Made by a program: the position numbers and the translations under genes | The notes under the pieces: generated by a model | Database searches by the model: none | What the model saw: only the letters and a program-made list of their open reading frames with translations | What the model was told of the DNA's origin: nothing | Assembly (NCBI GenBank): GCA_964488395.1 | Contig: CAZAVT010000002.1 | Span: forward strand, 1-30,970 | Direction of reading: 5' to 3' | DNA: 30,970 nt | Source: an uncultured Burkholderiaceae bacterium | GTDB lineage: Bacteria; Pseudomonadota; Gammaproteobacteria; Burkholderiales; Burkholderiaceae_E | Shown here: positions 1-30,970 of the stretch, piece by piece | Position numbering within the stretch: position 1 is the first letter of the stretch | How the letters are laid out: each line of letters opens with the position of its first letter

Positions 1-1
1 C

Positions 2-352
2 GTGATCGTCAACCTCTCCGGCGCTGGCGCTCGCATGAAGCGGGCCGATTACCTGTGCGCGGGAATGGCCAACGCTGCGATCGACTTCCTGACCGAGACC
101 TTGGGTGCGGCGGCACCCGCCGATGGCCTGCGCGTGATCGGAATCAGCCCAGGCCCGGTGGGCACCGAGCGCTATCGACGTATCGCCCAGAAGCGCATCG
201 AGGCCGGCGAACCGCCACGCCGCTACCCCTTCGGGCGAGTCGCCGAACCCGAAGAGATCGGCGAGCTGATCGCATTCTGCGCCTCGGACCGCTGCAGCTA
301 TGTGAGCGGTGCCGTGATCATGATCGACGGGGGGCTGTCGATCGCCCGCTGA
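2..352 (+). CDS. Short-chain dehydrogenase/reductase, C-terminal part (5' truncated by window), atypical active site
   Basis: SDR C-terminal motifs IVNLSG, ISPGPVGT, PFGRVAEPEEI and YVSGAVIMIDGG. The Tyr motif reads YLCAG instead of YxxxK. TGA at 350-352. Confidence 0.85.
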   Translation: MIVNLSGAGARMKRADYLCAGMANAAIDFLTETLGAAAPADGLRVIGISPGPVGTERYRRIAQKRIEAGEPPRRYPFGRVAEPEEIGELIAFCASDRCSYVSGAVIMIDGGLSIAR

Positions 353-402
353 CGCGAGACCCAGCCGCTCAACCCATTCGAACAACCACTGAGGGAGACA
401 CC

Positions 403-1380
403 ATGATGTTCAGGATCCACGCCCGCCGCTTCGGCCTCGCCGCGCTCGGCGCAATGCTCGCTGGCAGCCTCACGCTGGCTTCAGCGCAAGACTTCCCCAA
501 TCGACCGCTCAAGCTGATCGTGCCGTACTCGGCCGGATCGACGACCGATCTGATCGCGCGCATCGCGGCTCAGGAGCTTGGTGAACGGCTCAAGCAACCT
601 GTGGCGGTCGAAAACCGCACGGGCGCAGGCGCCACGGTGGGCGTGAGTTCGCTCAAGGCCTCGCCCAAGGATGGCTACACGATCGGTCTCATTGCCTCGG
701 GCAATGTGATCGCGCCCTGGCTCAGCAAGGATGTCCCCTTCGACGTCCGCAAAGACTTCATCTCGCTCAGCATGTTGTGGGGCGGCCCCTATCTGCTGAA
801 CGTGCCACCCTCCTTTCCTGCGAACAATGTGGCCGAGTTTCTCGCCGAGGCCAAAAAGCGCGCCAAGCCCATGCTCTACGGCTCCTCGGGCACTGGAACG
901 ACCACCCATCTGGCGGGTGAGTTGCTCAAGCAGATGACGGGCATCCCGATGACCCATGTGCCTTATCGTGGCTCACCCCAGGTTGTCGCTGGTCTGATGT
1001 CAGGCGACATCGATTTCTATTTCGATCTCTATGGCACCAGCAAGCCGCTGATTGATGCCAACAAGATTAAGTCGCTTGGCATTTCCAGCCTGCAACCGCT
1101 ACCGATCATGCCTGACATGCCGACGATTGACCGCACCCTCAAGAGCTTCGAGGTACTAGCCTGGACCGGCTTCGCGCTGCCCGAGGGCACTCCGCGCGCG
1201 ATCGTCGACAAGCTCGGGGCTGAGATCCGCGCGGCGCTCAACAAGCCAGAGGTCCATACCAAGATCGCTGCCTTCGGCGTTCAGCCTGGCGGAAACAGCC
1301 CGGCTGAATTCAGCGCCTTCGTCAACGCCGAATACGACAAGTGGGGCCGCATCATCGAAGCCGCCGGCCTCAAACCCTGA
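403..1380 (+). CDS. Bug/TctC tripartite tricarboxylate transporter substrate-binding protein (Bug 1)
   Basis: Signal peptide ending ASA-QDFP, then RPLKLIVPYSAGSTTD, VENRTGAG, DGYT, HVPYRG and C-terminal W..IIEAAGLKP. GAGGGAG RBS precedes ATG 403. The ORF-track start at 55 is a spurious extension. Confidence 0.95.
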   Translation: MMFRIHARRFGLAALGAMLAGSLTLASAQDFPNRPLKLIVPYSAGSTTDLIARIAAQELGERLKQPVAVENRTGAGATVGVSSLKASPKDGYTIGLIASGNVIAPWLSKDVPFDVRKDFISLSMLWGGPYLLNVPPSFPANNVAEFLAEAKKRAKPMLYGSSGTGTTTHLAGELLKQMTGIPMTHVPYRGSPQVVAGLMSGDIDFYFDLYGTSKPLIDANKIKSLGISSLQPLPIMPDMPTIDRTLKSFEVLAWTGFALPEGTPRAIVDKLGAEIRAALNKPEVHTKIAAFGVQPGGNSPAEFSAFVNAEYDKWGRIIEAAGLKP

Positions 1381-1442
1381 TGGCCTGCGGATTGCGACCT
1401 GCCCGCTTGACGATGACCTCCAACCCCTCATAGCGAGACCCC

Positions 1443-2375
1443 ATGAGCCATTCCGCCCCGTTCGGCGCGCACGCGGTGCGCCTGAAGTACCCTGGACTGC
1501 GTTCCGGCCTGATCGTACCCGGTCACCAGTACGACAAACTCGAAAAAGCCAGCCGTTGCCGCGGCGATGTCATGCACATCGAGCTCGAGGATGGCGTTCC
1601 CGACGACCGTAAGGACGAGGCCAGGACAACGACCACACGGGCGCTCACCGAGCTGGACTGGACCGGTAAGCTCACCCTGGTGCGCGTCAACTGCGTGGAA
1701 AGCGGGTTTCTCGAAGACGATATCGACGTGGTCGCAGCCGGACGGCCGACGGCCTTCCTGCTCGCCAAGGCCCAGGGACCCGAAGATATCAAGTACCTGG
1801 ATCACCTCATCAGTCGGGCGGAGCGTCAGCGCGGTCTCGCGCACGGCACCATCGGGATCGCCTCGATGATCGAACGAGCGCGTGCGCTCCAGCGCATCGA
1901 TGAGATCGCCACGGCGAGCCCTCGCATGATGGCGCTCTACACCGGCGCAACCGACCTTAGCACCGAGGTCGGCTACCGCCGCACCTACAAGGGACAGGAG
2001 CTCGAGGTCGGCTGGGCACGGTCGAGAATCGTCTTTGCCGCGCACTGCGCTGGGCTGCTCGCGATCGATTCGCCCACAACCTACTACAAGGACCTCGAGG
2101 ACTCCTACGTGCAGGCCAAATGGGCATATCACCTGGGTTTCGAAGCCAAGACCTGCGTGTCGCCCCGGCAGATCGACGCAGTCAATCGCGGCTTCACCCC
2201 AAGCCCGGATGATGTGGCCTGGGCCAAGAAGATCTTCGAGGGCAAGGTCGAGGCCGAGGCCAAGGGCCTCTCGGTCTGGGTAAGCGATGGCATGATGGTC
2301 GACGAGGCCTTCATCGCCCGGGCTGGTCAGATCCTCGCCCTGCACGAGAAGAGCCTGTCCGATCCACCCGCCTGA
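1443..2375 (+). CDS. CitE / malyl-CoA lyase-like protein (HpcH/HpaI aldolase-citrate lyase family)
   Basis: ELEDGVP..RKDEAR, LVRVN, MIE, GATDL, AIDS, GFEAK..SPRQI and C-terminal GMMVD lid motif. Confidence 0.88.
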   Translation: MSHSAPFGAHAVRLKYPGLRSGLIVPGHQYDKLEKASRCRGDVMHIELEDGVPDDRKDEARTTTTRALTELDWTGKLTLVRVNCVESGFLEDDIDVVAAGRPTAFLLAKAQGPEDIKYLDHLISRAERQRGLAHGTIGIASMIERARALQRIDEIATASPRMMALYTGATDLSTEVGYRRTYKGQELEVGWARSRIVFAAHCAGLLAIDSPTTYYKDLEDSYVQAKWAYHLGFEAKTCVSPRQIDAVNRGFTPSPDDVAWAKKIFEGKVEAEAKGLSVWVSDGMMVDEAFIARAGQILALHEKSLSDPPA

Positions 2376-2417
2376 GCGATCAGCACCCCTTCGATCAACC
2401 GTCCAGGGAGTTTCAAC

Positions 2418-2897
2418 ATGAATGAGCAAGTCAACCGTCCGGCAGCGGGCGGCTTCACCCCCGTGGAGCCCACGGAAGCGGCCGAGCTGCTGAAGTCCTT
2501 CGTCAAGGACACGCAGATCGTTCCAGGCCGTCGGCGCTTCTTCCAGTACCGTGATCTCGGCGTCGAGAGAGCCAGCAAAGGCCGGATGCGGGCCAATATC
2601 TCCAGTTCGATCGAGGGCATGCTCGAGTCCACTGGCTGGCACTATCACATCTGCGACATGCAGTTTGTGTACGTGATGCGCGGCGAAGTCAAGATCGAGT
2701 TCGAGGATGGTACGGTCGCCACCTTTGGTCCGGGCGATGCGATGTTCATCCCGGGCGGCACGCGTCACAACGAGGTCTATGTGTCTGAAGACAAGATCTC
2801 GCTGGAGGTCTGTCTGCCGGCTCAGATGGGAACGGTCGCCTGCGAACGCCCAGCGCATCTGCCGGAGCAGTTGACCCCGGTCAGCAATAACGCCTGA
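2418..2897 (+). CDS. Cupin domain protein
   Basis: Cupin motif 1 GWHYH...QFVYVMRG and motif 2 GDAMFIPGGTRHN. AGGGAG RBS upstream. Confidence 0.85.
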   Translation: MNEQVNRPAAGGFTPVEPTEAAELLKSFVKDTQIVPGRRRFFQYRDLGVERASKGRMRANISSSIEGMLESTGWHYHICDMQFVYVMRGEVKIEFEDGTVATFGPGDAMFIPGGTRHNEVYVSEDKISLEVCLPAQMGTVACERPAHLPEQLTPVSNNA

Positions 2898-2901
2898 TCC
2901 T

Positions 2902-3729
2902 GTGAGGACCGAGCGTAGTCGCGTCGCGGGTGCCGACGCGGCGCAAGAGGCGATTCCGCTTTACCTGCGCGTTGCGTCGGCGCTGCGCGGTCAGATCTTC
3001 TCCGGTCAGTGGTCTGTCGGAGAACGGTTGCCGCCCTTTGAGCGCTTGGCGACGGACTATGGCGTCGCGCTCAACACGATCCGCAAGGCCATCGAATTGC
3101 TGGCCGACGAGGGACTGGTCACGGCCGCACGCGGTCTCGGGACGCGTGTGCGAGCGCATGCCCCGGCTCACGAAGGACCGTCCTTGCGGGCGGCCATCTC
3201 CGACCCGCTCGAGCTCGCTACGGGTATCACGATCGACGTGCTCGAGTCGAAGACTGTCGATCAGCTCGCCGCCGAGCTCATGGAGCCCTACCGGCTCGCG
3301 CCGCGCTATCACCGCACTCTGAAGACCCACAGCCTGTCGGGGACGGCCTTTGCGTTGCTGGATATCTACGTCGATGCGGTGCTCTACGCGCGCTTTCCGA
3401 GACTCGCCGAGCGACGGCTCAAGCTCTCGCGGCTGCTGCGCGACCACGGCGATACCGAGATCATAGAGTCGCGCGAGGAGCTGACCGTGCAGCACGCAAC
3501 CCCGGCCATTGCGCAGCAGCTGCAATACCCCATCGCAGCACCGATCGTGCGGCTGCGGCGCTGGCGCTTGGCTGCGGATCGACGAGTCGTCTATGCCTGT
3601 GTCGCGAATTACCGCAGCGATCGGTTCGTTTTCGACATCACGCGCAGCCACCAGGGGGCCGATCACTTCGGTCAGCACATCATTCCGTCAGCGGGCTCAA
3701 CAACCCCGGATTCAACGAGGCGATCATGA
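2902..3729 (+). CDS. GntR family transcriptional regulator, HutC/UTRA subfamily
   Basis: PLYLRVASALRGQI...GERLP...LATDYGVALNTIRKAIELLADEGLV...GLGTRV wHTH, followed by a UTRA-like domain ending YRSDRF. GTG start is uncertain. Stop overlaps the next ATG (ATGA). Confidence 0.88.
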   Translation: MRTERSRVAGADAAQEAIPLYLRVASALRGQIFSGQWSVGERLPPFERLATDYGVALNTIRKAIELLADEGLVTAARGLGTRVRAHAPAHEGPSLRAAISDPLELATGITIDVLESKTVDQLAAELMEPYRLAPRYHRTLKTHSLSGTAFALLDIYVDAVLYARFPRLAERRLKLSRLLRDHGDTEIIESREELTVQHATPAIAQQLQYPIAAPIVRLRRWRLAADRRVVYACVANYRSDRFVFDITRSHQGADHFGQHIIPSAGSTTPDSTRRS

Positions 3730-4715
3730 TCGTGAACATCCGTCGTATCGAACTGCAGGCACTCGCCTTTGTTGCCGCGATCGCATCAACCGCTTTCGCC
3801 CCGACCATGGCTCAGTCACCGTCCTACCCCACGCGGGCGATCAAGCTGATTGTCCCCTTCGCACCGGGCAGCGCGGCCGATACGACCTCACGCTTCATCG
3901 CGACGCGGCTCGCTGATCGGGTCCGGCAGCCGGTCGTGGTCGAGAATCGGCCCGGCGCGGGTGCGGCGCTCGGGGTGAACGCACTCAAGACAGCAGCTGC
4001 TGACGGCTACACCATCGGCAACCTGGTATCGGCCAATGCCGCTCAGCCGTGGTTGAGCAAGGATGTCCCCTTTGACATCCGGACCGACTTCGCACCGATC
4101 GCGCTGATGTATTCGGGGCCCATGGTCATGACGGTGGCGAGCGGTTTTTCGGCGGGCAATGTTGCCGAGTTCCTGACCATGGCACGCAACAATCCAGGCC
4201 GATTGGCCGTCGGCTCAATCGGTATCGGCACGGCGACGCACCTGGCCGCCGAGTTATTGCGCCAGTCCGCCGGCATCGAGATCACGATCGTTCCCTTCAA
4301 GAGCGCGCCTGATCTGCATCGCGCGGCTGCAGCTGGCGAGATTGCGGCCTCCATCGACACCTATGCCTCGCCCAAGCCCCTGATCGATGGCGGACGACTG
4401 AGGGTCCTGGCCGTGACGAGTGCCCGCCGGATGGACCTGTTGCCCCAGGCACCGGCGATTGGCGAGACTCTGGCCGGCTTTGACATCGAATCGTGGACGG
4501 GCCTGGGTGCACCTCGTGATACGCCCGCGTCGGTCCTGGAGACCCTCGCCGCGCATCTGCAAGTGATCATGCGTACCCCAGAGTGGCTGGCGCTCCTCGA
4601 GAGCAATGGAGTTGCCGCTGGGAGCGGTACGCCCGCGCAATTCGGCGAGCGGATTACCCGCGACTACGAGAAATTCGGTCGTATCGCGCAGGGCGCGGGA
4701 CTCAAGCCTCAGTAA
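3726..4715 (+). CDS. Bug/TctC substrate-binding protein (Bug 2)
   Basis: YPTRAIKLIVPFAPGSAAD, VENRPGAG, DGYT and FGRIAQGAGLKPQ, with an N-terminal signal peptide. Confidence 0.95.
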   Translation: MIVNIRRIELQALAFVAAIASTAFAPTMAQSPSYPTRAIKLIVPFAPGSAADTTSRFIATRLADRVRQPVVVENRPGAGAALGVNALKTAAADGYTIGNLVSANAAQPWLSKDVPFDIRTDFAPIALMYSGPMVMTVASGFSAGNVAEFLTMARNNPGRLAVGSIGIGTATHLAAELLRQSAGIEITIVPFKSAPDLHRAAAAGEIAASIDTYASPKPLIDGGRLRVLAVTSARRMDLLPQAPAIGETLAGFDIESWTGLGAPRDTPASVLETLAAHLQVIMRTPEWLALLESNGVAAGSGTPAQFGERITRDYEKFGRIAQGAGLKPQ

Positions 4716-5491
4716 AGCGCCGTCACATCGGCACATTCGAGACGCGCTGCGCGGGCAAGCAGCGACAGGTCCGAGCCGACCAGCACGAAACGTACCCCCT
4801 GTTCGAGTCGACGACGCATCAATGCATGCTCGCGGATACCCCCCATCCCCGCAGCAAGTCGATGTGCCTGGCAGGCGGCGACGACAAGCCGATAGGCCTC
4901 GTCGACAAGCGGGTGGCCGAACTGCCCGTGAATGCCCAGACTTGCACAGAGATCATTGGTCCCGATCAAAAGGATATCGATTCCGGGCACCGCCGCGATC
5001 TCGGCAGCTGACTGGACCCCTGCGCTGGTTTCGATCATCGCGACGATCAAGGTGGCGGGGTTAAGCGTATTGACCAGGCGATCGATAGGTGGCGCCTGAT
5101 AACCAAACTGCGGCATGTTGCTTGAGATCGAGCGTCGTCCGACCGGCGGATACTTGAGACGGCTCACGATCTCGCGGGCCTCATCGGCGGACTCGACCTG
5201 GGGACAGACGATGCCGGTGGCACCGCCGTCGAGCAAGCGGGTGGCAAGTGCATACTCGCCGCGCGGGATTCGCACGAGCGGCGCGACACCGCTATCGAGC
5301 GACGCGGTTGCGATCTGCGAGGCCGTATCGATCGAAAATGGTCCGTGCTCGAGATCAATGAACAGCCAGTGATACCCAGCCGCCTGGGCCAGACGAACGA
5401 TCTCCGGGGTGCGCACGATCCGCACGCCCAGTCCGATGCACAGTTCATTGGCTGCCAGCCGTCGCGCGATGGGATGATCGACTGCATACAT
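4709..5491 (-). CDS. HpcH/HpaI family class II pyruvate aldolase
   Basis: FIDLEHG, LVRIP, LDGGATGIVCPQV, KYPPVGRRS, AMIET and IGTNDL. GGAG RBS upstream. 3' end overlaps Bug 2 by 7 nt (convergent). Confidence 0.92.
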   Translation of the reverse strand: MYAVDHPIARRLAANELCIGLGVRIVRTPEIVRLAQAAGYHWLFIDLEHGPFSIDTASQIATASLDSGVAPLVRIPRGEYALATRLLDGGATGIVCPQVESADEAREIVSRLKYPPVGRRSISSNMPQFGYQAPPIDRLVNTLNPATLIVAMIETSAGVQSAAEIAAVPGIDILLIGTNDLCASLGIHGQFGHPLVDEAYRLVVAACQAHRLAAGMGGIREHALMRRRLEQGVRFVLVGSDLSLLARAARLECADVTALY

Positions 5492-5603
5492 CGGAGGCTC
5501 CTATTGGAGAGAAGGTCAGACGGGGATGCGGACAAGCGCTTGAGGGCTGTGGGGCCCCATGTTAGATTGGATCGTCGATTGTTGACCACCCGGCGACCCT
5601 ACG

Positions 5604-6242
5604 ATGACCGCACCGCTTTCGGTTGATGCCGAGCGCGATCTGCTCCTCGTCATTGACGTACAGAACGACTTCTGCCCGGGCGGAGCGCTGGCAGTGCCTG
5701 ACGGCGACGCGGTGGTGCCGCTGATCAATCGCCTGTCGAAGCAGTTCCGGCAAGCCGTGCTCACTCAGGACTGGCATCCGCCTGGACACCACTCCTTTGC
5801 CAGCAGCCAGCCAGGCCGTGCGCCGTTTTCGACTCTGACGCTTCCTTACGGCGAACAGACGCTTTGGCCAGACCACTGCGTACAGGCGAGTGCCGGTGCG
5901 CAATTCCACCCCAAACTCGACGTGGGCTGCGCGCAACTGATCCTGCGCAAGGGCTTTCGGGCCGACATCGACTCCTACTCGGCCTTTTTCGAGAATGACC
6001 GCGAGACCGCCACCGGCTTGGCAGGCTACCTGCAGGAGCGGGGCATCAATCGGCTGGTGCTCGCCGGTCTGGCCACCGACTACTGCGTTGCTTATTCGGC
6101 GATCGATGCGGCCCGACTGGGCTTTGCAGTGAGCGTGGTCCTGCCCGCCTGCCGGGCGATCGACCTGGATGGCTCGCTCGCGGCGGCGCTCGCGCAGATG
6201 CAGTCGGCGGGTGTTCGCCTTGTGGCTATGCCCTCAAGCTGA
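5604..6242 (+). CDS. pncA: Nicotinamidase/pyrazinamidase
   Basis: VIDVQNDFCPGGALAV, TQDWHP..H.SF, LWPDHCVQ, RKG...DSYSAF and GLATDYCV. Intact Asp-Lys-Cys triad and metal ligands. Confidence 0.95.
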   Translation: MTAPLSVDAERDLLLVIDVQNDFCPGGALAVPDGDAVVPLINRLSKQFRQAVLTQDWHPPGHHSFASSQPGRAPFSTLTLPYGEQTLWPDHCVQASAGAQFHPKLDVGCAQLILRKGFRADIDSYSAFFENDRETATGLAGYLQERGINRLVLAGLATDYCVAYSAIDAARLGFAVSVVLPACRAIDLDGSLAAALAQMQSAGVRLVAMPSS

Positions 6243-6265
6243 GGGCTGGACCCACCCTCCGTCCC

Positions 6266-7003
6266 TTAAGTCGGGGGCCACTCCTCGATCGCCCGGATGA
6301 GCTCGGCTGCCCAAACCCGATAGGCTGCAGGGCCCGGGTGAAACCCGTCCTCGGCCATCGCATCGGGCTGATCGAGCGTGGGCAAGCCAACCCAGGCACA
6401 CCGATCACCATAGTTCCACGTCGAAAGCGTGCGCCGCAAGGCAAGGTTGAATTCGCAGGCGCGCAGCCCCAGCAATCCCCGCAGGGGCTGCGGTAGGGCT
6501 GTGAAGCGGCCGATCGGCGGTACGGCCGAAATCAGGACCCGCTTCACCTCATGGCGACCGCAGAGCAGCTCGATGAGCTCACGCTGCGCCTGCAGCCATT
6601 GCCCGACGCGCAGCGCGCCCGTCACGTCGTTCACGCCCAGGGACAGCACCGCGACATCGAAGGGCTGGGACGGCTCTAACTGGAGCCGCGCGATCAGCTT
6701 GCGCGTGTCATAGCCCGTTCTCGCGATCAACTGCCAGTCCAGGTCGAATCGATGGGCAAGCGCCTCCGTCAGCAGGCCCGCCAGTGCCTCGCGCTGGTCG
6801 AGCACGCCAACTCCGGCCGCGGCCGAGTCGCCGGCAATCAACAGCCGAAGGCGCGGACGCATCGAGCCTTCGCCGACTCGACCGCTTCGCGCCCCCTGCG
6901 GCTCGGGCAATCGTGGCGTCACGGCCCTTGTGTGGCGGGCCTGAAGCAAGAGAAGCGGAGCGAGCAGTGCCGACAGAAGCGCCAGTGGCCAACCCCCGAT
7001 CAA
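6266..7003 (-). CDS. SGNH/GDSL hydrolase family protein
   Basis: Block I IAGDSAAAGVG, block II ARTG, block III LGVNDV and block V EDGFHPG, after a hydrophobic N-terminus. Start placed at TTG 7003, which overlaps the upstream stop (TTGA). The ORF-track GTG at 7045 is an alternative. Confidence 0.88.
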   Translation of the reverse strand: MIGGWPLALLSALLAPLLLLQARHTRAVTPRLPEPQGARSGRVGEGSMRPRLRLLIAGDSAAAGVGVLDQREALAGLLTEALAHRFDLDWQLIARTGYDTRKLIARLQLEPSQPFDVAVLSLGVNDVTGALRVGQWLQAQRELIELLCGRHEVKRVLISAVPPIGRFTALPQPLRGLLGLRACEFNLALRRTLSTWNYGDRCAWVGLPTLDQPDAMAEDGFHPGPAAYRVWAAELIRAIEEWPPT

Positions 7004-7371
7004 CGCTTGCGCTCGCAGTCCGCATTGCCAAAACGGGCCATGCACAACTGAGACGCACAGGCGTTCATCATCGCATTTCGGCCGTTCTCATTGACATCGA
7101 CGATGGCCGTTTCCTGGTAGGGCCGGTACTCGGTGCGCATCACCTGCTTGCAGTTGCTCTGGGTGACGGCGCCCTGCTGAACGGTCGTGCACTGGGTCTC
7201 GCCGGTGGGCACCTGAACCGGACGGGTCCGCGTGACGAGCTGCGCCACGTTGACGACCGGATATTGTTGGTAGGCCTGGGGAGCGCATTCATTCTTGGCG
7301 CCCAGGTACTCGGGGGTAGCACAGGCAGCGAGCAACAGACTCGCCAGTGCAATGGTCAGGGGCAATCTCAT
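7000..7371 (-). CDS. Small Cys-rich lipoprotein of unknown function (123 aa)
   Basis: MRLPLTIALASLLLAAC signal peptide II with lipobox LAAC, GAGGAC RBS before ATG 7371, and six further Cys. Confidence 0.8.
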   Translation of the reverse strand: MRLPLTIALASLLLAACATPEYLGAKNECAPQAYQQYPVVNVAQLVTRTRPVQVPTGETQCTTVQQGAVTQSNCKQVMRTEYRPYQETAIVDVNENGRNAMMNACASQLCMARFGNADCERKR

Positions 7372-7420
7372 CGGGTCCTCGGTCGTCAATCGAGCAGTCG
7401 CTCGCGGATTGGGGAAGGCG

Positions 7421-8398
7421 TCACGCCATGGGTAAAGCGTCAATCAACTCGATCATCCTGCGACGCATCGCCTCATCGGGGAGAGCGCCACGAAGCGGTC
7501 CGAGATTGTCGGTCATATTGGCGGCCCGACTGGTGGCGGGCGTGATCGCCGTGACCACTGGGTGGCTCGCCACGAACTTCAGGAAAAACTGCGCCCAGGT
7601 ATTCGCGCCGATCTCCGCCGCCCAGTCCGGGAGCGGGCGCGAACCCACCCGCTTCCAGAGTCGAGTGCGTCCAAAAGGCGCATAAACCAGCACCGCAATC
7701 CCGCGATCGCGGGCGAGCGGCAGGATGGTCTTCTCGGCGTCGCGTCCATCGACTGCGTAGTCGGTGCCGATGAAGTCGACCACCTCGCTCCTCATGGCGG
7801 CAATCAGGTCCGCGTACTGATTCTCGAAGGTGGTGGTGATCCCGATATAACGCACCCGCCCCCGCTCCTTGTATTCACGCAGGATGGGCAACTGGGTGCG
7901 GATATCGCCCATGTTGTGAACCTGGATCAGATCGATCACCGGGCGCCCCACCCGCTTGAACGATGCTTCGATCTGGGCGCGCGCCTGCTGCGGATCAGCC
8001 GCGCCGCCACCGCGTGGCGCGACGTTGACCTTGGTAGCCCAGAAAAGCCGATCAGCCACGCCCAGTTCCTGAACCACGCGGCCCGCTGCCTCTTCCGAGG
8101 CGCCGTACTGCGGTGCCGTATCAAAGACTCGTCCGCCACCTGCAATCAAACTCTCGAAGACACCCTTGAGGGCCGCAAAATCCTCATTGCGTGCGACCTG
8201 GGCAAAGGTCGCGGAACTACCCAGCCCGATGATGGGCAGCCGCTCACCGGACTTTGGAATCGCCCGCGTGATCAATTCGCCCGCCGTCGCCGTCGGCGAC
8301 GAGGCAGGCGTGCTCGCTCGCAGGGCCGCAGGGGCAATCCCTGCGAGGCCGGCAGTGGCCATGGTCGCCTGCAGCAGAGTTCGGCGGGAAAAGCTCAT
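7421..8398 (-). CDS. Aldo-keto reductase with twin-arginine (Tat) signal peptide
   Basis: MSFSRRTLL...AALRA signal, IGLGS, and catalytic tetrad in FDTAPQYG (D,Y), ATKV (K) and IQVHN (H). Confidence 0.93.
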   Translation of the reverse strand: MSFSRRTLLQATMATAGLAGIAPAALRASTPASSPTATAGELITRAIPKSGERLPIIGLGSSATFAQVARNEDFAALKGVFESLIAGGGRVFDTAPQYGASEEAAGRVVQELGVADRLFWATKVNVAPRGGGAADPQQARAQIEASFKRVGRPVIDLIQVHNMGDIRTQLPILREYKERGRVRYIGITTTFENQYADLIAAMRSEVVDFIGTDYAVDGRDAEKTILPLARDRGIAVLVYAPFGRTRLWKRVGSRPLPDWAAEIGANTWAQFFLKFVASHPVVTAITPATSRAANMTDNLGPLRGALPDEAMRRRMIELIDALPMA

Positions 8399-9738
8399 GA
8401 GTGTGCTCCTTGTTCGTGAAGGTCAACCGGCTCAATGACGGCTCGCCGCTGGTGCAAGCGCCCCAGCCATAAACCAAGCGCAGCCCACACGAGCGCCAAG
8501 GGCAGCGCAAGACTGATCAATGCAGCCAGTCCCATGCCGAGTCGGCCCAGCAGGCCCTCGGTCTGCGCGCCAATGACATCGCCTGCGCGATAGATGAAGG
8601 TGTCGATGAACGCCTTGGCCTTGTAGCGTTCGGACCGCGACACCGTGGTGAAGAGGGTCTCGCGCGCCGGGCGCATGATCCCCCGCTGCACCGCCTTGAA
8701 AAGCGCTTCGAAGGCGATCAGGACCGCCAGCGAACCCACCAGCGCAAGGCCCACAAAACCAAGTGCCGTGATCATTGGCAAGAGCGCCAGCGTCACCGCG
8801 AGCCCAGCCCGCTTCATCAGGTGGCCAGCGACCAGCGCCTGCAGGACCAAGGTGGTGATCTGCGTGATCAGATCGATCTGCGCGAAAACGGTGGTGCGCA
8901 GATCAAGGTTCGTGCCGAGCGCCGCCACCATCTGCAGACGGGTGAAATACAGGAAGGTCGAAATGACCGCAAGGATCAGTACGTAAGCGCAGATCCCCAG
9001 GAGAAACGGCGACGACAGCACCGCCCTGAACCCCTCCCAGGCACTGCCACCGATCGGTGCCCGGTCGGGATGGTCGGGCTCCGAGGCGGTGGGTGTCGCT
9101 CGCTCGGGTTCGGGATGTGCCGGCTCGGAATCGCTACGAATCCGCATCAGCGCAGCTGCCGCGGCAAGTCCCAGCACAAGAAAGCCGGCTGCGATTGGCA
9201 GTAACGTGGCGGTCCCCAGCGGCTTGGCCAGCACGCTGGCAAGCCAGGGGCCGAAAATGGCTCCCAGGGTTCCACCGACCGCGATCGCCCCGAACAGCCG
9301 CCGACTTTGCTCCTCAGAAAATCGATCGGTCATCAGCGCCCAGAACAGCATCGTCGCGAACAGATTGAACACGCTGAACCAGACGTAAAACACCTGACCG
9401 CTCGCCGCGCCCGCCCCCGCAGGCGCAAAGGTGAGAAGCGCATAAAAAGCGAGCAAGCCGGCGACGAAAAAGAGGTAGGTGGCCGACACGAAGACCATGC
9501 GCCGCAAGCGGCTGACCAGCCAGCCAAACACCGGATTGACAGCGAGCGTCACCAACAAGGTTCCGAAAAAGAGCCAGCGGATCGCCTCGATCCCGCGTTG
9601 CATGCCGAGCGCTTCTCGTGCAGGACGCAACAACATCAGAGCGGTGAGCACGCAGAAAAAGAAGCAGGCCCCAAGCAATAGCGGCGCAAGCTCGCCACGG
9701 CGAACATTGGTCAAGCGCTGAACGAGGCTCGGCAACAT
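8395..9738 (-). CDS. NTT/TLC (ATP:ADP antiporter, AAA family) MFS-fold transporter
   Basis: Multiple hydrophobic segments with family motifs LLRPAREALG, FYVWFSVFNLF..MLFW, RLFG.IA.GGTLGAI.GP and RPARETLFT.V...ERYKAKAFIDTF.YR.GD. Stop overlaps the AKR ATG. Confidence 0.88.
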   Translation of the reverse strand: MLPSLVQRLTNVRRGELAPLLLGACFFFCVLTALMLLRPAREALGMQRGIEAIRWLFFGTLLVTLAVNPVFGWLVSRLRRMVFVSATYLFFVAGLLAFYALLTFAPAGAGAASGQVFYVWFSVFNLFATMLFWALMTDRFSEEQSRRLFGAIAVGGTLGAIFGPWLASVLAKPLGTATLLPIAAGFLVLGLAAAAALMRIRSDSEPAHPEPERATPTASEPDHPDRAPIGGSAWEGFRAVLSSPFLLGICAYVLILAVISTFLYFTRLQMVAALGTNLDLRTTVFAQIDLITQITTLVLQALVAGHLMKRAGLAVTLALLPMITALGFVGLALVGSLAVLIAFEALFKAVQRGIMRPARETLFTTVSRSERYKAKAFIDTFIYRAGDVIGAQTEGLLGRLGMGLAALISLALPLALVWAALGLWLGRLHQRRAVIEPVDLHEQGAHS

Positions 9739-9748
9739 GTTAGAGCTC

Positions 9749-11686
9749 TCACGCGGGAAGTGCGGGGCGATTCGGCAAGCTCAGGCAAAACACGATCTCC
9801 GATCCCCTGATCTCGCAGGTCAATTCACCACCCAGCAGTCGGGCGGCATTTTGAGACAACCACAGTCCCAGGCCAGCACCCCGACGGCTGCCCGCATGGG
9901 GATCCCGCCAGTATTTGTCGAAGACCCGTGCCGGGTCAACCGCCGCATGTGCCGACAGACGATTGGCGATTGTGAACCGTACCCCGCCGTCGGACGATTG
10001 GAGGGGCTCCGCATCGATCGCGATCGACGAGCCGCGTTCCCGGTAACGATCAGCATTCTCGACCAGGTTGGACAGGATCAGTTCGACATAGGTCCAGTCC
10101 TGGGTGAGCGCCAGGTCTGGACTCACGCGAATCGACAGATCGGAGCACCCGATTCGCTCGATGAGCTCATCCAGGCGTGAGGCAAAGTGCTCTGAACTCG
10201 ATTCAGGCCGGAAGTCCTGCTCGAAGCGCCTGGCCGCCTGGACCTTGTCGAGCACCGCCGAGGCCGAACGCAGGGCCGAGCCCGCGCGAGCGAGCGAGGT
10301 CGCGATTTCGGGGTCCTCGTTGAAGCGTTGCCGCGGCCGCTCAGGAGCCGAGCCCTGTGTTGCTGGCGCCTGGGCGCTCGCATAGTCGCCGCCTTGCAAG
10401 CGTCGAATCACGAGACTCGCAATGCCCAACGCATTGCGCAGTTCATGGGTGAGCATCGCGAGAAATCGATCGTATTCCTGATTCTGCTCGGCGGTCAGCG
10501 ACAGCTCGCGACGGGCCTGCTCGGAGATCAAACTGAGCCGCTGCCGCTCGAGCAGATCGAGACGGCCCTGGCGGGCGATCACCACGGCAAGAGTGACCGC
10601 AATGATCAGGCCGTGCCCCATCGGCAAATGGATGGCCAATTCCCCTCCGATGCCGCCGCCGAGCACCGGTAGCATCGTGAGCGACAACACGACGAGGAGC
10701 AGTGCGTAAGCCCGCAAGAGGGGTTGGTGATCCGTCACAGCGCGCCGCGAGGAAAAATAGGCGGCCGCCGCCACAGTGACCGACGCCGACATCACCAACC
10801 AGGCGTTTGCCATCAGGGGTAAGCGGGGCTCGATCAGGGCAAGAAGCACAAGGTCGAGTACTGCCCAGACAATGCAGCCATCAAGGAATCGAACAGCCCA
10901 TCGGCCGATGGGGTAGCGAGACAGGAACAGCCGGTGAAAGAGCGAACCCGCCAGGGTCGACAGCAAGACGAAAAGGCTGGTCCAGAGGTCGCTCGTGCCG
11001 CCGGGGAAGACGAAACGGGCAAGACCAGTGATCCCCAATCCCATGCCGGTCAGCGAAAAGAGGTAGATCGAAAACATCACGATGGCCATATCACGGCGGA
11101 TCCAGGCTGTGATCGCAGACCAGAGGGTGAGGAACGCCGTGAGGCCGAAATAGACGCCGAACACGAGGTCCTCAAAGGTCGCCGTACGCTCGCTGTCGGA
11201 TTCGGTGCGCACCTCGGGATAGATCGCCATGGTGCTGCTCGTGCGGACTCGAAGATAGATCGGTCCACCATTGCGGCCATCGAACGAGAGACTGAAGGCA
11301 GTGTCGCTGAAGGCCTTGTCGCCCTTGGGATATCGATCCCCCATCTGGTGGTACGACCAGCCGCCAAGGCCGTCGGGCCAATAAGCCTCGATCTGATCGA
11401 GATAGACCGGTCGGATCCGCAAGCGCAGCGTCTCAGCCGGTGCATGGGGAGCCAGGTCGATGCGAACCCACACCGCCGACGCGGTGAAGCCCAGGCTCAC
11501 ATAGTCGGAAACGGTTCGCCAATCATCACGCTGGCGAACGGCGTCGATAGAGCGTTCGCTTCCCGACTCCTGAAGGATCGACAGGCGTTCGATCCAGTTG
11601 TGGGCAAGGGCCGATGGCGCCGCCCCCCAGGCCAACATGACGAGCAGGGCGACCAAACAACCACGCATCCAAGCCGTGCAGGCCAT
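9749..11686 (-). CDS. Sensor histidine kinase with 7TMR-DISMED2 and 7TM-DISM input domains
   Basis: Periplasmic LGFTASAVWVRI...LRIRPVYLDQIEAY...YLRVRTSSTM, a 7-TM region, H-box FLAMLTHELRN, N-box ILSNLVENADRY and G2 GAGLGLWL. Start is ATG 11686, or TTG 11836 overlapping the benE stop. Confidence 0.88.
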   Translation of the reverse strand: MACTAWMRGCLVALLVMLAWGAAPSALAHNWIERLSILQESGSERSIDAVRQRDDWRTVSDYVSLGFTASAVWVRIDLAPHAPAETLRLRIRPVYLDQIEAYWPDGLGGWSYHQMGDRYPKGDKAFSDTAFSLSFDGRNGGPIYLRVRTSSTMAIYPEVRTESDSERTATFEDLVFGVYFGLTAFLTLWSAITAWIRRDMAIVMFSIYLFSLTGMGLGITGLARFVFPGGTSDLWTSLFVLLSTLAGSLFHRLFLSRYPIGRWAVRFLDGCIVWAVLDLVLLALIEPRLPLMANAWLVMSASVTVAAAAYFSSRRAVTDHQPLLRAYALLLVVLSLTMLPVLGGGIGGELAIHLPMGHGLIIAVTLAVVIARQGRLDLLERQRLSLISEQARRELSLTAEQNQEYDRFLAMLTHELRNALGIASLVIRRLQGGDYASAQAPATQGSAPERPRQRFNEDPEIATSLARAGSALRSASAVLDKVQAARRFEQDFRPESSSEHFASRLDELIERIGCSDLSIRVSPDLALTQDWTYVELILSNLVENADRYRERGSSIAIDAEPLQSSDGGVRFTIANRLSAHAAVDPARVFDKYWRDPHAGSRRGAGLGLWLSQNAARLLGGELTCEIRGSEIVFCLSLPNRPALPA

Positions 11687-11832
11687 CGTGAACCGATCCA
11701 GGCTGGAAAGCTTCTCCGGTATTGCGCCCACGCGAACCGACCTATTTCGTCCTCCAAACGCGTCAGTGTAAAGGGAGTCGGCCGCCCGCGTCCTGCCGGG
11801 CCAGGATAGGCGAGAAGCCCGCAGCAGGGGGC

Positions 11833-12987
11833 TCAACGCCGAAGCAGGCGTCGACTGATCGCACTCGCTGCGACGCCGGCCACCAGCCCCCAGAACGCGC
11901 TGCCAATCCCGAAGAGCGTGAGTCCCGCCGCCGTGCAGAGAAACGTGAGCAACGCCGCATCGCGTTCAGCCGGCTCCTCGAAGGCGCTGACCAAACTGCC
12001 CGAGAGCGTCCCCAGGAGGGCGATTCCCGCCATCGCGGCCAGGAATGCCGGCGGCAGCGCCGCGAAGGCGGTGACGACCGTCAAACCCAGGAGCCCGGTC
12101 ACCGCATAAAAGCCACCTGCCCAGACGGCTGCCCGATAACGCCGCTCCTTGACCGGGTCAGCCTCGGGCGACATGCAGATCGCCGCGGTGATGGCCGCAA
12201 GGTTGTATGCAAATCCGCCAAACGGGGCGAGCACGAGCCCGACAAACCCGGTCACGGCAATCGGCGGCGAAGCGGGCGTGTCATAGCCATTGGCGCGCAG
12301 CACGGCAAGCCCCGGGACATTCTGCGACGCCATGGTGACCAAAAAAAGGGGCAGACCGATACCGATGAGATGGCTCCCGGTGAAGGTCGGCGTGGTCCAG
12401 ATCGGCCGTGCGACGTCGAACACGATCACACTGCTGCGGACTTCGCCCTGGAAGGCACAGAACAGGATACCGATGGCAAGACTCGCGAGCGCCGCAAAAT
12501 TTGGCTGCCAGCGCCGACCCAGGACCCAAACCCCCAGCATCAGCAGCGCCAGCCCCAGCGCATCGGCGAGCGTCGAAAAGAGCTGCAGCCCGAACCTCAG
12601 CAACACGCCGGCGAGCATCGCCGCCGCAACGGCTCGGGGCACCCAGCGAAGCAGAACCTCGATCCATCCAAGGAGCCCGAACAGCGTGAGCAGGAGCGAC
12701 GAAAACAGGAACACCCCGATCGCATCGCTGAGCGCTACGCCGGGCAGCGCCGTTGCAAGGAGCGCCGCGCCCGCAGTGGACCAGGCCGTGAGCACGGGCG
12801 CGCGGTAGTACCAGGAGAGACCGATCGACGTCACAGCCATCCCGATCCCGAGCGCCCACAACCAGGAGCCCACTTGAGCGATTGAAGCGCCCGCCGCGTT
12901 CGCCGCTTGAACGACGATCACCGCGGAGCTGGCATAGCCCACCAGCACCGCGATGAAGCCCGCGCTGACATGTGCCCCGCGAATCAT
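11833..12987 (-). CDS. benE: BenE family benzoate/H+ symporter
   Basis: SAGFIAVLVGYASS, APVLTAWSTAGAALL, LPLFLVTMASQNVPG.AVLRANGY, NLAAITAAIC, ALLTFLCTAAG and IGSAFWG. GAGGA RBS before ATG 12987. Confidence 0.93.
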   Translation of the reverse strand: MIRGAHVSAGFIAVLVGYASSAVIVVQAANAAGASIAQVGSWLWALGIGMAVTSIGLSWYYRAPVLTAWSTAGAALLATALPGVALSDAIGVFLFSSLLLTLFGLLGWIEVLLRWVPRAVAAAMLAGVLLRFGLQLFSTLADALGLALLMLGVWVLGRRWQPNFAALASLAIGILFCAFQGEVRSSVIVFDVARPIWTTPTFTGSHLIGIGLPLFLVTMASQNVPGLAVLRANGYDTPASPPIAVTGFVGLVLAPFGGFAYNLAAITAAICMSPEADPVKERRYRAAVWAGGFYAVTGLLGLTVVTAFAALPPAFLAAMAGIALLGTLSGSLVSAFEEPAERDAALLTFLCTAAGLTLFGIGSAFWGLVAGVAASAISRRLLRR

Positions 12988-12998
12988 GGGCGAGGTCC

Positions 12999-14048
12999 TC
13001 ACTCCATCTTGATCCCAGTGGCGATCAGCCGTGCCCACTTATCGGCTTCGGCGCGCATGAGCTGCGCAAACTCGGCGGGTGTCTTGCTGTAAGTTGGGTC
13101 GGCGCCCCAAGTCTTCCAGCGCTCGAGGACCTCATCGCTTCGCATGATCTGCACGATTTCGCGATGAACTCGCGCGATGATCGCTTCGGACGTCCCGGCC
13201 GGCGCGACGAATCCGTACCAAGGGGTGACCTCGTAACCCCTGAGACCGCCCTCGGCCACGCTGGGCAACTCGGGCGCACTGGCGGTGCGTTCCAGGCTGG
13301 TCACGCCGATCGCCTTCACCTTGCCGCTTGCCGCGCGGGGCAACGCGATCGGAGCCCCGGCAAACACGAAATGCACCCGACCAGCAGTGAGGTCATTGAG
13401 CGCCTCGTTGATGCCCCGATACGGCACGTGCACGGACTGGAGTCCAGCCATCTGATTGAAGAGGGCCGCCGCCAGGTGGGTCAGACTGCCATTGCCTGAA
13501 GTCCCGTAATTGACCGCTCCAGGCCGGTTGGCGATGTACGCGGCAAGCTCGCGTGAACTCGCAACGGGCAGCTCGGGCGAGGTCAACAGCACCAGCGGAA
13601 AACTGCCAACCAGCGAGACCGGCGCGAAATCACGCAAGTTGTCCTCGGGCGACCGACTGCCCTGTCCCGAAGCAATGAGCATCGATGAGGCCGCGAGCAG
13701 AAAGGTGTAGCCGTCCGATGGCGATTTGGCCACCAGATTGGCGCCGATCGTGAGGCTCGCACCAGGCTTGTTGTCGATCACGACGGCCTGCCCGAGCGGG
13801 CCGGCAAGCTTGGTTGCGACAAAGCGGCCCAGCAGATCGGCCGGCCCGCCCGGTGTATACGGAATCACCAAGCGAATCGCCCGATCCGGGTAGGTGGACT
13901 GGCCGAGCGCGCAAAGCGGCGCGGTCAGCGTCAGGCCGGTCGCGAGTGAGGCGGCCAGGAGGCCTGCCCTGCAGGACGCGCCAAAGGGCGGGCGGGCCCA
14001 GTCCCTAACCCGCACCTTCAGAGCCGCGCGAGGGAGTCGATCCTTCAT
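12999..14048 (-). CDS. Bug/TctC substrate-binding protein (Bug 3)
   Basis: YPDRAIRLVIPYTPGGPAD, IDNKPGA, DGYT, HVPYRG and KWARLI. Confidence 0.94.
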   Translation of the reverse strand: MKDRLPRAALKVRVRDWARPPFGASCRAGLLAASLATGLTLTAPLCALGQSTYPDRAIRLVIPYTPGGPADLLGRFVATKLAGPLGQAVVIDNKPGASLTIGANLVAKSPSDGYTFLLAASSMLIASGQGSRSPEDNLRDFAPVSLVGSFPLVLLTSPELPVASSRELAAYIANRPGAVNYGTSGNGSLTHLAAALFNQMAGLQSVHVPYRGINEALNDLTAGRVHFVFAGAPIALPRAASGKVKAIGVTSLERTASAPELPSVAEGGLRGYEVTPWYGFVAPAGTSEAIIARVHREIVQIMRSDEVLERWKTWGADPTYSKTPAEFAQLMRAEADKWARLIATGIKME

Positions 14049-14059
14049 ACCCACCCCCT

Positions 14060-14887
14060 TCAGTCGGCCGTCGAAAAAAGCCGCGACACGCCGTAAAGCT
14101 CAGTCAATTCCTTGACTCGATACCGCGGCGGCATCGCATGATAGTAGCCTCGGGTACAGCGGCTGATGCCTAACTGCCGACGGAGGTCGGCGAGTACCTC
14201 GGCCGTCTTGAGGGTCGCGGCCACCCCATCGAGGATCGGCACATCGTCCACCCTCGAAATGCCCGCCCGCTGCAGCATCACGCTCATAGGCGCCTCGCCT
14301 GGAATGATCACGTCAGCCCCCTGCGCGATCAGCGCGCGGGCATTTTCAAAAAAGATCTCGAGGATGTCCTGCGGCGCCTGCCGGGTCGGCAAGACCGAGG
14401 AGGACGGGAACCCCACATAGCGCAGCCCCGCGCAGCGGCCCGTGAGGCCGTGAATCGCGATATTGCTCTCGAGCATTGGGATCATCTCGCGGATGAAGAG
14501 CAGCACGCCAAAGCGGGTGCCAAGGTGGACCGCCATGTTCATGGCGCATTCGCCGTAACCCACGACCGGAATCGAGACCAGGCTCTTGATCTCGCGTAGG
14601 CCGGGTTCGGGTAAGGTCGCGAGCGCAAAAGCATCGTAGCCCTGTTCTTCAGCAAGGATCGCCGCATAGGCGAACTGATGCGAGTGAATGGACTGAAAGT
14701 AGGCATAACCGACATCAGTGCTCGGGCCATCACCCTTGCGGTGGCCGTGAGTGCCCGGATGCGTACCATGTACGACCACCTCGGTGTCGTCACGAACCAC
14801 CTTCCGAATGTGCTCGCGCAGCGACGCGTCGTACTCAGGCACGCGGGCCAAGGTGGTAAAGCTCTGATGCCAGATGCGGGTCTTCAT
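14060..14887 (-). CDS. Asp/Glu/hydantoin racemase superfamily protein lacking both canonical catalytic Cys
   Basis: GYDAFALATLPEPGL...IPVVGYGE, FGVL, GADVIIPGEAPM and VPILDGVAATLKTAE align with the hydantoin racemase pattern (ACxGDPG, GCAGM, PVIDGV). Confidence 0.82.
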   Translation of the reverse strand: MKTRIWHQSFTTLARVPEYDASLREHIRKVVRDDTEVVVHGTHPGTHGHRKGDGPSTDVGYAYFQSIHSHQFAYAAILAEEQGYDAFALATLPEPGLREIKSLVSIPVVGYGECAMNMAVHLGTRFGVLLFIREMIPMLESNIAIHGLTGRCAGLRYVGFPSSSVLPTRQAPQDILEIFFENARALIAQGADVIIPGEAPMSVMLQRAGISRVDDVPILDGVAATLKTAEVLADLRRQLGISRCTRGYYHAMPPRYRVKELTELYGVSRLFSTAD

Positions 14888-14916
14888 GAAAATTCCTCAG
14901 GGTCTGCAAAAGAGAT

Positions 14917-16311
14917 TCAGGCGAGTCGTCGCAGGCCACGAGACAGTAGGCCGATGCGGGCCTGCTCGGTCGCTGGAACGGGAACCGGGACCTCAGCCGC
15001 CGGCAGCAATCGCTCGACCACCGACGCGCCGTCGTGCTCAGCACCCGCAAATGCAAGGCAGTCGGCCGCCTTGCGGCGCAATTCCTCATCGGTGAGAGGG
15101 TCGGGCGCATCGCCGTGGGCGACCTGAACACGGCGCGCAAGGCGCCGACCGTCCCTCAGATACACCGTCACCTCGCTCCAGCGCGGCAGAACCGGACCCT
15201 CGGCTTCGGTGAGCGAGATGATCCGCATCAGGGCCATCACCTCAGCGCGTCCGAAGGCCTGCGGCCGATAGGATTCAAGATCCACCCGCCCGTCGATCAA
15301 GCCCAAGGCCAGTGTGTAGGGCAGGCTGAACTTGCCCTGCAGGCTGTCGAGCGGCTCGCCCCCGATGAGCGCCTCGCGGCCGCGCGCGCTCGTGAGGACT
15401 TCGATGCGCTCGACCTCTCCCACCGCGAACCCGTCATCGACGCGCAGTGCGAGGAGTGCGTCCAGTGCGCGGTGGATCGCGTAGCAACACGGATATTTCT
15501 TGAGATCGATACCGACCCGCTCGATCGCAAGCGGTCGTTCGCCCAAGCGCGCGAGCGCCGGTGCCAGGTCTTCGCCCGCGGCATACAAACGGGTGAATCC
15601 ATAGGGGCCATCGATCGCGCCGGGCGCTGATGTAAAGCCCAAGGCGGCCAGCCGGACGCTCCTCACCGCCGCCGCGGCACAGATGCCGGCCTGAAACGAC
15701 TTGGCCATCGCGCCAAAGTTTTCCCGCGTGCCCGCTGCCTGTGCGACCGCCAGACCCAGCGCATGAATCGTCTGCGCCTCATCAAGATCGAGCAGTACCG
15801 CGCAACCGAGCGTCACCCCGATCACGCCCAGAGCCGAGGTCGAGTGCCAGCCCCGGCTGTAGTGATCGAGCGCGAGCACGGGCGCCATCGCAGCCATGAC
15901 CTCGTAGCCGGCAAGCCAGGCCTGCGGGTAGCGATGCGACAGCGTCGGTTGCGCGCAGGCGAGCGCCTGCAGCGCCGGCACCAAGGTCGCGCTGACATGC
16001 GCACGCATTGGCGTCAGCACATCGTCATAGTCGAACACATGGGCGGCCAAGGCGTTGAACCAGGCGGCCTCCTCGACAGGCAGGCGCGTCCCGTCGCCCC
16101 AGATGTGGGCCGCGCCATGACCGGCCACCTCGTCGAGGTGTCGGCGCGCGATCGCAACCACTGGATCATCGAGTGCCGCGACCGCGACCGCCCAGGTATC
16201 GAGCGCCGCCCGCCAGGCAAAGCGCCGTTCGATTGCACTCGGTGTCAGCCGGCCAAAACGCCGGGCAAACGCGGCCAGTTGGCTTGATGCACCCTCACCC
16301 GCGCGGGACAT
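14917..16311 (-). CDS. MmgE/PrpD family protein (IDS-epimerase / cis-aconitate-decarboxylase-like branch)
   Basis: NALAAHVFDYDD..H, GYEV, HYSRGWHST, KSFQAG, KKYPCC and KFSLPY. ATG 16311 lies 8 nt after the Bug 4 stop. Confidence 0.92.
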   Translation of the reverse strand: MSRAGEGASSQLAAFARRFGRLTPSAIERRFAWRAALDTWAVAVAALDDPVVAIARRHLDEVAGHGAAHIWGDGTRLPVEEAAWFNALAAHVFDYDDVLTPMRAHVSATLVPALQALACAQPTLSHRYPQAWLAGYEVMAAMAPVLALDHYSRGWHSTSALGVIGVTLGCAVLLDLDEAQTIHALGLAVAQAAGTRENFGAMAKSFQAGICAAAAVRSVRLAALGFTSAPGAIDGPYGFTRLYAAGEDLAPALARLGERPLAIERVGIDLKKYPCCYAIHRALDALLALRVDDGFAVGEVERIEVLTSARGREALIGGEPLDSLQGKFSLPYTLALGLIDGRVDLESYRPQAFGRAEVMALMRIISLTEAEGPVLPRWSEVTVYLRDGRRLARRVQVAHGDAPDPLTDEELRRKAADCLAFAGAEHDGASVVERLLPAAEVPVPVPATEQARIGLLSRGLRRLA

Positions 16312-16319
16312 CGTTTCGC

Positions 16320-17342
16320 TCACTCGGCCTTGATGCCAGCCGTTGCGATCACGCCCGCCCATCGGTCGTGCTCGCTGCGGATATAGTCGGCGAGCGCAGC
16401 GGGTGTGGCGCTGGTCATCGGCTCCATGCCCATCGAATCGAGTCGCTTGACGAAGTCGGCCGAATGGACCGCCGCCACGACCGCCTCGTGAAGCCGCCGG
16501 GCGACAGCCTCGGGCATCCTCGCGGGCCCAAGGAGCGCATACCAATTGCCCAGCGTCATGCCCGGCAAGCCCTGTTCGGCCATGGTCGGCACCTCCGGCA
16601 TGCCGGGATGTCGGGTCGGGCTGGTGATCGCAATGGCCCGAAGCCTCCCCTCGCGTACCGGCGCGCTCAAGGCCGCATAGTCAACCGCCATGGCGTGAAC
16701 CCGACCGGCGACCAGATCGGTGATGCCGGGAGCGGCGCCCTTGTAGGGCACGAACCGGACATCGACGCCAGCCACCGTTTTGAACAGTTCGAACACGAGA
16801 CGGGTCGAACCGCCCGTGCCAACGGTCACAAAGTCGAGCTGGCCTGGACGCTCGCGGGCCTGCGCGACGAGCTCGGTGACGCTCCCGACCTTGAGTCCTG
16901 GGCCCACCGCAAACAGGACCGGGCTACTCGCCACAGTGCTGATGCCTGTGAAATCGGTGAGCGGACTGTAGGGCACCTTGGCGTAAGTCAGCGCATTCAG
17001 CACCAGCGACGACAGGCCACCGGCAAGCAGCGTGTAACCATCGGCGGGCGCTTTGGCGACTAGATCCGCCGCGATGATGGCATTGGCCCCCGGTCGGTTC
17101 TCGACCAGCATCTGGACTTTTAGCGCTTCGCCCAGGCTCGCCGCGAGCTGGCGCGCCAGGATATCGTTGGCACCCCCCGGTGGATAACCGACGATCAGGC
17201 GAATCGGGCGGTTGGGATAGCTTTCAGCGAGCGCTGCTGGCGTGGCAAAAACCGCCAAGACCGACGCGAGGACGACAAGCAGTGCGCGTTGCAGCGCGCC
17301 CGGCCATGCGGCGTGCAGGAAGCGATCGATGGGAACGGGCAT
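16320..17342 (-). CDS. Bug/TctC substrate-binding protein (Bug 4)
   Basis: YPNRPIRLIVGYPPGGAND, VENRPGAN, DGYTLL, VPYKG and RWAGVIATAGIKAE. GGAG RBS before ATG 17342. Confidence 0.95.
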   Translation of the reverse strand: MPVPIDRFLHAAWPGALQRALLVVLASVLAVFATPAALAESYPNRPIRLIVGYPPGGANDILARQLAASLGEALKVQMLVENRPGANAIIAADLVAKAPADGYTLLAGGLSSLVLNALTYAKVPYSPLTDFTGISTVASSPVLFAVGPGLKVGSVTELVAQARERPGQLDFVTVGTGGSTRLVFELFKTVAGVDVRFVPYKGAAPGITDLVAGRVHAMAVDYAALSAPVREGRLRAIAITSPTRHPGMPEVPTMAEQGLPGMTLGNWYALLGPARMPEAVARRLHEAVVAAVHSADFVKRLDSMGMEPMTSATPAALADYIRSEHDRWAGVIATAGIKAE

Positions 17343-17380
17343 GGCAGACTCCACAAGAGGCGCAGGGCCGCACGACCGAT

Positions 17381-18163
17381 CTAGTCGCACCAGCTGCCGC
17401 CGTTGATATCCAGGATCTCCCCGGTGATGAAGCCAGCCGCCTCCCCGGCCAGGAACGCCACGGCATCGGCGACCTCGTCGGGGCGACCCAAGCGGCCCAC
17501 CGGGATCTGACTCTTTAGGCTCTCCGGAAAGACGTTCAACAGACGCGGGTTAGACCCGATCGGACCGGGCGCCACCGCGTTGACGGTGATGCCGCGGTGG
17601 GCGTTTTCCTTGGCGAGATAGAGCGTTAGCGCATGTACACCGGCCTTGGACGCCCCGTAGGCGAGATTGACGGCCCGTTTCTGCTCGGCGGGGTCGAGCC
17701 AGGGCCGGGGATTACCGCCATTTTTCGCCAGCAATGAACCAATATTGATGATCCGGCCATAGCCCCGTTCCCGCATCCCGGGAAGCACCGTCTGGCAGCA
17801 GATGAACACGCTGGTGAGATTGGCTCGCAGCACCCGATGCCATTCCGCCTCGGTCACATCCTCGGAGGCGCCGTGGGAGCCCACGCCCGCGAGATTGATC
17901 AAGATGTCAGGGGCCGAGAGCTCGCGCTCGCAGCGGGCGAGGAGTTGGGCCACCGCCGAGCTGTCGGCCACATCGGCCACGGCAACCATCGCCCGCCGAC
18001 CCGCTGCCCGCACCTGCTCGGCGGGCTCGCTGGCATCGATCAGATCGACGAGGCACAGATCGGCACCCTCGGCCGCAAAGCGCGCCGAGATCGCTCGGCC
18101 AAGCCCACCGGCTGCACCGGTCAGGAGGGCGGTCCGTCCTTGGAGCCGCATCGTCGTGCTCAT
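17381..18163 (-). CDS. Classical SDR oxidoreductase (FabG-like) with active-site loop insertion
   Basis: TGAAGGLG, NLAG, RIINIGS, YGASK, NAVAPG and TGEILDINGG. Confidence 0.93.
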   Translation of the reverse strand: MSTTMRLQGRTALLTGAAGGLGRAISARFAAEGADLCLVDLIDASEPAEQVRAAGRRAMVAVADVADSSAVAQLLARCERELSAPDILINLAGVGSHGASEDVTEAEWHRVLRANLTSVFICCQTVLPGMRERGYGRIINIGSLLAKNGGNPRPWLDPAEQKRAVNLAYGASKAGVHALTLYLAKENAHRGITVNAVAPGPIGSNPRLLNVFPESLKSQIPVGRLGRPDEVADAVAFLAGEAAGFITGEILDINGGSWCD

Positions 18164-19146
18164 TCGACCTTGATGCTGGCGGACTTAACGACCTTGGCCC
18201 ATTTCTCGAGCTCGTTCCGGTAGAACTCGCCGAACTGGGCTGCCGTGGTGCCCAGAGGCTCAGCGCCATTGGTCCGGAAGGCCTGCTGCACCTTGGGGTC
18301 GCTCAATGCCTTGATGGTCTCGGACTCGAGCCGACCCACGATGGCCGCTGGCGTTCCGGCCGGCGCAAACAGCCCGAACCAGGCCTGCGCATCGAAGCCA
18401 GGCACGCCAGCCTCGACCATTGTTGGGATCTCGGGAGCAATCGAGGCTCGGGTCGTCGTACTGACCGCCAGCCCGCGCAGCTTCCCGCTGGTGGAAAGTG
18501 GCCCCGTGGTGATCACGTTGTCGAAGGTGAGCGGTACCCGACCACCCACCACGTCGGTCATCGCCGGCGCAGTCCCCTTGTAGGGAATCGACTGCATGCG
18601 GATGCCGGTGAGGCTGCTGAAATACTCCATGAAGAGATGCGAACCCGAACCCGATCCAGCCGTCGCGTACTGCAAGGGATCCTTGGCGGCCTTGGCGGCG
18701 GCGATCAGGTCGGCAACGGTCTTGATCGGCGAGGACGGATGGACCACCAGCATGAAAGGGGTCGAGGCGATCTGACTGATCGGTAGCAGATCGGTCAGCG
18801 GGTTGAAGGGCAAATTCGGGTACAGCGACGGATTGACCGACAGCGAAATCGTACCGAGCAGGATCGTGTAACCGTCGGGGGCGGACTTCGCGACGTGATC
18901 GGAGCCGATGTTGCTCGCGGCACCCGGGCGGTTCTCAACAACGACCGACTGCCCCATCTGCTCGCTCAGCCGGGCTGCAATCGCGCGGCCCATGATGTCG
19001 CTCGCGCCGCCAGCGGTGAAGCCGACGATGAGCCGAACCGGCTTGGCTGGATAGGGCTGAGCCAGGGCTGCGGACGGTCCAAAGGTGGCCGCAGCCGCAA
19101 GGGCTGCTGCGAACACCGGGGCAAGCCATGCGTGAAGGGGGGTCAT
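18160..19146 (-). CDS. Bug/TctC substrate-binding protein (Bug 5)
   Basis: YPAKPVRLIVGFTAGGASD, VENRPGAA, DGYT, IPYKG and KWAKVVKSASIKVE. CAGGAG RBS. Stop overlaps the SDR ATG. Confidence 0.95.
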   Translation of the reverse strand: MTPLHAWLAPVFAAALAAAATFGPSAALAQPYPAKPVRLIVGFTAGGASDIMGRAIAARLSEQMGQSVVVENRPGAASNIGSDHVAKSAPDGYTILLGTISLSVNPSLYPNLPFNPLTDLLPISQIASTPFMLVVHPSSPIKTVADLIAAAKAAKDPLQYATAGSGSGSHLFMEYFSSLTGIRMQSIPYKGTAPAMTDVVGGRVPLTFDNVITTGPLSTSGKLRGLAVSTTTRASIAPEIPTMVEAGVPGFDAQAWFGLFAPAGTPAAIVGRLESETIKALSDPKVQQAFRTNGAEPLGTTAAQFGEFYRNELEKWAKVVKSASIKVE

Positions 19147-19214
19147 CGAATGCTCCTGGTCATACCGTTGATGGGCGATGGGGGGTCGTGGCATTGGGAA
19201 GTTGCGGGTCGCCT

Positions 19215-20660
19215 TCAGGGCTGGCGCGCTGCGTCGAGTCCTGCGATCCGACCGAAGACGGTGCCCTTGAGCACCGAGGTCGCACCGGTGTAGTGGCCGT
19301 AGTAGAGGCCCTGGGTCTCGCCGACCGCATAGAGCCCCGGGATCGGATCACCTTGCTGGCTGATGACTTCGCCGCGGCAGCCTGTCTTGAGTCCACCGAA
19401 GGTGAACACGATCGAGGAGACGATCGGATAGGCCTTGTACGGAGGGCGGTCAAGCGGACGAGCCCAATGGCTCTTCACAGGCCACAACCCGCGCGTCGAC
19501 AGCCCGTCGAGCGCCCGTGGGTTGAAGCCCGCCTCAGGTGGACAGGCACGGTTGTAGTCGGCGACGGTCGCCGCAAGCAGGTCAGCAGGCAGACCGAGCT
19601 CGGCGGCGAGGGCCTCGATGGAGGGCGCCTCGATGGCTGGTTGCTCGGTGCGGATTGCAACGGGCAGATTGGGCACCTCGGCCAGCCGGCCATCGAGAAT
19701 CACCCAGGCGATGCCGCCCGGCTGGGCAAAGATCTCACGGGTCACGGCCTCGTAGGTCTCGTCGGTATGGCCCGGCCCCTCATCGACGAAGCGCCGGCCA
19801 TGCCGATTGACCAGAATGCCGTAGGGATAGACATACATCGACGCCCCCGGTCTGGCCGAGCGCGGATCCATCGGCGAGGCATGCCAGCTGCCGAAATCAC
19901 CGCAGGGCGCAGCACCGATATCGAGCGCCATGCGGATCCCCTCGCCCTTGTTGTAGTGGCAGCCGTTGGACATCATCTTCAGGTGCAGCGCGCGCGGACC
20001 CAGGTAACGATTCATCATCTCGGCATTGCCCTGAAATCCGCCGCAGGCGAGGATGACCGAGCGCCCCCTGTACTCAACCGGGCGATGGCCGGGCGCGAGC
20101 GCGCGCACCCCGCACACCCGCCCATCCTCGATCAGCAAGGACTGGGCTGCGGTCTCGTAGACGATCTGACCGCCGAGACGCTCAAAGGAAGCGGCGAGCG
20201 AGTCGACCAGCGCCCGACCGCCACCACTGGGCTGGATGCGCGGCTGGGCCGAGGTCGGGAAAGGGACCTCGAGCGGAATGAAACGCACGCCGTGGGTCTT
20301 GAGCCAGGCCAGGGTCGGCGGCGCTTCGCTCGCCAGCGTGGCCACCACATGGGGATCGACCATGCTGAGCGCCCGCAGGATTCTCGGCTGCTCCCCGTGC
20401 GGCCGTGCGGAGTCAGCAACCAGGCCAGGATCGAGGTAGCCACCGGCGTTGACGGCGAAATGCTCCTCGAAGTCCTCGCTGATCTCGGCTTCGGATTTCA
20501 TCCGCATCCAGGCACCGGTATGCCGGGTATTGCCCCCGCGCTCCTCATGGGGTGCACGCTCGAGCACGCAAACCCGCGCACCGGCCTCGGCGGCCGACAC
20601 GGCTGCCGACAGGCCCGCACCGCCGCAGCCCACCACGATCACATCATACGAATCGACCAT
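19215..20660 (-). CDS. FAD-dependent oxidoreductase, tricarballylate dehydrogenase (TcuA/CobZ)-like
   Basis: DVIVVGCGGAGLSAA, RGGNT, LACGGF.GN, GEGIRMALDIGA, WH, GILVN..G.RFVDEG, FTFGGL, PGLYAVGE and GTVFGRIAG. No covalent-FAD His motif of SdhA/FrdA. Start is ATG 20660 or TTG 20669. Confidence 0.85.
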   Translation of the reverse strand: MVDSYDVIVVGCGGAGLSAAVSAAEAGARVCVLERAPHEERGGNTRHTGAWMRMKSEAEISEDFEEHFAVNAGGYLDPGLVADSARPHGEQPRILRALSMVDPHVVATLASEAPPTLAWLKTHGVRFIPLEVPFPTSAQPRIQPSGGGRALVDSLAASFERLGGQIVYETAAQSLLIEDGRVCGVRALAPGHRPVEYRGRSVILACGGFQGNAEMMNRYLGPRALHLKMMSNGCHYNKGEGIRMALDIGAAPCGDFGSWHASPMDPRSARPGASMYVYPYGILVNRHGRRFVDEGPGHTDETYEAVTREIFAQPGGIAWVILDGRLAEVPNLPVAIRTEQPAIEAPSIEALAAELGLPADLLAATVADYNRACPPEAGFNPRALDGLSTRGLWPVKSHWARPLDRPPYKAYPIVSSIVFTFGGLKTGCRGEVISQQGDPIPGLYAVGETQGLYYGHYTGATSVLKGTVFGRIAGLDAARQP

Positions 20661-20695
20661 CTGGATCAAGTCTCCCGTAACACGCTGAAGGAGGG

Positions 20696-23473
20696 CTACG
20701 CCTGGCTGCGGCTGGGCTCGGCTGCTGCGCCAAACAGGCGTAGAACCCGACTCGGTATGCCGCCGCCTTGCATCAGGTTGCGCTCAGCTCGGGTCAAGAG
20801 CGCCGGATGCACTGAAAATTCGATCGTCGTCCCATCGGGAGACAGCGCGCTGACCGTCACCGCGCTACCCGTTTCGATCGCCGCCTCAATCCCCTGCAGG
20901 CTGAATCGTTCATGCCCCTTGAGACCCAGTGACGCCCATCCCTGACCCGGGTCAAACAGGAGCGGCAGCACGCCCATGGCGATGAGATTGGCGCGATGGA
21001 TACGCTCGAAGGACTCGGCGATCACTGCAGCCACGCCCAGGAGCAAAGTACATTTGGCGGCCCAATCGCGACTGCTGCCACTGCCGTAATCGCGCCCGGC
21101 CAGCACCAGCGTCGGAACGCCGGCTGCGCGATAGCGCATGGCCGCCTCAAAGACGCTCATCACCGCGCCGCTCGGGTGATGCAGCGTCTGGCCGCCCTCG
21201 GTGCCCGGGAGCAAGAGATTACGCAGCCTCAGGTTGGCAAATGCCGCCCGGCTCATCACCCGGTAGTTGCCTCGACGACCGACGTAACTGTTGAAATCCG
21301 CCTGCCGGACGCCGAGCGAGACCAAGTAGCGCCCGGCGGCCGAGTCGAGCGGAATCTCCCCGCCCGGCGAGATATGGTCGGTGGTCACCGAATCGCCGAG
21401 CAGCACCAGCGCGTGCGACCGGTCGATCCGGTCAGGGTCAGACCTCGCGGCCACCGGCTGAGCAAGCACCTGATCGGCGAGTGCTTCACTCCAGGGCTGA
21501 GGGCTTTGGACCAGTGATCGATCGACGACAACAGGCGCCGATACCGAGCCGAAGAAGGGCGGCTCGACAAGATAGCTCGACTGCGGGTCCCAAGCGTAGC
21601 GAGGCCCAGTGGGCGACTCGAGCGCCGCCCATAGTGTCGTGTCAGCGCCGCGCTCGTAGACCCGCCTGAAACGGGCAGGGTCCTCGGCAAGCGGCAGCAG
21701 CGCCGTGATCTCGGCGGGTTCGGGTAACAGATCGCGGGCCAGCACCGGGCGGCCGTCGCGATCGATGCCGATGGGGTCCGTCTCCAGATCCAGATCGATC
21801 CGGCCAGCGAGCGCGCAGATCACCACCCAATGCGGCGCGCCGATATAGTTGGCCCGGATCAGCTTGTGGATCCGACCTTCGAAATTGCGGTTACCCGAGA
21901 TGACCGCAGCCACCACGGCCTGCGAGGCCTCGATGGCCTCGGCAACCCCCGGGTTGAGCGGACCCGATTTGCCCCCACACGTGGTGCATCCGTGGCCGAT
22001 AAGACCGAAGCCGATCGCCTCGAGAGGCTCGAGCAGTCCAGCTGCGGCCAGATAGTCGGCGACCACCCGTGAGCCCGGCGCCATCGAGGTCTTGACCCAA
22101 GGGGCCGGCCGCAGGCCTCGCTCGACCGCTCGACGGGCCGTGAGGCCGGCCGCGAGCATCACGGCAGGATTGGAGGTATTGGTGCAGGACGTGATCGCAG
22201 CTAGCACCACCGCACCGTCGGTGAGCGCGGGCGCCGAGCGATCCGACCCCAGCCCCATGCGCGCGTAACCCCCCACATCGACCGGGGCCGCGAGGCGGCG
22301 CCTGAAATCCGCGCCGACCACCGCGATATCCATGCGGTCCTGGGGCCGGCGCGGACCAGCAAGGCTGGGTCGGGCAGCCGACACATCGATCTCGATCACC
22401 CGGCTGTAGCGTGGCAGGGCCTCGCCGGCTGCTCTGAAAAAGCCGTTCGCGCGCCCGTAGCGCTCGACTCTCTCGATCAGCGCGGGCTCCCGTCCGGTCG
22501 CCCGTAAATAGTCGAGCGTTCGGGCGTCAACCGGGAAAAAACCACAGGTTGCCCCATACTCGGGACACATGTTGGCAAGCGTCGCACGCTCGGCGACCGG
22601 CATCACATCGACCGCTGGGCCAACGAATTCGAGCGCGCAGGCGGTCACGCCCTCGCGCCGCAGCCGCTCGGTAACAAGCAGCACCAGATCGGTACTGACC
22701 GCGCCCGGGCCGATGTCGCCCGAGAGTCGCACCCCGACCACCTGGGGCATGGGAAAGCCGTAAGGTTCGCCGAGCAAGGCGGCCTCGGCATCCAAACCGC
22801 CCACCCCCCAGCCGAGCACGCCCAAAGCATTCACCATGGTGGTATGCGAGTCGCAACCCAGCACGAATTCGGGGCACCACCACGTCTGCCCCGCGTGGCT
22901 TAGCTCAGCGACGACCGAAGCAATCCGCTCGATGTGAATCTGGTGAATGATGCCACTGCCGGGCGGGTGGATGCGCAACCCCCTGAAGGCGCCATGCGCC
23001 CATTTGATGAAGCGATAGCGTTCCTGGTTGCGTTTGAATTCGCGAGCAAGATTGAGATCGATCGCATCGGCTCGAGCCCAGTGGTCGACCTGCAGCGAAT
23101 GATCGACGATCAGATCCACCGGCAAGAGTGCATCGGCGCGGGCAGGATCAACGCCGCGCCGCGCAAGCGCATCGCGCAAGGCCGCCAGGTCCTGTAAGAG
23201 CGGCAGTCCGCTCGAATCGGGCAGCACCACCCGGGTCACCTGCAGGGCGATGTCGCGGCCTTCATGGGCCTGCCAGTCGATGACCCGATCGATTTCCTCG
23301 TCGGCCACCGCGCCAGGTCCGCCCCAGGCGCGACTACGAAGCAGGTTCTCGAGCATGACCCGAATGCAATACGGATAGTCGTGAATCGAACGACCCCGAT
23401 CACGCAGGGCTGCCCCGATATCGCACCAGCGCTTCTCTGGCGCCTTGTCGTGCAGCCGGTCGGGCTGCGTCAT
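20696..23473 (-). CDS. acnA: AcnA-family [4Fe-4S] aconitate hydratase, divergent variant
   Basis: DHS, HQ, DSHT, ANMCPEYGAT, AAITSCTNTSNP, GCTTC, SGNRNFEGRIH, TTDHISP, RRGN, GSSRDWAAK and ESFERIHR.NL. GGAGG RBS. The symbol is family-level only because substrate-binding motifs deviate. Confidence 0.9.
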   Translation of the reverse strand: MTQPDRLHDKAPEKRWCDIGAALRDRGRSIHDYPYCIRVMLENLLRSRAWGGPGAVADEEIDRVIDWQAHEGRDIALQVTRVVLPDSSGLPLLQDLAALRDALARRGVDPARADALLPVDLIVDHSLQVDHWARADAIDLNLAREFKRNQERYRFIKWAHGAFRGLRIHPPGSGIIHQIHIERIASVVAELSHAGQTWWCPEFVLGCDSHTTMVNALGVLGWGVGGLDAEAALLGEPYGFPMPQVVGVRLSGDIGPGAVSTDLVLLVTERLRREGVTACALEFVGPAVDVMPVAERATLANMCPEYGATCGFFPVDARTLDYLRATGREPALIERVERYGRANGFFRAAGEALPRYSRVIEIDVSAARPSLAGPRRPQDRMDIAVVGADFRRRLAAPVDVGGYARMGLGSDRSAPALTDGAVVLAAITSCTNTSNPAVMLAAGLTARRAVERGLRPAPWVKTSMAPGSRVVADYLAAAGLLEPLEAIGFGLIGHGCTTCGGKSGPLNPGVAEAIEASQAVVAAVISGNRNFEGRIHKLIRANYIGAPHWVVICALAGRIDLDLETDPIGIDRDGRPVLARDLLPEPAEITALLPLAEDPARFRRVYERGADTTLWAALESPTGPRYAWDPQSSYLVEPPFFGSVSAPVVVDRSLVQSPQPWSEALADQVLAQPVAARSDPDRIDRSHALVLLGDSVTTDHISPGGEIPLDSAAGRYLVSLGVRQADFNSYVGRRGNYRVMSRAAFANLRLRNLLLPGTEGGQTLHHPSGAVMSVFEAAMRYRAAGVPTLVLAGRDYGSGSSRDWAAKCTLLLGVAAVIAESFERIHRANLIAMGVLPLLFDPGQGWASLGLKGHERFSLQGIEAAIETGSAVTVSALSPDGTTIEFSVHPALLTRAERNLMQGGGIPSRVLRLFGAAAEPSRSQA

Positions 23474-23527
23474 GATGTCCTCCCCGGCCCGGTCCTAACC
23501 CCGAGCTTTGCCTGCCTCACGACGTCG

Positions 23528-23557
23528 AGTCTAGCGAGCCGATCCGCGAAGCGTCAA
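23528..23557 (-). promoter_or_regulatory. Putative sigma70 promoter for the aconitase operon
   Basis: Minus strand TTGACG (23557-23552), 18-nt spacer, TAGACT (23533-23528), 54 nt upstream of ATG 23473. Confidence 0.6.
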
Positions 23558-23562
23558 CACTT
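23549..23562. promoter_or_regulatory. Putative GntR operator 1 (AAGCGT-CA-ACACTT)
   Basis: Near-palindrome with one mismatch. It matches operator 2 and overlaps the -35 hexamer of the minus-strand promoter. Confidence 0.55.
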
Positions 23563-23601
23563 TTAAGGAAAATGGGCCATCAAGCCTTGACTGGACGGGG
23601 T

Positions 23602-23617
23602 TTAGTGTTGACACTAA
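23602..23617. promoter_or_regulatory. Putative GntR operator 2 (TTAGTGT-TG-ACACTAA)
   Basis: Perfect 7-bp inverted repeat with a 2-nt spacer in an AT-rich intergenic region, ending 5 nt before the GntR ATG. Confidence 0.65.
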
Positions 23618-23622
23618 CACCC

Positions 23623-24384
23623 ATGGACGCAGCCTTGTTCCCGGATCGTCATGCGGCACGCGACGTGCCAGGCACGCTCGCTGACAGCGTCTTCGACCAC
23701 CTGCTGCAGGCGATCCAGTCGGGTCGACTCGCGTCCGGTGAGGTGCTGAACGAAGTCGCGCTCGCCCAGGAACTCGGCGTTTCCAGGGGGCCCGTGCGCG
23801 AGGCCATCCGGCGACTGCAGGGCGTGCAACTGGTCGAGCGCGAAGCCTACCTGCGCGCGCGGGTCGTCGAACTGAACGCGGCAACGGCGCGCGAGCTTTT
23901 CGAAATGCGTGAGGCACTCGAGGGCATGGCCTGTCGGCTGGCCGCCCAACGAATGTCGGAAAGCGAGATCGATTCGCTCGAGCGTGATCTCGAAGCAGCC
24001 CGCGCCGCGCGTCTGAAGGACCAGGGCAGGCGCCGATCGCCGGTGACCGGCTTCGATTTTCACGAGCGGATCGCCCTGGCAAGCGGCAATGCCCGGATCC
24101 ACGCGACGCTCACCGGCGACCTGCATCATCTGCTATCGCTCTACCGGGTTCGCTCCGGATTGGTCCCCCATCGCAAGGACAATGCCTTTGCAGAACACTG
24201 GCAGGTCGTTCGGGCAATCCGGGCGCGCGATGGCGAACTCGCTGAATCGCTCATGCGTTCGCACGTCAGGCGCGCCGCCGAGCAGCTGTTTCGCGAACTG
24301 CCCGATGGCCCGCGTGACCGGCCGCTCGAGCGGCCGCGACCCGCCACCGAATCCCAGACCGTGACGGAGAGACCCCCACCGTGA
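23623..24384 (+). CDS. GntR family transcriptional regulator, FadR/FCD subfamily
   Basis: TLADSVFDHL..AI.SG.L..G..LNEVALAQELGVSRGPVREAIRRL wHTH, and an FCD domain with DFHERIA..SGN, EHWQVV.AI and MRSHV. Start is ATG 23623 (23572 is an alternative). Confidence 0.93.
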   Translation: MDAALFPDRHAARDVPGTLADSVFDHLLQAIQSGRLASGEVLNEVALAQELGVSRGPVREAIRRLQGVQLVEREAYLRARVVELNAATARELFEMREALEGMACRLAAQRMSESEIDSLERDLEAARAARLKDQGRRRSPVTGFDFHERIALASGNARIHATLTGDLHHLLSLYRVRSGLVPHRKDNAFAEHWQVVRAIRARDGELAESLMRSHVRRAAEQLFRELPDGPRDRPLERPRPATESQTVTERPPP

Positions 24385-25283
24385 AGCCCACCGCCCCCTC
24401 CGCCGCCGCCCGCTTGCGCGCGCTCCTTCAAAGCGACGAACTGATCGTCGCGCCCGGTGTCTTTGACGGCTACAGCGCAAGGCTGGTCGAAGCCGCGGGG
24501 TATCGAACTGCCGCCACCAGCGGTGCCGCCGTTTCGAATTCCCTGCTGGGGGTTCCCGACATCGGCGTGATGGGGCTGAACGAGAACGTCACCCACTGCC
24601 GTAACCTGGCCCGGTCGATTTCAATCCCGCTTACCGCGGATGCCGACACCGGCTACGGCAATCCCGTCAATGTCTGGCACACCGTGCGGCTGTTCGAGGA
24701 GGCGGGTGTTGCGGGGATCAACATCGAGGATCAGGTCAGTCCCAAGCGCTGCGGCCACATGCCCGGCAAGCAGGTGGTCGATGACGCCGAGATGGTGCGC
24801 AAGATCGAGGCCGCCTGCATGGCGCGCAGAGACGACGACTTCGTGATCATCGCCCGTACCGACGCGCTGGCGGTCGAGGGCATCGAGGGCGCCGCCCGGC
24901 GGGCGCGGCTCTACGCCCAGGCTGGTGCCGACCTGATCTTCCCGGATGCCGTACGCACCGAGGACGAGATCGCCCGTATCGTCGAGGCCGCCGGGATTCC
25001 CGTGACGATCAATATGGGTTTTGGCATCCGCTCGCGACCAACCACGCCGCTCATCCCATTGCCCCGGCTGAAGGCGCTCGGCGTGCGCCGAATCAGCCTG
25101 CCGCGCATGCTGCCGGGTGCCGCGATCCGTGCGATGAAGGAGGCACTTCGCCTGATGCAGCAGGTGATCGCGACCGGCGAACCAATCGACCGACCCGATC
25201 TGATCGCAGGCATCGACGAGATCACCGAGCTGATGGACTACGACGGCATGCGCGAACGCGAGGCTCAACTACTTAAGCTCTGA
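24381..25283 (+). CDS. Isocitrate lyase / PEP mutase superfamily lyase (PrpB / 2,3-dimethylmalate lyase / CPEP mutase-like)
   Basis: APGVFD..SARL, TSGA, ADADTGYG, NIEDQ..PKRCGH and IIARTDA. GTG start overlaps the GntR stop (GTGA). Confidence 0.93.
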   Translation: MKPTAPSAAARLRALLQSDELIVAPGVFDGYSARLVEAAGYRTAATSGAAVSNSLLGVPDIGVMGLNENVTHCRNLARSISIPLTADADTGYGNPVNVWHTVRLFEEAGVAGINIEDQVSPKRCGHMPGKQVVDDAEMVRKIEAACMARRDDDFVIIARTDALAVEGIEGAARRARLYAQAGADLIFPDAVRTEDEIARIVEAAGIPVTINMGFGIRSRPTTPLIPLPRLKALGVRRISLPRMLPGAAIRAMKEALRLMQQVIATGEPIDRPDLIAGIDEITELMDYDGMREREAQLLKL

Positions 25284-25337
25284 TCGCGCGTTTGCCTCTT
25301 CACTTCCCCCCACGACACCGCAAGGAACCTGACGACA

Positions 25338-25913
25338 ATGAGCGAATTCCGTATCGACCCCGCCACTTCGGCCCTGGTGCTGATCGACCTGCAGGTTGGC
25401 ATCGTCGCGATGAACGTGGCGCCGCGCCCTTCCTCAGAGGTGGTGGCAAACGCGCGTCGACTGGCCGCGCGATTTCGGGCGGCACACGCCACCGTGGTAC
25501 TGGTCAACGTCGCCAATCTGCCCGACGGCCGAGATGCGCTCGCACCCACGCTCGATCAACCGCCGCCTGCTGGCAAGCGCCCCGAGAACTGGGCCCAGTT
25601 CGTGCCCGAACTCGATCAGCAGACCAGCGATCTGGTGATCACCAAGCGGCAATGGGGCGCGTTCTATGGCACCGAACTCGACCTGCAACTTCGCCGCCGC
25701 GGGATTCGCACGATCGTGCTCGCCGGCATCTCGACCAACGTCGGCGTGGAGTCGACCGCGCGGGATGCCTTCGAGCGCGGCTTCGACCAGATCCTGGTCG
25801 AAGATGCAATGGCCAGTCCCTCGGCTGAAGCTCACGTGGCAACCGTGAAATTCACGTTTCCGAGGATCGGTCGCATCCGCACCACCGAGGCGGTGCTGAC
25901 GGCACTCGGCTGA
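25338..25913 (+). CDS. Isochorismatase-family protein, YecD-like
   Basis: ALVLIDLQ.GI, ITKRQWGAFYGTELDLQLRRRGI.TIVLAGISTNVGVESTAR. Gly sits at the usual nucleophilic Cys position. Confidence 0.9.
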   Translation: MSEFRIDPATSALVLIDLQVGIVAMNVAPRPSSEVVANARRLAARFRAAHATVVLVNVANLPDGRDALAPTLDQPPPAGKRPENWAQFVPELDQQTSDLVITKRQWGAFYGTELDLQLRRRGIRTIVLAGISTNVGVESTARDAFERGFDQILVEDAMASPSAEAHVATVKFTFPRIGRIRTTEAVLTALG

Positions 25914-25935
25914 ATCGCGGCCCGCACGCCCGGCC

Positions 25936-26844
25936 TTAGGCGAACCGATCCGGTTGGGGCTGGTCGATCCCCGGGGCGAGCGGCTGCTGCGCCGGCTCAG
26001 GGCCGAGAACGAGGTCCTCGCTCGCCGTCGGGTTCAGGTCGAACGGGACCGCCCGGGCGAGCGCCATCCAAACCGCAAAAGGCAGTGTCTTTGACGCACG
26101 ACGTGGCGCTGGACGCGCCACCCGGAATCGCCCCGCCTCCTCGAGCAGCACACCGCACTCCGGCGGGAGCTCGGAAGGATCGGCGATCGGACGCCCGGCC
26201 TTGTCAGCGCCCAGCACGTACCAGCACTCGTCGGCAAGGGCGAAATAGGCGGCACGCTTGTCGGGCCGTCTGAGCTCGCCCAGCAGATCGCTGCGGTGGC
26301 TCTTGATCTCGTCGATACGGCTTGAGAGGCGGCCTGGGTCGGACGTGTTGCGAATCGAGAAAACGTCCGGTCGGCATAATCGCCAACGGACATTGGACAC
26401 CGGCTCGTCGGCGACTGGACCCAGCAGGTCGTCGTCGGCCAGGTTGGGCTCGGACGTCCCATCGGGCAAGGCAGCATCCTGTATGGGCGCACGCAGGCAT
26501 AGGCCAGTCCAGACAATCCGGCCCTGCGCCTGCAGGCTCGTGGCGACCCTCCTGACCAGCCCCTCGTGCGGATCGAAAGCGCTCCGGTTGATCTCGAGCG
26601 AACGCTTGAGCCAGACCAGCCCGAGATCGGTCAGCCGAAGGGTCTCTGCGCCGGCGCTACCGGCGGGCGGGACGACGCGCTCGATGAGACCCGCTGCGAG
26701 AAGATCGATCTCAATGGCGTCCAGACTGGGCCATCCCGCGGAGCGCCACAGAGCCCGCAAGCGCCGCAAATGCGCGCGACGGGGGGCCCAGTCCGTCGAG
26801 CCGCTCAGAAGCTGAGATTGGCTGCCTTGACGAGCGTGGTCCAC
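25936..26844 (-). CDS. Hypothetical protein: wHTH-like N-terminus plus MmcB-like PD-(D/E)XK nuclease domain
   Basis: RPDVFS...DEIKSHRSDLLGE...KRAAY...ADECWYV...ELPPECGVL...VARPAP. Start is uncertain because GTG 26844 overlaps the Bug 6 3' end by 40 nt. Confidence 0.7.
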   Translation of the reverse strand: MDHARQGSQSQLLSGSTDWAPRRAHLRRLRALWRSAGWPSLDAIEIDLLAAGLIERVVPPAGSAGAETLRLTDLGLVWLKRSLEINRSAFDPHEGLVRRVATSLQAQGRIVWTGLCLRAPIQDAALPDGTSEPNLADDDLLGPVADEPVSNVRWRLCRPDVFSIRNTSDPGRLSSRIDEIKSHRSDLLGELRRPDKRAAYFALADECWYVLGADKAGRPIADPSELPPECGVLLEEAGRFRVARPAPRRASKTLPFAVWMALARAVPFDLNPTASEDLVLGPEPAQQPLAPGIDQPQPDRFA

Positions 26845-27779
26845 CGCTCGATATCCTCGCCGATGAGCTTCATCATGTCGTCGGGCGAGCCGCCCAGCAC
26901 GGTGGTGCCTTCGGATTCGAATTTTTCACGAATCGCGGGCATCTTCAGCACCTCGTTCAGCTCGCGATTGAGCCGCGTCAGGACATCGGCAGGGATCCCG
27001 CGCGGCCCGCCGATCGCCTTCCAATCGACCACCTGGTATTTCGGGTAGCCCTGTTCAGCGAAGGTCGGCACCTCGGGCAACTGTGACGAGCGCTGGGTAC
27101 CGGAGATCCCGATGGCACGCACCCGGCCTGCCTTGACATGCTGGGCGGCAAAAGTGGCACTGGTGAACATCAGGTCCACACTGCGGCCCATCACATCGGT
27201 AAACGCCTGGGAGGACCCCTTGTACGGCACATGGAGCAATTGCACCCGCATGTTGTAGCCGAGTTCCTCGGCCGCCATGTGGGCGATCGAGCCCATGCCG
27301 GCGGACCCGTGGGAGATCTTGCCGGGGCTCTTGCGGGCCAATGCCTCGAGTATGTTGGCATCACGGATCGCCGAATCCGGATGAACGATCGCCACCACCG
27401 GGTCGCGCGAGACCATCATAATCGGCTGCAAGTCACCCAGCGGGTCGTAAGGCAGTTTCTTGTTCACCGCCGCCTGGATTGCATAGGTGCTGGACATGTT
27501 GAGTAAGGTGTAGCCATCGGGCGGGGACTTCAGCACATGGGCCGCCCCAATGTTGCCGCTTGCACCGACCCGGTTTTCGACCACCACGCCCGCGGGAAAG
27601 CGCTCGGACAGGCCCTTGGCCACCAATCGCGCGATCACATCACCACCACCTCCGGCGGCAAACGGCACCACGAAACTGATCGGTCGGTTGGGAAACCCGG
27701 TCTGTGCGCGCAGAAACGGGGTGGCGCCGGCCAGCGTCACGGCCGCAAGGCCTGAGCGAACGAAATCACGTCGATGCAT
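26805..27779 (-). CDS. Bug/TctC substrate-binding protein (Bug 6), twin-arginine-type signal
   Basis: MHRRDFV signal, FPNRPISFVVPFAAGGGGD, VENRVGASG, DGYTLL and HVPYKG. GGAGGAG RBS before ATG 27779. Confidence 0.95.
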   Translation of the reverse strand: MHRRDFVRSGLAAVTLAGATPFLRAQTGFPNRPISFVVPFAAGGGGDVIARLVAKGLSERFPAGVVVENRVGASGNIGAAHVLKSPPDGYTLLNMSSTYAIQAAVNKKLPYDPLGDLQPIMMVSRDPVVAIVHPDSAIRDANILEALARKSPGKISHGSAGMGSIAHMAAEELGYNMRVQLLHVPYKGSSQAFTDVMGRSVDLMFTSATFAAQHVKAGRVRAIGISGTQRSSQLPEVPTFAEQGYPKYQVVDWKAIGGPRGIPADVLTRLNRELNEVLKMPAIREKFESEGTTVLGGSPDDMMKLIGEDIERWTTLVKAANLSF

Positions 27780-27855
27780 GAGGCTCCTCCAGGATGACAG
27801 GGCGGTTGGATGGCGGATTGGTTCGACCCCCCATCGCGCATCGTGATCGAGATCC

Positions 27856-28842
27856 TCAGCGGGCCTGAAGATCAACCACGAGACGGCCACGGTTGCGACC
27901 CTCGATCAGCGCCTCGAAGGCCTGCGGCAGCTCGCGCAGTCCGATCACCCGTCGGATCGCGGCCATGTGGCGCGGTCGAAGGTCGGTCGCAAGGCGCGCC
28001 CAAATGCGTTCGCGAAGGGGCATGGGGCTGTTGGCGTTGATCCCGAGGAGGCGCACACCCCGCAGGATCAGCGGCATCATCGAGGTCGACAACCCATTGC
28101 CCGCGGCGTTGCCAAAACTCGCGATCACGCCGTTGGGCAACATGGTGCGCAGCAAGTCGTCGAGCGGCTCTCCCCCCAGGGAATCGATGGCGCCCGCCCA
28201 GCGCGCGCGCTCGAGCGGACGGGCACCGATCGTGGGCGGGGGGTGGACCTCGCGCGCGCCGAGCTTACGCAACCAACCATCGTCAGACTTGCGACTGAGC
28301 GCGCAGACTTCGTAGCCCAGACCGGCGAGCATGTCGATCGCGAGGCAAGCCACGCCGCCGGTTGCACCATTCACGGCAACCGGGCCATTCGCCGGCGCGA
28401 GGCCGTTCTGCTCAAGCGCATCGATCGCGAGCGCCGCCGTGTAGCCAGCGGCACCCAAGGTACCGGCCTCCTCGAGGGACAGGCCCTCGGGCAGGCGCAT
28501 CACCAGATCGGCCGGAACAACGGTGGTCTGGGTGAAGCCGCCATCGCGTTCGGCGCTCAGCCCAAAGCCATGGACGATCACGCGATCACCGGCCCGAAAG
28601 CGTGAGTCGGCGGACTGCTCGACCGTCCCCGCGATCTCGATGCCCCCTGTGCAGGGAAAGCTGCGCACGATCGGGGCGCGGTCCAGGCCCGCGAGGGCAT
28701 CCTTGTAGTTGACGCCAGCGTAAGCGCCCCGGATCACCACGTCACCGTCGCCGGCGATCTCAGCAAGTTGCCGTTCGACGAGTGCGCTCCGAAACCCCTT
28801 TTCGTCCTTGAAGAGGCGCCAGGCGAGGAAGGCGTCGGTCAT
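27856..28842 (-). CDS. YhdH/AcuI family NADPH-dependent MDR oxidoreductase (putative acryloyl-CoA reductase)
   Basis: VNYKDALA, GIEIAGTV, GAAGYTA, VNGATGGV, WAGAIDSLGG, MPLILRGVRLLGI and GRLVVD. Confidence 0.88.
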   Translation of the reverse strand: MTDAFLAWRLFKDEKGFRSALVERQLAEIAGDGDVVIRGAYAGVNYKDALAGLDRAPIVRSFPCTGGIEIAGTVEQSADSRFRAGDRVIVHGFGLSAERDGGFTQTTVVPADLVMRLPEGLSLEEAGTLGAAGYTAALAIDALEQNGLAPANGPVAVNGATGGVACLAIDMLAGLGYEVCALSRKSDDGWLRKLGAREVHPPPTIGARPLERARWAGAIDSLGGEPLDDLLRTMLPNGVIASFGNAAGNGLSTSMMPLILRGVRLLGINANSPMPLRERIWARLATDLRPRHMAAIRRVIGLRELPQAFEALIEGRNRGRLVVDLQAR

Positions 28843-29027
28843 GCCATTGCTCCGGTTGGGTGGGGGCCAGTCAAGCGCTCTGGTCTGGGGGGCGAATCTG
28901 TAGCGGCATCGTACTTGGGCGCTGCCCGAGATTCAAACCAGCTGCTCTCCCCTAGCGAGCAAAATCGTTTACGCTCGAATCGCAATGCTGTGCGGATAGC
29001 CTTCGCCCACCCAAACCGAGACCCGAG

Positions 29028-30200
29028 ATGACCCTGCGTAGCGACAGCCCCGAATTCGCCCCGATGCTCGAGCGTATCCGCCGTTTCGTCCGCGAGGAGT
29101 GCATCCCCCTCGAGCAATCGATCGATCACGACGACCGGATCCCGGACGAACTGGTCGAACGGATGCGCGAACTGGGCCTGTTTGGGCACAGCATTCCCAC
29201 TGAATATGGCGGTAGTGGCCTCGACACCGAGGCGTTGGCCAGAGTCAACATCGAGGTCTCGCAGGCTGCGCCTGTCTTTCGGGCGCGCTTTGGCGGCAAC
29301 ACCGGCATCGGCTCGGAGGCTCTGATCGCCGACGGCACCGAGGCTCAGAAACGCCAGTGGCTGCCGCAGCTTGCGAGCGGGCGATTGACCGGCTGCTTCG
29401 CACTCACGGAAGAGACAGCGGGCTCGGACGCGACCGCACTCGCGACTCGCGCTGAGCGGCGCGGACGTCGCTGGGTAATCAACGGTCGAAAGCGCTACAT
29501 CACCAACGCACCGATCGCTGACCTCTATACCGTGTTTGCCCGCACGAGCGATGCGCGGCGCGGCGGCTCTGGGATCAGCGCCTTCCTGATCCCGCGCGGC
29601 ACGCCTGGCCTGTCGGCGCCACCCGGGCCCCGCAAGATGGGTCAACACGGCTCACCGGTCGGCGAGGTGCTGCTCGAGAACTGCACGGTGACCGATGACG
29701 CCCTGCTGGGGGGGCATGAGGGTCAGGGATTTCAGAGCGCGATGAAAGCGCTCAACAAGCAACGGATCAACCTCGCCGCACTTTGCACTGGGCCGGCCAT
29801 TCGACTGGTCGAGGAAATGTTTCGCTTCGCCCACAAACGCCAGCAATTCAGCCAGGCGATCGCCGAATTTCAGATGGTTCAGCAAATGATTGCCGAGAGC
29901 AACACCGAGGTGCACGCCGCGCGTGCACTGGTCCTCGAGACTGCGCGGGCCCGGGACCACGGCGAGGACGTGACCATGCAGGCCTCAATGTGCAAGCTTT
30001 TCGCCTCGGAGATGTGCGGCCGCGTGGCCGACCGGGCGGTCCAGGTGATGGGCGGCGCGGGCTATATGGCTGGACAGGTGGCTGAACGCTTCTATCGCGA
30101 CGTCCGCCTATTCCGGCTGTACGAGGGGACCAGCCAGATCCACCTGCTGAACATCATGCGGCAGATGAACGCACAGGCGCAGGACCGATCGCAGACTTAG
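29028..30200 (+). CDS. Acyl-CoA dehydrogenase
   Basis: GLFG..IP.EYGG.G, FALTE..AGSD, INGRKRYITNAP.A, KMGQHGS, R.QF.QAIAEFQ.VQ, K.FASE, VQVMGG.GY and YRDVRLFRLYEGTSQI. Confidence 0.96.
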   Translation: MTLRSDSPEFAPMLERIRRFVREECIPLEQSIDHDDRIPDELVERMRELGLFGHSIPTEYGGSGLDTEALARVNIEVSQAAPVFRARFGGNTGIGSEALIADGTEAQKRQWLPQLASGRLTGCFALTEETAGSDATALATRAERRGRRWVINGRKRYITNAPIADLYTVFARTSDARRGGSGISAFLIPRGTPGLSAPPGPRKMGQHGSPVGEVLLENCTVTDDALLGGHEGQGFQSAMKALNKQRINLAALCTGPAIRLVEEMFRFAHKRQQFSQAIAEFQMVQQMIAESNTEVHAARALVLETARARDHGEDVTMQASMCKLFASEMCGRVADRAVQVMGGAGYMAGQVAERFYRDVRLFRLYEGTSQIHLLNIMRQMNAQAQDRSQT

Positions 30201-30210
30201 GCTCGGCGAG

Positions 30211-30831
30211 TCAATCGTCGCGCCAGGCGGGCAGTTGCCAATTGAAGTGAATCGCCAGGAGCCGCAGGGCTGCGATCAGCGAGAAACAGACCGAAAACGA
30301 CAACATCGGATCGAGACCGATGGCATCAAGAAAAAGGTAGAGACCACTCCCGGCGAAGGCAAACAACGCGTAGGGCTTGTGATCGGAGAAGGCTTTCGGA
30401 ATGTCGTTGCACACCATGTCTCGCAACACGCCGCCGACGATCGCGCTGATCACACCCATCAGGATGGCCACAATCGCCGACTCATCGGCCTGAGCTGCAA
30501 GCCGGGTGCCGAGAATACTGAAGAGTGCGAGCCCCAGCGCGTCAGGAATCTGGATCGCACGCTCGGTCCAAGCGATGTGACGGCCGCGCAGAAACGCAAT
30601 GCCCAGGACCGACAGGACAATCAGCATCCACAGCCAGTAATGCTGCTCGACCCAAAAGAAGGGGCGCCGGTCGAGCAGCAGGTCCCGAAGCGTGCCCCCG
30701 CCAAAGGCCGTCACCCCCGAAACCATGCACACGCCGACCGCATCAAGACGCTTGCGCAAGCCCGCAATCAATCCCGAGACCGCGAAAGCGAGCGTGGCGA
30801 GAATTTCGATCAACAGCTCAAAGGTCGCCAC
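30211..30831 (-). CDS. TRIC / UPF0126 (YadS-like) membrane protein
   Basis: Duplicated motifs GGGTLRDLLL and GGVLRDMVCN, plus AFAVSG and DALGL..F...G. Start placed at GTG 30831 (AGGAG RBS 8 nt upstream, 206 aa). The ORF track gives 30903. Confidence 0.88.
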   Translation of the reverse strand: MATFELLIEILATLAFAVSGLIAGLRKRLDAVGVCMVSGVTAFGGGTLRDLLLDRRPFFWVEQHYWLWMLIVLSVLGIAFLRGRHIAWTERAIQIPDALGLALFSILGTRLAAQADESAIVAILMGVISAIVGGVLRDMVCNDIPKAFSDHKPYALFAFAGSGLYLFLDAIGLDPMLSFSVCFSLIAALRLLAIHFNWQLPAWRDD

Positions 30832-30923
30832 GCGCCCGGCTCCTGACTGGTGCAAAGCATCAGTATCACCCAAAGCTACAATCACCGGATCGAAGTGACG
30901 CATTGGCAGGGGGAGGACAATCG

Positions 30924-30970
30924 ATGGCTCAAAACGACGATCTCCAATGGCCGTTCTTCGAGGACCGGCA
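30924..30970 (+). CDS. 5' end of a gene, probably an acyl-CoA dehydrogenase (truncated by window)
   Basis: GGAGG RBS then ATG GCT CAA... reading MAQNDDLQWPFFEDR. As I recall, WPFFEDRH-type N-termini are typical of one ACAD subfamily. Only 15 codons are visible. Confidence 0.55.
   Translation, partial: MAQNDDLQWPFFEDR

Follow-up and report, generated by a model that had tools for sequence, protein, structure and literature searches.

Closest described systems

Nucleotide transporters of the NTT/TLC type (TC 2.A.12, PF03219) and the carrier examined here have a 12-helix fold of the major facilitator superfamily (MFS) in common. The NTTs with solved structures, CpNTT1 (9j3n/9j3o) and Arabidopsis NTT1 (9j3j/9j3l/9j3m), are the best profile and structural matches of this carrier; CpNTT1 is the NTT1 of Chlamydia pneumoniae. 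NTT4 of Protochlamydia transports NAD+ and NADH (PMC3831814), so the NTT superfamily can carry these dinucleotides. NTT-type genes are also present in free-living prokaryotes, among which they have undergone horizontal transfer and where their roles are unknown (Major, Embley and Williams 2017, PMC5381601). The NTT homologues treated in that paper include fusions with HEAT and cNBD domains; the words 'oxidoreductase' and 'periplasm' have zero occurrences in it, and the module described below is absent there.

Literature on Tat-exported aldo-keto reductases (AKRs), or on how NAD(P)H might be supplied or exported to the periplasm, was searched for without any relevant result, and no paper describing the module was found. 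Textbook physiology regards the bacterial periplasm as devoid of NAD(P)H. The periplasmic redox enzymes known employ quinones, cytochromes, PQQ, flavins, metals or, in the case of GFOR, permanently bound NADP. The latter enzyme recycles its bound cofactor by a ping-pong reaction between two substrates, and we know of no dedicated carrier that serves it. GFOR of Zymomonas mobilis has tightly bound NADP and is exported via Tat, the cofactor being inserted before transport (Halbig 1999, as cited in PMC13673990). Its likeness to our locus lies in the Tat export of a nicotinamide-dependent enzyme to the periplasm, which is predicted for the window's reductase. The likeness does not extend to the fold, since GFOR has the Gfo/Idh/MocA fold, whereas the reductase from the window has the AKR fold.

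Organization of the two-gene unit

The window, a stretch of 30,970 nucleotides from an uncultured Burkholderiaceae bacterium, contains a carrier gene as the first and an AKR gene as the second gene of a pair; all genes in this region are located on the minus strand (Table 1). At the junction, the plus strand reads TCAT, i.e. ATGA on the coding strand. The Shine-Dalgarno sequence of the AKR gene is found 7 nt ahead of the AKR start codon, still inside the carrier gene at its 3' end. Both the overlap and a translational coupling of the two genes had been claimed in a sequence-only reading of this DNA. The former was confirmed by direct inspection of the sequence, and the latter is supported. The carrier and the AKR form a translationally coupled two-gene unit.

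Table 1. Features of the carrier-AKR locus (positions in the window)
Feature	Position	Strand	Basis
7TMR-DISM sensor histidine kinase, context only	9749..11836	minus	Pfam 7TMR-DISMED2, 7TMR-DISM_7TM, HATPase_c
Carrier gene, ATG start, 447 aa	8395..9738	minus	ORF and translation
AKR gene, 325 aa, N-terminal Tat signal	7421..8398	minus	ORF and translation
Predicted Tat signal peptide coding region, AKR residues 1-24	8327..8398	minus	translation
ATGA, carrier stop TGA overlapping AKR start ATG	8395..8398	minus	read from sequence
AAGGAG, ribosome-binding site for AKR	8406..8411	minus	read from sequence

Family affiliation and fold of the carrier

The only Pfam match of the carrier was MFS_1 (2.8e-15); apart from it, searches against Pfam and NCBIfam yielded a sub-threshold match to DUF7269 and a weak match to a D-galactonate transporter model. 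With hmmscan, the TLC model gave no match to the carrier even at E<=10. When the whole genome was searched with the TLC model, whose cut-off is 21 bits, two hits scored 9.7 and 7 bits; both are located within the carrier gene and collinear with the model. The carrier falls short of the curated Pfam gathering threshold for TLC (PF03219), and its substrate is therefore not transferable by family membership. Single-sequence phmmer of the carrier against the PDB produced no matches.

A profile built from 68 members of the carrier family matched CpNTT1 (9j3n) with an E-value of 5.7e-25 and AtNTT1 (9j3j) with 9.8e-18. The matches to the solved NTTs covered profile positions 5-104 and 116-437, which is almost the full length, while the best MFS protein other than an NTT, OxlT, reached only 2e-5. 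The AF2 model of the carrier (pLDDT 91.2, pTM 0.89) displayed a 12-helix MFS fold. In the Foldseek search with this model, AtNTT1 and CpNTT1 ranked first (E-values of 9e-11 to 1e-9, TM scores of 0.73-0.75) and were followed by NorA, SPNS2, and VMAT2.

The motifs LRxx(K/R), FW..(D/E), (A)KR, RSPY, (K/R)E, and KxKxxID...R are common to the carrier family and the NTTs; at the motif level of the HMM alignment, most of the conserved Arg and Lys residues fall within these charged motifs. There are also differences. In fold alignments, the carrier shares only 15-17% identity with the solved NTTs, and it is shorter (447 aa versus 586-610 aa in the solved chains). Eight residues, R80, Y88, W120, N125, Y264, D289, Q300, and D387, are conserved in its own clade only. 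Judged by profile, predicted fold and motifs, the carrier belongs to a divergent branch of the NTT/AAA superfamily of nucleotide antiporters. The label 'NTT' given to it by the sequence-only reading thus holds in part: kinship is backed by the family profile and the fold, but 'NTT' as a family assignment was set aside because Pfam and NCBIfam gave MFS_1 and no TLC, the latter being below its cut-off.

The reductase and its export signal

The second gene encodes a member of Aldo_ket_red (PF00248; 1.7e-24, 86.8 bits versus a cut-off of 24). Its AF2 model (pLDDT 91.2) is a TIM-barrel, (alpha/beta)8, and the top Foldseek matches of this model were all AKRs, namely DepB and members of AKR11, AKR13, and AKR14, with identities of 20-26%. 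Among PDB sequences, the best match had an E-value of only 1.9e-15. The window's AKR resembles these solved relatives (1pyf, 3v0s, 4aub, 8hwn) in its barrel, its D-Y-K-H tetrad, and the overall arrangement of its cofactor site. It departs from them in having a Tat signal followed by a linker, as well as G211 and Y239. Membership in a numbered AKR family requires more than 40% identity. The window's AKR is, accordingly, not a member of any existing numbered family represented by its best solved relatives and, in the comparison with solved AKRs, to none of which it is more than 26% identical, it probably represents a new AKR family.

The tetrad residues D93, Y98, K123, and H161 align with those of solved AKRs and are invariant in 30 of the 30 aligned carrier-linked AKRs and in 33-34 of the 34 unlinked ones. 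Of the cofactor-site residues, G58, G60, T188, P241, F242, P287, T289, and N298 are conserved. In the clade of the window's AKR, the family's Gln, a usual nicotinamide contact, is replaced by G211, and the family's Asn by Y239. The catalytic residues of the enzyme are intact, and those of its cofactor site appear mostly so. Carrier-linked and unlinked AKRs also differ at positions 243, 244, 294, and 297; the two groups are separate clades, so this cofactor-loop contrast is confounded by phylogeny and was judged uninformative.

The AKR begins with M-S-F-S-R-R-T-L-L-Q and has the twin-arginine motif S4-R5-R6-T7-L8-L9, which is followed by a hydrophobic stretch (A11-A25) with a cleavage-type (AxA) site, A22-P23-A24. 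This N-terminus combines a motif of the S/T-R-R-x-F-L-K type with an h-region and an AxA-type site. Residues 11-40 are of low confidence in the AF2 model and resemble a flexible linker. The Pfam TAT_signal model did not report the AKR at E<=0.01; it reported one partner enzyme elsewhere. Orthologues and distant members of the family retain the RR motif, and TatC was identified in the window's genome (223 bits, G000:C308). The AKR is therefore predicted to carry a conserved twin-arginine export signal. The signal (read as SRRTLL) and the full catalytic tetrad had both been postulated from the sequence alone, and both stood up in these comparisons.

Conservation of the pairing and exchange of partners

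The sequence-only reading mentioned similar pairs in other proteobacteria. In 41 relatives, the AKR gene was located directly downstream of the carrier gene for 20 of 21 carriers, including a paralogous pair with 42% identity. In a phylum sample of 401 genomes, 23 of 25 carriers adjoined an exported NAD(P) enzyme, often in the order AKR -> carrier. In a set of 80 loci from about eight phyla, 59 had such an enzyme directly adjacent on the same strand; the remaining 21 carriers had no adjacent client. Cultured strains of Luteimonas and Pusillimonas are among the carrier-bearing ones. As far as can be seen from these genomes, the pairing is strongly conserved, well beyond the proteobacteria. A 4-nt overlap taken alone is commonplace in operons; the linkage of carrier and AKR exceeds chance because the adjacency recurs over genomes and persists with reversed gene order. 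Chance adjacency was ruled out, as the pairing survives gene-order inversion, paralogy, and inter-phylum transfer.

Five kinds of partners were detected: AKRs, signal-bearing SDRs, Tat epimerase-type PF01370 proteins, F420_oxidored-type NADP oxidoreductases, and one 2-hydroxyacid dehydrogenase. Nearly all of them possess RR motifs, i.e. the predicted route is almost always Tat, not Sec. Some loci combine two different enzymes with a single carrier. The fold of the partner varies, while the cofactor class and the export stay constant. About 24 polar or charged residues of the carrier, including eight Arg/Lys, are invariant whatever the partner (AKR, 60; epimerase-type, 18; SDR, 10). In the window's genome, which is 72% complete, no F420_oxidored-type or signal-bearing SDR partner was detectable, which leaves the AKR as the one client visible there.

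Two more distant carrier subfamilies occur in other surroundings. The subfamily with 31-34% identity adjoins a cytoplasmic GMC flavoenzyme instead. The one with 26% identity, which differs at several signature residues, has an unrelated gene context and is positioned directly before a mannose-1-phosphate guanylyltransferase-like gene (called from its N-terminal sequence).

The window's clade of the AKR tree has 28 members, every one of which comes from a carrier-bearing genome. Conversely, the carrier was missing (E<=1e-10) from 26 of the 45 sampled genomes with an AKR, and the sister-clade AKRs of these genomes retain Tat motifs. This rules out the carrier as a general requirement of periplasmic AKRs.

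Proposed cofactor exchange and alternative explanations

The conserved pairing and the kinship of the carrier suggest that it passes a nicotinamide cofactor across the inner membrane. The AKR would fold in the cytoplasm, where it would probably bind NAD(P)(H), before being exported to the periplasm by Tat. The carrier would then exchange a nicotinamide dinucleotide over the inner membrane, in the simplest case reduced cofactor out and oxidised cofactor in, in a manner resembling the ATP/ADP exchange of NTT1 and the NAD+/ADP exchange of NTT4. With such an exchange, the periplasmic AKR could turn over more than once; its substrate would most likely be a carbonyl compound encountered in the periplasm. 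The carrier occurs beside exported dehydrogenases in free-living bacteria, and its useful transport would in this case be directed outward, unlike import from host to parasite.

We give roughly even chances to an exchange of NAD(P)H for NAD(P)+ by the carrier in the service of periplasmic enzymes. It is supported by the profile, fold, and motif kinship with nucleotide antiporters, by the association of one carrier family with five unrelated families of exported NAD(P)-fold enzymes, and by polar signature residues that do not change with the partner type. The conservation of the pairing through rearrangements, the confinement of all 28 AKRs of the window's clade to carrier genomes, and the presence of TatC also argue for it. 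Several observations count against it: the Tat-keeping sister AKR clade in 26 carrier-free genomes, the 21 of 80 carriers without a client together with the subfamily beside the GMC flavoenzyme, and the score of the carrier below the curated TLC cut-off (9.7 versus 21 bits). A free periplasmic dinucleotide pool could, moreover, leak via porins or be degraded. The near-universal use of Tat fits export with the cofactor already bound, in which case a ping-pong reaction would be possible without an external pool. The idea of cofactor supply put forward in the sequence-only reading has therefore gained comparative support from the five partner families and the constant carrier residues, but the mechanism is still one that we infer, and the carrier fails the TLC model.

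An unlikely alternative is that the carrier handles a substrate or product, importing an alcohol, acid or sugar that the periplasmic AKR produces or exporting its precursor, while the cofactor travels with the enzyme via Tat. Operons of an enzyme plus a transporter are the common case, and since AKRs, like SDRs, convert carbonyls and alcohols, some partners could have a substrate class in common. Many Tat-AKRs do without a carrier, and the universal use of Tat fits export of cofactor-loaded enzymes (PMC13673990). Against this, the five partner families differ in fold and chemistry while the polar residues of the carrier are invariant, some loci pair two different enzymes with a single carrier, and the nearest homologues of the carrier in both sequence and fold are nucleotide antiporters rather than sugar or acid permeases. 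Transport of another nucleotide-type solute (ATP/ADP, a mononucleotide or a nucleotide sugar), with an indirect link to the dehydrogenases via co-regulation or a shared pathway, appears rather improbable. The solved relatives do carry ATP/ADP, PF01370 partners include nucleotide-sugar enzymes, and NTT roles in free-living bacteria are unknown (PMC5381601). No nucleotide-sugar or ATP chemistry is known, however, for AKRs, classical SDRs, F420_oxidored-type enzymes, and the 2-hydroxyacid dehydrogenase. The guanylyltransferase-like neighbour of the 26%-identity subfamily also favours such a solute, but this subfamily differs at many signature residues and hence says little about the window's clade.

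It is highly improbable that the AKR serves the carrier as a docking or regulatory subunit, sensing redox state rather than performing bulk turnover. The tight gene coupling and the conserved position of a membrane protein beside the AKR would be in line with it, and Kv-beta AKRs on potassium channels provide a precedent; the AKR is nevertheless replaceable by four other enzyme folds, and its catalytic tetrad is strictly kept.

As a tentative generalization of the cofactor-exchange reading, which we rate a little under even, many free-living Gram-negative bacteria may keep a working periplasmic NAD(P)H pool, fed by a dedicated NTT-derived antiporter and powering dehydrogenases and reductases that Tat exports and that belong to at least five enzyme families; the pair in the window would be its minimal form. 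If true, this would be a so far undescribed periplasmic compartment of pyridine-nucleotide redox chemistry and the first function for NTT-type carriers in free-living bacteria, a question left open in PMC5381601. Delivery and recycling of the cofactor by the carrier would explain how the AKR, SDR, and Rossmann enzymes with predicted Tat export, which number in the hundreds, can turn over, and would offer a natural cofactor-delivery tool for whole-cell biocatalysis.

Neighbouring genes

When 18 and then 20 loci were clustered all against all, only within-genus synteny and shadow ORFs recurred beyond the carrier and the enzyme, and a larger conserved operon was therefore ruled out. The lipoprotein and the GDSL lipase encoded downstream are not conserved among the compared loci. 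A promoter and terminator scan of positions 6900-12200 yielded no more sites than shuffled controls. The histidine kinase upstream of the carrier is a local arrangement outside the conserved module: a C-terminal kinase fragment precedes the carrier in a single relative from the same genus (L002), and none was found in the other compared loci. Its stop codon in the window lies 10 nt ahead of the carrier ATG and, because of this spacing, the kinase gene is probably co-transcribed with that of the carrier.

Organization of the gene pair

The gene for a membrane carrier and that for an aldo-keto reductase (AKR) overlap in the window. The sequence-only reading had reported ATGA coupling of the two, an SRRTLL twin-arginine (RR) signal on the AKR and a full catalytic tetrad, and it is right in all details. 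The coupling can be read directly in the sequence. The signal is present in the translation, where the N-terminus M-S-F-S-R-R-T-L-L-Q is followed by a hydrophobic stretch, A-P-A near residue 24 and, after this site, a Pro/Ser/Thr-rich linker; D93/Y98/K123/H161 align to the tetrad of solved AKRs. TatC is encoded in the same genome.

Features of the gene pair, its surroundings and related loci
Feature	Position	Strand	Details
Cys-rich lipoprotein	7000-7371	-	123 aa; L-A-A-C lipobox; 49 nt downstream of AKR
AKR ORF	7421-8398	-	325 aa
ATGA overlap	8395-8398	-	carrier TGA stop/AKR ATG; plus-strand bases TCAT
Carrier ORF	8395-9738	-	447 aa
AAGGAG ribosome-binding site	8406-8411	-	7 nt upstream of AKR ATG
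7TMR-DISM histidine kinase and BenE-type transporter genes	9749-13038	-	adjoining genes overlap by 4 nt
Carrier and gene set (locus L026, other genome)	6316-10278		
Carrier and gene set (locus L027, other genome)	2291-5011		
DAO-type FAD oxidoreductase (locus L153, other genome)	4916-6052	+	Tat signal
AKR (locus L058, other genome)	5104-5976		no signal peptide
AKR (locus L060, other genome)	3462-4340		no signal peptide

The histidine kinase gene ends 10 nt upstream of the carrier start, and the BenE-type gene overlaps the start of the kinase gene. The scan of ORFs over 3726-16545 turned up no response regulator gene. The lipoprotein gene downstream of the AKR, whose product has no Pfam match, is accompanied by a GDSL lipase gene. 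A kinase fragment occupies the same upstream position only in one same-genus relative (L002); otherwise, none of these four flanking genes recurs beside the pair in the other loci compared. In a promoter and terminator scan around the pair, the real sequence performed no better than shuffled sequence.

The aldo-keto reductase

The AKR obtained a Pfam score of 86.8 bits and is modelled as a confident TIM barrel. Since its nearest solved relatives (DepB, AKR11/13/14) are only 20–26% identical, it represents, by comparison with these, a new AKR family. Its cofactor site retains the majority of the expected residues; the clade of the window's AKR has Gly (G211) instead of the usual Gln and Tyr (Y239) instead of the family's Asn. 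This clade (A) comprises 28 members in the AKR tree, 25 of them carrier-adjacent and the other three being extra copies in genomes with a carrier elsewhere. Clade B contains 31 AKRs without a carrier neighbour and five with one. Cofactor-loop positions 243, 244, 294, and 297 separate clade A from clade B, a difference confounded by descent.

Paralogous AKRs from the window's genus (L009, L010, L012–L014, and L016) carry the signal (L/V)-T-R-S-(D/E)-F-(L/I)-R, which resembles a Tat signal except that Ser replaces the second Arg of the pair; it is perhaps a naturally occurring Tat variant with a single Arg. Two same-family AKRs (L058 and L060) are apparently cytoplasmic, and no carrier was found in their genomes.

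Identity of the carrier

The only Pfam match of the carrier was MFS_1, NCBIfam gave no useful assignment, and a PDB search with the single sequence returned no match. Two weak, collinear matches to the curated TLC model (9.7 and 7 bits; cut-off, 21 bits) are the sole TLC matches in the genome; membership in that family was rejected, as the scores are under the cut-off. Source annotations of close relatives conflict: 'AAA family ATP:ADP antiporter' (JGI) and 'MFS transporter' or 'NTP/NDP exchange transporter' (NCBI). The carrier family is large: at the 50% identity level, matches at E ≤ 1e-30 make up no fewer than 1010 clusters. A profile built from 68 diverse members matched NTT1 of Chlamydia pneumoniae (E = 5.7e-25) and of Arabidopsis (E = 9.8e-18) over nearly the full length; OxlT came next among transporters (E = 2e-5). 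The AlphaFold model of the carrier (pLDDT 91.2) has NTT1 structures as its top structural matches (TM 0.73–0.75), above every other MFS protein. The carrier is thus a genuine, divergent member of the NTT superfamily. The earlier 'NTT' label holds as superfamily kinship, seen in profile and predicted fold, but not at the level of the curated models. The substrate is not inferable from superfamily membership.

Conservation of the pairing and partner enzymes

A search of 41 related genomes gave 21 substantial carrier matches, 20 of them with a same-strand AKR directly downstream; one genome has a second pair (42% identity) alongside the orthologous one. In an evenly drawn phylum sample of 401 genomes, 25 carriers of this subfamily occurred in 21 genomes; an AKR adjoined 17 of them, often in the reversed order, AKR then carrier. 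A signal-bearing F420_oxidored-type NADP oxidoreductase gene separates AKR and carrier in one genus. No other neighbours recur across divergent loci. A family-pattern scan of species genomes revealed at least 599 loci, and the best 80 represent Beta-, Gamma-, and Alphaproteobacteria, Gemmatimonadota, Acidobacteriota, Verrucomicrobiota, Planctomycetota, Rokubacteriota, Myxococcota, and Fibrobacterota. The sequence-only reading had mentioned similar pairs in other proteobacteria; the co-occurrence, now counted, is conserved beyond proteobacteria too.

Carriers at six loci (L092, L101, L104, L112, L120, and L131), in Longimicrobium, Thermoanaerobaculia, Acidobacteria, and Rokubacteriota MAGs, are 64–70% identical to that of the window, about the identity of many Burkholderiales carriers. 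Either the module has probably spread from phylum to phylum in recent times, or the MAGs contain binning errors.

Carriers lacking an AKR are the most informative about the partner. In the phylum sample, five adjoin a short-chain dehydrogenase (SDR) of about 350 aa, with a signal peptide (TRR(E/D)ALK in some, Sec-like in others) and a Rossmann domain from near residue 60, and one adjoins a Tat-signal epimerase-type protein. Among the best 80 of at least 599 loci, 59 have a directly adjacent same-strand partner: an AKR (36 loci), a Tat-signal PF01370 epimerase-type protein (18), an SDR (3), an F420_oxidored-type protein (1), or a signal-bearing D-2-hydroxyacid dehydrogenase (1). The order carrier–AKR–F420_oxidored-type occurs in eight loci. 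The RR motif is present in nearly all partners; 'none' scores for epimerase-type proteins were dismissed as artefacts of a crude scorer, their N-termini showing TRR(D/K/E)F. The remaining 21 carriers neighbour porin, LysE, kinase, transglycosylase, CBS, HAD, or DUF488 proteins. The partner varies, then, only among exported NAD(P)-type enzymes; the AKR is the sole visible client in the window's genome (72% complete).

In L026 and L027, the carrier lies beside an apparent periplasmic aldehyde-oxidoreductase gene set (cytochrome c, Tat-signal large subunit, and 2Fe-2S subunit, as read from N-terminal sequences only), headed in L026 by a Pfam-confirmed, signal-bearing F420_oxidored-type gene. The DAO-type enzyme of L153 directly follows a carrier flanked upstream by a Tat epimerase-type protein; flavoenzymes may therefore belong to the client set.

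Carrier residues and possible function

An alignment of 126 carriers labelled by partner type revealed about 24 polar or charged positions that are at least 90% conserved, mostly invariant, under AKR (60), epimerase-type (18), and SDR (10) partners: E16, R38, R41, R80, Y88, W120, N125, W133, D138, R147, S243, T261, Y264, D289, Q300, R359, E360, Y372, K373, K375, D379, T380, R384, and D387. Conservation at 372–380 is partly built in, since L091–L170 were retrieved by a pattern spanning these residues; the other positions, and loci from the genome search, are free of that bias. The persistence of this putative binding signature over five unrelated enzyme chemistries points to a shared nicotinamide cofactor and location as the common denominator. 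NTT4 shows that the superfamily is able to move NAD+ and NADH (PMC3831814).

We consider the chance about even that the carrier exchanges NAD(P)(H) to serve periplasmic enzymes; cofactor supply is a plausible reading and better supported than before. Transport of the enzyme's substrate or product seems unlikely, and other nucleotide-type cargo, for all the NTT kinship, rather improbable. A subunit role of the AKR with the carrier is very hard to credit.

The almost exceptionless use of Tat by the partners counts against cofactor exchange. Tat exports proteins folded and cofactor-loaded, so that a bound cofactor alone could in principle suffice, by analogy with the Tat-exported glucose-fructose oxidoreductase of Zymomonas mobilis. 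Insertion of NADP into that enzyme before export is documented in PMC13673990, citing Halbig 1999. A second objection is that, in the phylum sample, 26 of the 45 genomes with an AKR have no carrier even by the profile (E ≤ 1e-10), and RR motifs are kept in almost all of their AKRs; it is tempered because these AKRs form a clade apart from that of the window's AKR.

NTT genes are on record in free-living bacteria with function unassigned (PMC5381601), in a paper that mentions neither oxidoreductases nor the periplasm. Literature searches returned no account of a carrier/exported-enzyme module, and none of NAD(P)H being supplied to the periplasm.

A few of the conserved positions differ in a 31–34%-identity subfamily (L040–L047), whose carrier genes are oriented divergently to, or lie close to, the gene for a cytoplasmic GMC-type flavoenzyme, with a thioesterase-like and a small membrane-protein gene (neighbours read from N-terminal sequences only); this different context is conserved and holds no exported NAD(P) enzyme. 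In a 26%-identity subfamily, whose gene context is unrelated, many positions differ. Its carriers in L049, L050, L052, and L053, from genomes of about 46–53% GC, directly precede genes resembling mannose-1-phosphate guanylyltransferase, amidase, and MsbA-type exporter genes (N-terminal sequences only), a context from which a function in nucleotide-sugar metabolism or the envelope may be suspected for this branch.

Follow-up and report, generated by a model that had tools for sequence, protein, structure and literature searches.

A freshwater Burkholderiaceae genome was found to carry a gene cluster that most likely breaks down an organic acid with off-type versions of known enzymes. The cluster is more than a chance neighborhood, since its genes co-occur in other genomes and a 10-mer of its operator is conserved upstream of the GntR gene. 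Its conserved core consists of a TcuA-like flavoprotein, an SDR with a characteristic insertion and a racemase-fold protein without the catalytic Cys residues, and it is joined by the aconitase, lyase and PrpD-like genes only in particular clades. The interpretation that we tentatively prefer, at somewhat less than an even chance, is that of a single GntR/FCD-repressed catabolic regulon for an organic acid, likeliest a substituted succinate.

Layout, extent and control region

The Pfam and NCBIfam calls and the ORF table bear out what had been read from the sequence of the window (the whole stretch of 30,970 nucleotides that was analyzed), namely eleven tightly spaced genes in two divergent arms, all eleven at the positions given (Table 1). 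The junctions range from 4-nt overlaps (SDR/Bug3, GntR/lyase) to around 68 nt, the latter measured from the stop of the TcuA-like gene to an ATG at 19146. Scans of the main ORFs of the window, three of which had no Pfam match, also agree with the earlier statement that prpC, prpE, prpF, tcuB and tcuC are not present in it.

Table 1. Features of the cluster and its control region, with the supporting models.
Feature	Position	Strand	Support
7TMR-DISM sensor histidine kinase	9749-11836	minus	Pfam 7TMR-DISMED2, 7TM, HATPase_c
BenE-family carboxylate/H+ symporter	11833-13038	minus	Pfam BenE, 446 bits; TIGR00843, 407 vs 203
TctC/Bug receptor Bug1	12999-14054	minus	Pfam TctC, 192 bits
Racemase-like protein	14060-14887	minus	Pfam Asp_Glu_race
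MmgE/PrpD-family protein (accessory)	14917-16311	minus	Pfam MmgE_PrpD_N and _C
TctC/Bug receptor Bug2	16320-17390	minus	Pfam TctC, 195 bits
SDR	17381-18163	minus	Pfam adh_short
TctC/Bug receptor Bug3	18160-19194	minus	Pfam TctC, 249 bits
FAD_binding_2/TcuA-like flavoprotein	19215-20669	minus	Pfam/NCBIfam
Aconitase-family protein, 925 aa	20696-23473	minus	Pfam/NCBIfam
Divergent control region	23528-23615		two inverted operator copies + sigma-70-like site
GntR/FCD (FadR-type) regulator	23624-24384 (ORF open from 23572)	plus	Pfam GntR, FCD
PEP_mutase/ICL-family lyase	24381-25283	plus	Pfam PEP_mutase, 191 bits
YecD-type isochorismatase-family protein	25338-25913	plus	NF008517, 227.6 vs 195

The gene positions within 12999-25913 held, but these coordinates do not mark the outer limit of the cluster. 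The BenE and histidine kinase genes, which fall outside that range, continue the minus arm on the same strand with overlapping junctions, BenE overlapping or abutting the stop of Bug1 and the kinase overlapping that of BenE by 4 nt. BenE is kept at the end of the operon in loci L009 (69%) and L146 (74%), where it is followed by homologs of the kinase (49% and 45%, respectively). BenE is a member of the unit in this lineage, and the 7TMR-DISM histidine kinase is possibly a further one. The three Bug proteins, which had been taken for the importers, remain candidates but not the sole ones, given the BenE-family carrier conserved in the operon. Bug1 follows the racemase-like gene in the close-clade loci (52-77% identity), orthologs of Bug2 hold the same position within the close clade (48-80%) and homologs of Bug3 occur in many of the loci that carry the core trio (50-60%). 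Among solved proteins Bug3 is most similar to a terephthalate binder, which does not by itself define the ligand; all TctC proteins match that binder about equally well. The host genome contains around 187 Bug-like places.

The paired operators proposed to lie between the arms were recovered as two inverted copies of the 12-mer AGTGTTGAC(A/G)CT (23550-23561 and 23604-23615). One copy overlaps the only sigma-70-like site that faces the aconitase gene (23557 to 23528), and the other sits just 5' of the ATG at 23624, which is the likely start of the GntR gene. The 10-base core GTGTTGACAC is found upstream of GntR in six orthologous loci (L011, L025, L030, L031, L032/L105), and Achromobacter has two exact copies and one reversed variant of it. 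The orthologous operons in L023, L025, L030 and L105 likewise begin with a GntR/FCD gene.

Co-occurrence in other genomes, absence of which the sequence-only reading had named as its own refutation, was examined and the genes were found together elsewhere. Every component is present in Achromobacter sp. HZ34, most are present in Ramlibacter agri and several Burkholderiales MAGs, and corresponding genes were retrieved from the MAG loci L011, L025-L032, L135 and L146. The GntR, lyase, SDR and TcuA-like genes lie in one operon in relatives, and in L011, L025, L026 and L105 the order GntR-lyase-SDR-TcuA-like-TctC-PrpD-like-Rac-TctC is found on a single strand, which corroborates the claim that the two arms belong together.

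Variant enzymes encoded in the two arms

It had been proposed that the aconitase, lyase, racemase and SDR depart from canonical motifs, and conserved non-canonical motifs were found in all four. The aconitase-family protein passed three AcnA models, including NF006757 (1064 bits) and TIGR01341 (999 vs a cut-off of 945), and was rejected as AcnD (661 vs 1420). The Fe-S and catalytic set is intact, all three Cys ligands being retained along with the motifs 'DH', 'DSH', 'NRNFEGR' and 'SSRDW', whereas 'PDSSG' stands in place of the canonical 'QDFTG' and 'CGGKSG' in place of 'CIGNSG'. The 'PDSSG' is common to cluster-linked aconitases, and those of the close clade additionally have 'CGGKSG'; among 21 further AcnA-type copies, 17 carry 'QDFTG' and none carries 'CGGKSG'. 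An insertion of around 26 amino acids (at 650-680) is unique to the copy in the window. On basis of these motifs, the protein is probably a variant Fe-S hydratase of the AcnA family, of a 'PDSSG' subtype. The tricarboxylate that had been suggested as substrate finds no support, and the canonical 'QDFTG' is lost.

The flavoprotein marginally passed NF006130 (TcuA; 385.6 vs 369) and failed the TcuA equivalog TIGR02485 (220.9 vs 372.55). The true TcuA of the same genome is encoded on contig C435 (TIGR02485, 644 bits), with the start of tcuB next to it at the contig end, and shares 31% identity with the protein in the window. Orthologs of the latter (52-69% identity) adjoin a racemase-like gene across phyla. 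It is closer to TcuA and the fumarate/urocanate reductases than to ketosteroid or 4-oxocyclohexanecarboxylate desaturases, and is predicted to be an FAD desaturase/dehydrogenase paralogous to the true TcuA.

The lyase has PrpB proteins as best matches, yet it missed the equivalog cut-off (245.7 vs 354.4) and was rejected as PrpB. The catalytic 'KRCGH' loop is retained, and a loop NMGFGIRSRPTTP ('IRSRP') that stands where PrpB has 'NITEFGATP' is conserved in the orthologs (74-90% identity) and in the paralogs C25 and C5 of the same genome. The protein would represent an uncharacterized 'IRSRP-loop' subtype of the ICL/PEP-mutase-family C-C lyases. The SDR stayed below every NCBIfam cut-off and has an insertion of 11 residues (GGNxRPWLDxxEQ) between the catalytic Ser and Tyr, which is kept in the trio-linked SDRs of Achromobacter, Ramlibacter, Pseudomonas, the ENA metagenome contig L024 and the own-genome paralog C24. 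The YecD-like protein has E. coli YecD (1j2r) as best solved relative and a Gly at the position of the nucleophilic Cys. The roles suggested below for the SDR and the YecD-like protein are put forward with little confidence.

The AF2 model of the racemase-like protein (pLDDT 83.6) has allantoin racemase as best fold match (TM 0.70-0.78). In the alignment with the allantoin racemase of K. pneumoniae (KpAllR), Thr91 falls on Cys79 and Glu198 on Cys184, the two catalytic residues of that enzyme (PMC12661438). Across phyla, Glu198 and His7/26/40/68 are invariant and Thr91 nearly so, and the protein appears to combine an allantoin/hydantoin-racemase fold with replacement of both catalytic Cys. The MmgE/PrpD-family protein was rejected as PrpD (35 vs 950). 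Considering its best solved relatives, iminodisuccinate (IDS) epimerase (2hp0, 8e-57) and bacterial IRG1, it may be assigned to the IDS-epimerase/IRG1 branch, with an accessory role; the gene is present in 6 of the 10 close-clade loci.

The conserved trio and the candidate substrates

In public species genomes, no fewer than 536 places encode the racemase-like protein. Neighboring genes were counted in the 58 loci whose flanks are complete. The TcuA-like gene adjoins the racemase-like gene in 51 of these and the SDR is present in 40, giving a complete trio in 39. In 23 loci a YecD-like gene is found no more than 8 kb from the racemase-like gene. The numbers are low for the lyase (10/58), the aconitase (5/58) and the PrpD-like gene (6/58), so that the proposed backbone of desaturase, aconitase and lyase is not the part that is conserved. 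A second trio is found on contig C24 of the same genome, and ETF alpha and beta genes adjoin the flavoproteins in 15-17 loci (e.g. Pseudomonas taeanensis).

In the interpretation that we prefer, the substrate would be a di- or polycarboxylate of the substituted-succinate type, with stereocenters beside the carboxyl groups. Uptake would depend on the TctC receptors, whose TctAB membrane partners would be encoded elsewhere, and perhaps also on the BenE carrier. The Cys-less racemase-fold protein, with or without the IDS-epimerase-like PrpD protein, would convert one stereoisomer into another or move a double bond, with Glu198 alone as base, and the TcuA-like flavoprotein would then take two hydrogens beside a carboxylate, passing the electrons to ETF or quinone and not to TcuB. 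The resulting substituted maleate or fumarate would be hydrated by the 'PDSSG'-type hydratase, the SDR may oxidize a hydroxyl of the substrate or an intermediate, and the 'KRCGH' lyase would split the 2-hydroxy acid into a 2-oxo acid and a shorter acid. The YecD-like hydrolase is given no step in this scheme. The substrate of TcuA is carboxymethyl-succinate, those of IDS epimerase are N-substituted succinates, and ICL-family lyases cleave substituted malates; by analogy, this succinate-type theme argues for the preferred reading. In its favor is also an independent repeat on contig C104 of the same genome, where a 'PDSSG' aconitase, an ICL-type lyase and a TctC occur together again under an IclR regulator. 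Counted against it are the lack of aconitase, lyase and PrpD-like genes in most trio loci and the unit of L146, which keeps Acn-TcuA-like-Bug-SDR-BenE but has no racemase-like gene in the cluster. Different downstream routes are suggested by the trio loci of several Comamonadaceae/Limnohabitans and other Burkholderiales MAGs, which contain a CoA ligase, a hot-dog hydratase and an HMGL-like lyase, and by the Streptomyces genes described below. A search for RNA runs containing this DNA found none. Open-chain succinates in particular have against them the BenE carriers, the hydroxylase on contig C24 and the Streptomyces context, all of which point to ring compounds.

Alternatively, the trio might act on an alicyclic or hydroaromatic carboxylic acid, which we consider rather unlikely. 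A ring hydroxyl would be oxidized, the ring desaturated beside a carbonyl or carboxyl, and the compound epimerized or tautomerized. In this cluster, the 'PDSSG' hydratase would then add water to a ring such as a cycloalkane-1,2-dicarboxylate (a 2,3-bridged succinate), and the ICL-type lyase would open it. Other lineages would form a phenol, to be hydroxylated and cleaved. Besides the benzoate-type BenE carrier conserved in the operon of this lineage and the terephthalate-binding relative of Bug3, this is suggested by the second trio on C24, followed by an FAD_binding_3 aromatic-type hydroxylase, and by a Streptomyces trio that is accompanied by an extradiol dioxygenase, a meta-cleavage-type hydrolase and two HsaA-like monooxygenases. 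Loci of Pseudomonas (there also with ETF), Paraburkholderia and Streptomyces encode two or three flavoprotein paralogs, a number that repeated desaturation would require. However, the flavoprotein is nearer to TcuA and the reductases than to ring desaturases, the terephthalate binder does not discriminate among TctC proteins, the ORF scans detected no ring-cleavage gene in the window, and the Streptomyces and C24 neighbors may be separate operons.

Bug-linked orphan operons abound in Burkholderiales genomes, so some of the adjacency may be incidental. There is a small chance that the cluster is a mosaic of two or three independent modules, neighbors in a Bug-rich genome that do not form one pathway. 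One module would be the trio, another would pair the 'PDSSG' hydratase and the ICL-type lyase, and the last would comprise the PrpD-like protein and a Bug. The trio does stand alone in most loci, and the hydratase, lyase and TctC stand alone on C104. Moreover, the PrpD-like and racemase-like genes come and go among close relatives, the former being absent from the nearest relative, L009, and the gene order of the window differs from that of L011 or L105. Against this, the modules have stayed together within the close clade despite rearrangements and in different genera (Achromobacter, Ramlibacter, several MAGs), they are under a single GntR with a conserved operator between the arms, and the junctions overlap or are very short.

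A nitrogen-containing cyclic substrate (carboxylated hydantoin, cyclic imide or lactam), with the racemase-fold and isochorismatase-family proteins acting on the ring and the others degrading the released substituted succinate, is improbable: the racemase-like protein comes closest in fold to the allantoin and hydantoin racemases and many isochorismatase-family members are amidases, but the former protein lacks both Cys, the YecD-like protein lacks the amidase nucleophile, and no hydantoinase, carbamoylase or amidohydrolase was detected in the ORF scans of the window. Very improbable, and already disfavored, is an ordinary tricarballylate/aconitate or 2-methylcitrate-cycle locus as automatic labels ('TcuA', 'AcnA', 'methylisocitrate lyase-like', 'PrpD family') would imply, since the passes of NF006130 and three AcnA models and the PrpB match of the lyase are set against a true tcuA-tcuB pair elsewhere in the genome, failure of the TIGR02485, PrpB, PrpD and AcnD models, the five prp and tcu genes missing from the window and non-canonical substrate-region motifs in aconitase and lyase, in agreement with the sequence-only reading on this point.

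Related systems and the reach of the trio

Like tcuRABC of Salmonella enterica, the cluster would be a dedicated carboxylate-uptake locus. Both encode a flavoprotein (FAD_binding_2) that belongs to the TcuA/PRK08274 group and makes a product that an aconitase could in principle hydrate. Unlike tcuRABC, it lacks TcuB, TcuC and the LysR-type TcuR, its flavoprotein differs from the true TcuA in identity and TIGR02485 score as given above, the conserved partners are the SDR and the Cys-less racemase-fold protein, and related loci have ETF instead of TcuB. With prpBCDE and prpBC-acnD-prpF it shares a 'KRCGH' ICL-family lyase, an aconitase-family enzyme and an MmgE/PrpD protein, but PrpC, PrpE and PrpF are absent, the PrpB, PrpD and AcnD cut-offs were missed, the lyase has the inserted 'IRSRP' loop, and 'PDSSG' is neither the 'QDFTG' of AcnA nor the 'CHDILG' of AcnD.

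Eubacterium barkeri, in its lower nicotinate fermentation, uses dimethylmaleate hydratase and then 2,3-dimethylmalate lyase. The logic is that proposed for the cluster: a substituted maleate is hydrated by an aconitase-family enzyme and the substituted malate is cleaved by a lyase of the ICL/PEP-mutase family. However, the hydratase here is of the monomeric AcnA and not the LeuCD type, the lyase here lacks the DMML-type loop 'NMVEGGKTP', which is found only in more distant trio-linked lyases, and the cluster belongs to an aerobic host and has other upstream steps. The IDS epimerase of Agrobacterium (2hp0) shows that an MmgE/PrpD protein can edit the stereocenters of substituted succinates, but a C-N lyase is absent here and the PrpD-like protein is dispensable in L009. 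Finally, the racemase-like protein has the fold of the allantoin/hydantoin racemases and arylmalonate decarboxylase (AMDase), whose genes lie beside TTT receptor genes in Betaproteobacteria (PMC4996985). Thr and Glu replace both catalytic Cys of KpAllR, AMDase retains one Cys where none of the two is left here, and no hydantoinase or mandelate-racemase-type partner is present.

The three-enzyme core, present at at least 500 places in public species genomes, is without a described function. As most trio loci do without the aconitase, the lyase and the PrpD-like gene, the trio must be capable of supplying other downstream routes as well.

Anatomy, conservation and control of the cluster

Each of the genes named in the sequence-only reading was confirmed by Pfam and NCBIfam models. 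On the minus strand, the AcnA-family protein and the TcuA-like FAD protein are followed by a TctC gene, an SDR, a second TctC gene, an MmgE/PrpD protein, an Asp/Glu-racemase-family protein and a further TctC gene, while the plus strand encodes a GntR/FCD regulator, a PEP-mutase/ICL-family lyase and a YecD-type hydrolase (Pfam, NCBIfam). The cluster junctions range from 4-nt overlaps up to ~68 nt. The extent assigned to the unit had to be revised, as its boundary is moved outward by a BenE-family carrier and a 7TMR-DISM histidine kinase; the downstream position of both genes is kept in both nearest relatives that reach that far. The unit contains three TctC genes (the Bug1-3 receptors), and a profile scan of the window found neither of the TTT membrane parts TctA and TctB. 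The source MAG (Burkholderiaceae), whose contig C2 is the window, is 72% complete. DNA near-identical to the window was found in metagenomes of nine studies of drinking water, river and lake, and a search of public runs did not find the window DNA in any RNA run.

Features of the window and of related loci in the same genome (positions without a contig number refer to the window)
Feature	Position	Strand	Basis or context
Small acid-related group	2902-6242		
ORF with MFS_1 match	8395-9738	minus	Pfam
7TMR-DISM histidine kinase	9749-11836		after BenE, overlapping junction
BenE-family carrier	11833-13038		after minus arm, overlapping junction
TcuA-like FAD protein	19215-20669	minus	Pfam/NCBIfam
AcnA-family protein	20696-23473	minus	Pfam/NCBIfam
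12-mer, first copy	23550-23561		inverted relative to second copy
12-mer, second copy	23604-23615		inverted relative to first copy
ORF of 302 aa	25936-26844	minus	no Pfam/NCBIfam match
ORF of 269 aa	28839-29648	minus	no Pfam/NCBIfam match
Acyl-CoA dehydrogenase	29028-30200	plus	clear gene
True tcuA	C435, 921-2563		L106/L128
Second trio	C24, ~270-6100		L131
Hydratase-lyase-receptor module	C104, 98-6663		L132

Several other ORFs of the window were inspected as well. The small acid-related group consists of a GntR/UTRA regulator, a TctC gene, an HpcH/HpaI aldolase and a Cys-bearing isochorismatase/nicotinamidase-type hydrolase. MFS_1 is the sole Pfam match of the ORF preceding the kinase coordinates (E 2.8e-15). 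The 302-aa ORF has homologues (56% identity) that are conserved beside Bug4 in the relative L135. The 269-aa ORF overlaps the acyl-CoA dehydrogenase gene and is therefore probably not a gene.

Conservation was mapped by tblastn of the window's proteins against loci found via the racemase-like protein (L-numbers; C-numbers denote contigs of the source genome), and loci whose racemase-like protein shares at least 58% identity were taken as the close clade. This clade retains the set GntR, lyase, SDR, TcuA-like, TctC, PrpD-like, racemase-like and TctC, and often the aconitase too. All components are found in one place in Achromobacter sp. HZ34, and in Ramlibacter agri only the aconitase, the PrpD-like gene and the YecD-like gene are lacking. 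Closest to the window are L135 and L009, which come from a single lake MAG, and L146. All three are collinear with it, but L009 is without the PrpD-like gene and L146 without the racemase-like gene. In relatives, both arms of the window form a single operon. A failure of the genes to co-occur in other genomes had been set beforehand as a refutation of the pathway proposal; as they do co-occur, in Achromobacter, Ramlibacter and the MAG relatives, the proposal is not refuted on this point.

The regulator combines a GntR winged helix with an FCD effector domain (Pfam) and has a palindromic putative operator near its own gene. The 12-mer AGTGTTGAC(A/G)CT is present in two inverted copies, one of which overlaps the only sigma-70-like site facing the aconitase gene. 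Over the whole window, matches to the 12-mer with up to three mismatches were not above chance. The exact core GTGTTGACAC lies directly upstream of the GntR gene in L011, L025, L030, L031 and L032/L105, the Achromobacter aconitase-GntR spacer holds two direct copies of the core and one reversed variant, and the AGTGT-TG-ACACT repeats are kept in six loci. We take this conserved core as a putative FadR-type operator.

The trio and its changing partners

Members of the racemase-like family are encoded in at least 536 stretches of the species-representative genome set. Neighbours were counted in the 58 loci that have 5 kb or more of flank in both directions; genes up to 8 kb away from the racemase-like gene were included, and a TcuA-like orthologue was accepted at 50% identity or more. 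Such an orthologue was present in 51 loci, the matching SDR in 40 and the two together in 39. A YecD-like gene was found in 23 of the 58, an ICL-type lyase in 10, a PrpD-like gene in 6 and an aconitase in 5. The core proposed earlier, which relied on the aconitase and the lyase in addition to the flavoprotein, is thus not the conserved one. The trio of TcuA-like flavoprotein, SDR and racemase-like protein is found across the Beta-, Alpha- and Gammaproteobacteria and the Actinobacteria.

The genes that accompany the trio differ from place to place. The source genome contains the trio a second time (identities of 56% for the TcuA-like protein, 51% for the SDR and 46% for the racemase-like protein), with a sulfatase gene before it and a FAD_binding_3 aromatic-type hydroxylase after it. 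This points to several related modules with different substrates in a single genome. In Pseudomonas the partners are ETF alpha and beta and two more paralogous flavoproteins, and in several loci of Comamonadaceae/Limnohabitans and other Burkholderiales MAGs they are a CoA ligase, a hot-dog hydratase, an MBL hydrolase and an HMGL-like lyase. The actinobacterial trio (L013/L014/L015; Streptomyces, Thermopolyspora) is part of one same-strand run that includes two HsaA-like flavin monooxygenases, an extradiol dioxygenase, an alpha/beta hydrolase, a DMML-type lyase, two extra flavoproteins and an MHS-family transporter. Conversely, contig C104 of the source genome carries an IclR regulator, a PDSSG-type AcnA-like gene (apparently split into two frames in the MAG), an ICL-family lyase of the VE..TP type and a TctC gene, and is an independent hydratase-lyase-receptor module. 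Given that the trio has other partners elsewhere and that hydratase, lyase and receptor stand alone on C104, the window cluster looks like a trio module joined to a hydratase-lyase module.

Enzymes that depart from their named relatives

The TcuA-like flavoprotein falls below the cut-off of the TcuA equivalog TIGR02485 (220.9 vs 372.55 bits) and marginally passes NF006130 (PRK08274; 385.6 vs 369). A non-orthologous Pseudomonas paralogue passes the latter by a wide margin (535), so NF006130 is broader than TcuA. The true tcuA of the source genome (TIGR02485, 643.6 bits) is located on C435. Behind it the contig breaks off ~25 residues into a TcuB-like protein, and there is no other TcuB-like start in the genome; the window flavoprotein shares 31% identity with this TcuA. 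The fumarate-reductase carboxylate clamp (equivalents of His504 and Arg545) did not separate the two, as it is absent from both.

The AcnA-family protein passes the AcnA models NF006757 (1064 vs 686), NF009520 (1059 vs 905) and TIGR01341 (999 vs 945) and misses the AcnD model TIGR02333 (661 vs 1420 bits); its motifs differ from the CHDILG and CNGMSG of true AcnD (L124-L126). Aligned with human IRP1 and E. coli AcnA, the protein retains the three Cys cluster ligands and the catalytic residues of Asp-His, Asp-Ser-His, NRNFEGR and SSRDW. Every cluster-linked copy has PDSSG where the canonical enzyme has QDFTG, the Gln of which we take to be the substrate-contacting Gln72 of mitochondrial aconitase, and the close-clade copies have CGGKSG in place of CIGN(S/A)G. 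E. coli AcnA carries both canonical motifs, and of 21 additional AcnA-type copies, taken from Burkholderiales as well as other phyla, 17 have QDFTG and most have CIGN(S/A)G. The Arg699 column of IRP1 ('YLQGRGV' in E. coli) was considered as a further loss, since the cluster aconitases have L/Q/A/N/H there; canonical Burkholderiales AcnA has H/K/N/Q at this position, which makes the column uninformative. Solely the PDSSG and CGGKSG differences stand.

The lyase scores below the cut-off of the PrpB equivalog TIGR02317 (245.7 vs 354.4). Its catalytic loop PKRCGH is present and kept in the orthologues, and a four-residue insertion gives the loop NMGFGIRSRPTTP, which replaces the NITEFGATP of PrpB and is conserved in the orthologues and in two paralogues of the same genome; in trio-linked lyases that are less closely related, the loop is of the DMML type, VEGGKTP. 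The PrpD-like protein is far from the PrpD equivalog NF042438 (35 vs 950), its nearest solved relatives being IDS epimerase and IRG1. A profile scan of the main ORFs of the window, three of which have no Pfam match, found none of prpC, prpE, prpF, tcuB and tcuC. The earlier assertions that the cluster is not simply tcuABC or the 2-methylcitrate cycle are therefore well founded: a true tcuA with the start of tcuB behind it lies on C435 and the window copy misses TIGR02485, and the PrpB, PrpD and AcnD models are missed as well, with prpC, prpE and prpF lacking from the window.

The predicted structure of the racemase-like protein (AF2 model, pLDDT 83.6) has the two-domain Asp/Glu racemase fold of allantoin racemase, with 3qvk and 5lg5 as top Foldseek matches (TM 0.68-0.78, E ~1e-14). 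In the columns of Cys79 and Cys184 of the Klebsiella allantoin racemase KpAllR, the catalytic pair that is conserved across the superfamily (PMC12661438), the window protein has Thr91 and Glu198. Across phyla, the racemase-like family does not vary at Glu198 or at four His and hardly varies at Thr91; a protein atlas returned only generic 'racemase family' names. A second, more remote racemase-fold family that likewise has neither Cys (25-35% identity, motifs LGNIADPG and IPAxG in our alignment A2) is usually encoded beside a TctC gene near the trio (L010, L012, L023, L024, L040, L042, L060 and others). In the SDR, 11 residues are inserted between Ser and Tyr of the catalytic site, a feature conserved in trio-linked copies, and the YecD-like protein has a Gly at the amidase Cys position. 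The top solved match of Bug3 is a terephthalate-binding protein, yet all TctC structures score similarly.

A full-text literature search yielded no paper on the trio, the PDSSG aconitase or the lyase with the IRSRP loop, for which there is no curated NCBIfam equivalog either, and nothing on the gene set or the aconitase residues; it returned only papers on AMDase neighbourhoods and OpaE, which were used for comparison. Both the operon logic and the families to which the enzymes belong are of known kinds; this does not extend to the subfamilies or to the substrate.

Possible substrates and implications

Gene layout, conservation and family membership are what the data show. From these we infer a chemical route, and with confidence a little short of even we read the cluster as a GntR-repressed pathway for a substituted succinate-type acid. 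Uptake would proceed via the TctC receptors and possibly BenE. Stereo- or double-bond editing could be carried out by the Glu-based racemase-fold protein, plus the IDS-epimerase-like protein where present. The TcuA-like flavoprotein would then dehydrogenate the substrate, with ETF as the probable acceptor, given that ETF is encoded beside flavoprotein homologues elsewhere; ETF is present in the source genome. Hydration may be due to the PDSSG hydratase, oxidation of a hydroxyl group to the SDR and cleavage of the C-C bond to the KRCGH lyase.

More tentatively, and as less likely than not, the trio may be a widespread, undescribed, CoA-independent module directed against branched or alicyclic carboxylic acids. 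In the lineage of the window it would work together with a re-specialised Fe-S hydratase and a new ICL-type lyase, the two of which would cleave or ring-open a skeleton of 2,3-substituted succinate, and a new single-base (Glu) mechanism would be used by the racemase-fold protein. Such a module could act, for example, on terpene-derived acids or on the 'carboxyl-rich alicyclic' acids in the organic matter of fresh water.

The main rival, an alicyclic or hydroaromatic acid as the substrate, is favoured by the BenE carrier in the unit, the hydroxylase after the C24 trio and the ring-cleavage genes with the Streptomyces trio; we consider it unlikely. A cycloalkane-1,2-dicarboxylate would fit both this and the succinate-type reading. 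That the cluster is a mosaic of modules seems to us less probable again, and a nitrogen heterocycle as the substrate is improbable. A canonical tcu or prp locus is scarcely credible in view of the true tcuA on C435 and the missed TIGR02485, PrpB, PrpD and AcnD models.

If the reading is right, several genes in hundreds of genomes are mislabelled as TcuA, AcnA or "racemase" by automatic annotation and would be parts of an unassigned catabolic module. Cultured hosts with most or all of the cluster (Ramlibacter agri and Achromobacter sp. HZ34) make the question directly testable. The identity of the substrate would give a function to a distinct aconitase subtype and to the trio that recurs beside the racemase-like gene, which public species genomes contain at 536 or more places, and would show the role of a racemase fold without cysteines. 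In addition, it would supply ligands for some of the many orphan Bug/TctC receptors in the Burkholderiales, and possibly account for the use of a class of dissolved organic acids by freshwater and drinking-water bacteria.

Follow-up and report, generated by a model that had tools for sequence, protein, structure and literature searches.

The aconitase-family gene at positions 20696..23473 (minus strand) of the analysed stretch of DNA (the window, 30,970 nt) is best explained as encoding an active accessory [4Fe-4S] hydro-lyase of AcnA/IRP architecture, P0001. Judged by its sequence, this AcnA/IRP-type aconitase-family enzyme falls in a distinct, uncharacterised branch of the AcnA/IRP-type aconitases, referred to here as the PDSSG/GKS clade. 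Since the gene stands beside a lyase and a regulator, the likely role of the enzyme is breakdown of an unusual tricarboxylic acid, not a step of the TCA cycle.

The stop-free frame translates to 925 aa, with a Shine-Dalgarno sequence (GGAGGA) 4 nt 5' of the ATG. Pfam Aconitase (E 1e-131) and Aconitase_C (5e-36) were matched in a single chain with domain 4 at the C-terminus. The AF2 model (pLDDT 92.7) had the closed form and was superposed on holo-IRP1 2b3x with a TM of 0.89/0.93, and Foldseek gave a TM of 0.91 for the model against AcnA 9a4j_A. The first-pass annotation had described the cluster Cys, DHS, DSH, NRNFEGR, RRGN and SSRD as intact, and all were present in the 925-aa translation, including DHS at residue 124, NMCPEYG at 301, SCTN at 429 (holding Cys430), Cys496 and Cys499, NRNFEGR at 528, RRGN at 733 and SSRD at 800. 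Invariant positions in the 70-sequence alignment A1 were D124, H125, H177, D208, S209, H210, N301, E305, C430, C496, C499, N528, R529, R534, R734, S800 and R802. All cluster ligands, acid-base residues and the Arg and Ser residues anchoring the distal carboxylate were kept across the PDSSG/GKS clade.

For motif comparison, P0001 was aligned to human and rabbit IRP1 and to E. coli AcnA, and the replacements named in the first-pass annotation (PDSSG, HQIHIER, GCDSH, CTTCGGKSG and AKC) were confirmed against both IRP1 and E. coli AcnA. QDFTG is replaced by PDSSG at aa 85-89 (codons 23207..23221, minus strand), where P85 and S87 are clade-specific. C(M/T)TCIGNSG is replaced by CTTCGGKSG at aa 496-504 (codons 21962..21988, minus strand), a loop that holds two cluster Cys and has G500 where Ile and K502 where Asn are canonical. 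K537 (codon 21863..21865, minus strand) lies three residues past the second Arg of NRNFEGR and aligns with P544 of IRP1; this position is Pro in canonical AcnA, and its Lys is clade-specific (30/31). The other changes are HQIHIER for HQVNLEY at aa 177, GCDSH for GTDSH at aa 206 and AAKC for AAKG at aa 805.

PDSSG and C-x-G-K-S were found together in 120 of the 120 closest database homologues listed (54-87% identity), so the changes are not chance drift. The residues of P0001 that define the clade are P85, S87, G500, K502 and K537, with ~12 further positions, Q94, F203, Y238 and E706 among them. As marks of a subfamily the claimed motifs fared unequally: PDSSG and GGKSG hold clade-wide, whereas HQIHIER and AKC are limited to the query's own sub-branch. 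Likewise, of the added Lys and Arg that had been pointed out, K502 is clade-defining, but the Arg of HQIHIER is a sub-branch trait only. The Thr of GTDSH is absent across the clade, being replaced by Cys in the query and by Gly or Ala in other members.

P85 aligned to the IRP1 counterpart of Gln72 of mitochondrial aconitase and G500 to that of Ile425, both of which we take to be first-shell, substrate-contacting residues. To our knowledge, Gln and Ile at these positions contact the substrate in every studied aconitase. True AcnD carries HDILG and CNGMS in these loops, as seen in the three sequences above the AcnD equivalog cut-off (L026, L028 and L029), and HDILG had been given correctly in the first-pass annotation. 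Because these are also the loops in which AcnD departs from AcnA, they track specificity. By homology, there are good grounds to regard the pocket of P0001 as remodelled.

Sequences with PDSSG and GKS were monophyletic and formed a pure clade (SH-aLRT 99-100, stem 0.16 substitutions per site). This was sister to the group containing E. coli AcnA, not nested there, and far from true AcnD in all trees; AcnD_L027 was dropped from the comparison because its longest ORF was an off-frame artefact. The earlier proposal of a separate aconitase subfamily is thus supported by a pure, well-supported clade outside both the E. coli AcnA group and AcnD, and PDSSG was found in none of the characterised or solved aconitases compared. 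Homologues with both motifs include sequences from Bordetella, Achromobacter, Pigmentiphaga, Shinella and Mesorhizobium. P0001 scored 999.4 bits on the AcnA equivalog TIGR01341 (cut-off 945, above) and 661 bits on the AcnD model TIGR02333 (cut-off 1419.85, below). Clade members are named AcnA in databases because they pass the NCBIfam AcnA equivalog cut-off. A full-text literature search found no PDSSG-type aconitase and no such gene cluster, and an ESM Atlas feature search with the aconitase returned generic AcnA clusters only.

PDSSG alone was rejected as a clade marker, as L048, L061, the own contig C104 and P0152 have the P-D-S-S group and lie elsewhere. By tree placement, P-D-S-S arose independently in other AcnA paralogues (L048, L061 and C104). 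The HDTTS-type sequences P0131 and P0178 were rejected as AcnD, with scores far under the AcnD cut-off.

A GntR/FCD repressor-type regulator and a PrpB/dimethylmalate-lyase-like lyase are inherited together with the aconitase. The lyase gene (24381..25283, plus strand; Pfam PEP_mutase) encodes a PrpB/DMML-like C-C lyase of the PEP-mutase/ICL superfamily with a KRCGH catalytic loop. Its score on TIGR02317 prpB was 246, below the cut-off of 354, and its best PDB matches were methylisocitrate lyases and 2,3-dimethylmalate lyase, to which it is closer than to ICL. The gene adjoins the aconitase gene divergently in 9/9 loci, and the lyases were 65-90% identical across all 8 loci compared. Within the same genus, a lyase orthologue occurred only in genomes with an aconitase orthologue, next to it on the same contig; in the fragmented genome G043 none was found in a search with the window's lyase as query.

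The GntR/FCD-family regulator gene (23572..24384, plus strand; Pfam GntR and FCD) is also divergent from the aconitase gene and starts at 23572 or, more likely, at 23623. It is adjacent in 6/9 loci, between the aconitase gene and the lyase gene, and its product was 50-82% identical to same-position regulators in five other loci. A perfect palindrome, AGTGTTGACACT, lies at 23604..23615, 8 nt 5' of the ATG at 23623, and is a probable GntR/FCD operator. A second, operator-like palindrome, AGCGTCAACACT, at 23550..23561 has 1 mismatch to AGTGTYRACACT and overlaps the -35 of a sigma-70-like promoter 5' of the aconitase gene (TTGACG-18-TAGACT, 23528..23557, minus strand; consensus match only). The AGTGTYRACACT-type motif had 2 matches in the whole 31-kb window, where chance alone would give 0.03, and within the window it was confined to this intergenic region. 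It was also present in the acn-gntR/lyase intergenic region of five other loci (L009, L024, L034, L062 and L063), with near-matches in the same region of L011 and L025; in L062 it occurred additionally between the FAD-dehydrogenase and SDR-TctBA operons.

Orthologues of the aconitase were present in 4/13 same-genus genomes, and a DNA pattern for CGGKSGPL was matched in 2/401 sampled genomes of the phylum. Canonical QDFTG/CIGNAG AcnA was found in nearly all relatives, and a partial copy lies on C328 of the own genome. The gene is accessory, because relatives keep canonical AcnA and orthologues are patchy. If P0001 were instead the housekeeping aconitase of the TCA cycle, or an RNA-binding moonlighter of IRP type, and its neighbours coincidental, this would agree with the NCBIfam name AcnA and with the result that no AcnB was found in the own genome (71.6% complete). 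This explanation is nevertheless extremely improbable given the canonical AcnA of the relatives and of C328, the patchy distribution, and the synteny and operator motif common to Alpha- and Betaproteobacteria-named records.

A TcuA-like FAD-dependent dehydrogenase (FAD_binding_2) is encoded at 19215..20669 (minus strand), 26 nt 3' of the aconitase gene. Further genes on this strand encode a TctC/Bug-family periplasmic solute receptor of the tripartite tricarboxylate transporter family (18160..19194; Pfam) and a short-chain dehydrogenase/reductase (17381..18163; Pfam), and on the plus strand a YecD-like isochorismatase-family cysteine hydrolase is encoded at 25338..25913 (Pfam; NF008517 228 against a cut-off of 195; PDB match 1j2r YecD). 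In L009 and L063, the flavoprotein was 68-83%, the short-chain dehydrogenase/reductase 64-82% and the hydrolase 68-86% identical. The minus-strand genes in 12999..17390 are window-specific additions that the closest syntenic locus, L009, lacks; by Pfam they encode two TctC proteins (16320-17390 and 12999-14054), an MmgE/PrpD-family protein (14917-16545) and an Asp/Glu-racemase-superfamily protein (14060-14887). In L011 and L025, genes for PrpD-family and Amdase-like proteins are again found close to clade members, and Bordetella/Achromobacter-type clusters have a hydantoinase-like and a carbamoylsarcosine-amidase-like enzyme. The type I and type II accessory gene sets may serve different substrates.

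The PrpD/MmgE-family gene and the PrpB-like lyase in the window, together with the divergence of AcnD from AcnA in the PDSSG and CTTCGGKSG loops, could be read as a variant methylcitrate cycle in which P0001 would be an AcnD-like 2-methylcitrate/2-methyl-cis-aconitate enzyme. We consider this very unlikely: P0001 is well under the TIGR02333 cut-off (661 against 1420), its loops are unlike HDILG/CNGMS, and its clade is distant from AcnD in all trees. In addition, the lyase is under the PrpB cut-off, the PrpD-family gene is absent from L009 and its product reaches only 35 bits on a PrpD equivalog, and Pfam scans of the window's ORFs gave no PrpF and no PrpC-type citrate synthase.

The flavoprotein bears on another alternative. 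The product of TcuA is cis-aconitate, and in a tricarballylate operon a functionally canonical P0001 would convert this to D-threo-isocitrate, which the lyase would cleave to glyoxylate and succinate; the motif changes would then either be neutral or adjust the kinetics or the oxygen stability. The flavoprotein is above the NF006130 TcuA cut-off (385.6 against 369), TctC-family receptors are encoded nearby, the catalytic and carboxylate-anchoring residues are all retained and P0001 is above the AcnA equivalog cut-off. Even so, this explanation is rather unlikely, as no clade member keeps the equivalents of the first-shell residues Gln72 and Ile425 and the lyase is PrpB/DMML-like, not ICL-like. 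The flavoprotein is under the cut-off of TIGR02485 (220.9 against 372.55). A search for TcuB in the own genome (71.6% complete) was negative, the best TIGR02484 match scoring 32.7 bits where the cut-off is 246.6. Moreover, the flavoprotein is absent from half of the clade loci (L011, L024, L025 and L062), yet the aconitase-lyase pair is kept there. A private hydratase and lyase would also be needless for cis-aconitate and isocitrate, because relatives have canonical AcnA.

We favour, with reasonable though not high confidence, a role of P0001 as a hydratase that acts on a non-canonical aconitate analogue and supplies the neighbouring lyase. The substrate is most likely an analogue or isomer of aconitate rather than cis-aconitate itself; C2-substituted aconitate and trans-aconitate are speculative candidates. 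In the proposed sequence of steps, a tricarboxylate-like acid would enter through a TctC receptor and be desaturated by the TcuA-like flavoprotein; in clusters of the Bordetella/Achromobacter type, the hydantoinase-like and carbamoylsarcosine-amidase-like enzymes would instead free the unsaturated acid from a cyclic amide. Hydration of the double bond by the variant aconitase would then form a 2-hydroxy acid, and retro-aldol cleavage of this by the lyase would yield a 2-oxo acid and a succinate-type acid. The GntR regulator would gate the system by binding to the AGTGTYRACACT sites that cover the divergent promoters.

More broadly, and by a slight balance of probability, the PDSSG/GKS aconitases, together with their private PrpB-like lyases, may constitute an undescribed hydratase-lyase trunk that handles a tricarboxylic acid outside the TCA and methylcitrate cycles. 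One possibility is that trans-aconitate is hydrated directly to an erythro-isocitrate; another is that a C2-substituted aconitate is hydrated, with cleavage to pyruvate or oxaloacetate plus succinate. Such a trunk would be fed by a TcuA-like desaturase or by cyclic-amide hydrolysis, and would be conserved in Alcaligenaceae (including Bordetella and Achromobacter) and some Rhizobiales.

The label 'aconitate hydratase AcnA' is attached to at least 120 sequence clusters, among them genes of Bordetella bronchiseptica, B. holmesii and Achromobacter xylosoxidans. Metabolic models that count PDSSG/GKS members as the TCA-cycle aconitase are probably wrong, because these members are without the substrate-contacting Gln and Ile. 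The clade represents a natural experiment in retuning of the AcnA scaffold, with the same two loops changed in AcnD, and the Gln-to-Pro change at the QDFTG position has more than one origin. Two experimental handles are available: the lyase inherited with the aconitase, the 2-oxo-acid product of which would identify the substrate, and the GntR regulator with its predicted operator, for which the effector can be screened. Identification of the substrate could bring to light a catabolic route, either for a tricarboxylate abundant in plants or soil or for a cyclic amide.

Compared with known systems, P0001 shares with AcnA/IRP1 (E. coli AcnA; human 2b3x) the four-domain architecture, ~40-48% identity, the three Cys ligands and the DHS, DSH, NRNFEGR, RRGN and SSRD motifs. 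It differs in PDSSG, C-G-G-K-S, K537 and ~12 further clade-specific positions, and in its separate clade; its gene is an accessory one within a regulated catabolic cluster, whereas AcnA is a stand-alone housekeeping gene. AcnD, the Fe/S-dependent 2-methylcitrate dehydratase, is likewise an AcnA-type paralogue changed at the same two loops, and its pathway ends in a PrpB-type lyase. However, the loop residues of P0001 are different, the two are phylogenetically distant, and P0001 is without prpF or prpC neighbours.

The trunk of the methylcitrate cycle consists of PrpD/Acn and then PrpB, and nicotinate fermentation in Eubacterium barkeri uses a pair of dimethylmaleate hydratase and 2,3-dimethylmalate lyase. 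Both have the same logic as the system described here, in which an aconitase-superfamily hydratase would provide a substituted malate or isocitrate for a KRCGH-loop lyase of the ICL/PEP-mutase superfamily. In contrast to the LeuCD-type hydratase of E. barkeri, P0001 is a single-chain AcnA-type protein, and in contrast to the methylcitrate trunk, the lyase is under the PrpB cut-off. The upstream enzymes also differ from both, being a TcuA-like flavoprotein, a short-chain dehydrogenase/reductase and a cysteine hydrolase, or a hydantoinase-like enzyme and an amidase. Salmonella TcuABC, the tricarballylate utilisation system, similarly combines a TcuA-like FAD dehydrogenase by aconitase chemistry with a tricarboxylate uptake component. 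It differs in that TcuB was not found here, the flavoprotein passes one of two TcuA models, uptake is of the TctC family rather than by TcuC, and the aconitase and lyase are private to the cluster.

The variant aconitase gene (20696-23473, minus strand) comprises 925 open codons, with GGAGGA preceding its ATG start, and its product matches the Pfam families Aconitase (E 1e-131) and Aconitase_C (E 5e-36). Its motifs were compared by residue-level alignment with human and rabbit IRP1 and E. coli AcnA, which bore out each of the five substitutions listed in the first-pass annotation: PDSSG replaces QDFTG (aa 85-89, nt 23207-23221, minus strand), CTTCGGKSG replaces C(M/T)TCIGNSG (aa 496-504, nt 21962-21988, minus strand), HQIHIER replaces HQVNLEY, GCDSH replaces GTDSH and AAKC replaces AAKG. 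The cluster cysteines (C430, C496 and C499) and the motifs DHS, DSH, NRNFEGR, RRGN and SSRD are all present, as had been read at first pass, and NMxPEYG is also kept. The alignment register is sound, since these positions coincide with the classical IRP1 residues C437/C503/C506, R536, R541, R699, S778 and R780. An AF2 model (pLDDT 92.7, pTM 0.93) resembled the closed, cluster-bearing form of IRP1 (2b3x; TM 0.89/0.93) and did not match the open, RNA-bound form (3snp; TM 0.58). The enzyme is intact as a gene and as a predicted protein.

Three trees were built, one with FastTree (100 rows) and two with IQ-TREE in quick mode (73 and 81 rows); the sequences included E. coli AcnA, three sequences passing the AcnD cut-off and 50%-identity representatives drawn from a library of 1.8 billion proteins. 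Sequences with the PDSSG and C-G-G-K-S loops (PDSSG/GKS) formed a pure clade (support 97-100, stem 0.13-0.16). With the root on AcnD, this clade was the sister of a large group in which E. coli AcnA and the other canonical QDFTG/HQVNLEY/GTDSH/CIGNS sequences fall; the proposed separate subfamily is thereby upheld, lying beside canonical AcnA and not inside it. The three sequences passing the AcnD cut-off read HDILG and CNGMS, which confirms the AcnD loop HDILG given in the first-pass annotation.

PDSSG alone was ruled out as a clade marker. Another paralogue type, reading PDSSG, GMDSH and C[AM]GNSG, groups near canonical AcnA and outside the clade (for example at loci L048 and L061 and on contig C104 of the source genome), and a protein with PDSSA (P0152) takes yet another place in the tree. 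Because PDSSG-type paralogues fall outside the clade, the Gln-to-Pro change at the QDFTG site arose more than once. On C104 the AcnA-type paralogue, in which PDSSG is combined with GMDSH and C-M-G-N-S, is split over two overlapping frames (record L013, 1019-2767 and 2602-4020, minus strand), apparently through a frameshift or an error of assembly near 2600-2770; it is intact in L048 and L061.

Among the 120 best hits in a collection of 5.8 billion proteins (54-87% identity), all carried PDSSG, one as PDSTG, and C-x-[GAS]-G-K-S was common to all. Their source names included Bordetella bronchiseptica, B. holmesii, B. hinzii, B. petrii, Achromobacter spp., Pigmentiphaga, Candidimonas, Advenella, Verticiella, Rhizobacter, Shinella, Mesorhizobium and Falsochrobactrum. 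Comparison of 31 clade members with 39 other AcnA-type sequences identified P85, S87, Q94, F203, D228, Y238, D389, G500, K502, K537, I544, G545, E706, A828, W846 and R898 as clade-specific. The Thr of GTDSH is Cys, Gly or Ala throughout the clade, and HQIHIER and AKC occur only in the query's own sub-branch (P0001-P0006). Judged from these alignments, the PDSSG and GKS changes are a family trait, not drift. The label 'aconitate hydratase AcnA' is attached to almost all of the 120. The query passes the NCBIfam AcnA equivalog (999, cut-off 945) and scores far below the AcnD cut-off (661 vs 1420), and other clade members show the same pattern. Several further, well-separated clades of the AcnA-type family have these two loops altered as well: P0131/P0178 (HDTTS, HTINLE), P0142/P0159 (EDNAG, C-A-G-S-G) and P0137/P0151 (QDLLA/QDMLG, C-N-G-M-S), all above or near the AcnA equivalog cut-off. 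Several specificities are probably hidden under the 'AcnA' label.

The variant gene is accessory. Canonical AcnA (VLQDFTGVPL, HQVNLEY, GTDSH, CTTCIGNAG) was present at 21 of 29 loci, covering most genus, family and order relatives checked. The source genome, a MAG of 543 contigs and 71.6% completeness, has a contig-truncated canonical-type copy on contig C328; AcnB was not found in it. Only four of 13 same-genus genomes had an orthologue of the query with at least 67% identity and the full motif set, and a degenerate DNA pattern for CGGKSGPL was found in 2/401 evenly sampled genomes of the phylum.

Next after the aconitase gene, on the same strand, lie a TcuA-like FAD dehydrogenase (19215-20669), a TctC receptor and an SDR, followed, only in this window, by another TctC, an MmgE/PrpD-family protein, an Asp/Glu-racemase-superfamily protein and a further TctC. 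On the other side, divergently transcribed, are a GntR/FCD regulator (ending at 24384), a PEP-mutase/ICL-superfamily lyase (24381-25283, plus strand) and a YecD-like isochorismatase-family hydrolase. The lyase keeps the KRCGH catalytic loop, is closest among solved structures to methylisocitrate lyases and 2,3-dimethylmalate lyase, and scores below the PrpB cut-off (246 vs 354). The MmgE/PrpD ORF (14917-16545) shares 226 nt with the upstream TctC ORF (16320-17390) and matches Pfam from residue 91 on; translation probably begins well downstream of 16545. Six TctC/Bug-family receptor genes lie in the 31 kb (1-1380, 3726-4715, 12999-14054, 16320-17390, 18160-19194 and 26805-27890), with no TctA or TctB in the window; they are 'orphan' receptors, as typical of organisms with expanded Bug families. 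A separate small cluster (1443-5491), with an isochorismatase-family gene after it (5604-6242, plus), holds an HpcH/HpaI-type aldolase (1443-2375, plus), a cupin (2418-2897, plus), a GntR/UTRA regulator (2902-3729, plus), a TctC (3726-4715, plus) and a second HpcH/HpaI aldolase (4709-5491, minus).

Nine loci spanning the clade were compared: the window, L009/L010, the P0007 contig, L011 (B. bronchiseptica), L024 (Achromobacter insolitus), L025 (Shinella), L062, L063 and L064. At all nine the lyase is divergently adjacent to the aconitase and an isochorismatase-family gene lies at most three genes away. TctC or TctABC is present at eight, a GntR/FCD gene between lyase and aconitase at six, a FAD_binding_2 flavoprotein and an SDR at six each, and a hydantoinase-like Amidohydro_1 protein at four. 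By pairwise BLAST, lyase identity was 65-90% over all eight loci with DNA, and about 74-75% between the window and Bordetella, Achromobacter or Shinella, exceeding the aconitase's own conservation; regulator identity was 50-82%. Within the genus, lyase orthologues (at least 83% identity) were found only in genomes with the aconitase orthologue (G041, G049 and G051), adjoining it on the same contig, and in none of nine genomes without it. Two sets of accessory enzymes can be told apart. Type I, found in the window, L009 and L063 and, judged by gene order, also in the P0007 contig, has the TcuA-like flavoprotein (68-83% identical), SDR (64-82%) and YecD-like hydrolase (68-86%). Type II (L011, L024, L025, L062) has a hydantoinase-like amidohydrolase, whose best matches are L- and D-hydantoinases, and a hydrolase of 240 aa that differs from the YecD-like one and most resembles N-carbamoylsarcosine amidohydrolase; CobW is often present too. 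The Shinella record also carries a further AcnA-type gene (2950-5652; 900 aa; HQLNLEL, GTDSH, C-A-T-C-V-G-A-S), which adjoins MmgE/PrpD-family and CMD-family genes and lies only 4 kb from the PDSSG/GKS aconitase, so this organism has several specialised AcnA paralogues side by side.

The aconitase-regulator intergenic region (98-149 nt) contains two copies of the palindrome AGTGTYRACACT, one perfect (23604-23615, 8 nt before the ATG at 23623) and one with a single mismatch (23550-23561) that overlaps the -35 box of the aconitase gene's sigma-70-like promoter. These were the only hits in the window (0.03 expected by chance). The motif recurs in the matching regions of L009 (9859-9870), L024 (9933-9944), L034, L062 and L063 (7826-7837), with near-matches in L011 and L025. 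A second perfect copy in L062, where the motif is at 2989-3000 and 7950-7961, sits between the FAD-dehydrogenase/TctC and SDR-TctBA operons, which places these genes in the same regulon. Kept across distant taxa, the palindrome probably serves the GntR/FCD regulator as its operator. Two starts are possible for the regulator ORF, 23572 (270 aa) and 23623 (253 aa); the latter is likelier because homologues have 224-240 aa and the longer ORF would contain the perfect operator.

Regulator, lyase and hydratase make up a co-inherited, co-regulated trio, with regulation through the putative operator. The variant aconitase would hydrate an unsaturated tricarboxylate and the lyase would cleave the product. 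Four arguments make it probable that the substrate is other than cis-aconitate: the enzyme has lost the equivalents of Gln72 and Ile425, gained two lysines and retained the Arg/Ser set for the distal carboxylate; AcnD shows that these loops encode specificity; isocitrate would not call for a private PrpB/DMML-type lyase; and the TcuA-like enzyme is missing from half of the clusters. The main alternative, a simple route in which tricarballylate is converted through cis-aconitate and isocitrate to glyoxylate and succinate, we consider unlikely: of two TcuA models the flavoprotein narrowly passes one and fails the other, and the 71.6% complete MAG yielded no TcuB. For a substrate other than cis-aconitate, one speculative candidate is an aconitate with a C2 substituent, which the extra space and Lys residues would fit; the lyase retains the hydrophobic residues of the C2-alkyl pocket of PrpB, aligned as F, M and P. 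Equally speculative is trans-aconitate, whose anti-hydration would give erythro-isocitrate and require a dedicated lyase. The type II clusters point to a cyclic amide or ureide as another possible source of this acid or a similar one.

No description of the PDSSG/GKS clade or its cluster was found in the literature searched or among the solved structures compared, and on that basis the clade appears undescribed, as do its loop signature, the lyase that is its obligate partner and the predicted operator. Fold and chemistry are those of the known superfamily, and AcnD, a known specificity variant, departs at the same two loops as the PDSSG/GKS clade.
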